From contig NC_134025.1 of NCBI RefSeq assembly GCF_964204645.1, positions 19,195,101 through 19,259,100 of the forward strand: a stretch of 64,000 bases of DNA, given 5' to 3'. The stretch is from Tubulanus polymorphus (Eukaryota; Animalia; Nemertea). Below are positions 1-64,000 of this stretch, piece by piece. The notes under the pieces are model-generated. The model was not told where the DNA came from and did not search any database. It saw only the letters and a list, made by a program, of their open reading frames with translations. Every line of letters begins with the position of its first letter. The stretch's first letter is position 1. The translations under genes were made by a program, and so were the position numbers.

Positions 1-864
1 ATCTGATAATTCTTCGCTCACACTTAAACCACCACAGACCTGGATAAAACCTGACAAGCCGGAGCTCAGCCGAGCGTGTCTTTACCGAATCTTCTTGAAA
101 ACCTGGACCGAAGTGATTATGGATACTCAAAATGCAAGAAAAGGAACCGTTTTGACGGTTGTTTACTAATCCACACGTGTTCGCGACGTTACGATAAAAA
201 CATTACAATTTTTGAAGAGTTGAACGAAAACAAAACACCTGATTGAGCAAAAGCGCAAAAGCGCCACCCAATGTGTGTATAAATAATTAGGTGCTGACAA
301 AAAAATGGAGGATGTCAGCACGGCAACCCGCAACAGCTGATCAAGTTGAAAACCGTTGCCAACGGTTCCACGCGGAGTCGAAAAGCAAGAAAAACGTATC
401 TAAGGAGACCAATTAGGCATTTTGCCAACTCCCTGAACATGGTTATCTAAAAGAAAACTACAGATAAATAATAGGAAATATCGTGTCGGGCATTTTCACT
501 ACATAGTAAATAAACATGGCTTTGTCAAAGCTATCAAAAATATGCGGTTTGGAAATGATTTAGGCCTATGATAGCGCAAGCATTGCGGCCGTGCCCGCGT
601 AGTGAAACATGTCCGAGCAATGTACTCTCCCCATTAAACTTACCCAGATCACATGGTACACTCTGCTGATTTTCATAAAGAAGTAAACAAACTGGAACAA
701 AATGGCGGTTTCTCTTGCCGATTTAAAGTTCGATTGTCAAGAATATTCATCAATCCTTCAACTCGGTACCAAATGGATATAAAAACGATTATTTATCTGG
801 ACTGCACAACTTCACTGGTACGATTAAGACACAGGGGCTCGTATCAGAGTTGTAGGTAATGTAT

Positions 865-1839
865 CTAGGGGTCCAGTGACACCATGCCCACTTGGGAAGT
901 GGTTTCAAATGCTCAACAATCTAACAATTTCAATATTCATTGCCCCCTGGTGACCATATACAAAACCAATGACCTTGAAACTCACCACAATCATAGAATA
1001 TGTCAGCAGCTATGATTTTGTAATTGATTGTGATTGATAACAAAATATGCTTCGTTACCAAATTAATAAGGAAATACCAAGTTCTTCTACTATTCAACGC
1101 CCCCTGGTGACCATATAAAATAACTTATGTCCTTGAAACTCACCACAATCATAGACAATGTCATGAGCTACAACTTTGCAAACGATTGTGGTAACAAAAT
1201 ATGCGTAGGTACAAATATAATATAGAAATACTAAGTTATTGTATTATTCAACGCCCCCTGGTGACCAAATGCAAAACCCAATGACCTTGAAACTCACCAC
1301 AATCATAGAACATGTCACACTACAACTTTGCAATGGATCATGGTAACAAAATAGCCCTACGTACCAATCTAATAAGGAAATACTAAGTTATTCTACTATT
1401 CAACACCCCCTGGTGACCATATGCAAAACCCAATGACCTTGAAACTCACCACAATCATAGAAAATGTCATGAACTACAACTCGACCCAATTTTTCTTATG
1501 TTGATGGGCCCTTGGGAGGTACAAATATACACAAACAATCAAGGTTAACGATAAAAGGGTCTTCAAAATTTCCCTCGAAAACTTCGAAATTGTGTAAAAA
1601 GTGCTGATTTTGGCGAACAACAATGGCTGCCAGTCGGCCATCTTGAATCTGACAGGGCCAATTTTTTGCCTGAGGATGTGTCTAGGGTAGATACATATAT
1701 AAACCAAATATCAAGACATTACGTACCTTGAAGCGTCTTCAAAACTTCCCAAAATAACTGGATTCCGTAGACGGAATGACGACGGACGAAAAGTGAACGC
1801 AATAGCCCGCTGGGACTAAAGTCCCAAGTGGGCTAAAAA
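865..1839 (-). mobile_element. Non-autonomous Helentron/HINE-like repeat, copy 1
   Basis: Terminal hairpin gcccgctgggactaaagtcccaagtgggc next to an A/T run, GACG/GGAC microsatellite, ~155-bp internal tandem units (ccccctggtgacca at ~943, 1100, 1254, 1406), subterminal gcccactt/aagtgggc; homologous to 35625-36890 and 41507-42546. Confidence 0.65.
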
Positions 1840-2662
1840 CGATAATCTGTTAATCCAATGTATATAGTATATATAAAATAACAAGGGGGCTAACGACGCT
1901 CACAAACTACCCAACTTCAGTCGCTTACTATTTCGTTATTTCTCATCCGATTTTGATAATCCAGGCATGATATGAAAGCTAAGTGGTATAAGCCCATCCG
2001 CTTATAAAAAGCTTATCACCAACGATTAGGTAACTAACTAGGTTTTTGCAAACTTTCAATGTCATGACATTTCAGTGGAGGGTTAGAAACTTTGATAGAC
2101 ATCCAATATGGCGCCGTTGACGTCGCGAACGGCGAATTCAACATAGCAAAAGTAAGTTTTTTGGGTCAAAGGTTACTGATTTTGAATCCCTAGCCCTCGG
2201 CCTCCCTGATAATATCAATAATTATGCAGAAACACAAATTCTTGGAAGGGGGGTACGAAAGTGTACGAAAGTGCAATAGCGCCCGGTAAAAGCGCAGATC
2301 CGCACCTCTCGTAAATAGTTCAATCAATTAGGCCTACATTAAATATCACTGATTCAGACTCAAAATGTCATCAGCAATTCAGTACACTGGTTTATTTTAT
2401 AGTATCTTCACTAGAAAGTAGATTTTTAGCCTGGATTTTGTCTCGAGATCGTCACGATTTTTGAACCAGATGCCATATTGGATGGGACAATCTAAAGTGA
2501 AGATTTGTTTAGAATATTTGCTGAAACGATGTTTCATGACCCACTCATTTTGAGGAAGAAAAATATAACTTTCTTGTCAATTTCAACAATGATATCTGAC
2601 AATTTGGTTAGCATTTATAACCTTAGTGACAGTTGAAAAAAATGATTAGGCTAGTTTATGCA

Positions 2663-3436
2663 TAGTCTAGTAGGCCTACCTAGCCGCTCAAACAACGTCT
2701 AGGGCGAAAGTGCTCATATAAGGTTAATTTTCGTCCCTCATTTTGAGGGACGAGGCTTTGAGCGTCTATTTCACCCCTCAAAACACCATCAACTTACCTC
2801 AAACTGACTGTTCTGTAATCAGATGCAAGTTAACTATTGTTTGTGCATAAATTTGTAATCCTAAGTAACTTTTGACGATCGTAGTAGCTCAAAACTTTTG
2901 ACTAGTCGCCTCAAAAAATAGTTGAAGTGAAGCAACATAACAAATATGGCGGCTTTTCATGGTGCATGATGGGAGTGCAAATTACGGATTCGAACTTAAA
3001 CTTGGACTGACATTGATGCCAATGCAGATATTATTCTTGTTTCAAATTCTTAAGGTTGAAATTGACCAAAATTTAGGCTATGCGTTTTATCAACAAAAAA
3101 TAACATTTAGAGTAATTTTAGGGAGACATATTGAATTTTCACATTTTATTAATTTAGTCCGTATTGGAAATCCTGATAGTGGCAATCAATTCAATTCAAA
3201 TCAAATCAATAAATTCTCCGGTTCGCGATTTTAAATCATCAAAAATTTTTATCATAAAACACATTTTCAACGTCAACAAGGTAGGCCTAACTAATTAAAT
3301 TATTTTAGTACAAAGGTTTGATTTGACACTAAAATCAGTTGTTGCATTGCAATTAGCCTAACAGGAGTTAACCTCTATATGATACTTTAGCGTCAGACGT
3401 TGTACGGAACCGTAACAACGACTGGTATTCAGACTA
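2663..3436. mobile_element. Non-autonomous DNA transposon with short TAGTCT...AGACTA termini and 9-bp TSD
   Basis: GTTTATGCA on both flanks (2654-2662, 3437-3445); near-identical copies at 55239-55988 and 62619-63368 with a different 9-bp TSD. Superfamily uncertain (Mutator or AcademH possible). Confidence 0.8.
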
Positions 3437-5661
3437 GTTTATGCACTGATTACCCTTAGTCAGTAACCTGTCTGTGGTTTAGTTTCACGATCGGATATTT
3501 TCACTAACCACAGTCAGGAATGGGAAGGTCATTTTTGTATGAAATCTTCGTCAGCCAATTTGACTGACGAGTAATTTGCCTGGCATTTCATTGTCTCTTA
3601 AGATATCCGTCTGATTTTTGCTGTAATCGACGCACAACAGATTCGTAGTTTGTCTAATACCTATAACACCTCACCTGACGATCTTAATCCATGTGCAAAT
3701 CGGCCGTAAAGTGAGAGTAAATTTCCGTCGAGTCAACAGCTGCCATTTTGAAAATTACTGGAGGTGCTGGCACCTGTGGACTGAGGCCAGGACAACAGCA
3801 CAAACTAACAAAGCGAAAAGACGAAATTGAAAAATATTAAGAAATCAACACTTATTCACATTTTTCTTTCACCAGAATTTATTATTTAATTATTTATTAA
3901 GGAAAACACGAAGATTTGAAATATAGGCTGGAAAACCATCAAAAATAAAAATTGTCGTTTCGTCTTGAAAGTTTTATATAAATCCTTGTAGGTCCCCTTG
4001 TCTTATCATGCCACATGTGCAATACAGAGAAACGGCGGCCAATGGCGAAATTTGTGGAGAAATTGGATTATTTCGAAAGGTACCTGTGTTAGTTTGTGAA
4101 TTAAGCCATTAATTGTGGACTGAAGTGGATAGAAAGTATATTTTTGAAGTGTTACTTTTTTCAACCGTGTTTTGGCCCTTGTCATCCCTAACGTTGGTAT
4201 AAGCCCATCCGATTATAAAAAGCTTACCACCAACGATTCGGTAACTAACTATGATTACCCTCACATCGTTTCGGTAATTACGTGGGACAAATCTTTAGGC
4301 CTACTTTAGATTTCCCAATCCAATATGGCGTCCTATTGAAAGATCGTCACGATTTTGAGACAAAATCCGGGCCAAAAATCTGCTTTCTAGTAGAGATATC
4401 ATAAAATAAATCACTGCATTGGATTCTGTGAGACATTCTTAAGTTAGAACAGTGATTTGTATTTCAGTAGATTGCGTCAGTCACGAGAGGTGCGGATCTG
4501 CACTTTACCTAGCGCCCTTTTCCCTGATATCTGACCAGTAGAAAAATGAGATACGTCGGTAGGCTTACCAAAGATTAATAGAACCACGACTATTAGCAAA
4601 ACTGCTATTATTTTCTCAGAATTCTTCAAGAGCATTTTTACATTCTCCGGCGCACCGCAGCGTTTAGCAATTTAGTTGATGTTTGCCAGGCACTCGGGTT
4701 ATTGATAATGTAACGGTGGTGTTGAGTGGTTGTCCTGCAATAAATCCCACAAGAAATGTCCTTTAACTGATAAGTTTAAAAAATATTAGCCGCTGGCGCC
4801 ACACAGTGGCAATATCGGGGAGTCATTACAAACTGCAGTGTGCGCACGGGGCCGGCGGGGCCGGGGGCCACGGCACAGGGGGCCTCTTTGCTAAATTGAA
4901 AACCACACCATATCACTATACGAAACCACAATACATTGTAATATGAACTACGATATGCAAAATATTAGTTACAACTTTAGTTACAATTAGAAACAACAGA
5001 AGATACATTCTTGAAATCTGAAATTGTGGGTGTTCGTCATAAACTAGTGAAAATATTTTAAGACACTGATGCGTTGGTGTAAATTATGGTCTAGAATTTC
5101 CCCTAAATCAGCCCCAGTGTGTTGTGGAAAATATCAAGATCATTACGCATGCTGAGTGTTGAAATACAACATGTGATAGGAAGTCCTTAATCGAGTTCTA
5201 GTTTTATCTATTAATCGGATCGTTTTAGGTGGTTGCCAGGTGGCGCCTCCTTGTCATATTTTTGGCGGGTTATGAGTTGATAATCCGCCATTATAATGTG
5301 TATCTGAAGAAATAAAGTGTGTTGTATTTTCTCAGATGGTTACAAAATATTTATCATTATTTCTTCAGTGGTTGTAACTGTGGAGAGATCCGTCGTCGCC
5401 ACTGTCAAAGTCGTGTCACGTCCACGAGCCGCGCTGGTGTGAAATACAGAAATCGACTGTCGTTTCTGACCACCAGGTCTGCTTTCTGTTTCGGGAAATA
5501 AATCTGTTTGATACTGGAGTACTACTTAAACGTTTCAACTCGTTTAAATTTTAAAAATTCGTCTTAAATTTGGGTTTTGAATAAATTTTCACTCGTCTGT
5601 ACTTTGAACAACTCTTGTTATTTGAATGTGGCTACGTCGTCACTAATTCACTTTGGTTATT

Positions 5662-5929
5662 AGTAATAGGGGTAATGGGCTTTCATACCAAAGGTCGAAA
5701 GGTCGAGCTCATAAAAAATGAAAAATATGAAAATAATAACAATTTCTATTTGAATTAGTAGCGAAACTCATAAAAAATGAAAAATAATTCTCGCACACTC
5801 GAATTTATTTTTCATTTTTTATGAGTTTCGCTACTAATTCAAATAGAAATTATTATTATTTTCATATTTTCATTTTTTACTCACTAGCCCTTTCGACCTT
5901 TGATATGAAAGCCCATTACCCCTATTACT
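5662..5929. repeat. 268-bp fold-back made only of Polinton-type terminal sequence
   Basis: Starts AGTAATAGGGGTAATGGGCTTTCATA and ends TATGAAAGCCCATTACCCCTATTACT; ~129-bp arms around a 10-nt loop (5791-5800); resembles termini at 5983, 11753, 28579 and 43900. Confidence 0.8.
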
Positions 5930-6196
5930 CTTAAAATATTCTTATACGTGAATAAAATATAAATGAATAACATATACGTATAAGTAATTAGAAAAGTAGG
6001 CTTTCAAGCCAGAGTACGAGAGTACGAGCTCTTATAGAATAGATATATAGATATATTTCAAACATTATTTCAATATTTATATTTGTATGAGTTAGATTTT
6101 TAAACATTTAAAGTGTTAGTAAAGTGTGATTGAAATAATTCATATTTAAATCATTGAACTTCTAAAATCAATTTAAAAAAACAATTTAGTATTAAA

Positions 6197-9100
6197 ATGG
6201 AAGCAAATAAGTACTACTGTTCAACATGTAATGTCAATATAGATAAATCCCAAAAAGCAAGACACAATAAAACTAAAACACATTTAGAGAATAAATTGAA
6301 ATTAGAATATGAAGATGATATATTAGAAACTAAATTAGATGAATTAAAGAATGAAAAAGAAACATATAAATGTGATACATGTAATCAATCATTCAGTGAT
6401 AAAAGATATTATAAAGAACATTTAAAATCTCATAGTCATATTAGAAATAAGAATAATGATATTTTAGGTGAGGATTATTTTGATGAAGATAACGATAAGA
6501 AACATAAGACAATTAAAAGAATAAGAAATAAATTAAACAATAAAAGACCATACATGGAAGATGTAAGAAATTATATTAATTCGTTAGATAATAAAAAAAG
6601 ATATACAGATAACCGAAGCATTTAAAAGTGATATTGGTCCAGCTGCTATTAAGTTTAAATTTCATAAAGGAAAAACATTAGAAGAAAATAAAAAACATTT
6701 AGAAAATATGAAAAATATAAAAAATAATAACTGATGTTGAATATCCTAAAATTAGTATATCTTCTAAAGTAAAGTTTATAAAATCTGAAGATAAACCAAT
6801 ATATAATATAAATTCTCATTCACAACATGTTATATCTAAACAACATATAGATGATAAATTAGATAAATGTTATAATGAAGTAAAAACTAAAATAGAAGAG
6901 AAATATTTTGAAGGATCAGGTTTAATATTTGATGAAATAATAATCATGACTTTACATGTTTATAACACAAAATATAATAAGTTAACTAAATCAAAACCAA
7001 TTGATGAAAATAATGTATCATATTATAAAGAACCAGATATTGAAGCATCGAGTTATATTAAACTACCATTTAAAACTAATGCTGTAATAAATGTACAAAA
7101 TTTTGATTATAAATGTTTTCTATGGACAATTATAAGTTGCTTACATCCAACAGAAGATATTACACATAGTTTTAGAGTAACACATTATAAACAATTTGAT
7201 AATTATTATAAGATAGATAAGTATCCTGTTAGAATTAAAAATATCCCAAAAATAGAAAGAGATAATAATTTAAGAATAAATGTATTTGATTTAATCAAAT
7301 AGCCAGATACAAAAGGTAACAATATAAAACATTATACATTAGAACCTTTATACCTATCAAAAGATTATGATTTTAATGATGTTATAGATATATTATATTA
7401 TGAAAATCATTATATGTGGATTAAACAAATCGATTTATTTTTTAAATCAGAAAATGATCACCATAAAATATATCTATGTAGAAAATGTTTACATAGATTC
7501 AGTAATGAAAGTACATTATTAAATCATAAACAATTATGTGATAATCATGATTATTGTAAATTAGTTTTACCAAATGAAAAAGATAAAATATTAGAATTCA
7601 AAAAATATGATTACAAAAATAAAGTACCATTTGTAATATATGGAGATTTTGAATCATTAAATAAAGAATTAACTGATCAAGATAGAAAAGAAATATATTA
7701 TAAAAGAAAGAAATTAAATTCTAATGAAATTGATTTTTCAGATGAACCACCAAAAACAAATACTATTAAAAAGATTCATCAATCAGCTGCAGCTTTCGGG
7801 TTATATATTAAATCTGATTATCCAGAACTAATTGAAAGTGAATATTATGATTATAGAAATGAAAATGTTATCAATCATTTTTGTGACTTATTAATTGAAT
7901 ATGAAATAAAATTTAATGAAAAGTTAAATGAAAATATAGAAATTATAATGACAGAAGAAGATAAAGAAGCATTTGAGTTTGCAGATAAATGTTATTATTG
8001 TGAAAAGATATTTAATTATAAAGATAAAAAAGTAAGAGACCATGATCATTTGAATGGAAAGTTTAGAGGCGCTGCACATGAGAATTGTAACTTACAAGCT
8101 AAGAAAATTAACTTTGTACCAGTTATATTTCATAATCTATCAGGATATGATGCACATTTATTTATCAAACAGTTATGCCATAAAATAGAAGAAATTAATA
8201 ATGAAATAGAAAGATTAAATTCAAATAGATCAAAAGATAAAATACAAACTTATAAATTTAAAATGTTAGCTAGAACATCTGAGAATTATATATCATTCCA
8301 ATTTGGGTGTCTAAGATTTATAGATTCATATAGATTTTTAAATAGTTCATTAGATAATTTATCAAAATCATTAGTTGATGATGAATTAAGAATATTAAAG
8401 CAACATTACCCAAATAATGATGATTTTCAATTAATGAGATATAAAGGCGCAATTCCATATTCTTTCTATAAAAATCATAATGATTTTAACATAACTGAAT
8501 TATTGAAAGAACAATTCTATGATGAATTAAAAAATGAATATGTTAAAGATGAAGTCTATAATAGAACATTGAATATTTGTAATCATTTCAAAATAGAAAA
8601 TCATGGACAATTAGTAGATTTATATTTAAAATCAGATGTATTATTATTATCGGATATATTCGAAAGGTTTAGAGATGTAAACTTAAAATATTTCAATATT
8701 GATCCTTGTCATCGTTATTCTAGTCCAGGTTTAACATGGGATTGTGGATTAAAATTTACAGATATAAAACTGGATTTGTTAACAAATATAGATCAATTAT
8801 TATTATTTGAAAAGTCTATAAGAGGAGGAGTTTCAGGTGTATTAGGCGATAGATATTTCAATGTAAATGATAACCCTGGATATGAGTTATTATATATAGA
8901 TGCAAATAATTTGTATGGTTGGGCAATGATGGAACCACAACCTTATGGAGTATTTGAAATAAGTGAAGTTTAACAACATGAAAATAATGATAAATTTGAT
9001 CGGAAGAAAAGAATCCTAGATATTGCAGATGATTCAGATACTGGTTACTTTTTTGTTGTAGATTTAGAATATCCTGAACATATTAAATTTAAATCTAGAA

Positions 9101-10232
9101 ATCTAGCATACTGTCCAGAACATAAAACTGTAACTCATGAAGAACTATCAAATTATCAAAAAAGAATTAAACCCGAAAATAATATTCATGCAGAAAAGTT
9201 AATGGTAACTCAGGAAGATAAATATAATTATGTAGTACATTATAGAATGTTGAAGTTTTATTTGAATCAAGGAATGATCCTAAAAAAAGTACATAGATAT
9301 ATTTCATTTAGTCAATCTAAGTGGTTAGAAAAATATATAGACTTTAACACCAAACAGAGAACTGAAGCTAAAACTGATTTGAGAAAGATTTCTTCAAGTT
9401 AATGAACAATGCATTCTATGGTAAGACTTGTGAAAATATTAGAAATAGAAATGATATTGAGTTAGTTAGTAATGGTAAAAGGATAAGGCATTTACAAACA
9501 TATCCTAAATTTATTGGTAAAAGAATATTTGATGAAAATTTAGCTGCAGTTAAGATGAGAAGAACATCAATGAAATTTAATAAACCAATTTATGTTGGTG
9601 CTTCAGTTTTAGAAATATCAAAGCTATTGATGTATGAATTCTATTATAATGTATTACAACCTCATTTTGGAGAAAAGCATATAGAAATCTTATATTTTGA
9701 TACCGACAGTTACATATTAAAGATAAAAACTAATCACATAACAGATGATTTAAAAACATTAAAACATCATTTTGATTTCAGTAATTATCCTAAAAATCAT
9801 GAATTGTTTAGCAATGATAATAAAAAAGTTCCAGGGAAGTTTAAGGATGAATTAGGTGGTGAAGAAATGATTGAATTCATTGGTATTAGATCTAAAATGT
9901 ATTCATATAAAACTAAAGAACATGAAGCCAAAAAGTTAAAAGGAATAACCAAAAGTGTAGTAGAAAAGAATATTCATTTCAGAGATTACATCAATTATAT
10001 ATTCAATGAAGAAGTTAGAAAACATAAGATGAGATGTTTAAGATCTGAAGATCATGAAATGTTTATTGAAGAGATAGAGAAGATAAGGTTGAATCCATTT
10101 GATGATAAAAGATATATTCTGGATGATGGAATTCATACAGTTGCTTATGGTTGTAATTTAGATGAATACTTAAAATTTAAAAGAGAAGAAACAAAAGAGA
10201 ACGAGATTATGAACAGGATTCTAACGTGTTAA
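6197..10232 (+). pseudogene. polB: Protein-primed family B DNA polymerase, intein-free allele, disrupted
   Basis: N-terminal C2H2-like fingers, ExoI IYGDFES, EndoVII/HNH-like CYYC..VRDHDHLNGKFRGAAHENCN, ExoII FHNLSGYD, YIDANNLYG, MNNAFYGK, YFDTDS, RSKMYS; frameshifts near 6595, 6720 and 9380, stops ending at 7302 and 8973. Confidence 0.93.
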
Positions 10233-10262
10233 TCAGATTTTAATAAAAAATATGTATTATAA

Positions 10263-10614
10263 ATGGAGAGTAAACAAGCACACAGTGAGAACAACAAAGT
10301 ATTTCTAGATAGAATAAAAGATACTTCAAATGTCAAATCAGTAGATTATAAATTTAAGTTAAAAAAAATTAACAATCCATAAGAAATATCTAATTACAAA
10401 TATTGATACAGTTACTAACAAATATGGAGATAAATTAGTTATACACTTAGAATATGAAGGATTAAAAGGAAATACATATAAATTCAGAACATATTTACCA
10501 GATAGATTTCATAGATTACCAAGTGAAGATTTAGAAGAATTATGTTCAGGAGATTTCTATTTCATATACAAAGGTAAGAACGAAAAAGGGAACCATGAAA
10601 TAGATTTCGAATGA
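10263..10614 (+). pseudogene. Small conserved Polinton protein (paralog of 28168-28494), frameshifted
   Basis: Reads TNKYGDKLVIHL..FRTYLPDRF..YKGKNEKGNHEIDFE, the same pattern as KTKYGEKV..VFLPDKW..YHGKNEDGHHDLE. Confidence 0.65.
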
Positions 10615-10631
10615 GAAAATATGTAAAATAA

Positions 10632-11381
10632 ATGAATACAGAATATTTGTTGATTCTAGAAGACTTACAAATTATAAATCACATAATTTACTAGTACAAT
10701 TAGATAGAGAATTCAAGAATTGTGTTGATTTAAAATTAGTAAATATAAGTTTATGTAATTCTTTTTATAATATATCGGATAAAACTTTTGAACATAGAGG
10801 GTTTATGATTTATATGAGAAATAAAGATAAATGGTTTCATATATTTTTTTTTTAAACCAGGATTATATAATCTAGAATCATTAGCGCAGGAAATTAATAG
10901 AAGAGCCCGGTTGAAAATCGGGGGCACTTCTGTATTTGAAATTAAATTTAATAAAATTGATAGTACTAATAAAATGAGAATAAAGATATCTAATGAACAA
11001 CATAAATTTATGGTAAACAAACCACTGGCTAAAATGTTAGGAATTAAACCGCTTACAGTTACTGGAAACGCAGAAGGCATCTCAAATATAATACCTTTTA
11101 CACACTTTTATATTTATTGCAATTTAATCGATCCTACAAAAACTTTCGAAGCAACTAAAGAAACAATTTGTAGTTCTAGTATACTAAATATTTTACCGCT
11201 AGAAAAGGTTAAACAATTTGGAACTCAAATAAATTATAATTTAGCTGAATGTGATTTTAAACCTTGTATTCCTCAATTTAATAATTTTAAATTAGAAATA
11301 AGAAATCATAATGGATATTTAATTGATTTAAATAACTTTCCTGTAATTTATGAATTAGTTATAAGATGTAACATTATATAA
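10632..11381 (+). pseudogene. Minor capsid (penton-like) protein, frameshifted
   Basis: Near-identical in parts to 18268-19026 (EYRIFVDSR.., FTHFYIYCNLI, LIDLNNFPVIYELVIR). Confidence 0.7.
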
Positions 11382-11469
11382 TTGAATAATTATATCAATG
11401 AATATAACTGTTGGGCCGAGTATATGTTTTGGGTTTGATTTTAAACGTGAGAAAGAAATGAAATTTAAC

Positions 11470-11752
11470 ATTACTGATTTGCTTAAAGATATAGTAGCGT
11501 CGTACAATAAATCGTTTCATCGTAGTATAAAAATGGCTCCAAACGATGTCAACGAGTTAAACGCGTACAAAGTTTTCAAGAATCTATACGGTACAATCCG
11601 TAGTAAAAAACGCGTGAAATTTAAGTTTCGCGTTGGCGACACTGTGCGAATAAGCGAACTCAAAGGCCAATTTCAAAAAGGCTATTTACCCGGGTGGAGT
11701 ACCGAGTTGTTTACCGTTACGAAAAGAATTATGCGTGAGCCACCTGTATACA
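11470..11752 (+). pseudogene. Integrase fragment of the GC-rich Polinton, left of insertion B
   Basis: LKDIVASYNKSFHRSIKMAP..FRVGDTVRIS..FQKGYLPGWSTELF..PPVYK; continues in frame after the TSD at 28580-28585. Confidence 0.85.
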
Positions 11753-11829
11753 AGTAATTGTAAATGTGGGGTTTCATACCAGAGGACGAGACACCACTCA
11801 TCACCACAAGTAATTATTTTTCCTAATAA

Positions 11830-14800
11830 ATGGGAGAGAATGAACACCAGCCAGAAAATAATAATGTTAATAAAAATCAATATTATTGTCAATATTGTAA
11901 AAAATACGTCGATACATCTAATAAAACACGACATGAAAAAACTGCAAATCATATAAAAAATGTAATAGATTTTGAAACTCCAGAAAATTCCAATGAAAGA
12001 AAAGAAAGATTAGAAAATATGAATGTGGATGAAATAAAATGTGAAGTTTGTAATGAATTTATAGTAAAAAGGAATTATAATAGACATCTCGAATCACAAA
12101 AACATTATAAAAATTTAAATAAAAATGTTTTAGGATCAGAATATTTTGATAATAAACCTCAACAAGTAAAAAAATCAACTTCAAAGACTAAATCCATTTC
12201 AAATAAACCTTACATGGAAAATGTTAGAAATTATATTGATTCGCTAGAAATAACGATACAATTGAAATTTTAGAAACATTACATAGTAAAATTGGTCCTG
12301 CAGCTATTATATTTTGATTTTTTAAAGGTACTACAATAGAAGATTATAGTAAATTTAATGAAATAATAGAAAAAATACTAGATTTGATAGCAGATGTTGA
12401 ATATCCAAAAATTAGTATCTCTGGGAAAGTAAGTTTTATAAAGTCAGAAGAAAAAATGGATTATAATATTCAAACACTCTCTGAAGAAATAATTTCAAAA
12501 ACACAAATAAAAGAGAAGTTAGAAAAAATATTTTATGAATTTAAACGTCATATTGAAGAAAGATATTTTGAGGGTTCTGGCTTAACATTGAATGAAATTA
12601 TATATTTAGATTTAAATGTTTATAATACAAAAAGGAATAAAACATCAAAAAGTAATAAAATGTTTAAAAATGATTCAAACTTTACAACAGAAAAGGATAT
12701 TAAAGCATCATCTTATATTAAATTACCATTTACAACAAAAGCAGTAATAAATGTTCAAAATGAAGATAATAAATGTTTTCTATGGTCAATTATTAGTTGT
12801 TTACACCCAACAGAAGATATGACGCATAGTTTTAGAATAACAAATTACCGGAAATATGAAACATTATATAAAATTGATCAATATCCAGTAACTATAAAAA
12901 TGATTCCTAAAATAGAAAAAGTTAATAATTTAAAAATAAATGTATTCGAATTAATGCAATTACCAAAGACAAAAGGTGAAAATATTAAAGATTATACATT
13001 GGAAGCTTTATATTAACAGAATATTATGATGATGAAAATGCTATAGATTTGTTATATTACAAAAAAGATGAAAATGAACATTATATGTGGTTAAAACAAA
13101 TTGATTTATTCTTTAGAACAACAGAAAGTGATCATCATCGTAAAATTTATCTATGTAGAAAATGTTTATCTAAATTTATGACTGAGAATGCGTTACTAAA
13201 ACATAAAGAATTATGTGATAATAAAGATTTTTGTAAATTAATAATGCCAACAAAAAAAGATTGTAAGTTGAAATTTACTAATCATAAATTTAAGAATATT
13301 GTTCCATTTGTAATTTATGGGGATTTTGAATCATTGAATAAAGAATTAACCGATCAAGATAGAAAAGAAATATATAATAAAAAGCAATTATTAAAATCAA
13401 TGGATAAAGGAAGTGAATTAAATGAAGATATAATTCAAGACCCACCAATTATAAATACAATTAAAAAAGTTCATCAAAGAGCTGCTGCTTATGGAATTTA
13501 CATAAAATCAAATTATCCTGAATTATATGAAAGTCAATATATTTCTTTTAGAGGTGAAAATGTAGTTAATGATTTTTGTGACAAAATGATTGAATTAGAA
13601 AGTGATTTTGCAAAATTATTAAACAAAAATAAAAGAATAGTTATGACAAAAGAAGATGAAATTGATTTTAATTATGCAACTCATTGTTGTTATTGTGAAA
13701 AACGTTTTTATTCATTTGATAAAAAAGTTAGAGATCATGATCATTTAAATTCAAAATATCGTGGAGCTGCTCATGAAGATTGCAATTTACAAGCTAAGAA
13801 AGTTAATTTCGTACCAATATTATTTCATAATTTATCAGGATATGATACCCATCTATTTATAAAACAATTATCGGGAAAATTGGGTGCAATTAATCAAGAA
13901 ATAGAAGAATATAATGCTATGAATGAAGCAAATGTAAGAAAATATGATTTTAAACTATTAGCTAAAACATCTGAAAATTATATTTCATTTCAATTTGGTT
14001 GCATTAGATTTTTAGATTCTTATAGATTTCTAGCAAGTTCATTAGATAATTTATCAAAAAGTTTAGTTGATAATGATTTTGTTATAATTCGATATTATTA
14101 TCCAAATGAACAAGATTTTAAATTATTGAGATATAAAGGCGCAATTCCTTATTCATTTTATAAAACACACAATGATTTTAATGTAACAGAATTATTAAAA
14201 GATCAATTTTATGATCAATTAAAAGAGGAGTATGTGAAAGACGAAGTTTTTAATAGAACATTAAATATTTGGAACCATTTTAAGATGAAAAATCATGGTG
14301 AATTAGTTGATTTATATTTAAAATCAGATGTTATGATATTGGCTGACATATTTGAAAAATTTAGAGAAGTTAATTTGAATCATTTTAATGTTGATCCTTG
14401 TTATTGCTACTCTAGTCCTGGTTTAACCTGGCAATGTGGTTTAAAATATACAAATGTAGAATTAGATTTATTAAAAGAACCAGACATGGTTTTATTATTT
14501 GAAAAATCAATTAGAGGTGGAATTAGTGGTGTTATGGGAGATAGGTATTTTAAAGCAAATGATGAATATAAATTATTATATATTGACGCCAATAATTTAT
14601 ATGGTTGGGCAATGATGCAACCTCAACCATATAAAAATTTTATATAAACAGAAGTTGAAAATGGTGATAAAACTGATTGGGAAAGCGCAATTGCGAGTTT
14701 AAAAGATGAAGCACCAATTGGTTATTTCTTTGTAGTTGATTTAGAATATCCTGAAAATATAAAGTTTAAAACAAGAAACTTACCTTATTGCCCAGAACAT

Positions 14801-16891
14801 TTAACTGTAGATGATAGTTATTTAAGTGAATACCAGAAGAAAATAAAACCGAATGATCATGTTTTTACAGAAAAATTAATACTTACTCAAAATAATAAAT
14901 ACAATTATATTGTTCATTATAGAATGTTAAAATTTTATCTAAAACAAGGAATGAAATTAAAGAAAGTACATAGATATATTGAATTTAATCAATCGAAGTG
15001 GTTAGAAAAATATATAGATTTCAATACTCAACAGAGAACCATATCAAAAACAGATTTTGAAAAAGATTTCTTCAAATTAATGAATAATAGTTTTTATGGT
15101 AAAACATGTGAAAATATTAGAAATAGAAATGATATTGAATTAGTGAATAATTCTGAAAGATTAAGACATTTACAATCAAGTCCTAGCCATTTAGGAAATA
15201 AAAGATTTGAAGATTATTTAACAGCAGTTAAATTAAAAAGGACGTCAATGAAATTTAATAAACCTATATTTATTGGTTCGACTGTTTTAGAAGTATCAAA
15301 ATTATTAATGTATGATTTTTATTATAATGTTTTACAACCACTTTTTGGGGAAAAGCATATTGAAATATTATATTTTGATTCTGTAACAGCTGACACCCCA
15401 ATATTATTAAAATGTAATGATAAAATATTGATAAGAAGAATTTCAGAAATAATTCCAAAACAAAATGAATGTTATATTTCATATGGAGAAAAAGAATTAA
15501 TGCAAATAAATGGTTTAATGGATGTTTGGACAAGTAATGGATGGAAAAAATTAAAGAATATTATTAGACATAAAACAAATAAGAAAATCTATAGAGTTAG
15601 AACTAAATTAGGATTTGTAGATGTTACAGAAGATCATAGTTTAATTAAACGAAATGGCGATGAAATAAAACCAACTGATATAAAAATTGGAGATGAATTA
15701 TTACATAAAAGATTTTTCCAAAGAATGAATCATATGTCATTTGATGAAATTATTGATAATATTTATAATATAGAACCCGAAACATTAGAAGAAAAAGAAT
15801 ATTTTATCAAAGGATTTTTCATGGGTGATGGTTCAGCAGGTGTGTATAATTATGTTAATCGCACTCAATATCGTTGGTATTTATGCAATCAAGATTTGAA
15901 ATTGTTAGAAAGAATAAAGAAATTCTGCGAAGAAGTTTATTCACATAAAACATTTAGAATCATGGATCATATGAAATCATCCGCGGTTTATAGAATATTT
16001 GTAGATAATCCTAAAGATTTTGCTACAAAATATAATGATGAATTCTATATTCATGCAATAGTGAAAAGTAATACTTCAACTAAAGAAAAGATAGTTCCAG
16101 ATTATGTATTAAGTGCAAAAAATAATTTAAGAAAATGGTTCTTCATTGGATTCTATGCAGCAGATGGTTCAAAAAGTTTCAAAACAATATCTTTAGCTCA
16201 AAAAGGAAAAGTTGCTATATCAGGATTGAATATATTATGCAGTTCATTAGGATTTAATATGAATATAGAATTAATTAAATCTAAACCAAATTGTTTTAAT
16301 TTAAGGCATGTAGAAAAAGAATTAACAGAAGAAGTTAAAGATTTATTTGAAATATATAACCCAACTGACTATGTTTATGATTTATCAACAGATGATGGAA
16401 CATTCAATTCTGGGTTCCCATTAATCCAAAAAAATACTGACAGTTACATACTAAAAATCAAGACAAATGATATAACAAAAGACTTAAAAACATTAAAACA
16501 TTATTTTGATTTTAGCAATTATCCCAAAGATCATGAATTGTTTAGCAATGATAATAAAAAGATTCCTGGTAAATTTAAAGATGAATTAGGGGGTGTTGAA
16601 ATGATTGAATTTGTTGGGATAAGAAGTAAAATGTATAGTTACAGAACAAAAGATCATGAAGCTAAAAAGTTAAAAGGAATAACAAAACATGTGGTTGATA
16701 AACATATAGAATTTCAAGATTATATAAAGTGTTTATATAAATCAATTGTAATGAAACACAAAATGAATTGTTTAAGATCAGAAGATCATGAGATGTACAT
16801 TAATGAAGTTGAAAAAACTAGTTTAAATCCATTTGATGATAAAAGGCATATTTTAGATGATGGTATAAAAACATTACCTTATGGTCATTAA
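11830..16891 (+). pseudogene. polB: Protein-primed family B DNA polymerase with intein, disrupted upstream of the intein
   Basis: Same motif order as copy A (IYGDFES, VRDHDHLN, FHNLSGYD, YIDANNLYG, KLMNNSFYGK, YFD/TDS, RSKMYS); frameshifts near 12250 and 13013, stop ending at 14647. Confidence 0.93.
15380..16435 (+). mobile_element. Intein (352 aa) with LAGLIDADG homing endonuclease in pPolB motif C
   Basis: In-frame 1056-bp insert between YFD and TDS, absent from copy A; block A SVTADTP, block B VTEDHSL, LAGLIDADG-like FIKGFFMGDGS and FFIGFYAADGS, block F YVYDLST, C-terminal KN followed by Thr. Confidence 0.95.
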
Positions 16892-16946
16892 AACATAAAA
16901 TCAATATCATCATACTCGAAATCACTATTGGCTTCTTCATTTTCAT

Positions 16947-18200
16947 TTAATTGTTCAGGTTCTTCTTCCATTTCATTTTCTCATTTAAATAAAGTTCTAT
17001 CTTGTTCCACATTTCATCTCGCTCTCTTTGTTTCTTTTTGTTTGTTAATTCATCAAATGGAATTATAATATCTAGGTTTAAATAATTTACAATCTTATTT
17101 AAAAAGAATTCATAATTTATTGAATCTGTTATTCTATTTTCCAAATGATACATTAATATTTGTTTGAATATTTTTTTTATATTTTCCATATCTTCTGTTA
17201 ATTTAGGTTTTTCATAATAATCGTTAAATAATAAATATAAATACATTTTCTTTTGTTTTGTGTTAAATGTTGGCGGAATAATTGTTTTTATAATATCTTT
17301 TTTAGTTATTTCACCATTTTTATTTTCTATTATTTTCATTTTTTCAAGCCATTGCATATATTCTGGTGTATGATCTTCCATAGAAAATATTTTAAAAATT
17401 TCATCTAGATAATTTAATTTTGGATCTATGAGAAAATCTCTAGTTTTTTCTTCACCCAATAAATTCTTTTGCCATCCACATTCATTTCAAAATAACACAG
17501 TACCTTCTTGTCTTAAGGTCTCATAAATACATTGTGGGCATTTTTGTTTATAATTTATTAGTAATAGATCTTCATTAAGCTCTTGGTATTTTCTTACGTT
17601 TTCTTTATGTTTTATTGTTCTATTATGTACATTTGAATTACTTGTTGTAATAATCAATTTACAATATTTACAATAATATGTTTTTCTTGTTAATTCATTA
17701 TATTGTTTTTCTAACTTTTCAACTGTTTCTTTATTATCTGGTAACGTTTTCTCATATTTTATTTTTTCTAATAAATTATTTTTTCTTTCATTAAATTCAG
17801 TTTCAAATTTATTAGAAATTTTATCTATATGTACTTTACGAAATTGATGATTCTCCCAATCTTCTATATTTTCAGGGTTATATTTTATTCGACAAGGCTC
17901 ACAGAAATGATCTTTTATATTATCCTTATCATAGAATAAGAAAGGTCTTTTCCAAATAACTTCAGGTTCAACTTCGGCAGAATTACTATTACTTTCATTA
18001 CTATCAACATTAGCCGTTGCGCCATTAATTCTACACTTCTCTGAATGTTTTTTAACATAATTTCTTGAGAATAATTTATTACATTTTGGGCAGTTTAGTT
18101 TAGGGGGTTTATAATTTTCATCATGTTTTTTCATATGTCGAGCCATATTACTTTTTCTTAGAAGTTCACCACAAATTTCGCATGCTATCTTCTCATCCAT
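16947..18200 (-). pseudogene. Multi zinc-finger protein, one gene split by a nonsense codon
   Basis: ORFs 17487-18200 and 16947-17459 are in frame; the TGA falls in CPQC...F*NECGW where Cys is expected; C2H2-like motifs CEIC..H..H and CKYC..H..H. Confidence 0.7.
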
Positions 18201-18267
18201 TTATTAAGGAAAAATTTTATTAAAATTAATTTTTAGTGATGAGCGGTAATTTTTTATGTTATAGATA

Positions 18268-19026
18268 ATGGTAGAATTAAAAGAATACAGAATATTTGTT
18301 GATTCTAGAAAACTTACAAATTATAAATCACATAATTTACTAGTACAATTAGATAGAGAATTTAAGAATTGTGTAGATTTAAAATTAGTTAATATAAGTT
18401 TATGTAACTCATTTTACAATATATCGGATAAAAGTCTAGAACATTTAATTTTTTCAATCTTTTACAAAAAAAGGAATAAATGGTTTTTTTTATATTTAAA
18501 ACCAGGATTATATAATTTAGATACATTAGCACAAGAAATTAATAGAAAAGCTCGAGCTAAATTAGGAAGTGATTCCGGATTTAGTATTAGAATTTTAAAA
18601 AGTGATAGTGCTAATAAAATAAAGATTAGGTTAGCTAATGACGAACAATTTAAATTTACAGTAAGAAAACCTTTAGGTAAACTGTTAGGAATTAACCCAG
18701 ATATTGTTACAGCATACGCAGAAGGTAGATCAAACTTAATACCTTTTACACATTTTTATATTTATTGCAATTTGATTAACCCAACAAAAACATTTGAAGC
18801 AACTAAAGATACAATTTGTAATTCTGGTTTATTAAATATTTTACCATTAAAAAATGTCAAACAATTTGGAACTCAAATAAATTATAATTTAACTGAATGT
18901 GATTTCAAACCTTGTATTCCACATTTCAATAATTTTAAATTAGAAATAAGAAATCATAATGGTTATTTAATTGATTTGAATAACTTTCCTGTAATTTATG
19001 AATTAGTTATAAGATGTAAAGAGTAA
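18268..19026 (+). CDS. Minor capsid (penton-like, single jelly-roll) protein
   Basis: N-terminal IFVDSR, PGLYN, IYCNLI..LNILP, C-terminal LIDLNNFPVIYELVIR; pattern and size typical of Polinton/PLV minor capsid proteins. Confidence 0.7.
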   Translation: MVELKEYRIFVDSRKLTNYKSHNLLVQLDREFKNCVDLKLVNISLCNSFYNISDKSLEHLIFSIFYKKRNKWFFLYLKPGLYNLDTLAQEINRKARAKLGSDSGFSIRILKSDSANKIKIRLANDEQFKFTVRKPLGKLLGINPDIVTAYAEGRSNLIPFTHFYIYCNLINPTKTFEATKDTICNSGLLNILPLKNVKQFGTQINYNLTECDFKPCIPHFNNFKLEIRNHNGYLIDLNNFPVIYELVIRCKE

Positions 19027-19042
19027 TTTTTTTGATATATAA

Positions 19043-19402
19043 ATGAATATAACTGTTGGACCGAGTATATGTTTTGGGTTTGATTTTAAATGTGAGAAAG
19101 AAATGAAATTTAATATGAATGATGTAATTACACATATCAAAAATATTGCATTTTCTAATGAAACAACATTTGAGTATAAAACAACAATAGATAAAGAAAC
19201 TTTAAATGTAGAAAAGATTACTAATTTAATTAGAGAATCTTTAAGATTTTATGAATTAGATGAAGATTTTATCATAGATGATATCAAAAACATATTATCC
19301 AAAATATATGATAATCATAAAAGTAGTAATGAAATAAATGTTGAATTAATCATAAATAAGATAACTAAATATTTTGATGATAGTAATTTTTTTGATAAAT
19401 AA
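19043..19402 (+). CDS. Hypothetical Polinton protein
   Basis: 119-aa ORF with TAAATG start; first ~24 codons duplicated at 11398. Confidence 0.6.
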   Translation: MNITVGPSICFGFDFKCEKEMKFNMNDVITHIKNIAFSNETTFEYKTTIDKETLNVEKITNLIRESLRFYELDEDFIIDDIKNILSKIYDNHKSSNEINVELIINKITKYFDDSNFFDK

Positions 19403-19624
19403 ATGAGTGATAATAAGTGGATAATAACTGGATTATTTAATGGAGCATTACTATCAGTTGGAACTGTTGGTTATTCAATGGTATTAAAAAAAGTATTCAA
19501 AATGGGAAGTGTTAATGTTGATAGATTTGATATAAATGATATTTTGAAATTAACATTAGCAGTTACTTTATCTAATTTAACTATTGATTATTTGGAAAAA
19601 CAAAAATATATTCCTCCCATATAA
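19403..19624 (+). CDS. Small hydrophobic protein
   Basis: 73 aa, two hydrophobic segments, TAAATG overlap with upstream stop. Confidence 0.6.
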   Translation: MSDNKWIITGLFNGALLSVGTVGYSMVLKKVFKMGSVNVDRFDINDILKLTLAVTLSNLTIDYLEKQKYIPPI

Positions 19625-19648
19625 ATGCATAATTTTTTTGCTAAATAA

Positions 19649-20071
19649 ATGGCTTCTGCAATTATAACTATTATAGGATCGGCAATTGTTAACGCTTTAG
19701 CATTTACTGGTGGTGGTTATTTATTTAAACATATTGATAAAAATAGTTCATTAGGAGAACAAAGAAGACTTAACTTAGCGTTAGAGAAATATAATAAAGC
19801 TGCAGAAGAATAAAGAGAAAAGAGGCAAAACTATATGGATTATATTAACAAAGAATTATATGATCAGAAGATTTCACATAGAGATTTTCAATCAGTTGAT
19901 GATGCAATGAGTTTATATAACGCGGTAACCAATAAAGAAAAATTACATCTATACAAACCTAAATTATCAGATTATTATACCCCGAGTAAAGAACAACAGA
20001 AATATGAAATAATATGGATTTTAGGTGGAACTGTTATTGTTATATTTGTAGCATATAAATTTACTAATTAG
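19649..20071 (+). pseudogene. Small membrane/coiled-coil protein with premature stop
   Basis: MASAIITIIGSAIVNALAFTGGGYLF.. is in frame with ORF 19835-20071 through a TAA at 19811-19813; C-terminal hydrophobic helix. Confidence 0.65.
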
Positions 20072-20091
20072 TAATTTTTTTTGCTAAATAT

Positions 20092-20525
20092 ATGGAAGAT
20101 AAAGTTGATAATATTGATATTATTCCTCATGATATAAATAAAACTAAATTAAAAATATACTTAGAAAAACAAATATTAGAATTTGAAAGTGACTTAAAAG
20201 TTAAAAAGAAAAAATATCTAAAAGTAAAATTATATATTATTTGATTATAAGTGGTTCGGTTACAATTAGTTCTGTAATAACATTTCTAGCAATATTCAGT
20301 CCATTAACACCTTTAGCTATATCAATTGGTGTGTTAGGATTAAGTTCAAGTGTTTTAACCGGTATAAGTTCAAAATTAAATATAAAAAGTAATAAAGAAA
20401 AAATTAAAACTAATATAAAAGAAATTAATAAATTAAAGAATACACTAGATTATATAATAAGTTTAAATGGCCATATAACAGTTGAAGAACAAGATAAATT
20501 ATTAAAAGAATTAATAAATTATTAA
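20092..20525 (+). pseudogene. Small two-TM protein, frameshifted
   Basis: ATG at 20092 after T-run, frameshift near 20240 into hydrophobic ORF 20241-20525. Confidence 0.55.
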
Positions 20526-20541
20526 TTTTTTAATTATATAA

Positions 20542-21930
20542 ATGGTAGATAGTTTTCCAAAAGCTTTCCAATATAATAAATCAATTAAATATAATATTCC
20601 AGCAATAGATTTTAATAAAGATATAATATATAGAAATGAAGTTTTAGATTCATTAACTAATTTAGAAATTTATGTTACTGAAACTAATAATTTTAATGCA
20701 AAGATGGAAAATATATTTCATGTATATTTAATTAATTTTAAAAAATTGAAAGATGAAAAACAATGGTTATTAAAATCTAATATGAAGTATTGGCAGAATC
20801 AATTAAATTTTGCTGTTTATTGTGCAACACCAGGATGTGGAATTAGTTGGAATGATCATTTGAATAATTCTAAATATAAACTAATTCAGAGTTTATTTAG
20901 ATTTCATACATACTTTCAAATTAGAATAATATTAAATGAATTAGAGTGCGCTTTACCAGGTTTAAGATATTTTAAAGAATTAGATAATAACATTAATTTA
21001 TCAAAGTTTTATAAAATTTGTAATGAATTTAATATAGATATAAATAATTCTGATTTTAGAACAAAAATTGGAACAATAAGATCACTTCCTTGCCCTAAAA
21101 AGATTGCAGAATATTGTGCACTTCCCATACCATCTAATAGTTTTTATAATATCTATAATAATAAATTAGGTTATGGTAAAATAGAAACTAAGGATTTAGA
21201 AACATTAAATTTCAATAAATTACCGAAATTTTATGATAATTCAAAACAAGAAAACAATAATGGTTGGGTTTATTTTATTTTAGAAAATAATGAAGGTTTT
21301 ACAAAATCAGGTATACAAAGAATAAATCAATCTATTAGAACTTATTTGATATGTATTTTAGGTGCGCAAGTTGAAACAAGATCCCCAATAGTTGGAAATT
21401 TAAATACATCATTTGATACACAGAAACAATTCAAAGTATTATTTGAAGATTCCATACATAATGATAAAAATAGATCGATTCCAGAAAACATTGTAAGATA
21501 TCAAAATTATTTAGATAAATCACATATTAGATTAAATTATTGTATAGGCCCTAATCTATTAATTATTTCTTATGATTTAGTATTAAAGATGGGAAACATA
21601 ATTGGTTATAATAATCTAATTAAAACTGCAACAATAAATAATTCATTTGGATTGAATGATATAAATAAAAAGATTATTACTGCTCCAAAATTAATGGAAG
21701 GCGAAAAAAATAAAAAACACATTCAAATAACAGAAACTAAAACTAAGAATATTAAATTAAATAATGATTCTAAAATAAAAGATTACAATACATCAGAAAA
21801 TATTAAAACTGATAATATTCAACATTTTATAATTAAACTAAATGATGATAATAAATTACATGAAAATACTAAATTAGCTTTAACTTGTATAGGAATTGTT
21901 ATAGGAGGAATATTATATTTTAAATTTTAA
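20542..21930 (+). CDS. Polinton protein of unknown function with C-terminal TM anchor
   Basis: 462-aa open ORF; WQNQLNFAVYCATPGCG and GIQRINQSIRTYLICILGAQ blocks; hydrophobic tail. Confidence 0.75.
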   Translation: MVDSFPKAFQYNKSIKYNIPAIDFNKDIIYRNEVLDSLTNLEIYVTETNNFNAKMENIFHVYLINFKKLKDEKQWLLKSNMKYWQNQLNFAVYCATPGCGISWNDHLNNSKYKLIQSLFRFHTYFQIRIILNELECALPGLRYFKELDNNINLSKFYKICNEFNIDINNSDFRTKIGTIRSLPCPKKIAEYCALPIPSNSFYNIYNNKLGYGKIETKDLETLNFNKLPKFYDNSKQENNNGWVYFILENNEGFTKSGIQRINQSIRTYLICILGAQVETRSPIVGNLNTSFDTQKQFKVLFEDSIHNDKNRSIPENIVRYQNYLDKSHIRLNYCIGPNLLIISYDLVLKMGNIIGYNNLIKTATINNSFGLNDINKKIITAPKLMEGEKNKKHIQITETKTKNIKLNNDSKIKDYNTSENIKTDNIQHFIIKLNDDNKLHENTKLALTCIGIVIGGILYFKF

Positions 21931-21946
21931 TTTTTTTATTATATAA

Positions 21947-23401
21947 ATGGATGTAGAAGGTGGAGAAGATATTGGAATGGATCCTTTTGATGAACCTGGT
22001 ATAACTGATGAACAACCACCTGATTTTGATGAAACAAGTTTTAATGATGGTAATGAGCCAGAATATAATAATAATTTGAATATGCCTGATTATATTAAAA
22101 ATGCAGAATCACAATTAAATCCTGAAAATTTAGACCCATATTTAGTAAAAGAAGAATTAAATAATTTAAACAAAATAGCTAAATTAGAAGATATAATTAA
22201 AAAATCTAAACTTAACATAAATGATGAAGACGTTGGACCTTTAGTAGATAAATTAAGATTTTTAGATAATGGTAAATGGTATTATCATTTGAAAGGTGAT
22301 TATTATATTGATATCACTTATAAACGTGAAAAGAAAATATTATCAGAATCAACTTTAGAAAAATTAGAACCAGATAGAATTAAAAGAATAAGTAATAGTA
22401 ATGAAATAACTGATGTTACACAAAAAGAAAGAGATGATAATATAGACGTATTTAAACAAAGAATTAATGAATTATTTGAAATAATCAAAAAGAAATCAGA
22501 AACAGAAACAACATCTGAACAGAATATAACTTCCAAAACTAGTAAACTTAAATCAAATAAAGTTTCAATTGAAAAACTTTTACCGAATGGATTAATTGAT
22601 GCAACAGATCAACAATTAGAAGATTTAAATATATTTTCTGATGAAGCAATTAGAGAAATTATTAGTATAAGAAATGAAGCTGATAAAATTGCACATAATA
22701 AAAGTATAAGAGATCAAAAAATTATGTATTTGGAAAAAGAATTAACTAATGCAAATAAAGAAATAGAACAATTAAAGTCTGATTTAGATCATCAAGTAAT
22801 TGATGAAATAGAATATAGGCAAAAAGAATTACGCTTAGAAAAAGAAAAAGATGATTTAGAATATAACATAGAATTACAAAAAGAAGAAATTAAATCATTA
22901 TTAAAATCATATGATTATAATATAAATAGATTAAAAGATGTTTTTAAAAGATATCTAATAAAACCAGATTCTAAAATATCATTGAAAGATAGAATAAAAT
23001 TATTATTTAAGTTTGAAGGAATAACAATTCTTTCAATTCTAACAGCTGTAACTATGTTATTTACAACAATTGGTTTAGCTATATCAAATGCTTTGAAATC
23101 TACTCCTACTCCAAATAAAACAGATAAACCCCCAGATAATAATTCTATACAAGATAAAGTTAAGGATGGTTTAAAGAAATTAGCAAAATATTTATGGGAA
23201 CTATCTAAAAAATCTGCTGCAGCATTGCCAGGAGTTATTGCATCAATTGTTGGTTTTATATTGAAATCTGCTGGGAATATTCTTAACTTTGCTGCTGAAC
23301 ATATTATTTTATTTTTAATTACAGTTGTAAGTGCTATTATTTTTGGGTTAGTAAATATGATATCAAAAAGATATCAAGAAAAAATAATAAAAAATAAATA
23401 A
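21947..23401 (+). CDS. Coiled-coil protein with C-terminal hydrophobic/amphipathic helices
   Basis: 484-aa open ORF; acidic N-terminus, E/K-rich coil, GITILSILTAVTMLFTTIGLAI and LPGVIASIVGFILK segments. Confidence 0.75.
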   Translation: MDVEGGEDIGMDPFDEPGITDEQPPDFDETSFNDGNEPEYNNNLNMPDYIKNAESQLNPENLDPYLVKEELNNLNKIAKLEDIIKKSKLNINDEDVGPLVDKLRFLDNGKWYYHLKGDYYIDITYKREKKILSESTLEKLEPDRIKRISNSNEITDVTQKERDDNIDVFKQRINELFEIIKKKSETETTSEQNITSKTSKLKSNKVSIEKLLPNGLIDATDQQLEDLNIFSDEAIREIISIRNEADKIAHNKSIRDQKIMYLEKELTNANKEIEQLKSDLDHQVIDEIEYRQKELRLEKEKDDLEYNIELQKEEIKSLLKSYDYNINRLKDVFKRYLIKPDSKISLKDRIKLLFKFEGITILSILTAVTMLFTTIGLAISNALKSTPTPNKTDKPPDNNSIQDKVKDGLKKLAKYLWELSKKSAAALPGVIASIVGFILKSAGNILNFAAEHIILFLITVVSAIIFGLVNMISKRYQEKIIKNK

Positions 23402-23421
23402 TTAATTTTTTTGTTTAATAA

Positions 23422-24577
23422 ATGAGTGGGAGTTATATAAGTCCTTCTAAGATTTCTAGAATATCTAATGCTATTAAAGCAGAAAGATCACATCGTATAA
23501 TTACTCATAACCCTTCAAATATTAATCCCGATGAAACTTTATATGTTAGAATTCCTAGATTAACACAAAATACTTTTTACGTTCCAAATAGTATTTATTT
23601 ATCAGCCGATATAAAAGTAACTGGCCATGATAACAATTATGTTATTGATAATGTTGGAAGATATTTGATTAAAAAATTAACTATAAAGATTGGTCCAGAA
23701 ACAGTTTTCTCATTAGATGATTATAATTTATTCATGCATTATAAAGATTTATGGTTAACTAAAGAAAATAGAAATAATTTGATATTTCAGGGTATTCAAT
23801 CGGAAAACCATAATAAATTAAGATCAGGAGCTAATGACGCAATAGTAACTCGTGCCACAGATAATTTGATTAAAAAGATTTATGGAAGCAAATATAAAAT
23901 TCCATTAGATTTTGAATTGATAAATAATAATGCACCTTTATATAAATACGCAATTCAAGAAGATATTATATTTGAGATAACATTTGCTCCTGTAAATGAA
24001 ATTGTATTATCTAGCGTTGTTAAAGATATGGGTTATAAATTATCGAATATATGTTTAGAATATAACACAGTAAATAATGAAAATATTGCTAGCACAATTC
24101 AAACTCAATACAATCAAGGATTTTCATTATTATATGATTATATTGATAAATTTAAAACCATAACTATTAATGCAAATGATGAAATAATTAATGAGAATAT
24201 TAACTTCCCAAGAAGATCTATTAAAGGTATATTAATATTTTTTACCATTGCAACATATTCTAATGGTGCAATAAAGGTAGATAATTATTATAATCCTGAA
24301 ATAACAAAAGTAGAAATAACTATCGAAGGAATAGCAAATAAAATATTTTGCCAAGGAATGAGAATGATAGATCAGTGGCCAGAAATTAGAAAACATTTTA
24401 TGAATGAAAAAGTAAAATCATTTGAAAATTGTAATATTAATCAAATTCATTATTATACCGGCAATAAATATGCATTATGGTTAGATTTTAGAACAACAGA
24501 GGATAATGCACATTTATATTATATCTGACGCGCAATTAAATATTGTAAATTCACAATTAGATAGTATTCAATATTAG
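23422..24577 (+). pseudogene. Major capsid protein (double jelly-roll type) of the AT-rich family, frameshifted near C-terminus
   Basis: ITHNPSNINPDETLYVRIP, NVGRYLIKKLTIKIG, YALWLDFRT; likely true end ISDAQLNIVNSQLDSIQY* lies in another frame; located before integrase/ATPase. Confidence 0.75.
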
Positions 24578-24607
24578 AAATATAAAGTTAAAATTAAGGA
24601 TATATAA

Positions 24608-25275
24608 ATGGGCGGTAAAAAAACTCCTAATACTAAAGAACAATATTTAAGAAATTCATATTACAACCCTGAGAGTTCAGTTGCTTATTCTTCTACTAAA
24701 AATATATGGCGTCAAGTAAAACAAGATAAATTAGATAAGATAATCCCACAAAATTTAGTTAAATATAAAGATATAAATGAATTTATGTTAGAACAACCAA
24801 CATATACAACACATAAAAAACTTATCATTCTTCTATTGGAATGAAACCTATTGATGCTAGAAAACCTGAAAATGCTGAAATTGTTTGGAATAATTTATAT
24901 GGAGCATTTCTTGTAGATGATTTTGGTGAACCTAAATTTAAAGTTGGTCAAAATGTTAGAATTTCTAAGTATAAAAAGATATTTGATAAAGGATACGATC
25001 GAAATTTTACTAGAGAAATATATAAAATAAAAAAGGTAATAACAACAAAACCATATGTCTATAAATTAGAAGATTTAGATGGTGAAGAAGTTGATGGCTA
25101 CTTTTACGAAGAAGAATTAAGTTTAACTACTGAAAATCTAGAACAAGAATATAAAATTGAAAAAGTATTAAAAACAAAAACTATTAAAAGAAAAAAATAT
25201 TCTTTAGTAAAATGGGTTGGATGGCCAGATAAATTCAATGAATGGATATTATCAAGTAAAATTAAAAATATATTA
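24608..25275 (+). pseudogene. Retroviral-like integrase with catalytic core deleted
   Basis: Matches 38875-39966 but lacks ~457 bp (39055-39511 equivalent) at 24820/24821; chromodomain-like LVKWVGWPDKFNEW retained; stop mutated TAA>TTA. Confidence 0.9.
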
Positions 25276-25884
25276 ATGAATAAAGAATTATTTATATTTG
25301 AGCCTCATAATATGTTAATATCTGGCGTAACAAATTGTGGAAAAACTTATTTTATATTAAATTTATTAGAAACTGTTTATGAAAACTATTTTGATAATAT
25401 AGTATTATTTTGCCCAACGTATGAATTTAATCAAACTTATGATAGAAATATTACTAGAAATAATAAATTTATTATATTAGATCCTAAAACAGTAAACGAA
25501 AATTTAAATAATTGTATTAAAATAGCAATTGATATTTATAAAGGATCAAATACATTATTTACCATACATGATTGCGCTAATCTACATGATTCAAAAGTTA
25601 GAGAAAGTGAGTTATGTTATTTAGCTTTCTCCGGGAGACATTTCGGGATAACAACTTGGGTTTTAAATCAAAAATATAATTCAATTGTTAAAGACTTTAG
25701 AGAAAACATTAGATTTCTAGTTTTATTTTATAACAAAGATAGAAAATCGATGAAAAATGCACTTGAGGAAAATGATATTATTCCACATGATTTACATAAT
25801 GAATATATGGATAAGTTGAAAAATATTAAAAGATCAAAATTACTATTTAGATTACAACACCCATTTAAATATGAATTTATTTAA
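25276..25884 (+). CDS. A32/FtsK-like DNA packaging ATPase
   Basis: Walker A GVTNCGKT; Walker B altered to TIHD (IIDD in the 39967 copy); SGRHFGI and VLNQKY motifs. Confidence 0.85.
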   Translation: MNKELFIFEPHNMLISGVTNCGKTYFILNLLETVYENYFDNIVLFCPTYEFNQTYDRNITRNNKFIILDPKTVNENLNNCIKIAIDIYKGSNTLFTIHDCANLHDSKVRESELCYLAFSGRHFGITTWVLNQKYNSIVKDFRENIRFLVLFYNKDRKSMKNALEENDIIPHDLHNEYMDKLKNIKRSKLLFRLQHPFKYEFI

Positions 25885-26140
25885 ATTCAATTAGTTTGTT
25901 AATCTAGTTGAATTCTAGTTATTGGTAGTTGTAACAAAAATCAAATAGATTTAACAATATTTTAACTAGCTTGTTAATCTAGTTTAATTCTAGTTACATT
26001 CTAGTTGAATTCTAGTTGTTAGTAGTTGAAACAAAAATCAACTAGATTTAACTAGAATGTAACTAGAAATAAACTAGATTAACTAGCTTGTTAATCTAGT
26101 TGAATTCTAGTTACATTCTAGTTGAATTCTAGTTGCAACA
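25885..26140. repeat. CTAG-rich mixed direct/inverted repeat array
   Basis: Repeated ctagttgaattctagtt units with a reversed block at ~26040-26085; similar array at 40576-40855. Confidence 0.75.
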
Positions 26141-26166
26141 TCACAACTAATTTTTTTGTTATATAA

Positions 26167-26772
26167 ATGGTAGGTGAAAAGAAAATAAAATCTAAAAATG
26201 GTGATGTTCCAATTGAAAAAACTTTAGATGATTTAGGAATAACAGAAACAAAATTAACTCCAGATGATGGTGCTTTAAATAATGTTACAACAAATAATAA
26301 TTATGAATATTATCTTTATTGCAAACATCAATTAGAAATATTAATAGCATCTGGAAAATGTAAAAAATTTGTCGATAAAAATTTAACTTATAATGAATTA
26401 GATACAATGAAATCAGATGAAATTATTAGATTATTTAAGATTTATGAAGCCGCGAGAACAGCTAAAATTAATGACGCGATATCAGAAAATGTAGTAAAAG
26501 GTTATAGTAAATTATGTAATTATATACTACCAATTGAAGATGAAAATAGATTATATTCCGATTTAAAAAATGATTATTTAGTTATGACTGAATTAAATAA
26601 ATGGATTGGATATTTATCGTTTCAATTAGGTGGATTTATGACATTATTATCAACTGGGGTTATAACATTTTCAAATATTGAAAGTAAAAATATTTCTATA
26701 ATAAATGAGCGAGGTGAAAGAAGTGAAGGAATTAACTGTGAAGAAAAAACCGAGAACTCAGAAACAAATTGA
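26167..26772 (+). CDS. Hypothetical Polinton protein
   Basis: 201-aa ORF, TAAATG start; 5' end repeated at 40882. Confidence 0.65.
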   Translation: MVGEKKIKSKNGDVPIEKTLDDLGITETKLTPDDGALNNVTTNNNYEYYLYCKHQLEILIASGKCKKFVDKNLTYNELDTMKSDEIIRLFKIYEAARTAKINDAISENVVKGYSKLCNYILPIEDENRLYSDLKNDYLVMTELNKWIGYLSFQLGGFMTLLSTGVITFSNIESKNISIINERGERSEGINCEEKTENSETN

Positions 26773-27061
26773 ATGGTCTCGACAATTAGGAATTAAATCA
26801 CAAGAATATAAAAAAGCTGTAAAAGAAAAAATAAGTAATAAAAATGGTGAAAATATTGTTATTTCTACTCCTTCTAATAATAGAATATTTGATAAATGTC
26901 TATATTTTACAGTTGGATTTGTAATTGTATTCATTTTGATTGGGTGTAATTGGTATAAGAAATCAAATAAAATTCATGATATTAATAATTCTGAAACAAC
27001 TGCTATCAAAAATGAAAATACTTCTGAAATTCCAAAATTGATAATAAAAAAAATGGATTAA
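26705..27061 (+). CDS. Small single-TM protein
   Basis: 118 aa, basic N-terminus KKKPRTQKQIEW, TM LYFTVGFVIVFILIG, TAAATG start. Confidence 0.6.
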   Translation: MSEVKEVKELTVKKKPRTQKQIEWSRQLGIKSQEYKKAVKEKISNKNGENIVISTPSNNRIFDKCLYFTVGFVIVFILIGCNWYKKSNKIHDINNSETTAIKNENTSEIPKLIIKKMD

Positions 27062-27524
27062 AATTTTAGAAAAAAAGCATAAAAAATGATTTTTTTTAAT
27101 TAATTGAATATTAATTGAATATCTCACTACTTTTGTCTATCTATGCGGAGCAATTAAATTGTCCAGATAAGTCATTTCGGATTCTAGATATTCATTATTT
27201 TTATTAATTTATTTTGTTTTTACTTGAATATTGTATTACAGTCGTTTCTTATTATTAGTTTTTTCTTAAATTGAAAGATGGCAGCACTGGGTGTAATGCT
27301 AAAATGAATATTTGAATTTGAATTTGAATTTGTTAATCAATTAACATAGTAATTGATTACTAATTTGATTAAAAATTATATCATAATTAAGTTAAAAATC
27401 CATAATTCATTTATCAGTTTTCATTCTTATATTCTTTTCATTCGGAATAATTTATAATTTCAATTTTTTTTAGCACCATCAACATTTACTTAGGTGTTTT
27501 AGCTAAGTATATAAGACAATTCAT

Positions 27525-27775
27525 TCAACCACTGGAGTAGCTCTGGCCAGCAGAGGCATTTTGAAAATGCACCTTCGTCCACTCTCCGGGTTTCTCCTTC
27601 GGTTTCGAATTTCGAGATTGGTAGAAATTACATTAGGCGCCTTTAATATAATGTGATTTCTACCAACCATTGAAGGAGATCCCGGTTGACGTGGGTCGCC
27701 GGGGGTGTAAGTAGAAATGACGGGGGATAAGCGTCCCGTGGCGTCTTTCAATAATGGGATGCTTATCCCCTGAAA
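27525..27775 (+). ncRNA. Candidate structured RNA/ssDNA element (several hairpins)
   Basis: GC-rich island with stems ttggtagaaattacatta/taatgtgatttctaccaa, ggggataagcgtccc/gggatgcttatcccc, cccggttgac/gtcgccggg; conserved at 42940-43190. Confidence 0.4.
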
Positions 27776-28167
27776 ACTCTGTAGGTCGAGGATAGGGCAA
27801 TTTTGCTAAAACTTACCGTAAAAACATTGAAATATTCCTTTTAATCACGAGAGAATGATGACTATCCTCCTGTCGTCACGGCCGAGCTAATTTAAATAAA
27901 CCTCGCTTTCAGCAACCAATGAAAACGTGGTAGTTCAATGCCGGCTAACTGGTTTGTGTGTGTTGTATGTACTACGTGCTTATTATAAAACTGCTAGCTA
28001 TCCAATATAACAACAACGTTGTGCAACACCTGTTTGATTGATCAATATTCAAATGAAGCACTCTCTTATAATAACATGTAACAGATGTTTGACTGTATGA
28101 TTGTAGTTGTTTATAAAACGACTTAGGTCATTTTGGATTCTAGATATTCATTATTTTTATTTCTTAT

Positions 28168-28494
28168 TTAATCAACAATTTCTAAATCATGATGACCGTC
28201 TTCATTTTTCCCATGATATATTATTTTAAATCCTACTAAATCTTTCAATTCCTCTGTACTCAATGAAACCCATTTATCGGGTAAAAACACTTTAAATTCT
28301 CGTGATGTACTAACATTACAGTAGCTTAAATTAGCTGATACTTTCTCTCCATATTTAGTTTTTATCTTTTCTAATTTCAATATCTTATGTTCAATTTCTT
28401 TTGTAACATCAACTAACTTTTTTATTTCAAATTGTTTTTTTGTTGGTTTAATTCTGTTATTTATTGTTGCTAAGAATGCTTTTCTATCTCCCAT
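28168..28494 (-). CDS. Small conserved Polinton protein (possibly OB-fold nucleic-acid binding)
   Basis: 108-aa ORF starting inside the right TIR; homologs at 10263, 43491-43816 and ~44357; fold assignment is inference. Confidence 0.65.
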   Translation of the reverse strand: MGDRKAFLATINNRIKPTKKQFEIKKLVDVTKEIEHKILKLEKIKTKYGEKVSANLSYCNVSTSREFKVFLPDKWVSLSTEELKDLVGFKIIYHGKNEDGHHDLEIVD

Positions 28495-28585
28495 TTATTA
28501 GGAAAAAAAATTACTTGTGGTGATGAGTGGTGTCTCGTCCTCTCGTCCTCTGGTATGAAACCCCATATTTACAAATACTTATACA

Positions 28586-28797
28586 AGATTAAAGATTTAC
28601 AAGACGTAACAATAGATGGCGTATTTTACGGATACGAGTTGATAAAATTCAATAAAAAGGATGAAACGTATAAGATCGAGTCGATAATTAAAACTCGGGG
28701 TAAAGGCGTTCGAAAACAAAACTTGGTAAAGTGGTATAACTATCCCGATAAATTCAATTCTTGGGTGAACGCTCGAGATATCAAGAAGTTAACATGA
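28586..28797 (+). pseudogene. Integrase C-terminus (chromodomain-like) of the GC-rich Polinton
   Basis: IKDLQDVTIDGVFYGYEL..YKIESIIKTRG..LVKWYNYPDKFNSWV. Confidence 0.85.
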
Positions 28798-29621
28798 GTC
28801 AGGATTTTTACGTATATCTCAAAAGCGATGCTAGCGTAGACATTTATCCCGATAATACGCAACATAGTTTTAAAGTTCGATTACGAACACCGATTTCACT
28901 TCAAGGCAAATGGGTTTGCGCTTTACATCAAATAAACTTTATGGCAGATTTCAATAATGTGAACAATGGTAGATTTCAATGTACGTCGTCTGAGCAAGGA
29001 ACTCATTATCTCAATATACCCGAAGGTCGTTATTTGACAATTACCCAATTAATTGTGGCTATACAAACAGAGTTAAACAAATGGTATGATAATAAGATAG
29101 TTCTTGCATTCAATGAACTAAGTCATAAAGTTTGTATCCGATTTTATGACAACTGCACAATAACTTTTACGAGTGATATTGCGTGGATTTTGGGTTTTAA
29201 AGAAAATATACCGATTAACGAAGATATAACAGATCATCGTCAAGGCTCTAAAATACATGGTCCTATACTGTCAGATTCATCCGATAGTAAAACAGTTTAC
29301 AAATACATCGAGGTTACTGCAGCCCGCAGTTCGGATATAAACGTCGATTATCATAATTTAATGATATATACAGATGTTATCGAACCTCAGCTGGTCGGAC
29401 ATCAAAGCGCAAATCTCTTGCGCATGATTGATTTGAATCCGAGAAATTTTGGTAAAATTGTTGGTCGAGAATTTACCAAGTTACAATACTTTCCACTACA
29501 GAGACGGAATTTCCAAACTATAGAAGTCTTTATAAGAACTGAATCCGGGAGAATACCCGTGCTCAGAAAAGGAAAAGTTAACTTAGCTTTACATTTTAAA
29601 AAGAAGAATTTATTGCTATGA
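28794..29621 (+). CDS. Minor capsid protein (penton/PX)
   Basis: MSQDFYVYLKSDAS..YPDNT..F.VRL..PI.L.GKW.CAL and IYTDVIEPQLVG..LLRMI pattern; ATGA overlap with integrase stop. Confidence 0.85.
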   Translation: MSQDFYVYLKSDASVDIYPDNTQHSFKVRLRTPISLQGKWVCALHQINFMADFNNVNNGRFQCTSSEQGTHYLNIPEGRYLTITQLIVAIQTELNKWYDNKIVLAFNELSHKVCIRFYDNCTITFTSDIAWILGFKENIPINEDITDHRQGSKIHGPILSDSSDSKTVYKYIEVTAARSSDINVDYHNLMIYTDVIEPQLVGHQSANLLRMIDLNPRNFGKIVGREFTKLQYFPLQRRNFQTIEVFIRTESGRIPVLRKGKVNLALHFKKKNLLL

Positions 29622-30042
29622 GGGCTCTCTGCGAAATCGATCGGGATGCTTGTTGTAAATATTACATGAACCAATGCGGTTCGGGTATTGACGTATACAC
29701 GGCCTCTCCGTACAAGGCGGTGCTGGATTTGCATCAGTCTTGGGCGGGTTGACTCGACCAGCTATTCCACTACTAAAAAATATGGCCTAGCAAGCGGTTC
29801 CTCATTTACTGAGAACTGGTTTACACGTAGCCAGCGATGTGGTAGGCGGTAAGAATATCGCGACAGCCATCAAAGATCGTGGCATCGAAACAATGGGTCG
29901 CATTATCAGACGAAGCTTAAAAAGACCATCTACCTCAACCCCAAAATCAATAAAAGGTCGTAAACGAAGTAGACGTATAACAACCGGAAAACGTGTACGA
30001 AAAACCAAAGCAACCGCTGAAGCGTACTTATGTCGTTATTAG
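29618..30042 (+). pseudogene. Small Gly-rich/basic virion core-like protein, disrupted
   Basis: YYMNQCGSGI..GGAGFASVLGGLTRPAIPLLK..Arg/Lys-rich tail; one frameshift and one stop; lies between penton and hexon genes. Confidence 0.6.
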
Positions 30043-31245
30043 TACATAAGGATTCGCCATTGTGCGTCAAGTCTGAACTCGATCTGTTTACAGTTCCCGG
30101 AACACAGATAAATTTCAAAGAATGCCGATACGTTAGTTATGAGCCTACTACATCGATTAACGATATGGGACCGATTGTATTCAGAGTACCAAAAACTGAA
30201 CTGAACTGGCGCCTATAGTCTATTTAGCGATGTACAAATTACGCTTAACGACCGAGTGGTTACCCACGACGGTGGCTTATACCCGTTCAAGTGTGAGCTG
30301 GAAAATATGGTTAATTACAACTCGGAAACTAAAAACAACAGCTGGCTACAATGTGATCTTTACGCCGAAGACGAAGCCGGGAAGAAAGCAAACATCGATC
30401 CTACTTTACCGGACGCAAATTCCGGTTTGGTCAGAAGAAATAACTACACTAAAGGCAGTAAACTGGTTTGCGCTTATTCGCGTTTGTATAGCGATGTAAT
30501 GAAAATGAATAAGATTTTCATCAACAATACAGATTAATAAATAAAACTAACTCGATCAAAGGAAAGTTTTGCTCTAGTTTCCCCCGCCGAAAACCCAGAT
30601 TTTCGTATAAAGATTGAAAGCGCTCAACTATACATTCGTAAACTAGAATTGGATAGTTCTGTTTTAATAGCGCATGCTAAAGCAATGGAAAAGAATACAG
30701 CAAAATATTATTTTTCGAGAACTGAATTATTATCGTTAAATATTCCAAGAGGTCATAGAACAATTATCAAGGACTCCGTTTTCGTCGGTGAGATACCAAA
30801 GGCTATTGTTTTAGCTTTAGTGGACGACGACGCGTTGAGCGGTAATTACAAAAAGAATCCGTTCGATTTCAAGGATTATTCATTGAATTATATAGGGGTG
30901 ACCATTGATAATGTCCATGCACAAAACTCGCCGTTACTTATAGACTCTCGTGGCGACGGTTGCGAAGTGTATCACGGTTTATATTTAGCCCGGGGCTTAT
31001 TGTATAAAAACGAAGGAATTGGGATAAAACGCGAGGATTTCAAAAATGGTAATTTTATTTGTGGATTCAATATATCGCCAGAGTATGGGGATCAAACGCA
31101 TCTGTCACTAATTAAAAAGGGGTCATTAAAAATCGAAATGCGATTTGATGAAGCTTTACCGCATAACGTGAATTTGATTGTTTACGCCGTTTTCGACGAA
31201 TTACTACAAGTAACTAAAGAACGTCATATAGAGATCGATTATTAG
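30030..31245 (+). pseudogene. Major capsid protein (hexon/PY), disrupted
   Basis: CVKSELDLFTVP.TQ start, LYPFK, G.IPK.IVLALV..GNYKKNPFDF, GSLKIEMRF..LIVYA.F end; broken at ~30217 and 30537. Confidence 0.88.
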
Positions 31246-31250
31246 CGACC

Positions 31251-31715
31251 ATGTTGTACACAAACCAAATTTTAGAATTTATGAAAAAAGACGAATGTCT
31301 AAATACGTCTTTCTTTGGTGTTTTTCCATGCGATCGACTACCGAATATAACGAGCTATCCCGCTGGTTATATAGTAAACACTGATAATCACGACGAGCCG
31401 GGTGAACACTGGCTAACTATATATATAAACGAATACGGCATCGGTTATTTTTTTTATTCCTTCGGGCAACAACCCGGAACTTATGATAAAATGTTAGAAA
31501 AATACTTGGATGAAAATTGTATAGAATGGAAATATAATAATAAGATGTATCAAAATGTATTATCCGATGTATGCGGTTATTACGCTATATTTGTACTATT
31601 ACACCTATGTCACGGTAACGATGTACGCGATATTACGAAACTATTGTCAAACAAAACTACTGATAATGATTATTTTGTAAAAAAATTTATCGTGAAATAT
31701 TTTAAGCTTCTATAA
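31251..31715 (+). CDS. Adenain-like cysteine protease
   Basis: IVNTD...PGEHW, FYSFG (Asp normally expected at the Y), YQ..SDVCGYY. Confidence 0.88.
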   Translation: MLYTNQILEFMKKDECLNTSFFGVFPCDRLPNITSYPAGYIVNTDNHDEPGEHWLTIYINEYGIGYFFYSFGQQPGTYDKMLEKYLDENCIEWKYNNKMYQNVLSDVCGYYAIFVLLHLCHGNDVRDITKLLSNKTTDNDYFVKKFIVKYFKLL

Positions 31716-31932
31716 TAAACTATTATATATATGAATTTAGTCGTTTTTTAAAATTCTACAAACTCACCAGAAGAGTTTTGTTTAAAACTTGGAGAAAAAA
31801 CTGAAGCAAAAAGCGAGGCGAGGCGTTTAAACACTGGCTCTTTCTTGGAAATTGAAGTGGTCCTGAAAAGGACCTTTTGAGGAATGGGGTCAGTGTCCGA
31901 GTTCGTCGTCGTCGTCATCGTCATCATCGACA

Positions 31933-32271
31933 TCATCGACGTTGCTGCTGCTGTTGTTGCCGTCTCTGGTGACGGCGGCGTCGGTTTCGTCGCATTCTTT
32001 GTTCTTCTTTGCGTATATGTTCTGCAAACATACGTGCCCAGCGCACAACATTTCTACAGAACGGGCATGAAAAAACATCATTAGCGTCTTCACGCCCCAG
32101 TTGAAGGTTTCTGCGTATTATTGCGGAGACGCAGCTTCCACACGTCAGGTTTCGATATTGGCATTGGCTACATAGCCAACACCGCTGCCCCGTCTCGAAG
32201 CATATGCCGCACTCGAGCAATGCCTCCGCGTCGTCGGGAATTTCAAACCAACGTCCTCCGATAGCAGACAT
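31933..32271 (-). CDS. RING-finger-like protein with basic tail
   Basis: CGIC..C..CSQC..CGSC..CPFCR spacing; poly-Arg/Gln C-terminus. Confidence 0.65.
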   Translation of the reverse strand: MSAIGGRWFEIPDDAEALLECGICFETGQRCWLCSQCQYRNLTCGSCVSAIIRRNLQLGREDANDVFSCPFCRNVVRWARMFAEHIRKEEQRMRRNRRRRHQRRQQQQQQRR

Positions 32272-33110
32272 CTTGGAAATGATTTGTCCTAAAACTACCC
32301 CCTTATTTATGGGTCTAAGTCAGACGACTAATTAGTTGATTAATTCTTATAGTCTAACAGTTTACTCAAAGTATTTGAGGATTCTATCACATATAATTAA
32401 CGATGTTTTTGATACTCTGGTCTAATATCACCCAGCATATAGGACCATCTGTTCTGTTTTATCTAAACAGCTTAATTACCTCAGCGCTATGAGCACTAAG
32501 AATGTTCGAATTATTGCTAGTGTAATTGGTTTGAAACCTCACACCTATTTTCCCATTGCGGTCGTGTCTCCGATCTAAATCACTTAATTGCCTTCGTCTT
32601 CCGCATATAATTAACGGTGTTTGGATACTATCGACCCATCTGCTACTGGTAATTGGTTTTGCTCACACCTATTTTCCCCAATCGTGGTCGTGTATTGATC
32701 TAAATCAATTAATTGCCTTCTTTGTCGGTATACCGTATCATGGGTCTGGATAGCAACGAAATGCTAGATTAACGTATTGTTGAATCAGAATGAGTCAAAA
32801 ATGAAATCTTTTATTCAATAAATGTTTTATTTAGTCCTAAAAATCATAAATATTTTTATAAATATTGTAGATAAACATAGGTCATATACCTATACACGAA
32901 AAAACCATAAATTTCATAAAAGATAGAAACTCACTACTTTAGTTAATCCTCTTTGGTTAGAGCGGATCTTAATGAAGTCCTGGATTAGTCATTTCGGATA
33001 CTTATTTCTATCTGAGAGTTTAACGCAAACTAACGTATATAAATTGATGTTTTTTACACATTTTGTTAATCGGTTATGATATAAATATTATTTAATCAAT
33101 ATCTGTGAAA

Positions 33111-33928
33111 TTATACTTGGGTGATCATTACACCGTATTCAGGCGCTTTCCTAACACCGCTGGTGTCTTTAGCGCAATAGGCGCACCTATATTCTTGATT
33201 CGAGTGACTCGAGTCATACCAACACGGTTTCATATTGGTTAGTTCGGGTATATCTTCGTTAAAATTAATGTCTTTCAACTTTTTCCATAATTTCAATGTT
33301 AGTTTTACACCGCATCTAGTCGGAGTTACGTCGAAAAGCTCATCGTGTAGATCATATTTTCGGATATCTACGTAAATACGATGATCGTGACTAGATCTAT
33401 AGATTTTGATAAAGTTCGAACGACCAACGGTCATCACGCCTACGTAATCGATATCTTCTTTAACGCGCGCAATTTCGTGTTCGATATCGGCTTTACAATA
33501 ATCTATATGTACCCACTCTTGGAGATCTAGCGAAATACCGTTCTTTGTGGGATACAGTTGTTTTCTACGCTCGCAACACTCATAAGATCGTAAATCTATA
33601 CGTTTTAACCCCTGCCACGTTTTCGCACTCGCGTACACAAGCGATCCTAGATAATGAGGCTCGGGGTCATTGTTCCAGGTATTCCGTTGAACTTTCGACG
33701 GAACAGCGTTGTCATTAACAGTTGAACCTATAAAACAATAAAAAATATTCTATATCAGTATACGTATGACTTAATATTTGACGGTTTCGAATACCGGAAT
33801 AGTTATAAAAACTTACTAAAGTCGAGTTTGAGCGAGGGGTGTTTTCTTTTCCTAGATTGAAGAGAGGACTTTGCTCGAATCGGTGTGCTTGACATTTCTA
33901 AGGTAGTTTGTCCACTAGTCGAATCCAT
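33111..33928 (-). CDS. Tandem PC4/Sub1-like ssDNA-binding protein, predicted spliced (intron 33728-33816)
   Basis: Two repeats RIDLRSY..PTKNGISL..EW and YVDIRKY..PTRCGVKL..LW; GTAAGT...TTTTATAG intron joins an open exon 1 (MDSTSG..RKRK) in frame. Confidence 0.7.
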
Positions 33929-34145
33929 CTGGGCGATACAGGTCGATGTTGACGGTTCAAAGTTTCTGAGCAGAATGATTAGTTTATGGATTTCAATGAC
34001 GTTTTTATTGTCAGAAAATGACTTGCCCGAACACGATTTACGGTTTCACTTGTTGTTGCGAAATATATTTCGCCCAAACTCGTTCATGATTTCACAATAG
34101 CCGTTAAAAGACGCCATCTTGGAAATATTCCCCCACTCCCCCTCC

Positions 34146-34210
34146 TCTCACGCACGCACACACACACACGCACACGCACACGCACACGCACACGCACACA
34201 CACACACACG
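34146..34210. repeat. (CA)n/(CACG)n microsatellite
   Basis: Directly visible. Confidence 0.9.
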
Positions 34211-34704
34211 TTCGCGCTTACGCGCGCACGTGTATAGAAATACGTAATATTGAGTCCGATTTAACCGAATGCTTCCGTACGGATATTAATGTAACAGAGT
34301 GAAAAGACAAAAATATAGTTACCTATTTATTTATTCTATTTATTGCGTATTTATTGTTAATAAATGTTTTTTAATTGTTGACATTAATTTGTTTTACATT
34401 TGTTTTTTGAATTTTTGGTTTACTTCGTTTCACCCGTACTCGGGATTCCTTGGAAAAGCGCCATCTAGGATTTACTCCTCCCCCTCCTCACACACTCACA
34501 CACGCTTAGAATCTCGTAATAGTGGCGCCATCTAGGATTTAATCATACCAATAAATAAAATTGGATTGAACGCCGCTAATAAATAAAATTGGATTTAACA
34601 TCATCAATAAATTGATTTGGATTGGTTGTCAATAATTTGATTTGGATTTAACGGAAAAATTTTGAATTTTCCCGCCAAAAATTTGAAATTTGAATTTTAA
34701 CCGC

Positions 34705-34836
34705 CACTTCCGGTCGCCATCTTGGATGACGTCACTTCCGGTCGCCATCTTGGATTACGTCACTTCCGGTCGCCATCTTGGATTACGTCACTTCCGGTCG
34801 CCATCTTGGATTACGTCACTTCCGGTATGACGTCAT
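34705..34836. promoter_or_regulatory. 28-bp tandem repeat combining ETS, YY1 and CRE/ATF-like motifs
   Basis: Units at 34705, 34733, 34761, 34789 and partial 34817: CACTTCCGG-T-CGCCATCTT-GGA-T(G/T)ACGT. Confidence 0.6.
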
Positions 34837-35624
34837 CCCCCCCTCCCCCTCCTCCCCTCACTCCACTGCGGTACCATAGTGACAACATGTAACTACTCAT
34901 GTAGTACCGCATGCGCAATGTGCCGATTTCTCGACTTAAAACAATTCCAGCACTGACTAATTCGCATGCGTTAGGTAGAAACGGAGACTTGGGAAACTTC
35001 ACGGTTTTTGCAGAATTACGTTCAACTACATTCAGAGAGAAAAGAAACAACAGAAAAATATCAGGTGATTATCGATATTATTTCCTGCTTTACAATATTG
35101 AAATAAGCCAATGTTCATTCAAATATCCAACATCGGTGAGAGTTTGAATACTGTATACATGTATATAGGTTTTCATGGTCTGAAGATAAATGGTCAAGGG
35201 CAGTCAGTCAACACCAACTCTCTTCGACCGATGTTGCATCATACCATATACGGTCTGAATCTTTCAACTCAAGCAAAGCGATTAACACGATCGACATAAC
35301 ACTGGAATAGTTTGCAGTGACTAACAGTTCATTAACTAGTGGAATCGGTTTGATATTTACTCACGTGTTGCTAGGTTTAAATTGTTTATCAGTATAGAAT
35401 AAGTAATCCATAAAAGCCAAAATCAACATCGACCCAATACCCAGACCAAAGCAATTCATAATCAATCGGTTGAATCTACAATACAATATATGTATTTATT
35501 CAAATATTTCAATAAAAAGATTGATTCTATTCTTAATCCTAATACGTTACTATATCAGTAAATGTATTCAACACCTATTGACTCAGCCGATTCTTAAGAT
35601 GAGTTTCTTAATAGAACAGATCCA

Positions 35625-36890
35625 TTTTTAGCCCACTTGGGACTTTAGTCCCAGCGGGCTATTGCGTTCATTTTTCGTCCGTTCGTCCGTCCGTAGAGGT
35701 AATCCAGTTATTTTGGGAAGTTTTGAAGACGCTTCAATGTAATGTCCTGATATTTGGGTTACACATGTATCTACCCTAGACAAATCTTCAGCCCAAAAAC
35801 GGGCCCTGTCAGAATCAAGATGGCTGACTGGCAGCCATTGTTGTTCGCCAAAATCAACACTTTTTACACATTTTTGAACTTTTTGAGGGAAATTTTGAAG
35901 ATGCTTTGATCAATTACCTTAATCTTTCCGATGTATGTGAATCCCCCAGGGCCCATCAGCCTAAAAAAAATTGGGTCGATCGGACTCAAGATGACCGTCC
36001 TATGACCTTTTTTAGTGCCCAAAAATGTCAATTTAGGCCCAAATTCTGAGTCCTCTAGCTCCCTACTGGTTTGCCATTTCTCATTGCAATTTGTGATGGG
36101 TATTCTTTGAAAAGGGATGTTTTATACCTGAGCCAGGTATTTTTGATCAGCCAATTATGACGCAATTAGCGGCCATCTTGGTGTCATCAGTACTCGTTCG
36201 TAGGTGGGAAAAAGTTTTTCCACATTATATTAATACCTAAGCGTATTTTGTTACCACAATCAATTAGAAACTTGTAGCTCATAACGTGTGCTATAATTGT
36301 GGTCAGTTTCAAGGTTTCATTGGTTTTGTATATGGCCACCAGGGGGGCGTTGAATAATACAATATCTTAGTATTTCTATATTATATTTGTATTAATGCAT
36401 ATTTTGTAACCACAATCAATTGCAAAGTTGTAGCTCATTACATCATCTATGATTGTGGCAAGTTTTAAGGCCATTAGTTATTCTATATGGTCACTAGGGG
36501 GCGTTGAATAGTAGAATTACTTAGTATTTCCCTATTATATTGGTACCTAGGCATATTTTGTTAGCATGATCAATTACAAAGTTATAGTTCGTGACATGTT
36601 CTAAGATTGTGGTGAGTTTCAAGGTCATTTGGTATTGAATATGGTCACCAGGGGGCGTTGAATAGTAGAATAACTTAGAATTTCCATATTAAATTGGTAA
36701 CGAGGCATATTTTGTTATTACAATCAATTACAAAATCGTAGCTGCTGACATGTTCTATGATTGTGGTGAGTTTCAAGGTCATTGGTTTTTGTATATGGTC
36801 ACCCGGGGGCATTGAATATTGAAATTGTTAGATTGTTGAGCATTTGGAACCACTTTCGAAGTGGGCATGGTATCCTTGGGCCCCTAGTTT
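35625..36890 (+). mobile_element. Non-autonomous Helentron/HINE-like repeat, copy 2
   Basis: Reverse-complement homolog of 865-1839 with both ends, GTCC microsatellite and ~155-bp units. Confidence 0.65.
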
Positions 36891-37756
36891 AAGCGTGGTG
36901 ATACAAAATAAATGCTTGGTCTAATCAATTCATATTTATTGATTTTACGTCCATGTAAGTTCGGTTTCAAAGCTGAATCACATTGGACGTTTACACAGTG
37001 GTTGTATATTAGGTTCAAATCTGTCAATACATTATATTTCATGTATCGGCATTTAAATTTTCAATAATTCCTACCAACCTGAATGGCATTGTGCGGATTT
37101 GCAGAAAACCTGTTATCGCTGCTTTGCAGCTATATTTATTATTATTATGTATTGCGTGCCTCCGGAAGGCATTAGACCGAATCAATAGCGTCATGGCAAT
37201 CATACACAAAGTTATACCAAGATAATCAATGAACTCACCTCTTTATTTACATAAAATCTTCGTTCAACTGGATTTTGGCCAATATGTCGCTTGTCACAGG
37301 TGAGAGTAGAGAATCACAATCAATACACTTTGTTTGGCATTTGAAAAATTTTTCACAAACCTTTGCTGAATAACTGATTACACAACACACAACGACCTTT
37401 CCTTTTTGATTGTTTAAGTAGTTCAACAGATTGATAAGAGTGACAATCAATTCCTTGGACTGATTTGATTGGATTTTTGGATTTATTTTTTGTTGGATTT
37501 CTATTCATATGGTTTCAAATAATGCGACCACTATAGTACACATGCCGATCAAAACCTATTTAGCCATTGTGTAACCGGCCCCATTGATGCATTAAAAACT
37601 TTCCTTTGTTAAATTATAGTTTATGTTGGTAAATAGTTTGTCCTTTTGTACACTATGATGAATTAAAAAATGAATCTGTTAAAGATGAAGTTTATAATAG
37701 AGCATTGAATATTTGGAATCATTTTGGAATGGAAAATCATGGAGGATTAGTAGATT

Positions 37757-37847
37757 TGTCACCCTGATATAATTTGCATATTTCATAATCATATAGATCT
37801 ACAATGTCATATCGAACAGTTCATAACATTTCATAGCTCTACAACAT

Positions 37848-37926
<79 letters not shown>

Positions 37927-38313
37927 TAATATCATATAACTTATGACTATAGTGTCAATATGTGCTTTAAGGTCGTAATCAACATGTGACATTACTCAAT
38001 ATGTTTTCACAATAATTAGCTATAGTCAGTGCTCATCGATGATTAATTAATGTCTCTCAAACATGTCACTAGGTGTTTATTTGTGAGTCCTGATGTCTAC
38101 AACTTGTCTGACACCTAGTTCTCACATTATACTCATGACTCTGTATATAAAGACTATGTAAAGCTATGATAATCATTCTCATTCTGGGATGCAATAAAGA
38201 TTGTACATATAAGGTTTAACTGCCTTGTTGTTCCTGATGGATGGAATCCTGTACCGCTGGTGTAAATGCTAGTTCCCCAGCCAGCCCGCCGATACAACAA
38301 CAAGCCGGTTACA
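37757..38313 (+). mobile_element. Solo LTR (probably Ty3/Gypsy) in PolB fragment
   Basis: TGTCACC...GGTTACA ends, 4-bp TSD GATT, TATATAA and AATAAA inside, (AAT)n at 37849-37925. Confidence 0.75.
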
Positions 38314-38937
38314 GATTTATATTTAAAGTCAGATGTATTATTATTAACTGATATATTCGAAAGTTTATATTATAATATTGATCCATGCCATTGTTATTTT
38401 AGTCCAGGTTTAACTTGGGATTGTGGAATAAAATTTACAGATATAAAAATGGATTTGTTAACAAATATAGATCAATTATTATTATTTGAAAATCTATAAG
38501 AGGAGGAGTTTCAGGTGTATAAGGCGATAGATATTTCAATATAAATGACCCTGGATATAAGTTACTGTATATAGAGTTTCAGGTGTATAAGGCGATAGAT
38601 ATTTCAATATAAATGACCCTGGATATAAGTTACTATATATATAGATGCAAATTATTTATATGGTTGGGCAATGATGGAACCTCAGCCTTATGGAGTATTT
38701 CAAATAACTGAAGTTTTACAACATGATAAATTTGATTGGTAGAAAAGAATTCTAGATATCGCAGATGATTTAGATACTGGTTACTTCTTCGTTGTAGATT
38801 TAGAATATCCTGAACATATTAAATTTAAATCTAGAAATCTAGCATACTGTCCAGAACATAAAACTGTAACACAACAATATTTAAGAAATTTATATTACAA
38901 CCCTGAGAGTTCGGTTGCTTATTCTTCTACCAAAAAT

Positions 38938-39966
38938 ATGTGGCGTCAAGTAAAACAAGATAAATTAGATAAGATAATCCCACAAAATTTAGTTAAATAT
39001 AAAGATATAAATGAATTTATGTTAGAACAACCAACATACACAACACATAAAAAAATTGTTAGAAAAGATAAAACTCGTAAAACTATGGTAAGTTATGTAG
39101 ATCAACAGTGGCAAGGAGATTTAATTGATATGAAAAATGTCAAGAAAGATAATGATGATTATTGGTGGATATTGAATATAATTGATATTTTTAGTCGTTA
39201 TGTATGGAGCTTCCCACTTTACAGAAAAGATGCTGCACAAACATCAAATGTTTTAAGAAAATTTCTTTCGGATGATAAAATAAAACCAGAAAAAATACAA
39301 TTTGATGATGGAAAAGAATTTGATAATTCACTTGTTCATGAACTCTTAGATAATCATAAAATTAAATATTTTTCAACAAAATCGGATAAAAAAGCAGCAG
39401 TTAAACGATTTAATAGAACATTAAGAACAAGAATGTGGAAATATTTTACAGCAAATAATACTTTTAAATGGATTGATGTTTTACCAAAATTGATAGAAGG
39501 ATATAATAATTCTTATCATTCTTCTATTGGAATGAAACCTATTGATGCTAGAAAACCTGAAAATGCTGAAATTGTTTGGAATAATTTATATGGAGCATTT
39601 CTTGTAGATGATTTTGGTGAACCTAAATTTAAAGTTGGTCAAAATGTTAGAATTTCTAAGTATAAAAAGATATTTGACAAAGGATACGATCGATATTTTA
39701 CTAGGGAAATATATAAAATAAAAAAGGTAATAACAACAAAACCATATGTCTATAAATTAGAAGATTTAGATGGTGAAGAACTTGATGGCTTCTTTTACGA
39801 AGAAGAATTAAGTTTAACTACTGAAAATCTAGAACAAGAATATAAAATTGAAAAAGTATTAAAAACAAAAACTATTAAAAGAAAAAAATATTCTTTAGTA
39901 AAATGGGTTGGATGGCCAGATAAATTCAATGAATGTATATTATCAAGTAAAATTAAAAATATATAA
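38938..39966 (+). CDS. Retroviral-like (DDE) integrase with chromodomain-like tail, 5' truncated
   Basis: WQGDLID, IDIFSRY, QFDDGKEF, AVKRFNRT (catalytic Glu apparently lost), YNNSYHSSIGMKP, LVKWVGWP. Confidence 0.9.
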   Translation: MWRQVKQDKLDKIIPQNLVKYKDINEFMLEQPTYTTHKKIVRKDKTRKTMVSYVDQQWQGDLIDMKNVKKDNDDYWWILNIIDIFSRYVWSFPLYRKDAAQTSNVLRKFLSDDKIKPEKIQFDDGKEFDNSLVHELLDNHKIKYFSTKSDKKAAVKRFNRTLRTRMWKYFTANNTFKWIDVLPKLIEGYNNSYHSSIGMKPIDARKPENAEIVWNNLYGAFLVDDFGEPKFKVGQNVRISKYKKIFDKGYDRYFTREIYKIKKVITTKPYVYKLEDLDGEELDGFFYEEELSLTTENLEQEYKIEKVLKTKTIKRKKYSLVKWVGWPDKFNECILSSKIKNI

Positions 39967-40575
39967 ATGAATAAGGAATTATTTATATTTGAGCCTCATA
40001 ATATGTTAATTTCTGGCGTAACAAATTGTGGAAAAACTTATTTTATATTAAATTTATTAGAAACTGTTTATAAAAACTATTTTGATAATATAGTATTATT
40101 TTGTCCAACATATGAATTTAATCAAACTTATGATAGAAATATTACTAGAAATAATAAATTTATTATATTAGATCCTAAAACAGTAAAAGAAAATTTAGAT
40201 AATTGTATTAAAATAGCAATAGATATTTATAAAGGATCAAATACATTATTCATTATAGATGATTGTGCAAATTTACATGATTCAAAAGTTAGAGAAAGTG
40301 AGTTATGTTATTTAGCTTTCTCTGGGAGACATTTTGGGATAACAACATGGGTTTTAAATCAAAAATATAATTCAATTGTTAAAGACTTTAGGGAGAATAT
40401 AAGATTTCTAGTTTTATTTTATAACAAAGATAAAAAATCGACGAAAAATGCACTTGAGGAAAATGATATTATTCCACATGATTTACATAATGAATATATG
40501 GATAAGTTGAAAAATATTAAAAGTTCAAAATTACTATTTAGATTACAACACCCATTTAAATATGAATTTATTTAA
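39967..40575 (+). CDS. A32/FtsK-like DNA packaging ATPase
   Basis: GVTNCGKT, LFIIDD, SGRHFGI. Confidence 0.9.
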   Translation: MNKELFIFEPHNMLISGVTNCGKTYFILNLLETVYKNYFDNIVLFCPTYEFNQTYDRNITRNNKFIILDPKTVKENLDNCIKIAIDIYKGSNTLFIIDDCANLHDSKVRESELCYLAFSGRHFGITTWVLNQKYNSIVKDFRENIRFLVLFYNKDKKSTKNALEENDIIPHDLHNEYMDKLKNIKSSKLLFRLQHPFKYEFI

Positions 40576-41019
40576 ATTCAACTAGCTTGTTAATCTATTA
40601 CATATTTAGTTACATTCTAGTTGAATTCTAGTTATTGGTATTTGAAACAAAAATCAAATAAAATTCAACAATATTTTAACTAGCTTGTTAATCTAGTATA
40701 TTTTTAGTTACATTCTAGTTGAATTCTAGTTATTGGTAGTTGAAACAAAAATCAAATAAAATTCAACAAGAAATAAATAAAAACAACAATATTTCAACTA
40801 GCTTGTTAATCTAGTTGAATTCTAGTTACATTCTAGTTGAATTCTAGTTGCAACAACACAACTAATTTTTTTGTTATATAAATGGGAGGTGAAAAGAAAA
40901 TAAAATCTAAAAATGGTGATGTTCCAATTGAAAAACCTTTAGATGATTTAGGAATGACAGAAACAAAAATATAGCTGCAAAGCAGCGATAACGGGTTTTC
41001 TGCACAGTCTTAGAATCCT

Positions 41020-41265
41020 GTTCAACGGTGGATTTCAACAAAGCATTTGATAAGGTTCAACATCAGCCATTACTAAAGAGGCTATTAGGAAACAGTATCA
41101 ATGATAGGTCGTTAAAATGGCTCAGCAGTTATCTCTGAACGGAAACTTGTAACCGAAATCAACGGAACGCCTCATCTTGGAATGAGATTGTCTAACTAGT
41201 GGAGTCAGGCAAGGTAGTATCCTAAGTCGTCTTCTGTTTAATGTCCTGACAAATGACATACACAG
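41020..41265 (+). pseudogene. Non-LTR retrotransposon RT fragment
   Basis: VDFNKAFDKVQH and SGVRQGSILS.LLFNVLTND, with frameshifts. Confidence 0.65.
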
Positions 41266-41344
41266 TAATCCAAAATATACCAGACCGAGTAAATTTCCAA
41301 AACGACCTTAACACACTGTTCGACCAAAAAACTTAATGTTCCGA

Positions 41345-42740
41345 CAAAACCACGGGGACAAAACCAAAATTATGAATTGTCGCGGGTGACAAAACCAAAA
41401 TATTGAATTGTCACGGGCGACAAAACAAAAATAATGAATTGTCGCGGGCGATAAAACCAAAATAATGAATTGTCGCGGGCGATAAAACCAAAATATTGAA
41501 TTGTCATACTAAGCCATTCTACTATTCAACGCCCCCTGGTGACTATATGGAATGACTAATGTCCTTAAAAACTCACCACAATCATAGACGATGTCATGAT
41601 CTACAACTTTGCAATGGATCATGGTAACAAAATATGCCTAGGTACCAATCTAATAAGGAAATACTAAGCCATTCTACTATTCAACGCCCCCTGGTGACTA
41701 TATGGAATAACTAATGTCCTTAAAAACTCACCACAATCATAGACGTTGTCATGAACTGCAACTTTGCGATCGATCATGGAAACAAAATATGCCTTGGTAC
41801 AAATATAATATAGCAATACTAAGTTTTTGTATTATTCAACGCCCCCTGATGGCCACATACTAAAACCAATGACCTTGAAACTCACCAAAATCATAGAAAC
41901 ACGTTATGGGCTACAACTTTCCAATTGAATATAGTAACACAATATGCTTAGGTATCAATTTAATGTGGAAAAACTTTTTCCCACCTACGAATGAGTACTG
42001 ATGACACCAAGATGGCCGCCAATTGCGTCATAATTGGCTGATCAAAAATACCCGTCCCAGGTATAAAACATCCCTCTCTAAAGAATACCCATCAGCAATT
42101 GCAATGAGAAATGGCAAACCAGTAGGAAGCTACAGGACCTAGAATTCTGGCCAAAATTTACATTTTTGGGCACTAAAAAGGTCATAGGACGGCCATCTTG
42201 AGTCAGATCGACCCAATTTTCTTATGCTGATGGGCCTTTGGTAGATTCAAATATAAACGAAAGATCAAGGTAATTGATCAAAGCGTCTTCAAAATTTCCC
42301 ATGAAAACTTCGAAAATGTTTAAAAAGTGCTGATTATGGCAAACAACAATGGCTGCCAGTCGACCATCTTGAATCTGACAGGGCCAGTTTTTGGGCTGAC
42401 GATGTGTCTAGGGTAGATACATGTATAAACCAAATATCAAGACATTACCTTGAAGCGTCTTCAAAACTTCTCGAAATGGACGGACGGACGGACGAAAAGT
42501 GAACGCAATAGCCCGCTGGGACTAAAGTCCCAAGTGGACTGAAAAAGAATTGTCGCGGGCGACAAAACCAAACTAATGAATTGTCGCGGGTGATAAAACC
42601 AAAATATTGAATTGTCACAGACGACAAAACCAAACTAATGAATTGTCGAGGGCGATAAAACCAAACTATGAATTGTCGCGGGCGATAAAACCAAAATAAT
42701 GAATTGTCTCGGGCGACAAAAACAAAATAATGAATTGTCG
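41345..42740. repeat. 31-bp minisatellite split by a HINE-like insertion
   Basis: gaattgtcgcgggcgataaaaccaaaataat units at 41345-41506 and 42548-42740. Confidence 0.85.
41507..42546 (-). mobile_element. Non-autonomous Helentron/HINE-like repeat, copy 3 (truncated)
   Basis: Same orientation and sequence as 865-1839, with terminal hairpin and (GGAC)n. Confidence 0.65.
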
Positions 42741-43490
42741 CCTAACATGGATAATTGATTACTAATTTGATTAAAAATTATATCATAATTAAGTTAAAAA
42801 TCCATAATTCATTTATCAGTTTTCATTCCTATATTCTTTTCATTCGGAATAATTTATAATTTCAAATTTCATATATTTCTTTAGTAAACACCAACAACAT
42901 TTACTTAGGTGTTTTAGCTAAGTATATAAGGCAATTCATTCCAACGCTGGAGTAGCTCTGGCCAGCAGAGGCATTTTGAAAATGCACCTTCGTCCACTCT
43001 CCGGGTTTTTCCTTCGGTTTCGAATTTCGAGATTGGTAGAAATTACATTAGGCGCCTTTAATATAATGTAATTTCTGCCAATCATTGAAGGAGATCCCGG
43101 TTGACGTGGGTCGCGGGGGTGTAAGTAGAAATGACTGGGGATAAACGTCCCGTGGTGCCTTTCAATGATGGGATGCTTATCCCCTGAAAACTCTGTAGGT
43201 CGAGGATAGGGCAATTTTGCTAAAACTTACCTTGAAAAATGAATTCCTTCTAATCACGAGAGCGAATGTATCCTGTGTGTGTTGTATGTACTGCGTGCTT
43301 ATAATATAACTGCTAGCTACCCAATATAACAACAACGTTGAATTGCAACACCTGTTTGATCGATAAATATTCAAATGAAGCACTCTCTTATAATAACATG
43401 TAACAGATGTTTGGCTGGTATGATTGTAGTTGTTCGTAAAACGACTAAGGTCATTTTGGATTCTAGATATTCATTATTTTTATTTTTTAT

Positions 43491-43816
43491 TTAATCAACA
43501 ATTTCTAAATCATGATGACCGTCTTCTTTTTTTCCATGATAGATTATTTTAAATCCTTCTAAATCTTTTAATTCCTCTGTACTCAATGAAACCCATTTAT
43601 CAGGTAAAAATACTTTAAATTCTCGCGATGTACTAACATTACAGTAGCTTAAATTCGCTGATACTTTCTCTCCATATTTAGTTTTTATCTTTTCTAATTT
43701 CAATATTTTATGTTCAATTTCTTTTGTAACATCAACTAACTTTTTTATTTCAAATTGTTTTTTGCTGGTTTTATTCTGTTATTTATTGTTGCTAAGAATG
43801 CTTTTCTATCTCCCAT
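43491..43816 (-). pseudogene. Copy of 28168-28494 small protein, frameshifted
   Basis: Near-identical sequence, one base shorter. Confidence 0.75.
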
Positions 43817-44339
43817 TTATAAGGAAAAAAATTACTTGTGGTGATGAGTGGTGTCTCGTACTCTCGTACTCTGATTTGAAAGCCCACTTTCCCTATTACT
43901 CGCACGGAATAGCATATGCTTGGCCATGAGACATAAGTACTATGCGCACAACATTTGACTTATAACAACAATTTATAGTTGACAGTAATCATTCTGAGAA
44001 GAATTCATCCAGCCCAGCGGCTTCTCGGTCGTACAATTTGAAGCGGGAGAGGTTTTGCTGAACATCAGTGTCAATGAAGTCTGTATACGGGTGGACAATC
44101 ACATCAACGCCTTCGAGCTTTATCGAATCAGCATCTGAGAGGGCCTGAATATATAATAATTTTCATGAAATCAAGGGATAAGATCAGCTATAATGCTTGA
44201 ATGTCAAATAAGATAGTAATTACCTTTGCCAGCTTCTGAATGGATCTGGTACGCTGATGTGCCATATTCACTGGATTAAGGTTGCTAGCATTACGCACCA
44301 AACTGAACAATTCCCAATTACTCCTAATCATATTCATAT

Positions 44340-44925
44340 ATATGAATAACATATAAATGAATTAACATTACATAAGAAATATTTAATTACAAATATTGAA
44401 ACAATTACTAATAGATATGGTAATAAATTAGTTACTCATTTAGAATATGAAGGATTAAAAGGAAATAAATATAAATTCAGAACATATTTACCAGATAGAT
44501 TTCATAGATTATCTAGTGAAGATTTAGAAGAATTATGTTCTGGTGATTTCTATTGTAAAGGTAAGAATGAAAAAGGGCACCATGATATAGATTTCGAATA
44601 ATATAAAAATATGTAAAATAAATGGCAGAATTAAAAGAATATACAATATTTGTTGATTCAAGAAGACTTACAAATTATAAATCTCATAATTTACCAGTAC
44701 AATTAGATGGAGAAAAAATTAAAATAAAGGTATATGATGAAAGTCAACATGCATTTATGGCAAAAAAACCATTAGCTAAATTGTTAGGAATTGCACCAGA
44801 TACTGTTACAGGAAACGTAGACCGTAATTCAAATATAATACCTTTTACGCATTTTTATATTTATTACAATTTAATTGACCCAACAAAAACAGCAACTAAA
44901 GATACAATTTGTAATTCTAGTATAA
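44340..44925 (+). mobile_element. Polinton fragment D (small conserved ORF plus internally deleted penton)
   Basis: Homologous to 10370-11190; MAELKEYTIFVDSRR..IIPFTHFYIY. Confidence 0.75.
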
Positions 44926-45367
44926 AAATACCAAACGAAGAAGTAGAAAGGTCATACACTCAGATAGATAAAAACACGGATAAATGTGACGATGATTGTA
45001 TGCAAAGGCAAGAGAGGTCGTCACCTGAGTGTATTCCAAAGTATCCTAGAGACAGTAGATGTCTAATTGAAGATTTGACTCCCTCTAATGAAAACATTGA
45101 TCTAACCGAACTCATGAACAGATGTCCTGAGGTTGTTGACACACAGTTACCACTAAGACTGATACATCACTGCGATGTCGAAAATGTCTGTAGCTACCCA
45201 CTGGAAGAGGTGATATTTCCTGAAGGAATGGCTAGTGATGAAAGTATCTCTGACCCCAATAAATGTGATAGCCCAAGAAATCTGGTATCCTCGGAAAGTA
45301 GACAGCATTTTTCAGGATTAGAGACCAAAAAACCACAAGTGAGGTTGAAGAAATCAAGCCCGCGAAA

Positions 45368-45565
45368 ATGCGAATAACAACATTAAATATTGGCGGAATA
45401 AAAATTAACCTGGTATATCTGCTAGATCAACTAAAACAAACTGATGTCATGCTTTTCCAAGAACATTGGCTTCACCGCTACGAGGCAGGAAATTTGCCGC
45501 ACTTACTCCCGGGATATGATGTACTGATAGATTTAACTACTAACAACTTTGAAACGAAATGTTAA
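45368..45565 (+). pseudogene. LINE APE endonuclease N-terminal fragment
   Basis: RITTLNIGG..DVMLFQEHWL. Confidence 0.6.
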
Positions 45566-48500
45566 ACTCTAATAATAATATAACAGTCTCTTTCTGCGCG
45601 TAGTTTCTATGGATGTACTGTGCTTCGTATTTTAAACTTGAAGTTACTTAAAGATAACACCGGTGGAAATAGCAATCATCAATCATCAATCATGGCGCGC
45701 ATACTGGTGCGAATCTGAAAGTTAGTGACGTCATTTCATAAATAGATAAATAAGGAAGGCTCCGAGAATATACAAACCACTGGTTACTGTGAATAACTGG
45801 GGTTCGACCATTCACAAGTTAAAGATGTTCTTCCTTGTTTGTGAAGTAAGTTTATTCATGCTGTTATTAAAAGCAGTTCCTTTTAAACATTCTATAATAG
45901 TATAGTTTTGTTCGTGGATATAATACTTTGAAAAATCAACAGCAGTTTATTTATTTACTGTACAGGTACTCGTTTTCTTAATTGAATTGAATTGGTCCGG
46001 TCCAAAAAGCGGGTCATACTAGTTAGCGTCAGAAAATGTCAGCGTCGGTGATACCTTGTTATCGTCGATATTAAACGGTCTAAAGTCAGTTTACACATCA
46101 CATACATTACAAATTGGAGGGCCCTTGTACATGTACATCACATCGTGACGCAGCGGCGATGGTAATGTCATAGAAGAACAAAGTCAGTTGAAAATACCTA
46201 CCCACTGCACCGATATTCAATTTCATATGCGATTTCATATGCGAATTGTAGTCCCCATCTGATCGCTTGACTTGTCACTCCTCTACTAATAGTAACACTA
46301 TAAGGCCTTCCCTCCTGCATAGTTTACCCTATAGGCCAAATTTGTGCTTTGGGCCAAATTCGGTTTTCTTATCTAGTCAACTTATTTTCGGAACTAATTA
46401 TAACCGAATATGCGCTTAAACTGTCACTAGGAAATGGTAGAAACACCGTAGCTTCGTTCTTCTCGATGTTATTTCCCCCAAAACCTGGCACATTAGTACT
46501 TTGCGCGTAGTAGCACATGCGCGTAGTAGCACATGTGGGTCAACATATCCATGTTGTGAGTTGACCCCTAGGTGGCACTCTTTCAAAAAAAAGGAATGTA
46601 ACGAACTGATTCCGGGTGAAATCTTTGCTCGCATTCCTGAACGACATTTTATCCAGAAAGGCAGAAACCGTTGTCGCTGCTTGCAGCTATATTTTCTTAT
46701 TATTCTATGAATTTGTAATAATTCTGTTCACCGATCTGTTTGACTTCTGAATTTGATTTATATATGTTTCATTCTGTACTGATGGGAGATTTATTAGGTC
46801 ATAATAAATCGCTTGTCATATTCATATATCCAAAGCTTCTTGTTTGAATTGTATGGACATCGGACATGGAACAACGCCTTAATCATTGGTCCCTCGAACC
46901 GGATTGCTGTATCTAAGGATAGGTACAGTGGATCGTCACCGTGGATGTGTGATTTAGACTGCAGTTCGGAAGTGAACTATTTGGTAGCTGTGTGTGTTCG
47001 TTTATTCTGGTTTAAGTGAGCGCGCGTAAATCTTTCCAGAATGGAGCGTATGGCACTGAAGACACAGGCTCTTATGCATCAAGTTAGCAGTCTTTTGCAG
47101 ATAGTGAAACCATTTTTTGAAGATTCGTCGAAAACGGTTTCAGCTAAATTAATGAAGTCGAAATTAGCCTCATTACGAGTCTATCAGGAAAAATATGAAG
47201 ACGCTCATGAAATGTTGTTCACGGAGGCAGACGATACCGATACTAAAGCTTTGAACAAATCTTACGATGATTTTCAGTCTCTAGCTTTTCAAGTAGAGTC
47301 AATGATTGATGAAATTATCAACCGTTCACAGCCCGAGACAGCTGAATCAGTTTCACCTAGTCATCAGGAAATTTCACGTATCGTCGCGGAAATTGTTCGT
47401 GTTCAAACTACCACCACCGAGACATCAAGGCTCCCTAACTTGGATATTAAGTCGTTCAGTGGAGGTTACACCGAGTGGTTGGAGTTTTGCGATTCATTCC
47501 AATGTACCGTAGATTGTCGAAAAAATTTGGCTCCTGTAGAGAAGCTGAAATATCTGAAGTCTTGTATGAAAGATAAAGCGGCTAGTTTTATCAAGTCTAT
47601 TGCTCTAAAAGACGAGAATTATTCGATAGCTTGGGATAAGTTGCGTGCGAGATATGACAATAAAAAGGCTATTCGTGACGCGCATTTCGATAAGATTTTC
47701 AGTACCCCAACAATTTCAGCGAGAACTACTTCAGGATTGCGAAAATTAGTTAGTGGAATATACGAAAATGTACAGTCGCTCGAAAACCTTGGTGAAAACG
47801 TTGACAGCTGGGACTCTATATTGATATATATTACGAAGCGTAAGCTAGATCACGATACTCGTTTAGAATGGGAGAGGTCAGTGAAACCAAACGACAATCC
47901 TACATTCTTGTCTATGGTTGAATATGTGAATAGCTTCGCTTGTGCTATAGAATCATCAGACAGTCGACCCACATGCACTGACCATTCGAGTGTCAAAGCT
48001 TTTCATACGTCAACCCAAAGTGAGGAATGCTATCTATGTAAAGGGAGGCACCATTTACCGCATTGTTCGGATTTTCTAAAGCTTACGTCTGAGTTGAGAA
48101 GACAGAAGGTTGCTGACCTAAAAATATGTTTTAACTGTTTGTCACCGAGACATTATGTTTCAAGGTGTTCAAAGTCGGTTAGCTGTAAAAATTGTAAAAA
48201 GAAGCATCATCCGTTAAAAGAAGCATTATCCGTTAAGAAGCATCATCAAGATGTTAATGTGTCAGCGGACAATGCTACTGTTACGAGCTCTGAAAATGTT
48301 TCTAGCCATTTTTCCGCATTGAAGAAATGTGAGGTTTTATTAGCTACCGTAGTTGCGAATGTCCGATCTACTGATGGAACTTTGATTCCGTGCCGGGTAT
48401 TAATCGACCCAGGTTCACAGCGCAGTTTTATGAGATATTCGTTTGCGAAGCGTTTGAAGCTATCAACGAGGACTGTTGCCGATATATCCGTCAATGGCAT

Positions 48501-49302
48501 TGGAGATAGCTCTCCTGGTCATGTATGCGACATAATAACTTGTCACTCGTCTCCAGTACTTTCGAATGACCATAGTGTCACCGTTGAAGCATTTTTGATG
48601 GAGCGTGTACCTTCAATGATCCCCAGTGAAAATGTGAACCTTGAACATTATTCGAAGTTAATGAATCTACCGCTTGCTGATATGTGTCTTCAAAGGCCGA
48701 GTGAGATCGATCTATTGCTTGATGCCGACGTTTATACTTATTTGTTACCTGAAGACACGGATGTCAAAAGATTCAGTGGATTATGTGCGCAGAAAACAAT
48801 TTTCGGATATGTTCTAATCGGAGAGGTGTCTAACGTGGATTCTGAAGTTGCATCAGTGTGTTCTCATTACGCTAGTGAAGAAACAACGACGAGTACTGAT
48901 TACCTATTGAAATGTTTTTGGGAGATCGAAAACATTCCTAGTACAGCTGCTTTATCACAAGAAGAAAAGATTTGTGAAAATCATTTTGAAGAAACGACTG
49001 TTCGAAATTCTGATGGCAGATATACCGTTTCTCTCCCGTTTCGCGATGGTACAACTCTTGGGGAAAGTAGAACTCAAGCTGTTAATCGCCAGAAGGCTCT
49101 TGAACGCAGGTTGGACTACAATCCGCAGTTAAAGCAGGAGTATTGTAAAACTGTTACAGAATATATTGAGTTGGGTCACGCGGAATTGGTAAATAACGTG
49201 TTGAAAGACTCATGCGATGTTTATTATTTACCTCATCATTGCGTTTTGAAGGAAAGTAGTACGACCACAAAGCTTCGTGTTGTATTCGATGCTTCGGCTA
49301 AA

Positions 49303-50084
49303 CGGTATTCGAAAAACGCCTAATGAAAAACACCGAATCGGAAAACGCATAACGCCTGATTCAAGTAACATCCAAGAAATTGACCTAAATCCCTACGTGA
49401 ATTATGTACGCAACGCTACATAGTTCACGTCGGAGTGCGTGGAGCGCCGCCTGTTCCATCTTCGTTTCTACTGTCTTTGGTTACACAGGCTTATCTGTGT
49501 TATTATTTCATATTAAGACAGAGTATTATGATAATAAAAGACATCATATTTTTTATATGGAACATATAGTTTATTATTTTTTGTTCAAGGAAGTTCAGGG
49601 GCTGGACATTATTTAGTCTCTCATTGGTTCGGTAGGTTCACATAAACGTGGTTGTGAACAGTTTTGGAGGATAATTTTGAGAAAGGCTATTTTATCAGTC
49701 TTTGTGTGCGTTGTACCTACGAGCGTAGGTTGTACCATATTTATGCATTCCAGTTTCAAAATTCAAGAAAGCCGGTTTATAACCGCGGCGTTTGTTTTCG
49801 CGTTATCATAGAAGTGTAAACTGTTTCAGTTTACACTTCTATGGCGTTATGTAATTAATTGCTTGCACTGCGGACATTCTATCATCATCCTATAATGAAG
49901 TTTATTAGAGTGGTAGTCTCGTTTCGTGAAGCGTAAAACACATGTATTTTCAAACTGTTCCGTTGATGAGTTGGATTGTGAGTCTCAGTAGATGGTGCAA
50001 TTACGAAATTAGGTCATTTTCTAGGAATTAGGCGTTATGCGTTTTCCGATTCGGTGTATTTCATTAGGCGTTTTTCGAGTACCG
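49303..50084. mobile_element. MITE with long TIRs and 9-bp TSD (Mutator-like)
   Basis: cggtattcgaaaaacgcctaatgaaa / tttcattaggcgtttttcgagtaccg; TSD TCGGCTAAA; interrupts FDASAK. Confidence 0.85.
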
Positions 50085-50955
50085 TCGGCTAAAACATCGA
50101 CTGGTATTTCACTTAACGACCGGTTGATGGTTGGACCTCGTGTGCAGCAGGATTTATTGAAAATTATTTTGCGTTTCCGGATACATCCGAGCATGGATAA
50201 AGTTGCGGCTAAATCAAAAGTGGCACCAGTTAAAAAAGTGTCAATACCCCGTCTCGAGTTATGTGCTGCTCATTTACTGTCAAAGTTATTGGAATACATT
50301 TTAGCTGCAATGCATCCAATTCGTAAACCAGACATCTATGCGTGGTCTTATTCTTCGGTTACTCTTGATTGGATTTGTGGAGATTCTCGGCGCTGGAAAC
50401 CATTTGTTGCGAACCGTGTTAGTGCTATACAGGACGTAATTAGCCCATGTCAATGGTGATATTGTCCTTCTGATGTGAACCCATCTGATTGCGCCTCACG
50501 AAGTATCATGCCAGCTGATCTTCATTACCATGCGTTATGGTGGAACGGTCCTACCTGGTCACAATCTGGAGAATGGCCCGACCAGCGTCGTCCGTATAGT
50601 TAAAGAGATTCAGTGTGCGAAATGAAAAAGAATGTTGTTCATTGCACCGTAGCGACAGTTGATAGTGCGTTAAAGATGGAATTATTTCCGTACTCCAGTC
50701 TATCTAAGTTAATCAGGATTTCGGCGTGGTGTTTTCGGTGGATCTTTAAAAAAGGATCTAATGCGCATTTAACCGTCGATGAAATACGAAGCTCTCTTGC
50801 GTTTTGGATTAAATCCGTGCAAAAAGATCATTTCAACGCTGAAATAGGTCTCCAGCATGAAAAACCGATATGCAATCGCAGCAAAATCAAACAATTGAAT
50901 CCGTATCTCGACACTCAAGGCATACTTCGTGTTGGCGGAAGATTGAGTGAAGCGC

Positions 50956-51268
50956 CAGACGCGGATCTAGGGAGGGGACCCGGGCCCCTCCCTCCTTTAA
51001 GTGAAGATCGTTTTTTTCGACCGACCTCCCGCCACTCGCTTAATATTAACGCCGCGCTGTGTAGTATTTGTCATGAATTTTTGCCTCAGAATGCAGGAAA
51101 TGGCCCCAAAACAGAGTTAAATTTCAAAAATTTTACCAGACCCCACAGGGGCTTCGCGCCGCGCGTAGGAACGTCTCGCGCCTACGCCCTCGGTGTCAAT
51201 ACAGTATCATCATAGCTACATTTATTCGGTGCCTCCCCCCTCTAAATTGGGCTCTAGATCCGCCCCTG
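50956..51268. mobile_element. Short MITE
   Basis: cagacgcggatctag / ctagatccgcccctg termini; AGCGC on both flanks. Confidence 0.7.
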
Positions 51269-52321
51269 AGCGCGTTTGTTATACAGTATACCGAATCTCA
51301 TCCCGCGATATTGCCTAAAAAATATTCCTTGGTGAACTTGATTCTTGATTCCGAGCATCGAATAAACTTACACGCTGGTCCTCAATTAATGTTAGCGTGT
51401 ATTCGGCGTAAATATTGGATTCTTGGAGCTCGTGATGTTATACGAAATTGGGTGCATCAATGTGTTGTGTGTCGTCGTAACAAGGCAACCTTATAAGGTA
51501 CTGCAGCTTATATAATACTGCAGCAATTAATGGGTGTTTTGCCTAAAGATCGTGTCGTTCCAGTTCCAGTGTTTTATAAGACTGGCGTTGATTATGCTGG
51601 CCCGGTGCTAGTAAAAAGCGGTCGTGGACGTGGGAAAAAATCTGAAAAAGCGTGGATAGCGATTTTCGTATGCTTTGCTACAAAGGCCGATCATATTGAG
51701 TTGGTCAGTTCGCTGTCTTCTGAGGCCTTTCTCGCTGCGTTAAAACGCTTTGTTGCCAGGCGCGGTAACCACATTCAATTTATAGCGACATAACAATGGA
51801 ACCAACTTCATTGGAGCGGATCGAGAGATGAAAAGAGACTTTGTGAATTTTCTTCGTGAAGTTAACCCAATAATCATCAAGGATATGCAATCTGATGATA
51901 TAATTTGGAATTTCAACCCTCCGTTAGCCAGCCACTTTGGTGGACTTTGGGAAGCAGGCGTAAAAAGCATCAAATATCATCTTTCGCGATCGGTTGGTGC
52001 TTCGCAGTTAACGTTTGAAGAACTTGCGACAGTTCTCACTCAAATTGAGGCATGTTTAAATTCTAGGCCATTAACTCCGATGTCAAGTGATCCGTCAGAC
52101 CTCAGTGTTTTAACGCCTGGTCACTTTTTAGTAAACCGACCCGTGAACGCGATTCCAGAGCCGAACCTCTTGGAGGTCCCTATTAATCGGTTAAATCGAT
52201 GACAACACTTGTAGTACTTAGGTCAACATTTCTGGAAACGTTGGGCCCAAGAATATCTGTCAATGTTACAGCAGATGCCGAAATGGCAGTCTGAACGTCG
52301 AGATCTTGAAATTGGCGATTT

Positions 52322-53845
52322 GGCACCATTGCACTTTCGTACCCCCCTCCCAAAAATGTTTATTTTAGCATATCATTTATCAGTGAGGTCAGTAAATCAG
52401 TAATTTTTAGCCAAAAAAACTTACTTTTTTGGGTCAAAATATTATTTTGGGCCTGAATTAGAGCCGTTTTTCGACCGAAAGAGACGCCATATTGGTTTCT
52501 CCGATTCGACAGTTGTGCTAACTACCGCCAAAAACCGTCCTATGGAGCATTCCCACGTATGGAGCGCTCCGACTACGGTCACAGAACGGACACGTGCGAC
52601 GCGCGCCGATTGACACTGCAGCCCGCCCACGCATCGCTTGCTAATCGGGATCGGTTAAATTAGAGTTATATGATATTTTGTGGCTTGGAGGTGTACAGCA
52701 CGACGATGCAAGCGAGGTTTTAGTATTCGACGCGGGAGTTTTTTCGAGAAGTCATATCTTCACTTGTGGCAGCTGCTGGGGCTCAACTACATCTGGAGCC
52801 GAAGTGCTGGTTCAAGCCATGGCATGGGTGTTGCCGACACCATGCGCGAGCTTGAAATACAGTCGGAGCACACCATCGTCGATTGGAATCAGTTCTGCCA
52901 CGATGTCTGTGTATCCTACTTCGTTAATCATCCGACACAGTTTGGTGGACCAGGTAGACTGGTAGAAATAGACGAATCACTTTTTGCTCTGCGAAAATAT
53001 AACCAGGGACGAATAGTGGCAGATAAGTGGATATTCGGTGGCTACGAGGCAGAGACGAAACAAGGTTTCCTTGTTCCGGTACCCAGGAGAGATGCTGCCA
53101 CGCTGTTGCCAATCATACAACGATGGATTCGTCCCGGCTCCACCATATGGTCTGATATGTGGCAGGCATATAATCGGATTGGCCAGCTGGGGTACCAACA
53201 CGGTACAGTCAACCATGCGGTCAGCTTCGTCGATCCAGCCACAGCCGTAACGACGAACCGTGTGGAGGCGATGTGGCAGCGAGCGAAGGCGAAATTTAAA
53301 GCGATGGCTGGCCCGTCAAATCGCGCGATGATACCTGATTACCTAGCCGAATTCATGCGGGTCCAACGTTTTGGTGATCATGCCTATTTCAACTTTTGGA
53401 ATCAGATAGCAACTGATCTTTACGTCGTCTAGTCCCTCTGTAATCCTCCCGTCAAAACGGCCCTTTCAAGGGCCAACCTAAATATCCAAGAAATAGCTGG
53501 CTATGCCTGAACCACTAGCTTGCTTCATTAAAATAATCCATATGAAAATACACTGTTGTAACACTCCCGAAAACCACGATCCCGCAGTTTTCTCTGTCCG
53601 AAAGTAGGAGTGCTCCATAGGACGGTTTTCGGCGGTAGTTAGCACAACTATGGAGTCGGAGAAACCAATATGGCGTCTCATTCGGTCGAAAAACGGCTCT
53701 AATTCAGGCCCAAAATATTAAAATTTTGACCCCAAAAAGTAAGTTTATTTGGATAAAACTTACTGATTTTTATTCCCAAGACCTCACTGATAAATAATAT
53801 GCTAAAATAAACATTTTGGGAGGGGTACGAAAGTGCAATAGCGCC
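52322..53845 (+). mobile_element. Merlin (IS1595/IS1016-related) DNA transposon
   Basis: ~235-bp TIRs beginning GGCACCATTGCACTTTCGTACCCC, 8-bp TSD GGCGATTT; related terminus at ~2250-2283. Confidence 0.9.
52680..53432 (+). CDS. ISXO2/IS1595-type DDE transposase, N-terminus missing
   Basis: WRC...C..SIRRGSFF, VEIDES, IWSDMW.AY, VNH..FVDP, NRVEAMW, YLAEF; no ATG at the start. Confidence 0.88.
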   Translation: MAWRCTARRCKRGFSIRRGSFFEKSYLHLWQLLGLNYIWSRSAGSSHGMGVADTMRELEIQSEHTIVDWNQFCHDVCVSYFVNHPTQFGGPGRLVEIDESLFALRKYNQGRIVADKWIFGGYEAETKQGFLVPVPRRDAATLLPIIQRWIRPGSTIWSDMWQAYNRIGQLGYQHGTVNHAVSFVDPATAVTTNRVEAMWQRAKAKFKAMAGPSNRAMIPDYLAEFMRVQRFGDHAYFNFWNQIATDLYVV

Positions 53846-54469
53846 GGCGATTTGGTTTTGGTCGCAGATAAGCAGTTACCGCCTACGAAATGGTTAATGG
53901 CTCGCGTAGTAGATTTGCACTGTGGCAAAGACGGGCATGTGAGAGTTGTATCGGTTAAAACCAAAAATGGAATATTTCGTCGACCTATTACAAAGTTGTC
54001 GTTACTGTTAGAAAATAGAATTTGAATTGTTCATTGTGTTATTTGCTAATGAATTTCAATTTTGGCTTTCATAACGTAAGCAGTCGTAGTATTGTTTGAT
54101 AGTTTAAAACATTTCTATGTTTAATGTTTCAAGGCTGAGGCTATGTTTGGTACCATATTGTGGAATATTTTGTTACATTTTTTATTCTGTTTTGTGCTTA
54201 TTTCATTATGCCATATTTTCTTATTATTCTATTAATTTGTAATAATTCTGTTCACCGATTTGTTTGACTTCTGAATTTGATTTATATATGTTTCATTCTG
54301 TATTGTTGTCGCTTGTCGACCTTGGAGATTTATTAGGTCATAATAAATCGCTTGTCATATCCATATATCAAAAGCTTCTTATTTGAATTGTATGGACATC
54401 GGACATGGAACAACGCCTTAATCAATAGAATTACAAGAGGGTTTTCGATGAAAGTCAGAAAACCCTAAT

Positions 54470-54620
54470 TAGAAACATTACGTGTTAAATAAAAATTGGT
54501 CCTGCAGCTATGATATTTACATTTTTGAAGGTACAACATTAGAAGATTATAGTAAAGTTATTGAAATAATGGAAAAAATAATGGATTTTGTAATAGATGT
54601 TGAATATCCAAGAATAAGTC
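54470..54620 (+). pseudogene. Short fragment of AT-rich Polinton polB 5' region
   Basis: aaaattggtcctgcagcta..gaagattatagtaaa..gatgttgaatatcca matches 12270-12415. Confidence 0.7.
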
Positions 54621-55238
54621 TTTAAAGGGTAACTGAAACTTTTTTAAAGATTTCCTATTTTTTACACTAAACGATATATTATAGTATACAATAAGGCTAG
54701 GTGATTTCATAATTGGAAAAATCTTTTCAATCTAGTCAGAATTGATGTTCAGTGTATACATTGCTTCTGCCGAACGCGTGGTACCGTGTCTATAAATAGA
54801 ACTACGTCACTAAAGTGACGGCTCGGCAATGATGTCTATAGAAATGAATAGGAAATAAGCTACAAGAGCAATTCCACTTAATTTTATACCTATTTGGCAT
54901 TCGAATTGAGACAAAATGCCTCTTGATTTTGAAAGTCTACATATCAATGATTATAATTAGCTGTTGAACAGACCATATCCGTTCAAACTAAGCGCAGAAA
55001 TAGGATTTGAATAGCAATCTATGGCATTTTCTAGTAAACAGCAAGGAACACGGATGTTTAAATCATCATGGTTAGATCTAAGAATATTTTGACATGAACT
55101 GATGAAACTTAGACAGAATTAGCCACTGATGAAACTTAGACAGAATTAGCCGCAAGAACAATTTCAATTCTTTTCTTGAAATATACCTCGTATTGGTAGC
55201 ACCTTTGGTCACAAAATTAGAATATTTCCTCATCCATC

Positions 55239-55988
55239 TAGTCTGAATACCAGTCGTTGTTACGGTTCCCTACAACGTCTGACGCATATAGAGGTTAACT
55301 CCTGTTAATTGCAATGCAACAACTGATTGTAGTGTCAAATCAAACCTTTGTACTAAAATAAATCAATTAGTTACCTTGTTGACTTTGAAAACGTGTTTTA
55401 TGATAATATTTTTGATTATTTAAATCGCGAACCAGAGAATTTATTGATTTGATTTGAATTGAATTGATTGCCACTATCGGGATTTCCAATACGGACTAAA
55501 TTAATAAAATGTGAAAAATTCAATATGTCTCTCTAAAATTACTCTAAATGTTATTTTTTGTTGATGAAACGCATAAATTTTGGTCAATTTTAACCTTAAG
55601 AATTTGAAACAAGAATAATGTCTGCATTGACATCAATAATGTCAGTCCAAGTTCAAGTCCAAATCCGTAATTTACACTCCCCTCATGCACCACGAAAAGC
55701 CGCCATATTTGTTATGTTGCTCACTTAAACCATTTTTTGAGGCGACAAGTCAAAAGTTATGAGCTACTACGATCGTCAAAAGCTACTTAGGATTACAAAT
55801 CTATGCACAAACAATAGGTAACTTCCGTCTGATTACAGAACAGTCAGTTTGAGGTAAGTTGATGGTGTTTTAAGGGGTGAAATAGACGCTCAAAGCCTCG
55901 TCCCTCAAAATGAGGGACGAAAATTAACCTTATATGAGCACTTTCGCCCTAGACGTTGTTTCTGGAACAACGGCTAGGTACTAGACTA
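55239..55988. mobile_element. Copy of the TAGTCT-ended 9-bp-TSD element
   Basis: TSD TCATCCATC; reverse complement of 2663-3436; mirrored at 62619-63368. Confidence 0.8.
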
Positions 55989-56458
55989 TCATCCATCCTA
56001 TTTAAAACTTAGAAATAATGTTTGTGAAAGATTTGTGATGTAATCTATCAAAACTCTTCTGCAGCGTGAAACTTTAATCGAAAAACATTATTCCTTTGAA
56101 TATTTGTTGTAAAGGCTGTAGAAATTTATTGAAAGTTTTTGTAAAGTTTTGAAGTGTTAGTTTTATAAACTACTGAGTCTTAAATGACTATGAAAAATAA
56201 TAAATAGTAAACGAATATGAATCTATTCATATTCATAATGTCATTCAACATGGCGGCAATGTGGTAGCCAGTCCCATGACGCTCCGTTCATAAAGTCGTC
56301 AGAAGTGCAGCTCAACTGTTCATGATCGTGATCGTCATCGTCACTGTACGGATTTAAGTCACTGTCGTCATTCTCGTATGTATGATCATTTCAATTTGTT
56401 CGTCAAATGTTCGTTTGATCGTGAAAGGATCGCTTAATAAATAGTTCAGCCGCGCAAA

Positions 56459-59400
56459 ATGGGTAGGAAACGAAGAAAAAACAACTCTTGCGAGATCTTT
56501 GAGCAGTCCTCCTCCACCACATCAGACGATAAAAAGAAGCAGAAAACAGCTAGTCGCAACTGAACTGGTGATGACGATGTGTTTACTGACAGAACATCTA
56601 AGAGTTCAAATGAGCCATCTCTTGCTCAGGAATTAATTGAGGCAAATGTAATGGAAGCTTTATCGTCCGATAGCATCAAGAACTTAATAACGTTGATAGT
56701 AAAATCCACTCTAGTACAATTTAAAAGCGACATTCAACAAATCATCGAAGACAAGTTTGACAAACTACATTCCATGCTTTTCGACCAGGGCAAATCAATC
56801 GACAACCTTCAAACATCCATAAACGATAAAATTCAATCACTAAGTTCGGAGATTGAAATAGTCAAAACCAAATTTAAAGCTCCGAATACGATAACAGCGT
56901 CTTCAAATCAAATTCAGCAACAGAGGAACTCGAGATGTATACTCGGCGCAACTCGTTACGAATCTTCAATTTGATAGAAGTAGACAATGAGGATTGCCTA
57001 TCGAAATGCATTAATATATTCAAAACAAAACTAGATACAATAGTCGAACCTCTACAAATAGATCGGATTCATCGCGTCGGAAGAAAATCTAGAGACCCCC
57101 GGAAGCCGAGACCAATGATTGTCAAATTCGCCCGACACTTAGATAAAGTGAACATTCTAAAAAATCGACGCAAACTAAAAAGTTCGAAAATTTCGATATC
57201 CGAAGACTGTTAAATTTCTATATAAAAACGAATAAGTATCGGCAGTGTGGTCACTGGATGGGAAGGTATGGGCCATCATCGATGACATCAAAATTCATTT
57301 ATGTGGTTATGCGGACTTCGAGAAAACAATACAATCAACGAGCGAGTAAACTGTAGTGTCTTTATGATCTTTACGATGAACTGTTCCGAAAAGCGTATAT
57401 AAATATATAAACTACTGAGTAGGTCATTCATTCGTAGATCAATATATTGTGTACCATGTAAACCATGTCCATAAAGCAGTCATGCATTTCTGACCTATAC
57501 TCATACATCCAAGTTCTGGAATTGTATTTATATTTATATTTATATTTATTTATTTATTTTATAATTATTTTTTATTCTTTACCCTGATTCATAATCCTTA
57601 TTTGACCGTGGTATGAATTAATTAAACATGTGTCTCGGTAACACAAACTTTTTTACATATTTAGACAGATTAAAGGAAAATGAAAATTTTCAGCTCAACA
57701 ATTTACTAGATAATGATAGTGAATTGGAAATGTTCAGTAATCAATGCCCATACCTCAAATTGCACGAGTTAAAAAACCATTTCAGTATGAATACGAATAA
57801 CCTTAATATAATTCAACTTAACATACATAGTCTTATCAACAAATTTGACCAACTCAAAATATTGATTGAAAAACTTAAATCCCAAAATGTTACCATTGAC
57901 ATCATGAAAGAATGAAAAGTGCGAAATGATATTAGGAATGGACCAAAATCTATATTATATGAACATTAATCATCATAAAAACACTTCCAAATTTTTGTAT
58001 AACAATTTATCAAATAATCTTTTTCCAACTATTTTACGGCCAACTAGAATAACACACGCGACAGCCACGTTAATTGACAATATATATCTCTCTCCGGCGC
58101 TGAGTTCTGATCATCAATGTGCTATCCTGATTTCACACCTGTCTGATCATTTACCATGTCTCGTGACCGTGTGTTGTAAACGAAAACCTTCAACAACCAG
58201 TAAACATTATACTCGGAATTTTAATACCCGAATATCGATAGGATAAATCGTGTGCTTTCTCAACTAGACTGGACTCCTGTCAACCTGCTCGATTGTAATG
58301 GTTGTTACGATTTCATTAAGTCGCATATAAATTTAATCATACCCGTATCCCCACTAATAGAACTTAAGAAGAAAGTTCATATTTACGAACCATGGATGTC
58401 TAAATCAATTTTAAAATGCTCTAAGAAATGCGATCAACTTTATAAAAAAGTATTGAATCTGGACAAATCTGACCAACGTTATAAAAACTATATTCTTTAC
58501 AGAAATAATTTAAATTACATTACAAGGCGTCAAAAGAAATCGTACTATGCAAACAAAATTGGATTATTTTCCAATTATAGTGCAAATTATGGCAATTTTC
58601 GAAGCAATCCACAGGTAAAGTAAATGACAAATCAGGGATCCCTAATAAATTCATCATCGATAATAAACTTGTTGAGGAACCTAAATCAATAAGCCAACAA
58701 TTTTGTAACTTCTTGATTGGTAGCTCTTATGCAAATGAATGTCCAAGTTCTAAAAACAATTTTTCAACTTACATGGGGGCAAGGAATGCCCACTCAATCT
58801 TTTAAATCCAACCAACAAGTAGGAAATCTTGAGGATTATCAACAACCTAGCCCCCAAAAAAGACCACTGGTGGTAATGACTTACTGAATAATAGAATGCT
58901 TAAACTAATTATATCCAATATTATCGATCCTCTGACAATTCTCTGCAATAAATCCCTTCAGGATGGTATATTTCCAGATAGTATGAAAATTTATCAGGTA
59001 ATTCCTCTATATAAAAATGGAAAGAAACAGCTCCTTAATAACTACAGACCAATATCTTTACTTCCGGTCATGTCGAAAATACTAGAAAAATTAGTTCACA
59101 ATAGACTTATTATGCAAATTTTTATGCAAACATTACATACTGAATAACAGCCAATATGGATTTCGACCAAAACACTCTACTACTCACGCAATCACAGAAT
59201 TTACAGGCTCTATATTACAAAATCTTGAAAAGGGGGATCACTCCCTTGGCCTCTTTCTGGACTTATCTGAGGCTTTTGACTCCCTCGATATCAACAAATT
59301 ATTATTTAAATTATCCCACTATGGTATTCGAGGTCATGCCTATAATTGGTTCAAATCATATTTATGCAATCGTAAAATGTTTGTTAAATTCAATAATGTT

Positions 59401-59500
59401 TACTCTTCCTATAATACCGTTTCATTTGGTGTCCCACAGGGATTGGTCCTTGGGCCCTTACTTTTTCTTATTTATGTCAATGATCTTAATCGCAACCTCA
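56459..59500 (+). mobile_element. CR1/L2-group LINE, decayed, 3' truncated
   Basis: ORF1 YTRRNSLRIF..IDRIHRVG..PRPMIVKF; APE QLNIHSL, PTRIT..LIDNI, SDHLP; RT YRPISLLP, QYGFR, GVPQGLVLGPLLFLIYVNDL. Confidence 0.88.
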
Positions 59501-59539
59501 GAGTGCAGGGGAATGTGCAGTTATACTTACGTAAATAAT

Positions 59540-59728
59540 GCTATTAATAATAATAATGCTAACAATAATAATAATGCTAATCAATAATGACAATAATAAT
59601 ATTGACAATAATAAAAATAGTAATAATGATGACAACAATAACATTTATATATACAAATACAATGATAATCATAATTACGACAATATACTATAACCATTAC
59701 CATTTCAGTAATTTAGGTAAAGATACTC

Positions 59729-59766
<38 letters not shown>

Positions 59767-59785
59767 AATGATAATAATGATTGAT
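59540..59785. repeat. AAT-rich low-complexity tract, probable LINE 3' tail
   Basis: Degenerate (AAT)n downstream of the minus-strand LINE end. Confidence 0.75.
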
Positions 59786-62147
59786 AACAAATATGGAGAA
59801 AACATATGCCACAGATAATAATGATTACAAAGATAGATAGTCTAATATAGCAACAATTAACTAGACAAGACTAAACACATACCAAGTTTTTCCTCAAAAG
59901 GCAATGAATAATTACACGTATTTCAGTAATGTTTGTTTTTTAAATTGGAATGATAGTGAATTTATGCTTGTGGATGAACGGATAACATTCGGAGTATTTC
60001 GCCAAATACTAGGCATCTGAGCTAAGAAAGATTTAGTGTATAATTTGGATTTATGGAAAGCAGCTCGCGCATAGTTAAACTGTCTGGTATTGTGGGAGTG
60101 GAAGTTAAAATTATGATGAAATAAATTTCGCAGTGGAGATGGGAGGGAGTTATTAGAGTGTATTGAAATCCTAATTTGATAATTTCCAGTTGAATCAGAT
60201 CATGGAATTTAAGTATTTTGTATTTTTTGAAGATAGGACCTGTTGGGGCGTTATGAGCTGAGTTTTCGATGAGTCTTAGTGCTTTTTTTCTGAATAGTAA
60301 AGAGACCTTTGGATTGACTAGATGATAACAATGGCCCCCACGCAATAAGTGCATACGTTAGGTGACTTTGGATATAGCTTATATATAACAATTTTTTAGT
60401 CCAGCTGGGAATGAGATTTTTTAAGCTTCTAAAAAGATATAAATTTTTGTTCAATTTGTTAATTAATTGTTTTACATGAGGTTCCCAATTTAGACGATCA
60501 TCAATTAGCAAACCGAGAAATTTAGTAGAGTTTACTATGTCAAGAGAGTGTTTTACAAATGCTATTTTGTATAATGATTTGTCAATGGTTTTATCTTTTG
60601 AAAAAAGTAAGCACTTTGTCTTATCTATGTTAAGATTTTGGTCCATTCCTAATATCATTTCGCACTTTTCATTCTTTCATGATGTCAATGGTAACATTTT
60701 GGGATTTAAGTTTTTCAATCAATATTTTGAGTTGGTCAAATTTGTTGATAAGACTATGTATGTTAAGTTGAATTATATTAAGGTTATTCGTATTCATACT
60801 GAAATGGTTTTTTAACTCGTGCAATTTGAGGTATGGGCATTGATTACTGAACATTTCCAATTCACTATCATTATCTAGTAAATTGTTGAGCTGAAAATTT
60901 TCATTTTCCTTTAATCTGTCTAAATATGTAAAAAAGTTTGTGTTACCGAGACACATGTTTAATTAATTCATACCACGGTCAAATAAGGATTATGAATCAG
61001 GGTAAAGAATAAAAAATAATTATAAAATAAATAAATAAATATAAATATAAATATAAATACAATTCCAGAACTTGGATGTATGAGTATAGGTCAGAAATGC
61101 ATGACTGCTTTATGGACATGGTTTACATGGTACACAATATATTGATCTACGAATGAATGGCCTACTCAGTAGTTTATATATTTATATACGCTTTTCGGAA
61201 CAGTTCATCGTAAAGATCATAAAGACACTACAGTTTACTCGCTCGTTGATTGTATTGTTTTCTCGAAGTCCGCATAACCACATAAATGAATTTTGATGTC
61301 ATCGATGATGGCCCATACCTTCCCATCCAGTGACCACACTGCCGATACTTATTCGTTTTTATATAGAAATTTAACAGTCAGCTCTCGGTTGGGTCAGGTC
61401 TTCGGATATCGAAATTTTCGAACTTTTTAGTTTGCGTCGATTTTTTAGAATGTTCACTTTATCTAAGTGTCGGGCGAATTTGACAATCATTGGTCTCGGC
61501 TTCCGGGGGTCTCTAGATTTTCTTCCGACGCGATGAATCCGATCTATTTGTAGAGGTTCGACTATTATATCTAGTTTTGTTTTGAATATATTAATGCATT
61601 TCGATAGGCAATCCTCATTGTCTACTTCTATCAAATTGAAGATTCGTAACGAGTTGCGCCGAGTATACATCTCGAGTTCCTCTGTTGCTGAATTTGATTT
61701 GAAGACGCAGTTATCGTATTCGGAGCTTTAAATTTGGTTTTGACTATTTCAATCTCCGAACTTAGTGATTGAATTTTATCGTTTATGGATGTTTGAAGGT
61801 TGTCGATTGATTTGCCCTGGTCGAAAAGCATGGAATGTAGTTTGTCAAACTTGTCTTCGATGATTTGTTGAATGTCGCTTTTAAATTGTACTAAGAGTGG
61901 ATTTTACTATCAACGTTATTAAGTTCTTGATGCTATCGGACGATAAAGCTTCCATTACATTTGCCTCAATTAATTCCTGAGCAAGAGATGGCTCATTTGA
62001 ACTCTTAGATGTTCTGTCAGTAAACACATCGTCATCACCAGTTCAGTTGCGACTAGCTGTTTTCTGCTTCTTTTTATCGTCTGATGTGGTGGAGGAGGAC
62101 TGCTCAAAGATCTCGCAAGAGTTGTTTTTTCTTCGTTTCCTACCCAT
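59786..62147 (-). mobile_element. CR1/L2-group LINE, internally deleted copy keeping the 3' end
   Basis: ORF1 and APE start joined at 60633 to LNIDKTK..TKFLGLLIDDRLNW..QSHLTY..IQKKALR. Confidence 0.85.
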
Positions 62148-64000
62148 TTTGCGCGGCTGAACTATTTATTAAGCGATCCTTTCACGATCAAACGAACATT
62201 TGACGAACAAATTGAAATGATCATACATACGAGAATGACGACAGTGACTTAAATCCGTACAGTGACGATGACGATCACGATCATGAACAGTTGAGCTGCA
62301 CTTCTGACGACTTTATGAACGGAGCGTCATGGGACTGGCTACCACATTGCCGCCATGTTGAATGACATTATGAATATTGAATAGATTCATATTCGTTTAC
62401 TATTTATCATTTTTCATAGTCATTTAAGACTCAGTAGTTTATAAAACTAACACTTCAAAACTTTACAAAAACTTTCAATAAATTTCTACAGCCTTTACAA
62501 CAAATATTCAAAGGAATAATGTTTTTCGATTAAAGTTTCACGCTGCAGAAGAGTTTTGATAGATTACATCACAAATCTTTCACAAACATTATTTCTAAGT
62601 TTTAAATAGGATGGATGATAGTCTAGTACTTAGCCGTTGTTCCAGAAACAACGTCTAGGGCGAAAGTGCTCATATAAGGTTAATTTTCGTCCCTCATTTT
62701 GAGGGACGAGGCTTTGAGCGTCTATTTCACCCCTTAAAACACCATCAACTTACCTCAAACTGACTGTTCTGTAATCAGACGGAAGTTACCTATTGTTTGT
62801 GCATAGATTTGTAATCCTAAGTAGCTTTTGACGATCGTAGTAGCTCAAAACTTTTGACTTGTCGCCTCAAAAAATGGTTTAAGTGAGCAACATAACAAAT
62901 ATGGCGGCTTTTCGTGGTGCATGAGGGGAGTGTAAATTACGGATTTGGACTTGAACTTGGACTGACATTATTGATGTCAATGCAGACATTATTCTTGTTT
63001 CAAATTCTTAAGGTTAAAATTGACCAAAATTTATGCGTTTCATCAACAAAAAATAACATTTAGAGTAATTTTAGAGAGACATATTGAATTTTTCACATTT
63101 TATTAATTTAGTCCGTATTGGAAATCCCGATAGTGGCAATCAATTCAATTCAAATCAAATCAATAAATTCTCTGGTTCGCGATTTAAATAATCAAAAATA
63201 TTGTCATAAAACACGTTTTCAAAGTCAACAAGGTAACTAATTGATTTATTTTAGTAAAAAGGTTTGATTTGACACTACAATCAGTTGTTGCATTGCAATT
63301 AACAGGAGTTAACCTCTATATGCGTCAGACGTTGTAGGGAACCGTAACAACGACTGGTATTCAGACTAGATGGATGAGGAAATATTCTAATTTTGTGACC
63401 AAAGGTGCTACCAATACGAGGTATATTTCAAGAAAAGAATTGAAATTGCTCTTGCGGCTAATTCTGTCTAAGTTTCATCAGTGGCTAATTCTGTCTAAGT
63501 TTCATCAGTTCATGTCAAAATATTCTTAGATCTAACCATGATGATTTAAACATCCGTGTTCCTTGCTGTTTACTAGAAAATGCCATAGATTGCTATTCAA
63601 ATCCTATTTCTGCGCTTAGTTTGAACGGATATGGTCTGTTCAACAGCTAATTATAATCATTGATATGTAGACTTTCAAAATCAAGAGGCATTTTGTCTCA
63701 ATTCGAATGCCAAATAGGTATAAAATTAAGTGGAATTGCTCTTGTAGCTTATTTCCTATTCATTTCTATAGACATCATTGCCGAGCCGTCACTTTAGTGA
63801 CGTAGTTCTATTTATAGACACGGTACCACGCGTTCGGCAGAAACAATGTATACACTGAACATCAATTCTGACTAGATTGAAAAGATTTTTTCAATTATGA
63901 AATCACCTAGCCTTATTGTATACTATAATATATCGTTTAGTGTAAAAAATAGGAAATCTTTAAAAAAGTTTCAGTTACCCTTTAAAGACTTATTCTTGGA

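Follow-up and report, generated by a model that had tools for sequence, protein, structure and literature searches.

Element B, a decayed Maverick

Positions 11753 to 28579 of the 64-kb window, the whole stretch of DNA analyzed here, hold element B, a bounded, mobile Maverick of 16.8 kb and 22% GC with 5'-AG...CT-3' ends, terminal inverted repeats (TIRs) and a 6-bp target-site duplication. DNA contigs of run X2 contain the empty site, joining 11746 to 28580 and leaving out 16833 nucleotides (16827 + 6). The TIR arms are 93% identical at 11749-11791/28541-28583 and 97% identical at 11778-11837/28487-28546. No read-end piles indicating a free linear form were found at the TIRs in the one DNA read set examined. 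The features of the element are as follows.

11747..11752, no strand: left copy of the target-site duplication TATACA (sequence; empty site in DNA contigs)
11753..11837, + strand: left TIR, starting 5'-AG and holding the first gene's putative promoter motif (inverted-repeat arms)
11830..12273, + strand: zinc-finger ORF of zf-U1 type, 147 aa (PF06220, E 2.5e-6; homologue in copy A)
12456..16891, + strand: pPolB, the protein-primed DNA polymerase B, in three ORF pieces (PF03175, E 2.1e-13; PF14528, PF14890)
16950..18200, - strand: ZnF/VLTF3-like late transcription factor gene, one frame (Pfam, Atlas clusters, predicted fold)
18268..19026, + strand: tentative penton-like (minor capsid) ORF, 252 aa (weak PF19254, E 0.0033; also kept by copies A and C and by L001)
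23422..24528, + strand: major-capsid-like gene, 368 aa (410 relatives; alignment)
24608..25884, + strand: N- and C-terminal integrase remnants running into an A32-type packaging ATPase with its own start at 25276 (PF04665, E 1.7e-10; PF00385)
25839..26189, no strand: repeat block, direct and inverted, lying between ATPase and following gene (also in copy C, 40552-40904)
28168..28494, - strand: TIR-proximal ORF, 108 aa, no assigned function (homologues in copy C and L001)
28487..28579, - strand: right TIR, ending CT-3' and holding the motif of the 28494 gene (inverted-repeat arms)
28580..28585, no strand: right copy of TATACA (sequence; empty site in DNA contigs)

Element B is a decayed copy of a multi-copy, AT-rich family, a high-copy germline resident with chromodomain integrases, as in ordinary Mavericks. 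Its pPolB gene, which carries an intein with a LAGLIDADG domain at about 15383-16432, is split into pieces at 12456-13016, 13085-14647 and 14924-16891, and the zinc-finger ORF at 11830..12273 may be the N-terminal part of the same gene. Most family reads and contigs differ from element B in or beside the two pPolB frame breaks; these are private defects of this copy, and the description of the family as intronless in the initial annotation is consistent with the data. The capsid gene is shortened at its 3' end (relatives have 415-427 aa), and at 24505/24507, 406 and 429 reads continue differently from it. The nearest clusters of the capsid-like protein are viral, a few of them with capsid Pfam families, an observation that we offer as a lead only. 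The integrase retains its chromodomain, and its rve core, intact in copy C (38938-39966) and in L001, is missing. A Pfam domain search of 20 ORFs found no RNA polymerase domain, as had been claimed for the family; the same kind of search recognized no adenain-type protease in element B, nor were homologues of VLTF-1 or VLTF-2 recognized there.

TAAATG at gene starts

The putative promoter motif, a T-run followed by TAAATG overlapping the start codon, was located in the sequence at these positions.

11809..11833, + strand: motif of the 11830 gene
18197..18221, - strand: motif of the ZnF-VLTF3 gene (same motif at the L001 homologue)
18247..18271, + strand: variant motif (T-run + GATAATG) of the penton-like gene (TAAATG at homologous 10632 and 44622)
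19022..19046, + strand: motif of ORF 19043-19402
19382..19406, + strand: motif of ORF 19403-19624; its TAA doubles as the upstream ORF's stop
19628..19652, + strand: motif of ORF 19649-19813
20521..20545, + strand: motif of ORF 20542-21930 (462 aa; conserved among Maverick relatives)
21926..21950, + strand: motif of ORF 21947-23401 (484 aa)
23401..23425, + strand: motif of the major-capsid-like gene (the MCP start retains it in 14 of 15 clade rows)
24587..24611, + strand: TAAATG start of the integrase remnant, without T-run
26146..26170, + strand: motif of ORF 26167-26772 (same in copy C at 40882)
26684..26708, + strand: TAAATG start of ORF 26705-27061, without T-run, within the upstream ORF
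28491..28515, - strand: motif of the 28494 gene, inside the right TIR
39946..39970, + strand: TAAATG at which the copy C ATPase gene (39967-40575) starts, immediately 3' of the intact integrase
43813..43837, - strand: copy C, motif of the 28494 gene's homologue

All 12 starts that the initial annotation had listed as exactly TAAATG were confirmed on rereading, and the T-run it placed before most of them (at least 5 T in -24..-7) is present at 9. Among 18 mechanical, non-overlapping ORFs of at least 60 aa, TAAATG occurs at 11 starts versus 38 of 645 (5.9%) other ATGs in element B (Fisher p 2.5e-9), and the combination of T-run and TAAATG at 9 of 18 versus 3 of 645 (p 1.6e-13). The window as a whole has 113 TAAATG words versus 103.5 +/- 10.5 in shuffles, with 18 of 100 shuffles reaching 113; the word is not over-represented window-wide, and its enrichment is positional. 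It persists against a composition background, TAA preceding the first ATG in 331 of 5048 (6.6%) ORFs of Markov-2 simulated sequence and in 4 of 26 spurious overlapping ORFs. The pattern AATTTTT-N5-11-TAAATG has 11 matches on both strands of the 64 kb, and each marks the start of an ORF in the AT-rich family. The neighboring GC-richer Polinton had been said to lack such starts, and TAAATG was found at 0 of 10 starts checked there and in other ORFs of the window.

Of the roughly 14 real genes in element B, 12 have the motif at the start codon, and the seven mechanical ORF starts without TAAATG are mostly false starts. Those at 12456, 13085 and 14924 are pPolB fragments, 17381 begins the second half of the ZnF-VLTF3 gene, 24841 is a read-through from integrase remnant to ATPase, and 19835, just past the short 19649 ORF, may be the second piece of that ORF. 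The genuine exceptions are near variants, as first proposed: the penton-like gene at 18268 has GATAATG after its T-run in element B, where copy A (10632) and copy C (44622) show TAAATG, and the ATPase start at 25276 reads TTAATG, against TAAATG in copy C (39967). Intergenic spacers of 16-24 nt are taken up by the motif.

In a clade set of 16 metagenome contigs with capsid proteins about 45% or more identical to that of element B, TAAATG occurs at 53 of 69 ORF starts versus 97 of 2305 (4.2%) other ATGs (Fisher p 1.3e-53). More distant relatives, the outgroup, have it at 2 of 382 starts (AT-rich outgroups, 1 of 47), and clade loci of 36-44% GC keep it. A single group of 15 rows in the capsid tree (SH-aLRT 99) takes in all 14 rows with TAAATG, and the trait needs 2 changes versus a shuffled mean of 12.6. 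TAAATG starts are a shared trait of one capsid-defined clade across 20-44% GC. Polymerase, integrase, capsid and VLTF3 genes carry the motif alike, as do divergent gene pairs in two relatives (L010 and L011). A GVMAG contig, L149, with genes for PCNA, dCMP deaminase and an AAA ATPase, has a T-run plus TAAATG at 6 of 11 genes.

Late-promoter architecture and a VLTF3-like gene

The motif has T at -12 in 92-95% of cases and at -13 in 79-85%, within a T-run at -16..-10, followed downstream by TAWA, TAAATG and then G at +4 (63-85%); of the upstream T residues, the best kept is 9-10 nt ahead of TAAAT. The vaccinia late promoter, as described in the available part of PMC11980589, consists of TAAAT, usually followed by G, overlapping the start codon; the 10th nucleotide upstream is a conserved T with weaker T residues around it. 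At the sequence level, then, the motif has the parts and register of the vaccinia late promoter, a closer match than the initial annotation had claimed in likening TAAATG to the poxvirus late initiator, extending to the T 9-10 nt upstream and the G after ATG. The base at -3 is T in 52 of 63 clade starts and a purine in 226 of 311 outgroup starts. A uniform pyrimidine at -3 is the poorest scanning context for translation start, and T there makes sense if that T is not transcribed.

The identification of the T-run with the poxvirus early terminator TTTTTNT was not supported. Eleven T5NT words lie within coding sequence of element B, so the word is not excluded from genes, and its depletion is equalled by that of the antisense word and is seen too in relatives without the motif. 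TTTTTNT follows within 40 nt of the stop in 6 of 18 ORFs of element B. The T-run fits a late-promoter core instead.

The ZnF-VLTF3 gene is interrupted by an in-frame TGA at 17487-17489 that is private to copy B; all 5 X2 contigs spanning it differ there. Its C-terminal ORF matches PF04947 (25.4 bits, E 1.3e-5), a match at threshold that is lost in the 417-residue read-through and in the two closest homologues, and 28 of the 30 nearest Atlas clusters of the protein are VLTF3. The predicted structure (pLDDT 82.5) has cowpox VLTF-3 as top fold match (E 4.7e-4, TM 0.69), and poxvirus VLTF-3 makes up 4 of the 6 top fold matches, with cowpox and entomopoxvirus among the best. By its predicted fold, element B encodes a VLTF3-like factor whose closest folds are poxviral, and the gene carries the motif at its own start here and in L001. 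A VLTF3 homologue in a polintovirus subgroup has been published (available part of PMC11131425, citing Krupovic and Koonin 2016). In L051, a contig of the sister lineage, a VLTF3-like ORF (24.0 bits, just below the Pfam cut-off) occurs together with TATA-like motifs in place of TAAATG; a TATA-like word lies no more than 25 nt from the ATG in 6 of 12 genes versus 2.5% of other ATGs. VLTF3 and TAAATG are not strictly coupled. Five near-complete, more distant relatives have neither.

Candidate transcription systems and known relatives

We tentatively read the motif as a pox-type late promoter whose polymerase would come from a co-infecting large DNA virus of pox-like kind, the family then being a hyperparasite resembling virophages; we give this somewhat less than an even chance. 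Of the original proposal to this effect, the motif, the late-promoter match, the lack of a polymerase gene and the bounded Maverick stood, and the early-terminator reading was not supported. Transcription would start within TAAAT, leaving the T at -3 out of the mRNA, whose 5' poly(A) leader would probably arise by slippage, as it does in poxviruses. The helper virus would supply the polymerase and the remaining late factors, the element's own VLTF3 would direct that polymerase to the element's promoters, and integrated copies would be silent until helper infection. Favoring a helper are the positional enrichment, the clade-wide and composition-independent trait, the promoter architecture with its T at -3, the single promoter class on all genes, the lack of a polymerase domain and the poxviral-like VLTF3. 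Virophages, too, are reported to carry one promoter class on all genes. The occurrence of polinton-like viruses (PLVs) in entomopoxvirus occlusion bodies (available text of PMC11296320) and the same signature in the giant-virus contig L149 point the same way. The helper reading is weakened by the uncoupling of VLTF3 and TAAATG in L051, the high-copy germline family with chromodomain integrases, the lack of TIR read-end piles and the at-threshold VLTF3 Pfam match. If it is true, the family is transcribed without the host's own machinery.

The element's own VLTF3-like factor makes host RNA polymerase II a live alternative, as VLTF3 is also carried by large DNA viruses without a polymerase, and the main rival, which we rate slightly lower than the helper reading, is an autonomous nuclear virus in which the motif is the site where that factor recruits polymerase II, no helper being needed. 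On this view, the likeness to poxviruses would stem from common ancestry of a VLTF3-promoter pair in polintoviruses and Nucleocytoviricota, or from its passage between them. The VLTF3-like gene with the motif at its own start, the published polintovirus VLTF3 (PMC11131425, available part), the joint absence of VLTF3 and motif from the five distant relatives, and the ordinary multi-copy germline Maverick character, with TIRs, duplication and rve integrases, agree with it. L051, with its VLTF3-like ORF and near-ATG TATA-like words, suggests that near-ATG promoters are used together with VLTF3 lineage-wide, although the same contig shows that VLTF3 and TAAATG are not strictly linked. An ATG-abutting promoter with T at -3, however, implies that, barring slippage of the polymerase, the 5' leader would not exceed 3 nt; slippage is not known to be usual for polymerase II in animals. 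A single promoter class shared by all genes also leaves early and late genes without an order. Vaccinia VLTF-3 works with the viral polymerase and further late factors, and these partners are missing from the element.

Formation of upstream 3' ends, with the motif as an AATAAA/TATAAA poly(A) signal or T-rich terminator and its contact with ATG due to tight packing, is improbable. Often the upstream stop coincides with the beginning of the T-run or immediately precedes it, spacers measure only 16-24 nt, positions -5..+1 read AATAAA at about half of sites and TATAAA at the rest, and TTTTTNT follows 6 of 18 stops closely. Yet the motif is also found where no gene lies upstream, namely before both TIR-proximal genes and at the divergent pair 18200/18268, as at the divergent pairs of L010 and L011; the invariant is TAAATG in exact start-codon register rather than a hexamer, canonical AATAAA being confined to about half of sites; and T5NT depletion in genes is no stronger than that of the antisense word or in motif-less relatives. 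Still less probable is a translation signal, whether polycistronic RNAs with TAA/ATG stop-start coupling or an A-rich context at the start. By construction TAA and ATG share a frame, and the TAA is a real upstream stop at 19403 and the end of a 7-codon mini-ORF at 19649, but it is the preceding annotated gene's stop at only 1 of 12 TAAATG starts (19403), the upstream stop elsewhere lying 16-24 nt or more before ATG, and neither the weak T at -3, where 226 of 311 outgroup starts have a purine, nor the fixed T-run 9-16 nt upstream fits. Chance or base composition at 22% GC, for which TAAATG's lack of window-wide enrichment and the TAA before 5.9% of ordinary ATGs might speak, has a negligible probability and was rejected on the ORF-start enrichment in element B (p 2.5e-9) and the clade (p 1.3e-53), the motif being kept at 36-44% GC and found at only 1 of 47 AT-rich relatives' starts.

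Element B is close to the VLTF3 subgroup of Mavericks/Polintons (Polintoviricetes), with which it shares pPolB, rve-chromodomain integrase, A32 ATPase, capsid genes, TIRs, 6-bp duplication and a VLTF3 homologue (for VLTF3, PMC11131425, available part); it differs in having no recognized adenain-type protease. Our literature search found no paper tying VLTF3-bearing Mavericks/Polintons to TAAATG or a pox-type promoter. The PLVs of entomopoxviruses, likewise small polinton-related elements tied to animal poxviruses, provide a hyperparasite precedent, but according to the available text of PMC11296320 they have highly divergent capsids and some have primase-helicase replicons. That text reports no integrase detected in AHEV_PLV1 and Ca_PLV1 and a tyrosine recombinase in two others, describes none with an rve integrase, unlike the element's family, and contains no occurrence of "promoter", "motif" or "TAAAT".

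With poxviruses (vaccinia, mpox, entomopoxvirus) the element shares TAAATG(G) over the start codon with a short spacer, a best-conserved T 9-10 nt before TAAAT in a T-rich tract, and a factor of VLTF3 fold (VLTF-3, A2L) encoded beside such promoters. In contrast to them, it is an integrating Maverick, 16.8 kb long, that has pPolB, an rve integrase and a capsid module of jelly-roll type, without recognized RNA polymerase, VLTF-1 or VLTF-2 homologues, and its promoters, putative and read from sequence, stand on every gene rather than on late genes alone. Virophages such as mavirus and Sputnik have genes carrying the giant virus's late-promoter motif, and mavirus is endogenous in Cafeteria. Like them, element B is a small dsDNA element with pPolB and rve integrase that integrates in a host genome without a polymerase of its own, and one promoter class resembling a large DNA virus's late promoter stands on all its genes. 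Unlike them, it has a capsid protein of the Maverick/Polinton lineage (one relative is named from a bivalve genome record), a host that is probably an animal, a VLTF3 of its own, and a motif of the pox type rather than the mimivirid TCTA type.

Element B and its family

The AT-rich Maverick/Polinton family, at ~22% GC, is present in the window in three copies within surrounding DNA of 35-46% GC.

Copies of the AT-rich family in the window
~6000-11490: copy A
11753-28579: copy B, a bounded insertion
~38200 to 45000: copy C, in pieces

Copy B starts with 5'-AG, finishes with CT-3', carries terminal inverted repeats (TIRs) of ~85-95 nt and has the 6-bp direct repeat TATACA on both sides. AG/CT ends and a 6-bp target duplication are classical marks of Polintons/Mavericks; in 2006 Kapitonov and Jurka reportedly named both of them, along with TIRs, as Polinton criteria. 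The insertion splits an integrase gene, which belongs to a GC-richer Polinton, in its chromodomain end; ORFs 11398-11757 and 28555-28797 are the two halves of that gene. Two DNA contigs of read run X2 join 11746 straight to 28580, skipping 16833 bases, and thus reveal an uninterrupted target. The first 32 residues of ORF 11398 resemble the small family ORF 19043 (11398-11493 versus 19043-19138; 78% identity), and what follows is the integrase C terminus of the GC-richer Polinton; 11398-11493 is the junction at which copy A ends against that element.

DNA read depth on B was ~50-500 per strand direction (>100 in most bins), and that on the right flank was 20-50. Family reads were mostly 90-99% alike, with many differing flanks at B's right end; together, depth, read divergence and varied flanks indicate a multicopy family. 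Contigs of 185-300 nt, as few as 1-5 letters from copy B (window 10500-29800), occurred in small shares in X5 and X6, one of them a run from a marine metagenome and the other labelled with a different organism, and could be DNA of the same species.

Genes and other features of copy B
11830: zinc-finger ORF
12456-16891: protein-primed PolB (pPolB) in three ORF pieces, with an intein and LAGLIDADG domain in the DTD motif (PF03175, E 2.1e-13)
18200-16950, minus strand: zinc-finger/VLTF3-like gene
18268: penton-like ORF, tentatively assigned
19043-23401: several conserved ORFs, function unassigned
23422: capsid-like gene (MCP)
24608-25884: integrase remnants with chromodomain, running into an A32-type ATPase (ATPase PF04665)
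26167 and 26705: two further ORFs
~27.2-28.1 kb: GC-richer non-coding stretch, common to copy C
28494, minus strand: TIR-proximal ORF

The MCP was assigned through 410 relatives in Maverick-type loci and a lead from the ESM Atlas, and on this sequence basis it is a candidate capsid protein. The relatives' loci carry pPolB or a helicase, plus rve, and the two best-listed relatives with an organism name came from a bivalve genome record and a clam-symbiont bin. Neither the single MCP nor its alignment retrieved a relative from the viral contigs of IMG/VR. This kinship, together with the lack of an IMG/VR relative, points away from the virophage class.

Copy B has decayed: two breaks disrupt its PolB frame, its capsid protein ends ~50 residues short, one in-frame stop interrupts VLTF3, and the rve integrase core is missing, leaving the ends and chromodomain; that core is intact in copy C (38938-39966) and in the metagenome contigs L001 and L002. 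DNA reads and contigs labelled as the same species depart from B at 13012 and 14646, in or beside the PolB breaks, and at the VLTF3 stop, and at 24505/24507, where B's capsid is cut, hundreds of reads continue differently. Those of the defects that were examined thus seem to be peculiar to this copy.

Several other features vary within the family. The pPolB intein of B (~350 aa, with a LAGLIDADG domain; ~15383-16432 in ORF 14924-16891) splits the DTD motif between YFD and TDS. In copy A the DTD motif is uninterrupted at the same place, so that the intein is polymorphic within the family. L001, the closest relative of copy B, has a deoxynucleoside kinase gene (10340-10981, minus strand; PF01712, E 1.7e-31) behind the T-run and TAAATG described below, and B is without this gene. 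The GC-richer non-coding stretches of ~0.9 kb at 27240-28100 and 42880-43720 are 94-95% alike in copies B and C and were empty of ORFs and of tRNA and Rfam matches; element B as a whole likewise gave neither a tRNA nor an Rfam match. Between the ATPase and the next gene, copies B and C have a repeat block (25839-26189 and 40552-40904) of direct repeats ~100-118 nt apart and nested, TTAACTAG-rich inverted repeats.

Other mobile DNA lies farther along the window. A BEL/Pao-type retrotransposon was placed at 47041-50459; its type of ORF (DUF1759, Peptidase_A17) and an ISXO2-like DDE transposase ORF occupy 47041-50459 and 52824-53432, a nest of mobile elements. To our knowledge, the BEL/Pao group is known only from animals, and its presence makes an animal the probable host. 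Four adjoining inverted-repeat pairs, 100% complementary (1623, 484, 496 and 747 nt), link 54607-57951 with 60633-64000 in a near-perfect palindrome of ~3.3 kb per arm that reaches the window's end; the palindrome (54607-64000) represents a foldback element or else an artefact of the assembly.

TAAATG at gene starts

The initial annotation had read TAAATG at 12 gene starts of copy B, and all 12 proved to carry it. TAAATG is not enriched over the window as a whole; the signal is positional. The word was present at 11/18 mechanically called ORF starts in B versus 38/645 other ATGs (p 2.5e-9), and its combination with an upstream T-run at 9/18 versus 3/645 (p 1.6e-13). The pattern AATTTTT-N5-11-TAAATG has 11 matches in the 64 kb, every one at an ORF start of the family. 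Most mechanical misses are fragments: the pPolB pieces at 12456, 13085 and 14924, the second half of VLTF3 at 17381 and the ATPase read-through at 24841; the ORF at 19835 may be the second piece of the short 19649 ORF. With fragments set aside, exact TAAATG precedes ~12 of 14 B genes, and the remaining two starts are off by one letter in B but read TAAATG in copies A or C. In the block 18268-23422 the intergenic spacers, 0-24 nt long, are made up of the motif (T-run, short spacer and TAAATG). Also upheld was the observation that the neighbouring GC-rich Polinton is without such starts (0/10 ORF starts checked in GC-richer parts of the window). We give little weight to chance as a reading of the motif; in controls, TAA preceded the first ATG in 4/26 spurious ORFs and in 6.6% of ORFs in simulated sequence.

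Does the motif extend beyond this genome? A scan of metagenome contigs with the capsid alignment yielded 80 loci, of which 16, with capsid proteins ~45% or more identical to that of B, were set apart as a clade. TAAATG was found at 53/69 ORF starts in the clade versus 97/2305 (4.2%) other ATGs (p 1.3e-53), including in loci of 36-44% GC. The other 64 loci had TAAATG at 2/382 starts, and the 12 of those below 37% GC at 1/47. The capsid tree comprised the window and 55 of the 80 loci, those whose capsid ORF reached 330 aa or more and had a readable start; the 25 partial loci were omitted. The 14 TAAATG rows all fell inside one 15-row group (SH-aLRT 99), and two changes on the tree suffice to explain the trait, versus a mean of 12.6 after shuffling. 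TAAATG starts are a trait of the clade and not of composition: they persist in the GC-richer clade loci and are nearly absent from the AT-rich outgroup.

The base frequencies around the clade starts were computed conditional on TAAATG.

Bases favoured around TAAATG
-21: A
-19 to -17: T, A, A
-16 to -10: T-run, with T at -12 in 92-95% and T at -13 in 79-85%
-7, -6, -5, -4: T, A, W, A
+4: G, 63-85%

The T residues at -12 and -13, the 9th and 10th nucleotides upstream of TAAAT, were seen in the AT-rich subgroup and in the GC-richer one alike. According to PMC11980589, a review of vaccinia and mpox gene classes, the late promoters of these viruses have TAAAT, typically followed by G, overlapping the start codon, and the 10th nucleotide upstream of TAAAT is a conserved T amid less conserved T residues. 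The clade motif agrees part for part with the promoter so described, in initiator, G, upstream T and T-run.

At -3, 52/63 clade starts have T and 226/311 outgroup starts have a purine. A pyrimidine at -3 is a poor scanning context, and the reading of the motif as translation context is a minor one. Poxvirus late mRNAs start in the A's of TAAAT, with a slipped poly(A) leader; a T at -3 would be expected if that T stays out of the mRNA in the same way.

The initial annotation had also linked the T-run to the poxvirus early terminator TTTTTNT, a proposal that gained no support: the word is present inside genes. Within ORFs the sense word occurred 11 times versus 23.4 expected in B and 7 versus 26.6 in L001; the antisense word was equally depleted (74 versus 122.9), and relatives without the motif had the same pattern. 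A 3'-end signal is a minor reading.

The VLTF3-like gene and relatives of the motif

ORFs 18200-17487 and 17381-16947 are one frame divided by a single stop. The C-terminal 144-aa ORF matched Pfam Pox_VLTF3 (PF04947) at 25.4 bits, with the cut-off at 25, and the match was lost on the 417-aa read-through and in the homologues P0122-P0124. VLTF3 was the annotation in 28 of the best 30 ESM-Atlas clusters nearest to this half. A word-index search with it gave no match, and an exhaustive search found only 3 relatives among 1.84 billion representatives. A single-sequence fold was poor (pLDDT 45.6) and was replaced by an AlphaFold model from a 5-row alignment with the 3 relatives and the homologue from L051, a sister-lineage contig (pLDDT 82.5). 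The best match of this model in BFVD, a collection of predicted viral structures, was cowpox VLTF-3 (E 4.7e-4, TM 0.69); two entomopoxvirus VLTF-3 proteins and that of swinepox took ranks 3, 4 and 6, followed by many other VLTF3-like proteins of nucleocytoplasmic large DNA viruses. The predicted fold of the C-terminal half is thus like that of known VLTF-3 proteins. In both B and L001 the motif also stands at the start of this gene itself. A subgroup of polintoviruses has already been reported to have VLTF3 (PMC11131425).

VLTF3 and TAAATG are not strictly tied, as L051 combines a VLTF3-like ORF (5082-5576; 24.0 bits) with TATA-like words. Five near-complete, more distant relatives had neither VLTF3 nor TAAATG. 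The sister lineage (L051:1-9360; also L075 and L014) has the word WATAYA no more than 25 nt upstream of ATG, in L051 at 6/12 genes versus 2.5% of other ATGs, and this looks like another type of near-ATG promoter in VLTF3-bearing Mavericks.

A scan of IMG/VR for the 21-nt motif returned 74 single matches, many in AT-rich giant-virus bins, and most are probably due to chance; among them, only L149, a contig of a giant-virus metagenome-assembled genome, has TAAATG at many genes. In L149:1-8021, T-run and TAAATG stand at 6/11 gene starts, which indicates that the pox-type signature also occurs in environmental giant viruses. Genes for PCNA, dCMP deaminase, a pyridine nucleotide-disulphide oxidoreductase, an AAA ATPase and HNH proteins lie on this contig.

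Which polymerase might read the motif

Our tentative reading, to which we give somewhat less than an even chance, is that the motif is a predicted pox-type late promoter read by the polymerase of a hypothetical co-infecting pox-like large DNA virus. Transcription would begin within TAAAT, the co-infecting virus would provide the polymerase, the VLTF3 of the element would steer it, and integrated copies would stay silent without a helper, which is the virophage pattern. The initial annotation's statement that the element shows no RNA polymerase gene was borne out: none was found among the 20 ORFs scanned in B, nor were capping enzyme or protease domains. Dependence on a helper is favoured by the single promoter class for all genes and by a leader of only ~3 nt unless the polymerase slips. 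Vaccinia VLTF-3 acts with the viral polymerase and further factors, and the absence of those factors from the element argues in the same direction. So do the T-run and TAAATG starts of the giant-virus contig L149, as well as the polinton-like viruses that, according to PMC11296320, are found inside entomopoxvirus occlusion bodies.

The strongest rival is that the element's own VLTF3 works with host RNA polymerase II and no helper, which we consider rather doubtful. Giant viruses without a polymerase are assumed to use VLTF3 with host Pol II, and the element's VLTF3 could work in the same way. Two further observations count against a helper: in its behaviour the family resembles any ordinary Maverick of the germline with a high copy number, and in run X7, one DNA sample, no piles of read ends occurred at B's TIRs, so that no free linear form was seen there. 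Among the 12 read runs listed, no RNA run contained the stretch; one presumed RNA run gave two partial matches of 20 nt, and two other runs with the same species label likewise matched only over ~20 nt.

That virophages mimic promoters and that some polintoviruses have VLTF3 is already known; new here is the pairing of the two in a Maverick clade. In the article texts searched, we found neither TAAATG nor a promoter of pox type linked to Polintons, Mavericks, adintoviruses, polinton-like viruses or virophages, and the words "promoter," "motif" and "TAAAT" are absent from the text of the entomopoxvirus study (PMC11296320). The alternative, a late-transcription module of VLTF3 plus TAAATG common to polintoviruses and Nucleocytoviricota, matters for the proposal that giant viruses have polinton ancestry. 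If, instead, these elements are hyperparasites of animal pox-like viruses, the motif becomes a computable marker for both the elements and their unseen helpers.

Protist virophages tie their expression to a giant virus through promoter mimicry, a strategy not known to have been described in Mavericks/Polintons, most of which come from the genomes of animals. It is conceivable, though we hold it to be less probable than its negation by a clear measure, that this lineage in animal genomes consists of provirophages of an undescribed pox-like virus, silent until the virus's late machinery comes and is hijacked by their VLTF3. The endogenous copies could then give a metazoan an inducible defence against viruses, much as mavirus does for Cafeteria.

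Follow-up and report, generated by a model that had tools for sequence, protein, structure and literature searches.

Could a protein-splicing intein be lodged in the DNA polymerase of a Polinton, and could that Polinton have taken it into an animal chromosome? The question is raised by a 64,000-nucleotide stretch of DNA (the window), in which an insert splits the catalytic motif of a polymerase gene. The first-pass annotation of the window held that inteins are essentially unknown in animal nuclear genes, and two reviews agree, according to whose accessible text metazoan genomes (PMC5784728) and multicellular organisms (PMC5874633) lack inteins. Here, we describe the insert, its host element and its relatives. 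As a whole, we hold it quite probable that this is a pol-c intein in the protein-primed family B polymerase (pPolB) of a Polinton, predicted to splice, likely to home and likely of a giant-virus lineage, in a dead copy that likely lies in an animal chromosome. The features concerned are listed in Table 1.

Table 1. Features of the intein, its host element and the surrounding DNA, by position in the window
Feature	Position	Strand	Remarks
Paralogous pPolB, intein-free, of a neighbouring, likewise broken Polinton	6177..10232	+	Empty site 9701/9702
Target-site duplication TATACA, left copy	11747..11752
Left terminal inverted repeat	11753..11837	+	Begins AGT
pPolB, Beta-like, with HNH/EndoVII insert, broken	11830..16891	+	Pfam DNA_pol_B_2 (PF03175) E 2.5e-13
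Intein, 352 aa, Ser1 to Lys-Asn	15380..16435	+	Hint domain split by two-motif LAGLIDADG endonuclease
His64 after Arg63	15569..15571	+	NX-motif His of Ser1 inteins, by motif and conservation
Block B, Thr83-Glu-Asp-His86	15626..15637	+	His in 113/113 homologs
First LAGLIDADG helix, Asp150	15800..15838	+
Second LAGLIDADG helix, Asp262	16136..16174	+	Pfam LAGLIDADG_3
Block F (Asp334) to block G (Lys351, Asn352) and Thr+1	16376..16438	+	Short C-terminal form NSGF-PLI
Candidate minor capsid gene (by position)	18265..19026	+	DUF5901 E 0.003 only; copy with 83% DNA identity at 10626-11492
Major capsid protein-like ORF, tail in another frame	23422..24528	+	Capsid_N E 0.022
Integrase remnant with chromodomain	24639..25275	+	About 400 bp of core missing compared with copy 38873-39966
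A32-type packaging ATPase	25276..25884	+	Pox_A32 E 1.8e-10
Right terminal inverted repeat	28487..28579	-	Ends ACT; differs from left arm by 3 substitutions and an 8-nt indel
Target-site duplication TATACA, right copy	28580..28585		Interrupted integrase frame of the other Polinton resumes here
Genes of interrupted Polinton: candidate capsid-like ORFs and adenain-type protease	28752..31715	+	Peptidase_C5 E 0.004
BEL/Pao LTR retrotransposon, marker of animal context	47020..54022	+	Interrupted by IS1595/Merlin-type transposon

Anatomy and predicted fold of the insert

The insert is 1056 bp long and in frame, as had been annotated: 352 codons without a stop, beginning SVTADTP and ending GFPLIQKN, are placed between YFD and TDS within a larger ORF (14648-16891). 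About 35 stops would be expected in random DNA of the same composition (P(0) = 7e-17), and the opposite strand of the same interval has many. The boundaries are exact, because the paralog in the same window has the identical flanking protein, GEKHIEILYFD/TDSYILKIKTN, with no insert at the junction. At the nucleotide level, the empty site of the paralog and the flanks of the intein are identical at 28 of 30 nt. No second copy of the intein is found in the 64-kb window.

The motifs are given under the customary intein block names. All those annotated at the outset are present, namely Ser1, the TxxH of block B, the two LAGLIDADG helices, block F, the Lys-Asn end with no penultimate His, and Thr+1; the conserved Lys residues of the LAGLIDADG endonuclease (K237 and K275) are present too. 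Conservation was counted on 113 full-length homologs extracted from the best 120 of 843 long-protein matches. Among these 113 (from the best 120 of 843), His86, Asp334 and Asn352 are invariant and Asp150 and Asp262 almost so, the NX-motif His occurs in 112, and the flanks are YGD/TDS or YGD/TDC in 100, which is the pol-c site. The window intein deviates at 8 of 63 highly conserved columns, with the catalytic ones untouched. The Lys-Asn end had been noted as a peculiarity, but Lys is the majority state of the penultimate residue (73/113 of the same homologs, Mimivirus included), and many of the Lys-ending homologs sit in uninterrupted full-length PolB. The penultimate His and the block F His are both absent here, likewise in 63 of the 113. 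According to the accessible text of PMC10189870, the NX motif is needed in Ser1 inteins, and Arg63-His64 fits it. The LAGLIDADG endonuclease looks intact and is predicted to cut DNA.

In the profile searches, TIGR01445 matches the intein above its cut-off and LAGLIDADG_3 of Pfam matches it with E 7.4e-7, whereas Intein_splicing of Pfam (E 2.7e-7) reaches 31.0 bits, below its cut-off of 35.8. The AlphaFold2 model, computed from a 68-row alignment, has a pLDDT of 94.9 (folding of the single sequence gave only 38). Its best Foldseek matches are PI-PkoII, TliVMA, PI-PfuI and PI-SceI, with I-DmoI too. The VIA comparison of the model with 2cw7 (PI-PkoII) gave Z 28.5 with 310 aligned and rmsd 4.2, and that with 9hth gave Z 17.1 and rmsd 2.4, so that the predicted structure does match a Hint fold. 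Among viral models, those of phycodnavirus, pandoravirus and marseillevirus PolB are closest to the predicted fold. Taken together, the anatomy, the match of the modelled fold and the site show the insert to be a homing-endonuclease intein of the pol-c type, which is predicted to splice.

Splicing would follow the class 1 pathway, in which Ser1 would form the ester with the aid of His64, His86 and Asp334, Thr+1 would take over the ester, Asn352 would cyclise, and YFD-TDS would be rebuilt. Since YFD-TDS is the metal-binding motif of the polymerase, splicing would be indispensable for an active element.

The host polymerase and the nest of Polintons

As judged by tblastn with the intact relative P0430, the reading frame of the pPolB gene shifts near 12250 and again near 13010, and it is cut by stops at 12315 and 14645. 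The first-pass annotation had set the open intein against the broken gene upstream. Both facts stand (no stop in the former, four lesions in the latter), but the contrast does not go beyond chance: with four lesions in 4006 bp, the probability of none in 1056 bp is 0.35. In addition, the C-extein and the 732 bp immediately upstream of the intein are open. Consequently, the unbroken frame marks a real gene but lends no support to selection or recent activity in this copy. This Polinton copy is dead. Reassignment of stop codons is an unlikely cause of the in-frame stops, since these differ in position between the two paralogs and intact relatives read through in the standard code. Co-conversion between the two copies in the window was rejected as well, the flank identities being 0.93 and 0.80 against 0.57-0.97 in other 30-nt windows. 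The GC and GC3 values of the intein (0.255/0.14) and the extein (0.24/0.14) are alike, so that recent foreign origin is without sign.

Polintons/Mavericks follow a rule of 6-bp target duplication. The intein-bearing Polinton is 16,827 bp long and is inserted within the integrase of another Polinton; its role as the carrier is borne out, since the terminal inverted repeats and the TATACA on either side mark a real insertion. The capsid-like ORF has atlas feature matches of 0.97 to viral and capsid clusters, with a low recognition score, and the integrase core that it lacks is kept in the fragment at 38873-43886, which is 93-97% identical (rve E 4e-10). An adenain-type protease is typical of group 1 Polintons and variable in group 2; none occurs among the scanned ORFs of the intein-bearing Polinton, and one is found in the interrupted neighbour. 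No target-site duplication joining 5995 and 43888 was found. The intein-bearing copy is a fossil within a nest of Polinton pieces.

Other pieces were also observed in the window. A third, rearranged copy of the same Polinton family (37653-43890) has a polB fragment joined with a fuller integrase, the ATPase and the right terminal repeat. On the reverse strand, the ORF at 33111-33749, which probably belongs to the interrupted Polinton, has two PC4 single-stranded-DNA-binding domains (E 2e-12). One arm of a 268-bp palindromic element (5662-5929), possibly a non-autonomous derivative, resembles the Polinton terminal repeat (28/33 nt). A composite repeat built of tandem units of 152-155 bp and of 31 bp also occurs in three copies and in both orientations (865-1851, 35615-36887 and 41506-42741).

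The chromosome that holds the element

According to the accessible text of PMC3118150, BEL/Pao elements are reported from metazoans only. Among 28 matches to the one in the window, those with a name come from arthropods and one nematode, apart from one 2.7-kb contig that bears the label of a bacterial MAG. The named eukaryotic relatives of the extein among the best 120 are from Tubulanus (a nemertean), Pinctada (an oyster), Ladona (a dragonfly) and Oculina (a coral), all of them intein-free, while one further relative carries a bacterial MAG label. Based on the flanking BEL/Pao element and these named relatives, the host is very probably an animal. Of the claim that a Polinton took the intein into an animal chromosome, the insertion is real, as its termini and target duplication show, and the animal host is likely.

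However, the window might not be animal nuclear DNA: it might come from a protist or from another eukaryote with Polintons, belong to a cobiont contig, or result from chimeric assembly. An intein in a pPolB would then still be new, but the animal-genome claim would fail. No host protein-coding gene was recognised among the 94 ORFs scanned in the window, the named BEL/Pao relatives are only 20-34% identical, with the MAG-labelled contig as the top match, related Polintoviricetes occur in protists and fungi (bioRxiv 10.64898/2026.06.19.733378, available text), and a 99% palindrome (54607-64000) may be an assembly artefact. We consider such a source improbable, given the metazoan range of BEL/Pao and the animal names among the relatives of both the retrotransposon and the extein; moreover, the presence of satellites, of LINE and Merlin-type elements and of nested insertions bounded by a clean target duplication is in keeping with a repeat-rich chromosome.

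Two of these repeats deserve description. The DNA transposon at 52322-53845, of the IS1595/Merlin type, has inverted repeats of about 240 bp and lies within the BEL/Pao integrase region. The inverted repeat 54607-57951/60633-64000 is 99% identical over at least 3.3 kb and continues beyond the window; its spacer holds fragments of LINE reverse transcriptase, and a scrap of Polinton polB (54469-54619) adjoins its left end. It is either a fold-back element or an artefact of assembly.

Relatives and their distribution

The intein search covered the best 120 of 843 long proteins and the best 150 of 2082 representatives, which gave 256 proteins. The hosts of these listed homologs are RNA-primed PolB in 222 cases and pPolB in 8, with 26 unclassified. 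Among the best 120 relatives of the extein, 10 bear the intein and 110 are empty with an exact site, by which six further pPolB carriers were gained. At least 14 pPolB clusters (90% identity, some partial) have an intein at the YxD/TDS site, namely P0002-P0007, P0017, P0184, P0320, P0324, P0327-P0329 and P0340. Among the matches listed, the closest inteins are those of P0184 (74%) and P0002 (63%). By identity, the seven best single-intein matches listed (45-63%) are all pPolBs, followed by RNA-primed PolB inteins with up to 42%. P0007 is an Alpha-type polymerase, whose intein is 46% identical to that of the window while the exteins are unalignable; the same holds for P0022, P0099 and Mimivirus, the inteins of the four being 37-46% identical. 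The catalytic positions are retained in the window intein and the other pPolB inteins examined.

No pPolB host was found among the 188 viral and metagenome loci listed, no intein-bearing pPolB among the 41 prokaryote loci listed, and no intein among the 31 Beta-type pPolB loci listed in viral contigs. With P0002 as the query, no match was obtained in viral contigs, and phage records gave two weak matches at 27%. Judging from the 0/188 viral and metagenome loci and the 0/31 Beta-type viral loci, the pPolB intein is rare. As far as these sequence comparisons tell, it is nevertheless an established lineage across several Polinton families, with filled and empty alleles, and therefore the jump did not take place in this copy.

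Two side observations concern the wider family. The same intein family occurs in other proteins (P0008, P0042 and P0261), two of them type II topoisomerases and one an ADP-ribosylglycohydrolase-like protein with a GGD/TDT site, which suggests that the family has moved to other D/TD-like sites. Close pol-c intein homologs (29-35%) were also seen on contigs of archaeal and bacterial MAGs (L189-L193), which are likely misbinned giant-virus contigs.

Origin of the lineage

Separate trees were built for the intein and the extein, as had been proposed. In the intein trees, the pPolB inteins except P0340 form one clade with support of 0.999 (114 rows), 99 (a quick tree of 66 rows, 55 of them dereplicated non-pPolB rows) and 100/100 (a careful LG+G4 tree of 38 rows, the bootstrap of which is not fully settled). 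This main clade comprises ten of the 14 pPolB clusters and the window, and groups among giant-virus pol-c inteins. It joins RNA-primed PolB inteins including ChoanoV1, the GFPL-type giant-virus group, with support of 97 in the quick tree and 54/92 in the careful tree. The short C-terminal form NxGF-PLI is common to 7 pPolB and 26 RNA-primed PolB rows of the 114, ChoanoV1 included. On this basis, the pPolB intein lineage is likely of giant-virus origin. The first-pass annotation had proposed a jump from giant-virus PolB into pPolB: the nearest non-Polinton relatives are indeed those of giant viruses, and the direction is likely, with the alternative left by an AU p of 0.074. A Beta-only clade without P0007 is also unrejected (AU p 0.41).

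That alternative is a reversed direction or a shared ancient pool, in which Polinton-like elements would be an old reservoir of pol-c inteins, exchanged with giant viruses either way. A tree constrained to keep the pPolB clade outside every RNA-primed pol-c intein is worse by 31.6 log units and is unrejected at the AU p of 0.074; the stem to the pPolB clade is long (0.4 changes per column), and P0340 falls elsewhere, though a single clade with it is also unrejected (AU p 0.148). However, the listed homologs in RNA-primed PolB (222/256) have far deeper diversity, the short C-terminus is common to just a subset of RNA-primed PolB inteins, and a pPolB host is wanting among the viral and metagenome loci listed. 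We thus regard a reversed or pooled origin as highly improbable. P0340 itself is a pPolB whose same-site intein has the long C-terminal form and lies apart from the main clade, possibly as a second entry.

Under the favoured giant-virus origin, there would have been one entry into pPolB in a co-infected cell. This first entry would be a rare event, because the giant-virus target sites of 8 loci match the empty site of the window at only 9-14 of 18 nt. The intein would afterwards have spread with and among Polintons, reaching the very distant Alpha-type polymerase, and the element would have integrated in the germ line, nested in another Polinton, this copy decaying afterwards.

Homing or vertical inheritance

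How does the intein pass among Polintons? Its endonuclease would cut the empty YxD/TDS site of a co-resident Polinton, and repair would copy the intein from the filled copy. In the extein tree (59 rows, with 40 of the 110 empty relatives chosen; P0184 and P0340 are misaligned and their places void), the intein is patchy: 14 changes are needed, and tips with an intein have sisters without one. The 136 members of the P0003 cluster lie on contigs of up to 1 Mb, and the 15 listed consist of 7 filled, 6 empty and 2 in which the site is not covered. Between filled and empty alleles, identity is 98.5% off the site and 55.6% at it, and all 12 fixed differences (7 filled vs. 3 empty) fall at -7 to +44 of 1191 residues. 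Within the 6 empty alleles, which bear TDA or CDS where TDS is expected, the insertion site is the most variable stretch (82.6% vs. 97-98%). These site-centred differences may reflect a co-conversion tract, escape from cleavage, or both, and one recombination event could have produced them. In the P0005 cluster (121 members), the 15 listed yield 5 filled alleles and a single empty one, with identical flanks. Given the size of the contigs and the number of copies, we infer that the P0003 and P0005 contigs are eukaryotic genome contigs.

Based on these sequences, the intein likely spreads by homing among related Polintons. Against this, the neighbouring empty allele of the window is unfilled despite its near-perfect match. 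It is conceivable that the intein entered Beta-type Polintons once, long ago, and has since been handed down vertically, with repeated loss through precise deletion or through recombination with an empty allele; homing would now be rare or absent and the endonuclease a passenger. The intein and extein trees roughly agree among Beta-type hosts, which fits inheritance with repeated loss too, the identities of intein and extein to the window track each other (63% vs. 60% for P0002, 49% vs. 44-46% for P0003), and the differences in P0003 could be of a single event. However, both catalytic Asp residues are retained over 46-75% divergence, the P0005 alleles differ in the intein with identical flanks, 110 of the best 120 relatives are empty with the site exact, and the intein also occurs in an Alpha-type polymerase with an unalignable extein. 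Purely vertical descent with repeated loss is thus unlikely, and homing is preferred. The P0003 cluster (P0122-P0135, ENA contigs), with intact filled (1537 aa) and empty (1191 aa) polymerases that are 98-99% identical, is a better study system than the dead copy of the window.

A bolder version is that a giant-virus-derived lineage colonised animal Polinton pPolBs, crossed between Alpha and Beta types, still homes in animal genomes and drives escape at the catalytic motif. We put it forward tentatively, the odds being somewhat against it. If homing is ongoing there, animal germ lines carry working inteins and homing endonucleases.

Implications and comparison with known systems

What is new is the class of protein that hosts this intact-looking pol-c intein, which belongs to a small lineage that has been overlooked. 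No intein in a Polinton or adintovirus polymerase was found in the open-access PMC and bioRxiv literature, nor was one found in the accessible text of PMC12220804, PMC3671162, PMC13768754 and PMC12721341; prior documentation of this allele in Polinton pPolBs, which would have removed the novelty, was likewise not met with in that literature. If it is a true intein, it would be the first in a protein-primed PolB as far as the open-access PMC and bioRxiv literature shows. It would also demonstrate gene flow between giant viruses and Polintons, and this implies that the two have shared a cell. Because the multicopy families include filled, empty and site-divergent alleles, homing and target escape can be counted directly in a eukaryotic genome; such families are also relevant to whether replication and recombination of Polintons take place off the chromosome. 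Another question is why inteins, once in animal nuclei, have stayed out of the genes of the host. It should be noted that the intein gene belongs to a mobile element and not to the host.

The carrier resembles the Beta adintoviruses or Maverick-Polintons (Starrett et al., 2021, PMC8502044; bioRxiv 10.64898/2026.06.19.733378; accessible parts), with a pPolB, an rve integrase with chromodomain, an A32 ATPase, a candidate capsid gene and inverted termini. It differs from them in that the intein is present, a protease is undetected among its scanned ORFs and the copy is broken; the available text of the two sources does not mention inteins. HNH and VSR nuclease inserts have been described in Polinton pPolB (Jeong et al., 2023, PMC10748475, accessible text), and the HNH-type inserts have been suggested to stem from invasion by inteins (Krupovic et al., 2024, PMC11161782, accessible text), an idea of which the window intein, if true, would be a real case. 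Like those inserts, it places an endonuclease domain inside a Polinton polymerase, and the pPolB of the window also has an HNH/EndoVII-like insert. Unlike them, for which the available text of PMC10748475 describes no Hint or splicing motifs and does not use the word intein, it is a full intein splitting the catalytic motif.

Viral-like PolB inteins are also known in endogenous giant-virus elements of Klebsormidium, Tetrabaena and a labyrinthulid (Gallot-Lavallee et al., 2023, PMC10710043), and as there, a virus-borne PolB intein lies on a nuclear scaffold. The hosts in that study, however, are algae and a protist; its accessible text mentions neither Polintons nor metazoans, whereas here the vehicle is a self-integrating multicopy Polinton, likely in an animal genome. 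Among the Ser1 inteins of the cysteine-less class, PolB16, Aes123 PolB1 and PI-PkoII (PMC10189870, accessible text; PDB 8cpn, 9hth and 2cw7) share with the window intein Ser1/Thr+1 and the Arg-His NX motif, and the predicted structure matches them with Z 15-28. Unlike them, the window intein is contiguous, has non-junction cysteines and sits in a eukaryotic mobile element.

An intein was reported earlier in an insect iridovirus, and PolB of Mimivirus has a pol-c intein (Ogata et al., 2005, PMC549080, accessible text). The Mimivirus intein has the same motif site (YGD/TDS there, YFD/TDS here), Ser1, Asn and Thr+1, the TxxH motif, two LAGLIDADG motifs, a length of about 351 aa and a Lys-Asn end, and is 37% identical to the one in the window. 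In contrast to it, the window intein has a shorter C-terminal block and resides in an integrated element, in a protein-primed Polinton polymerase that is unalignable with the PolB of Mimivirus.
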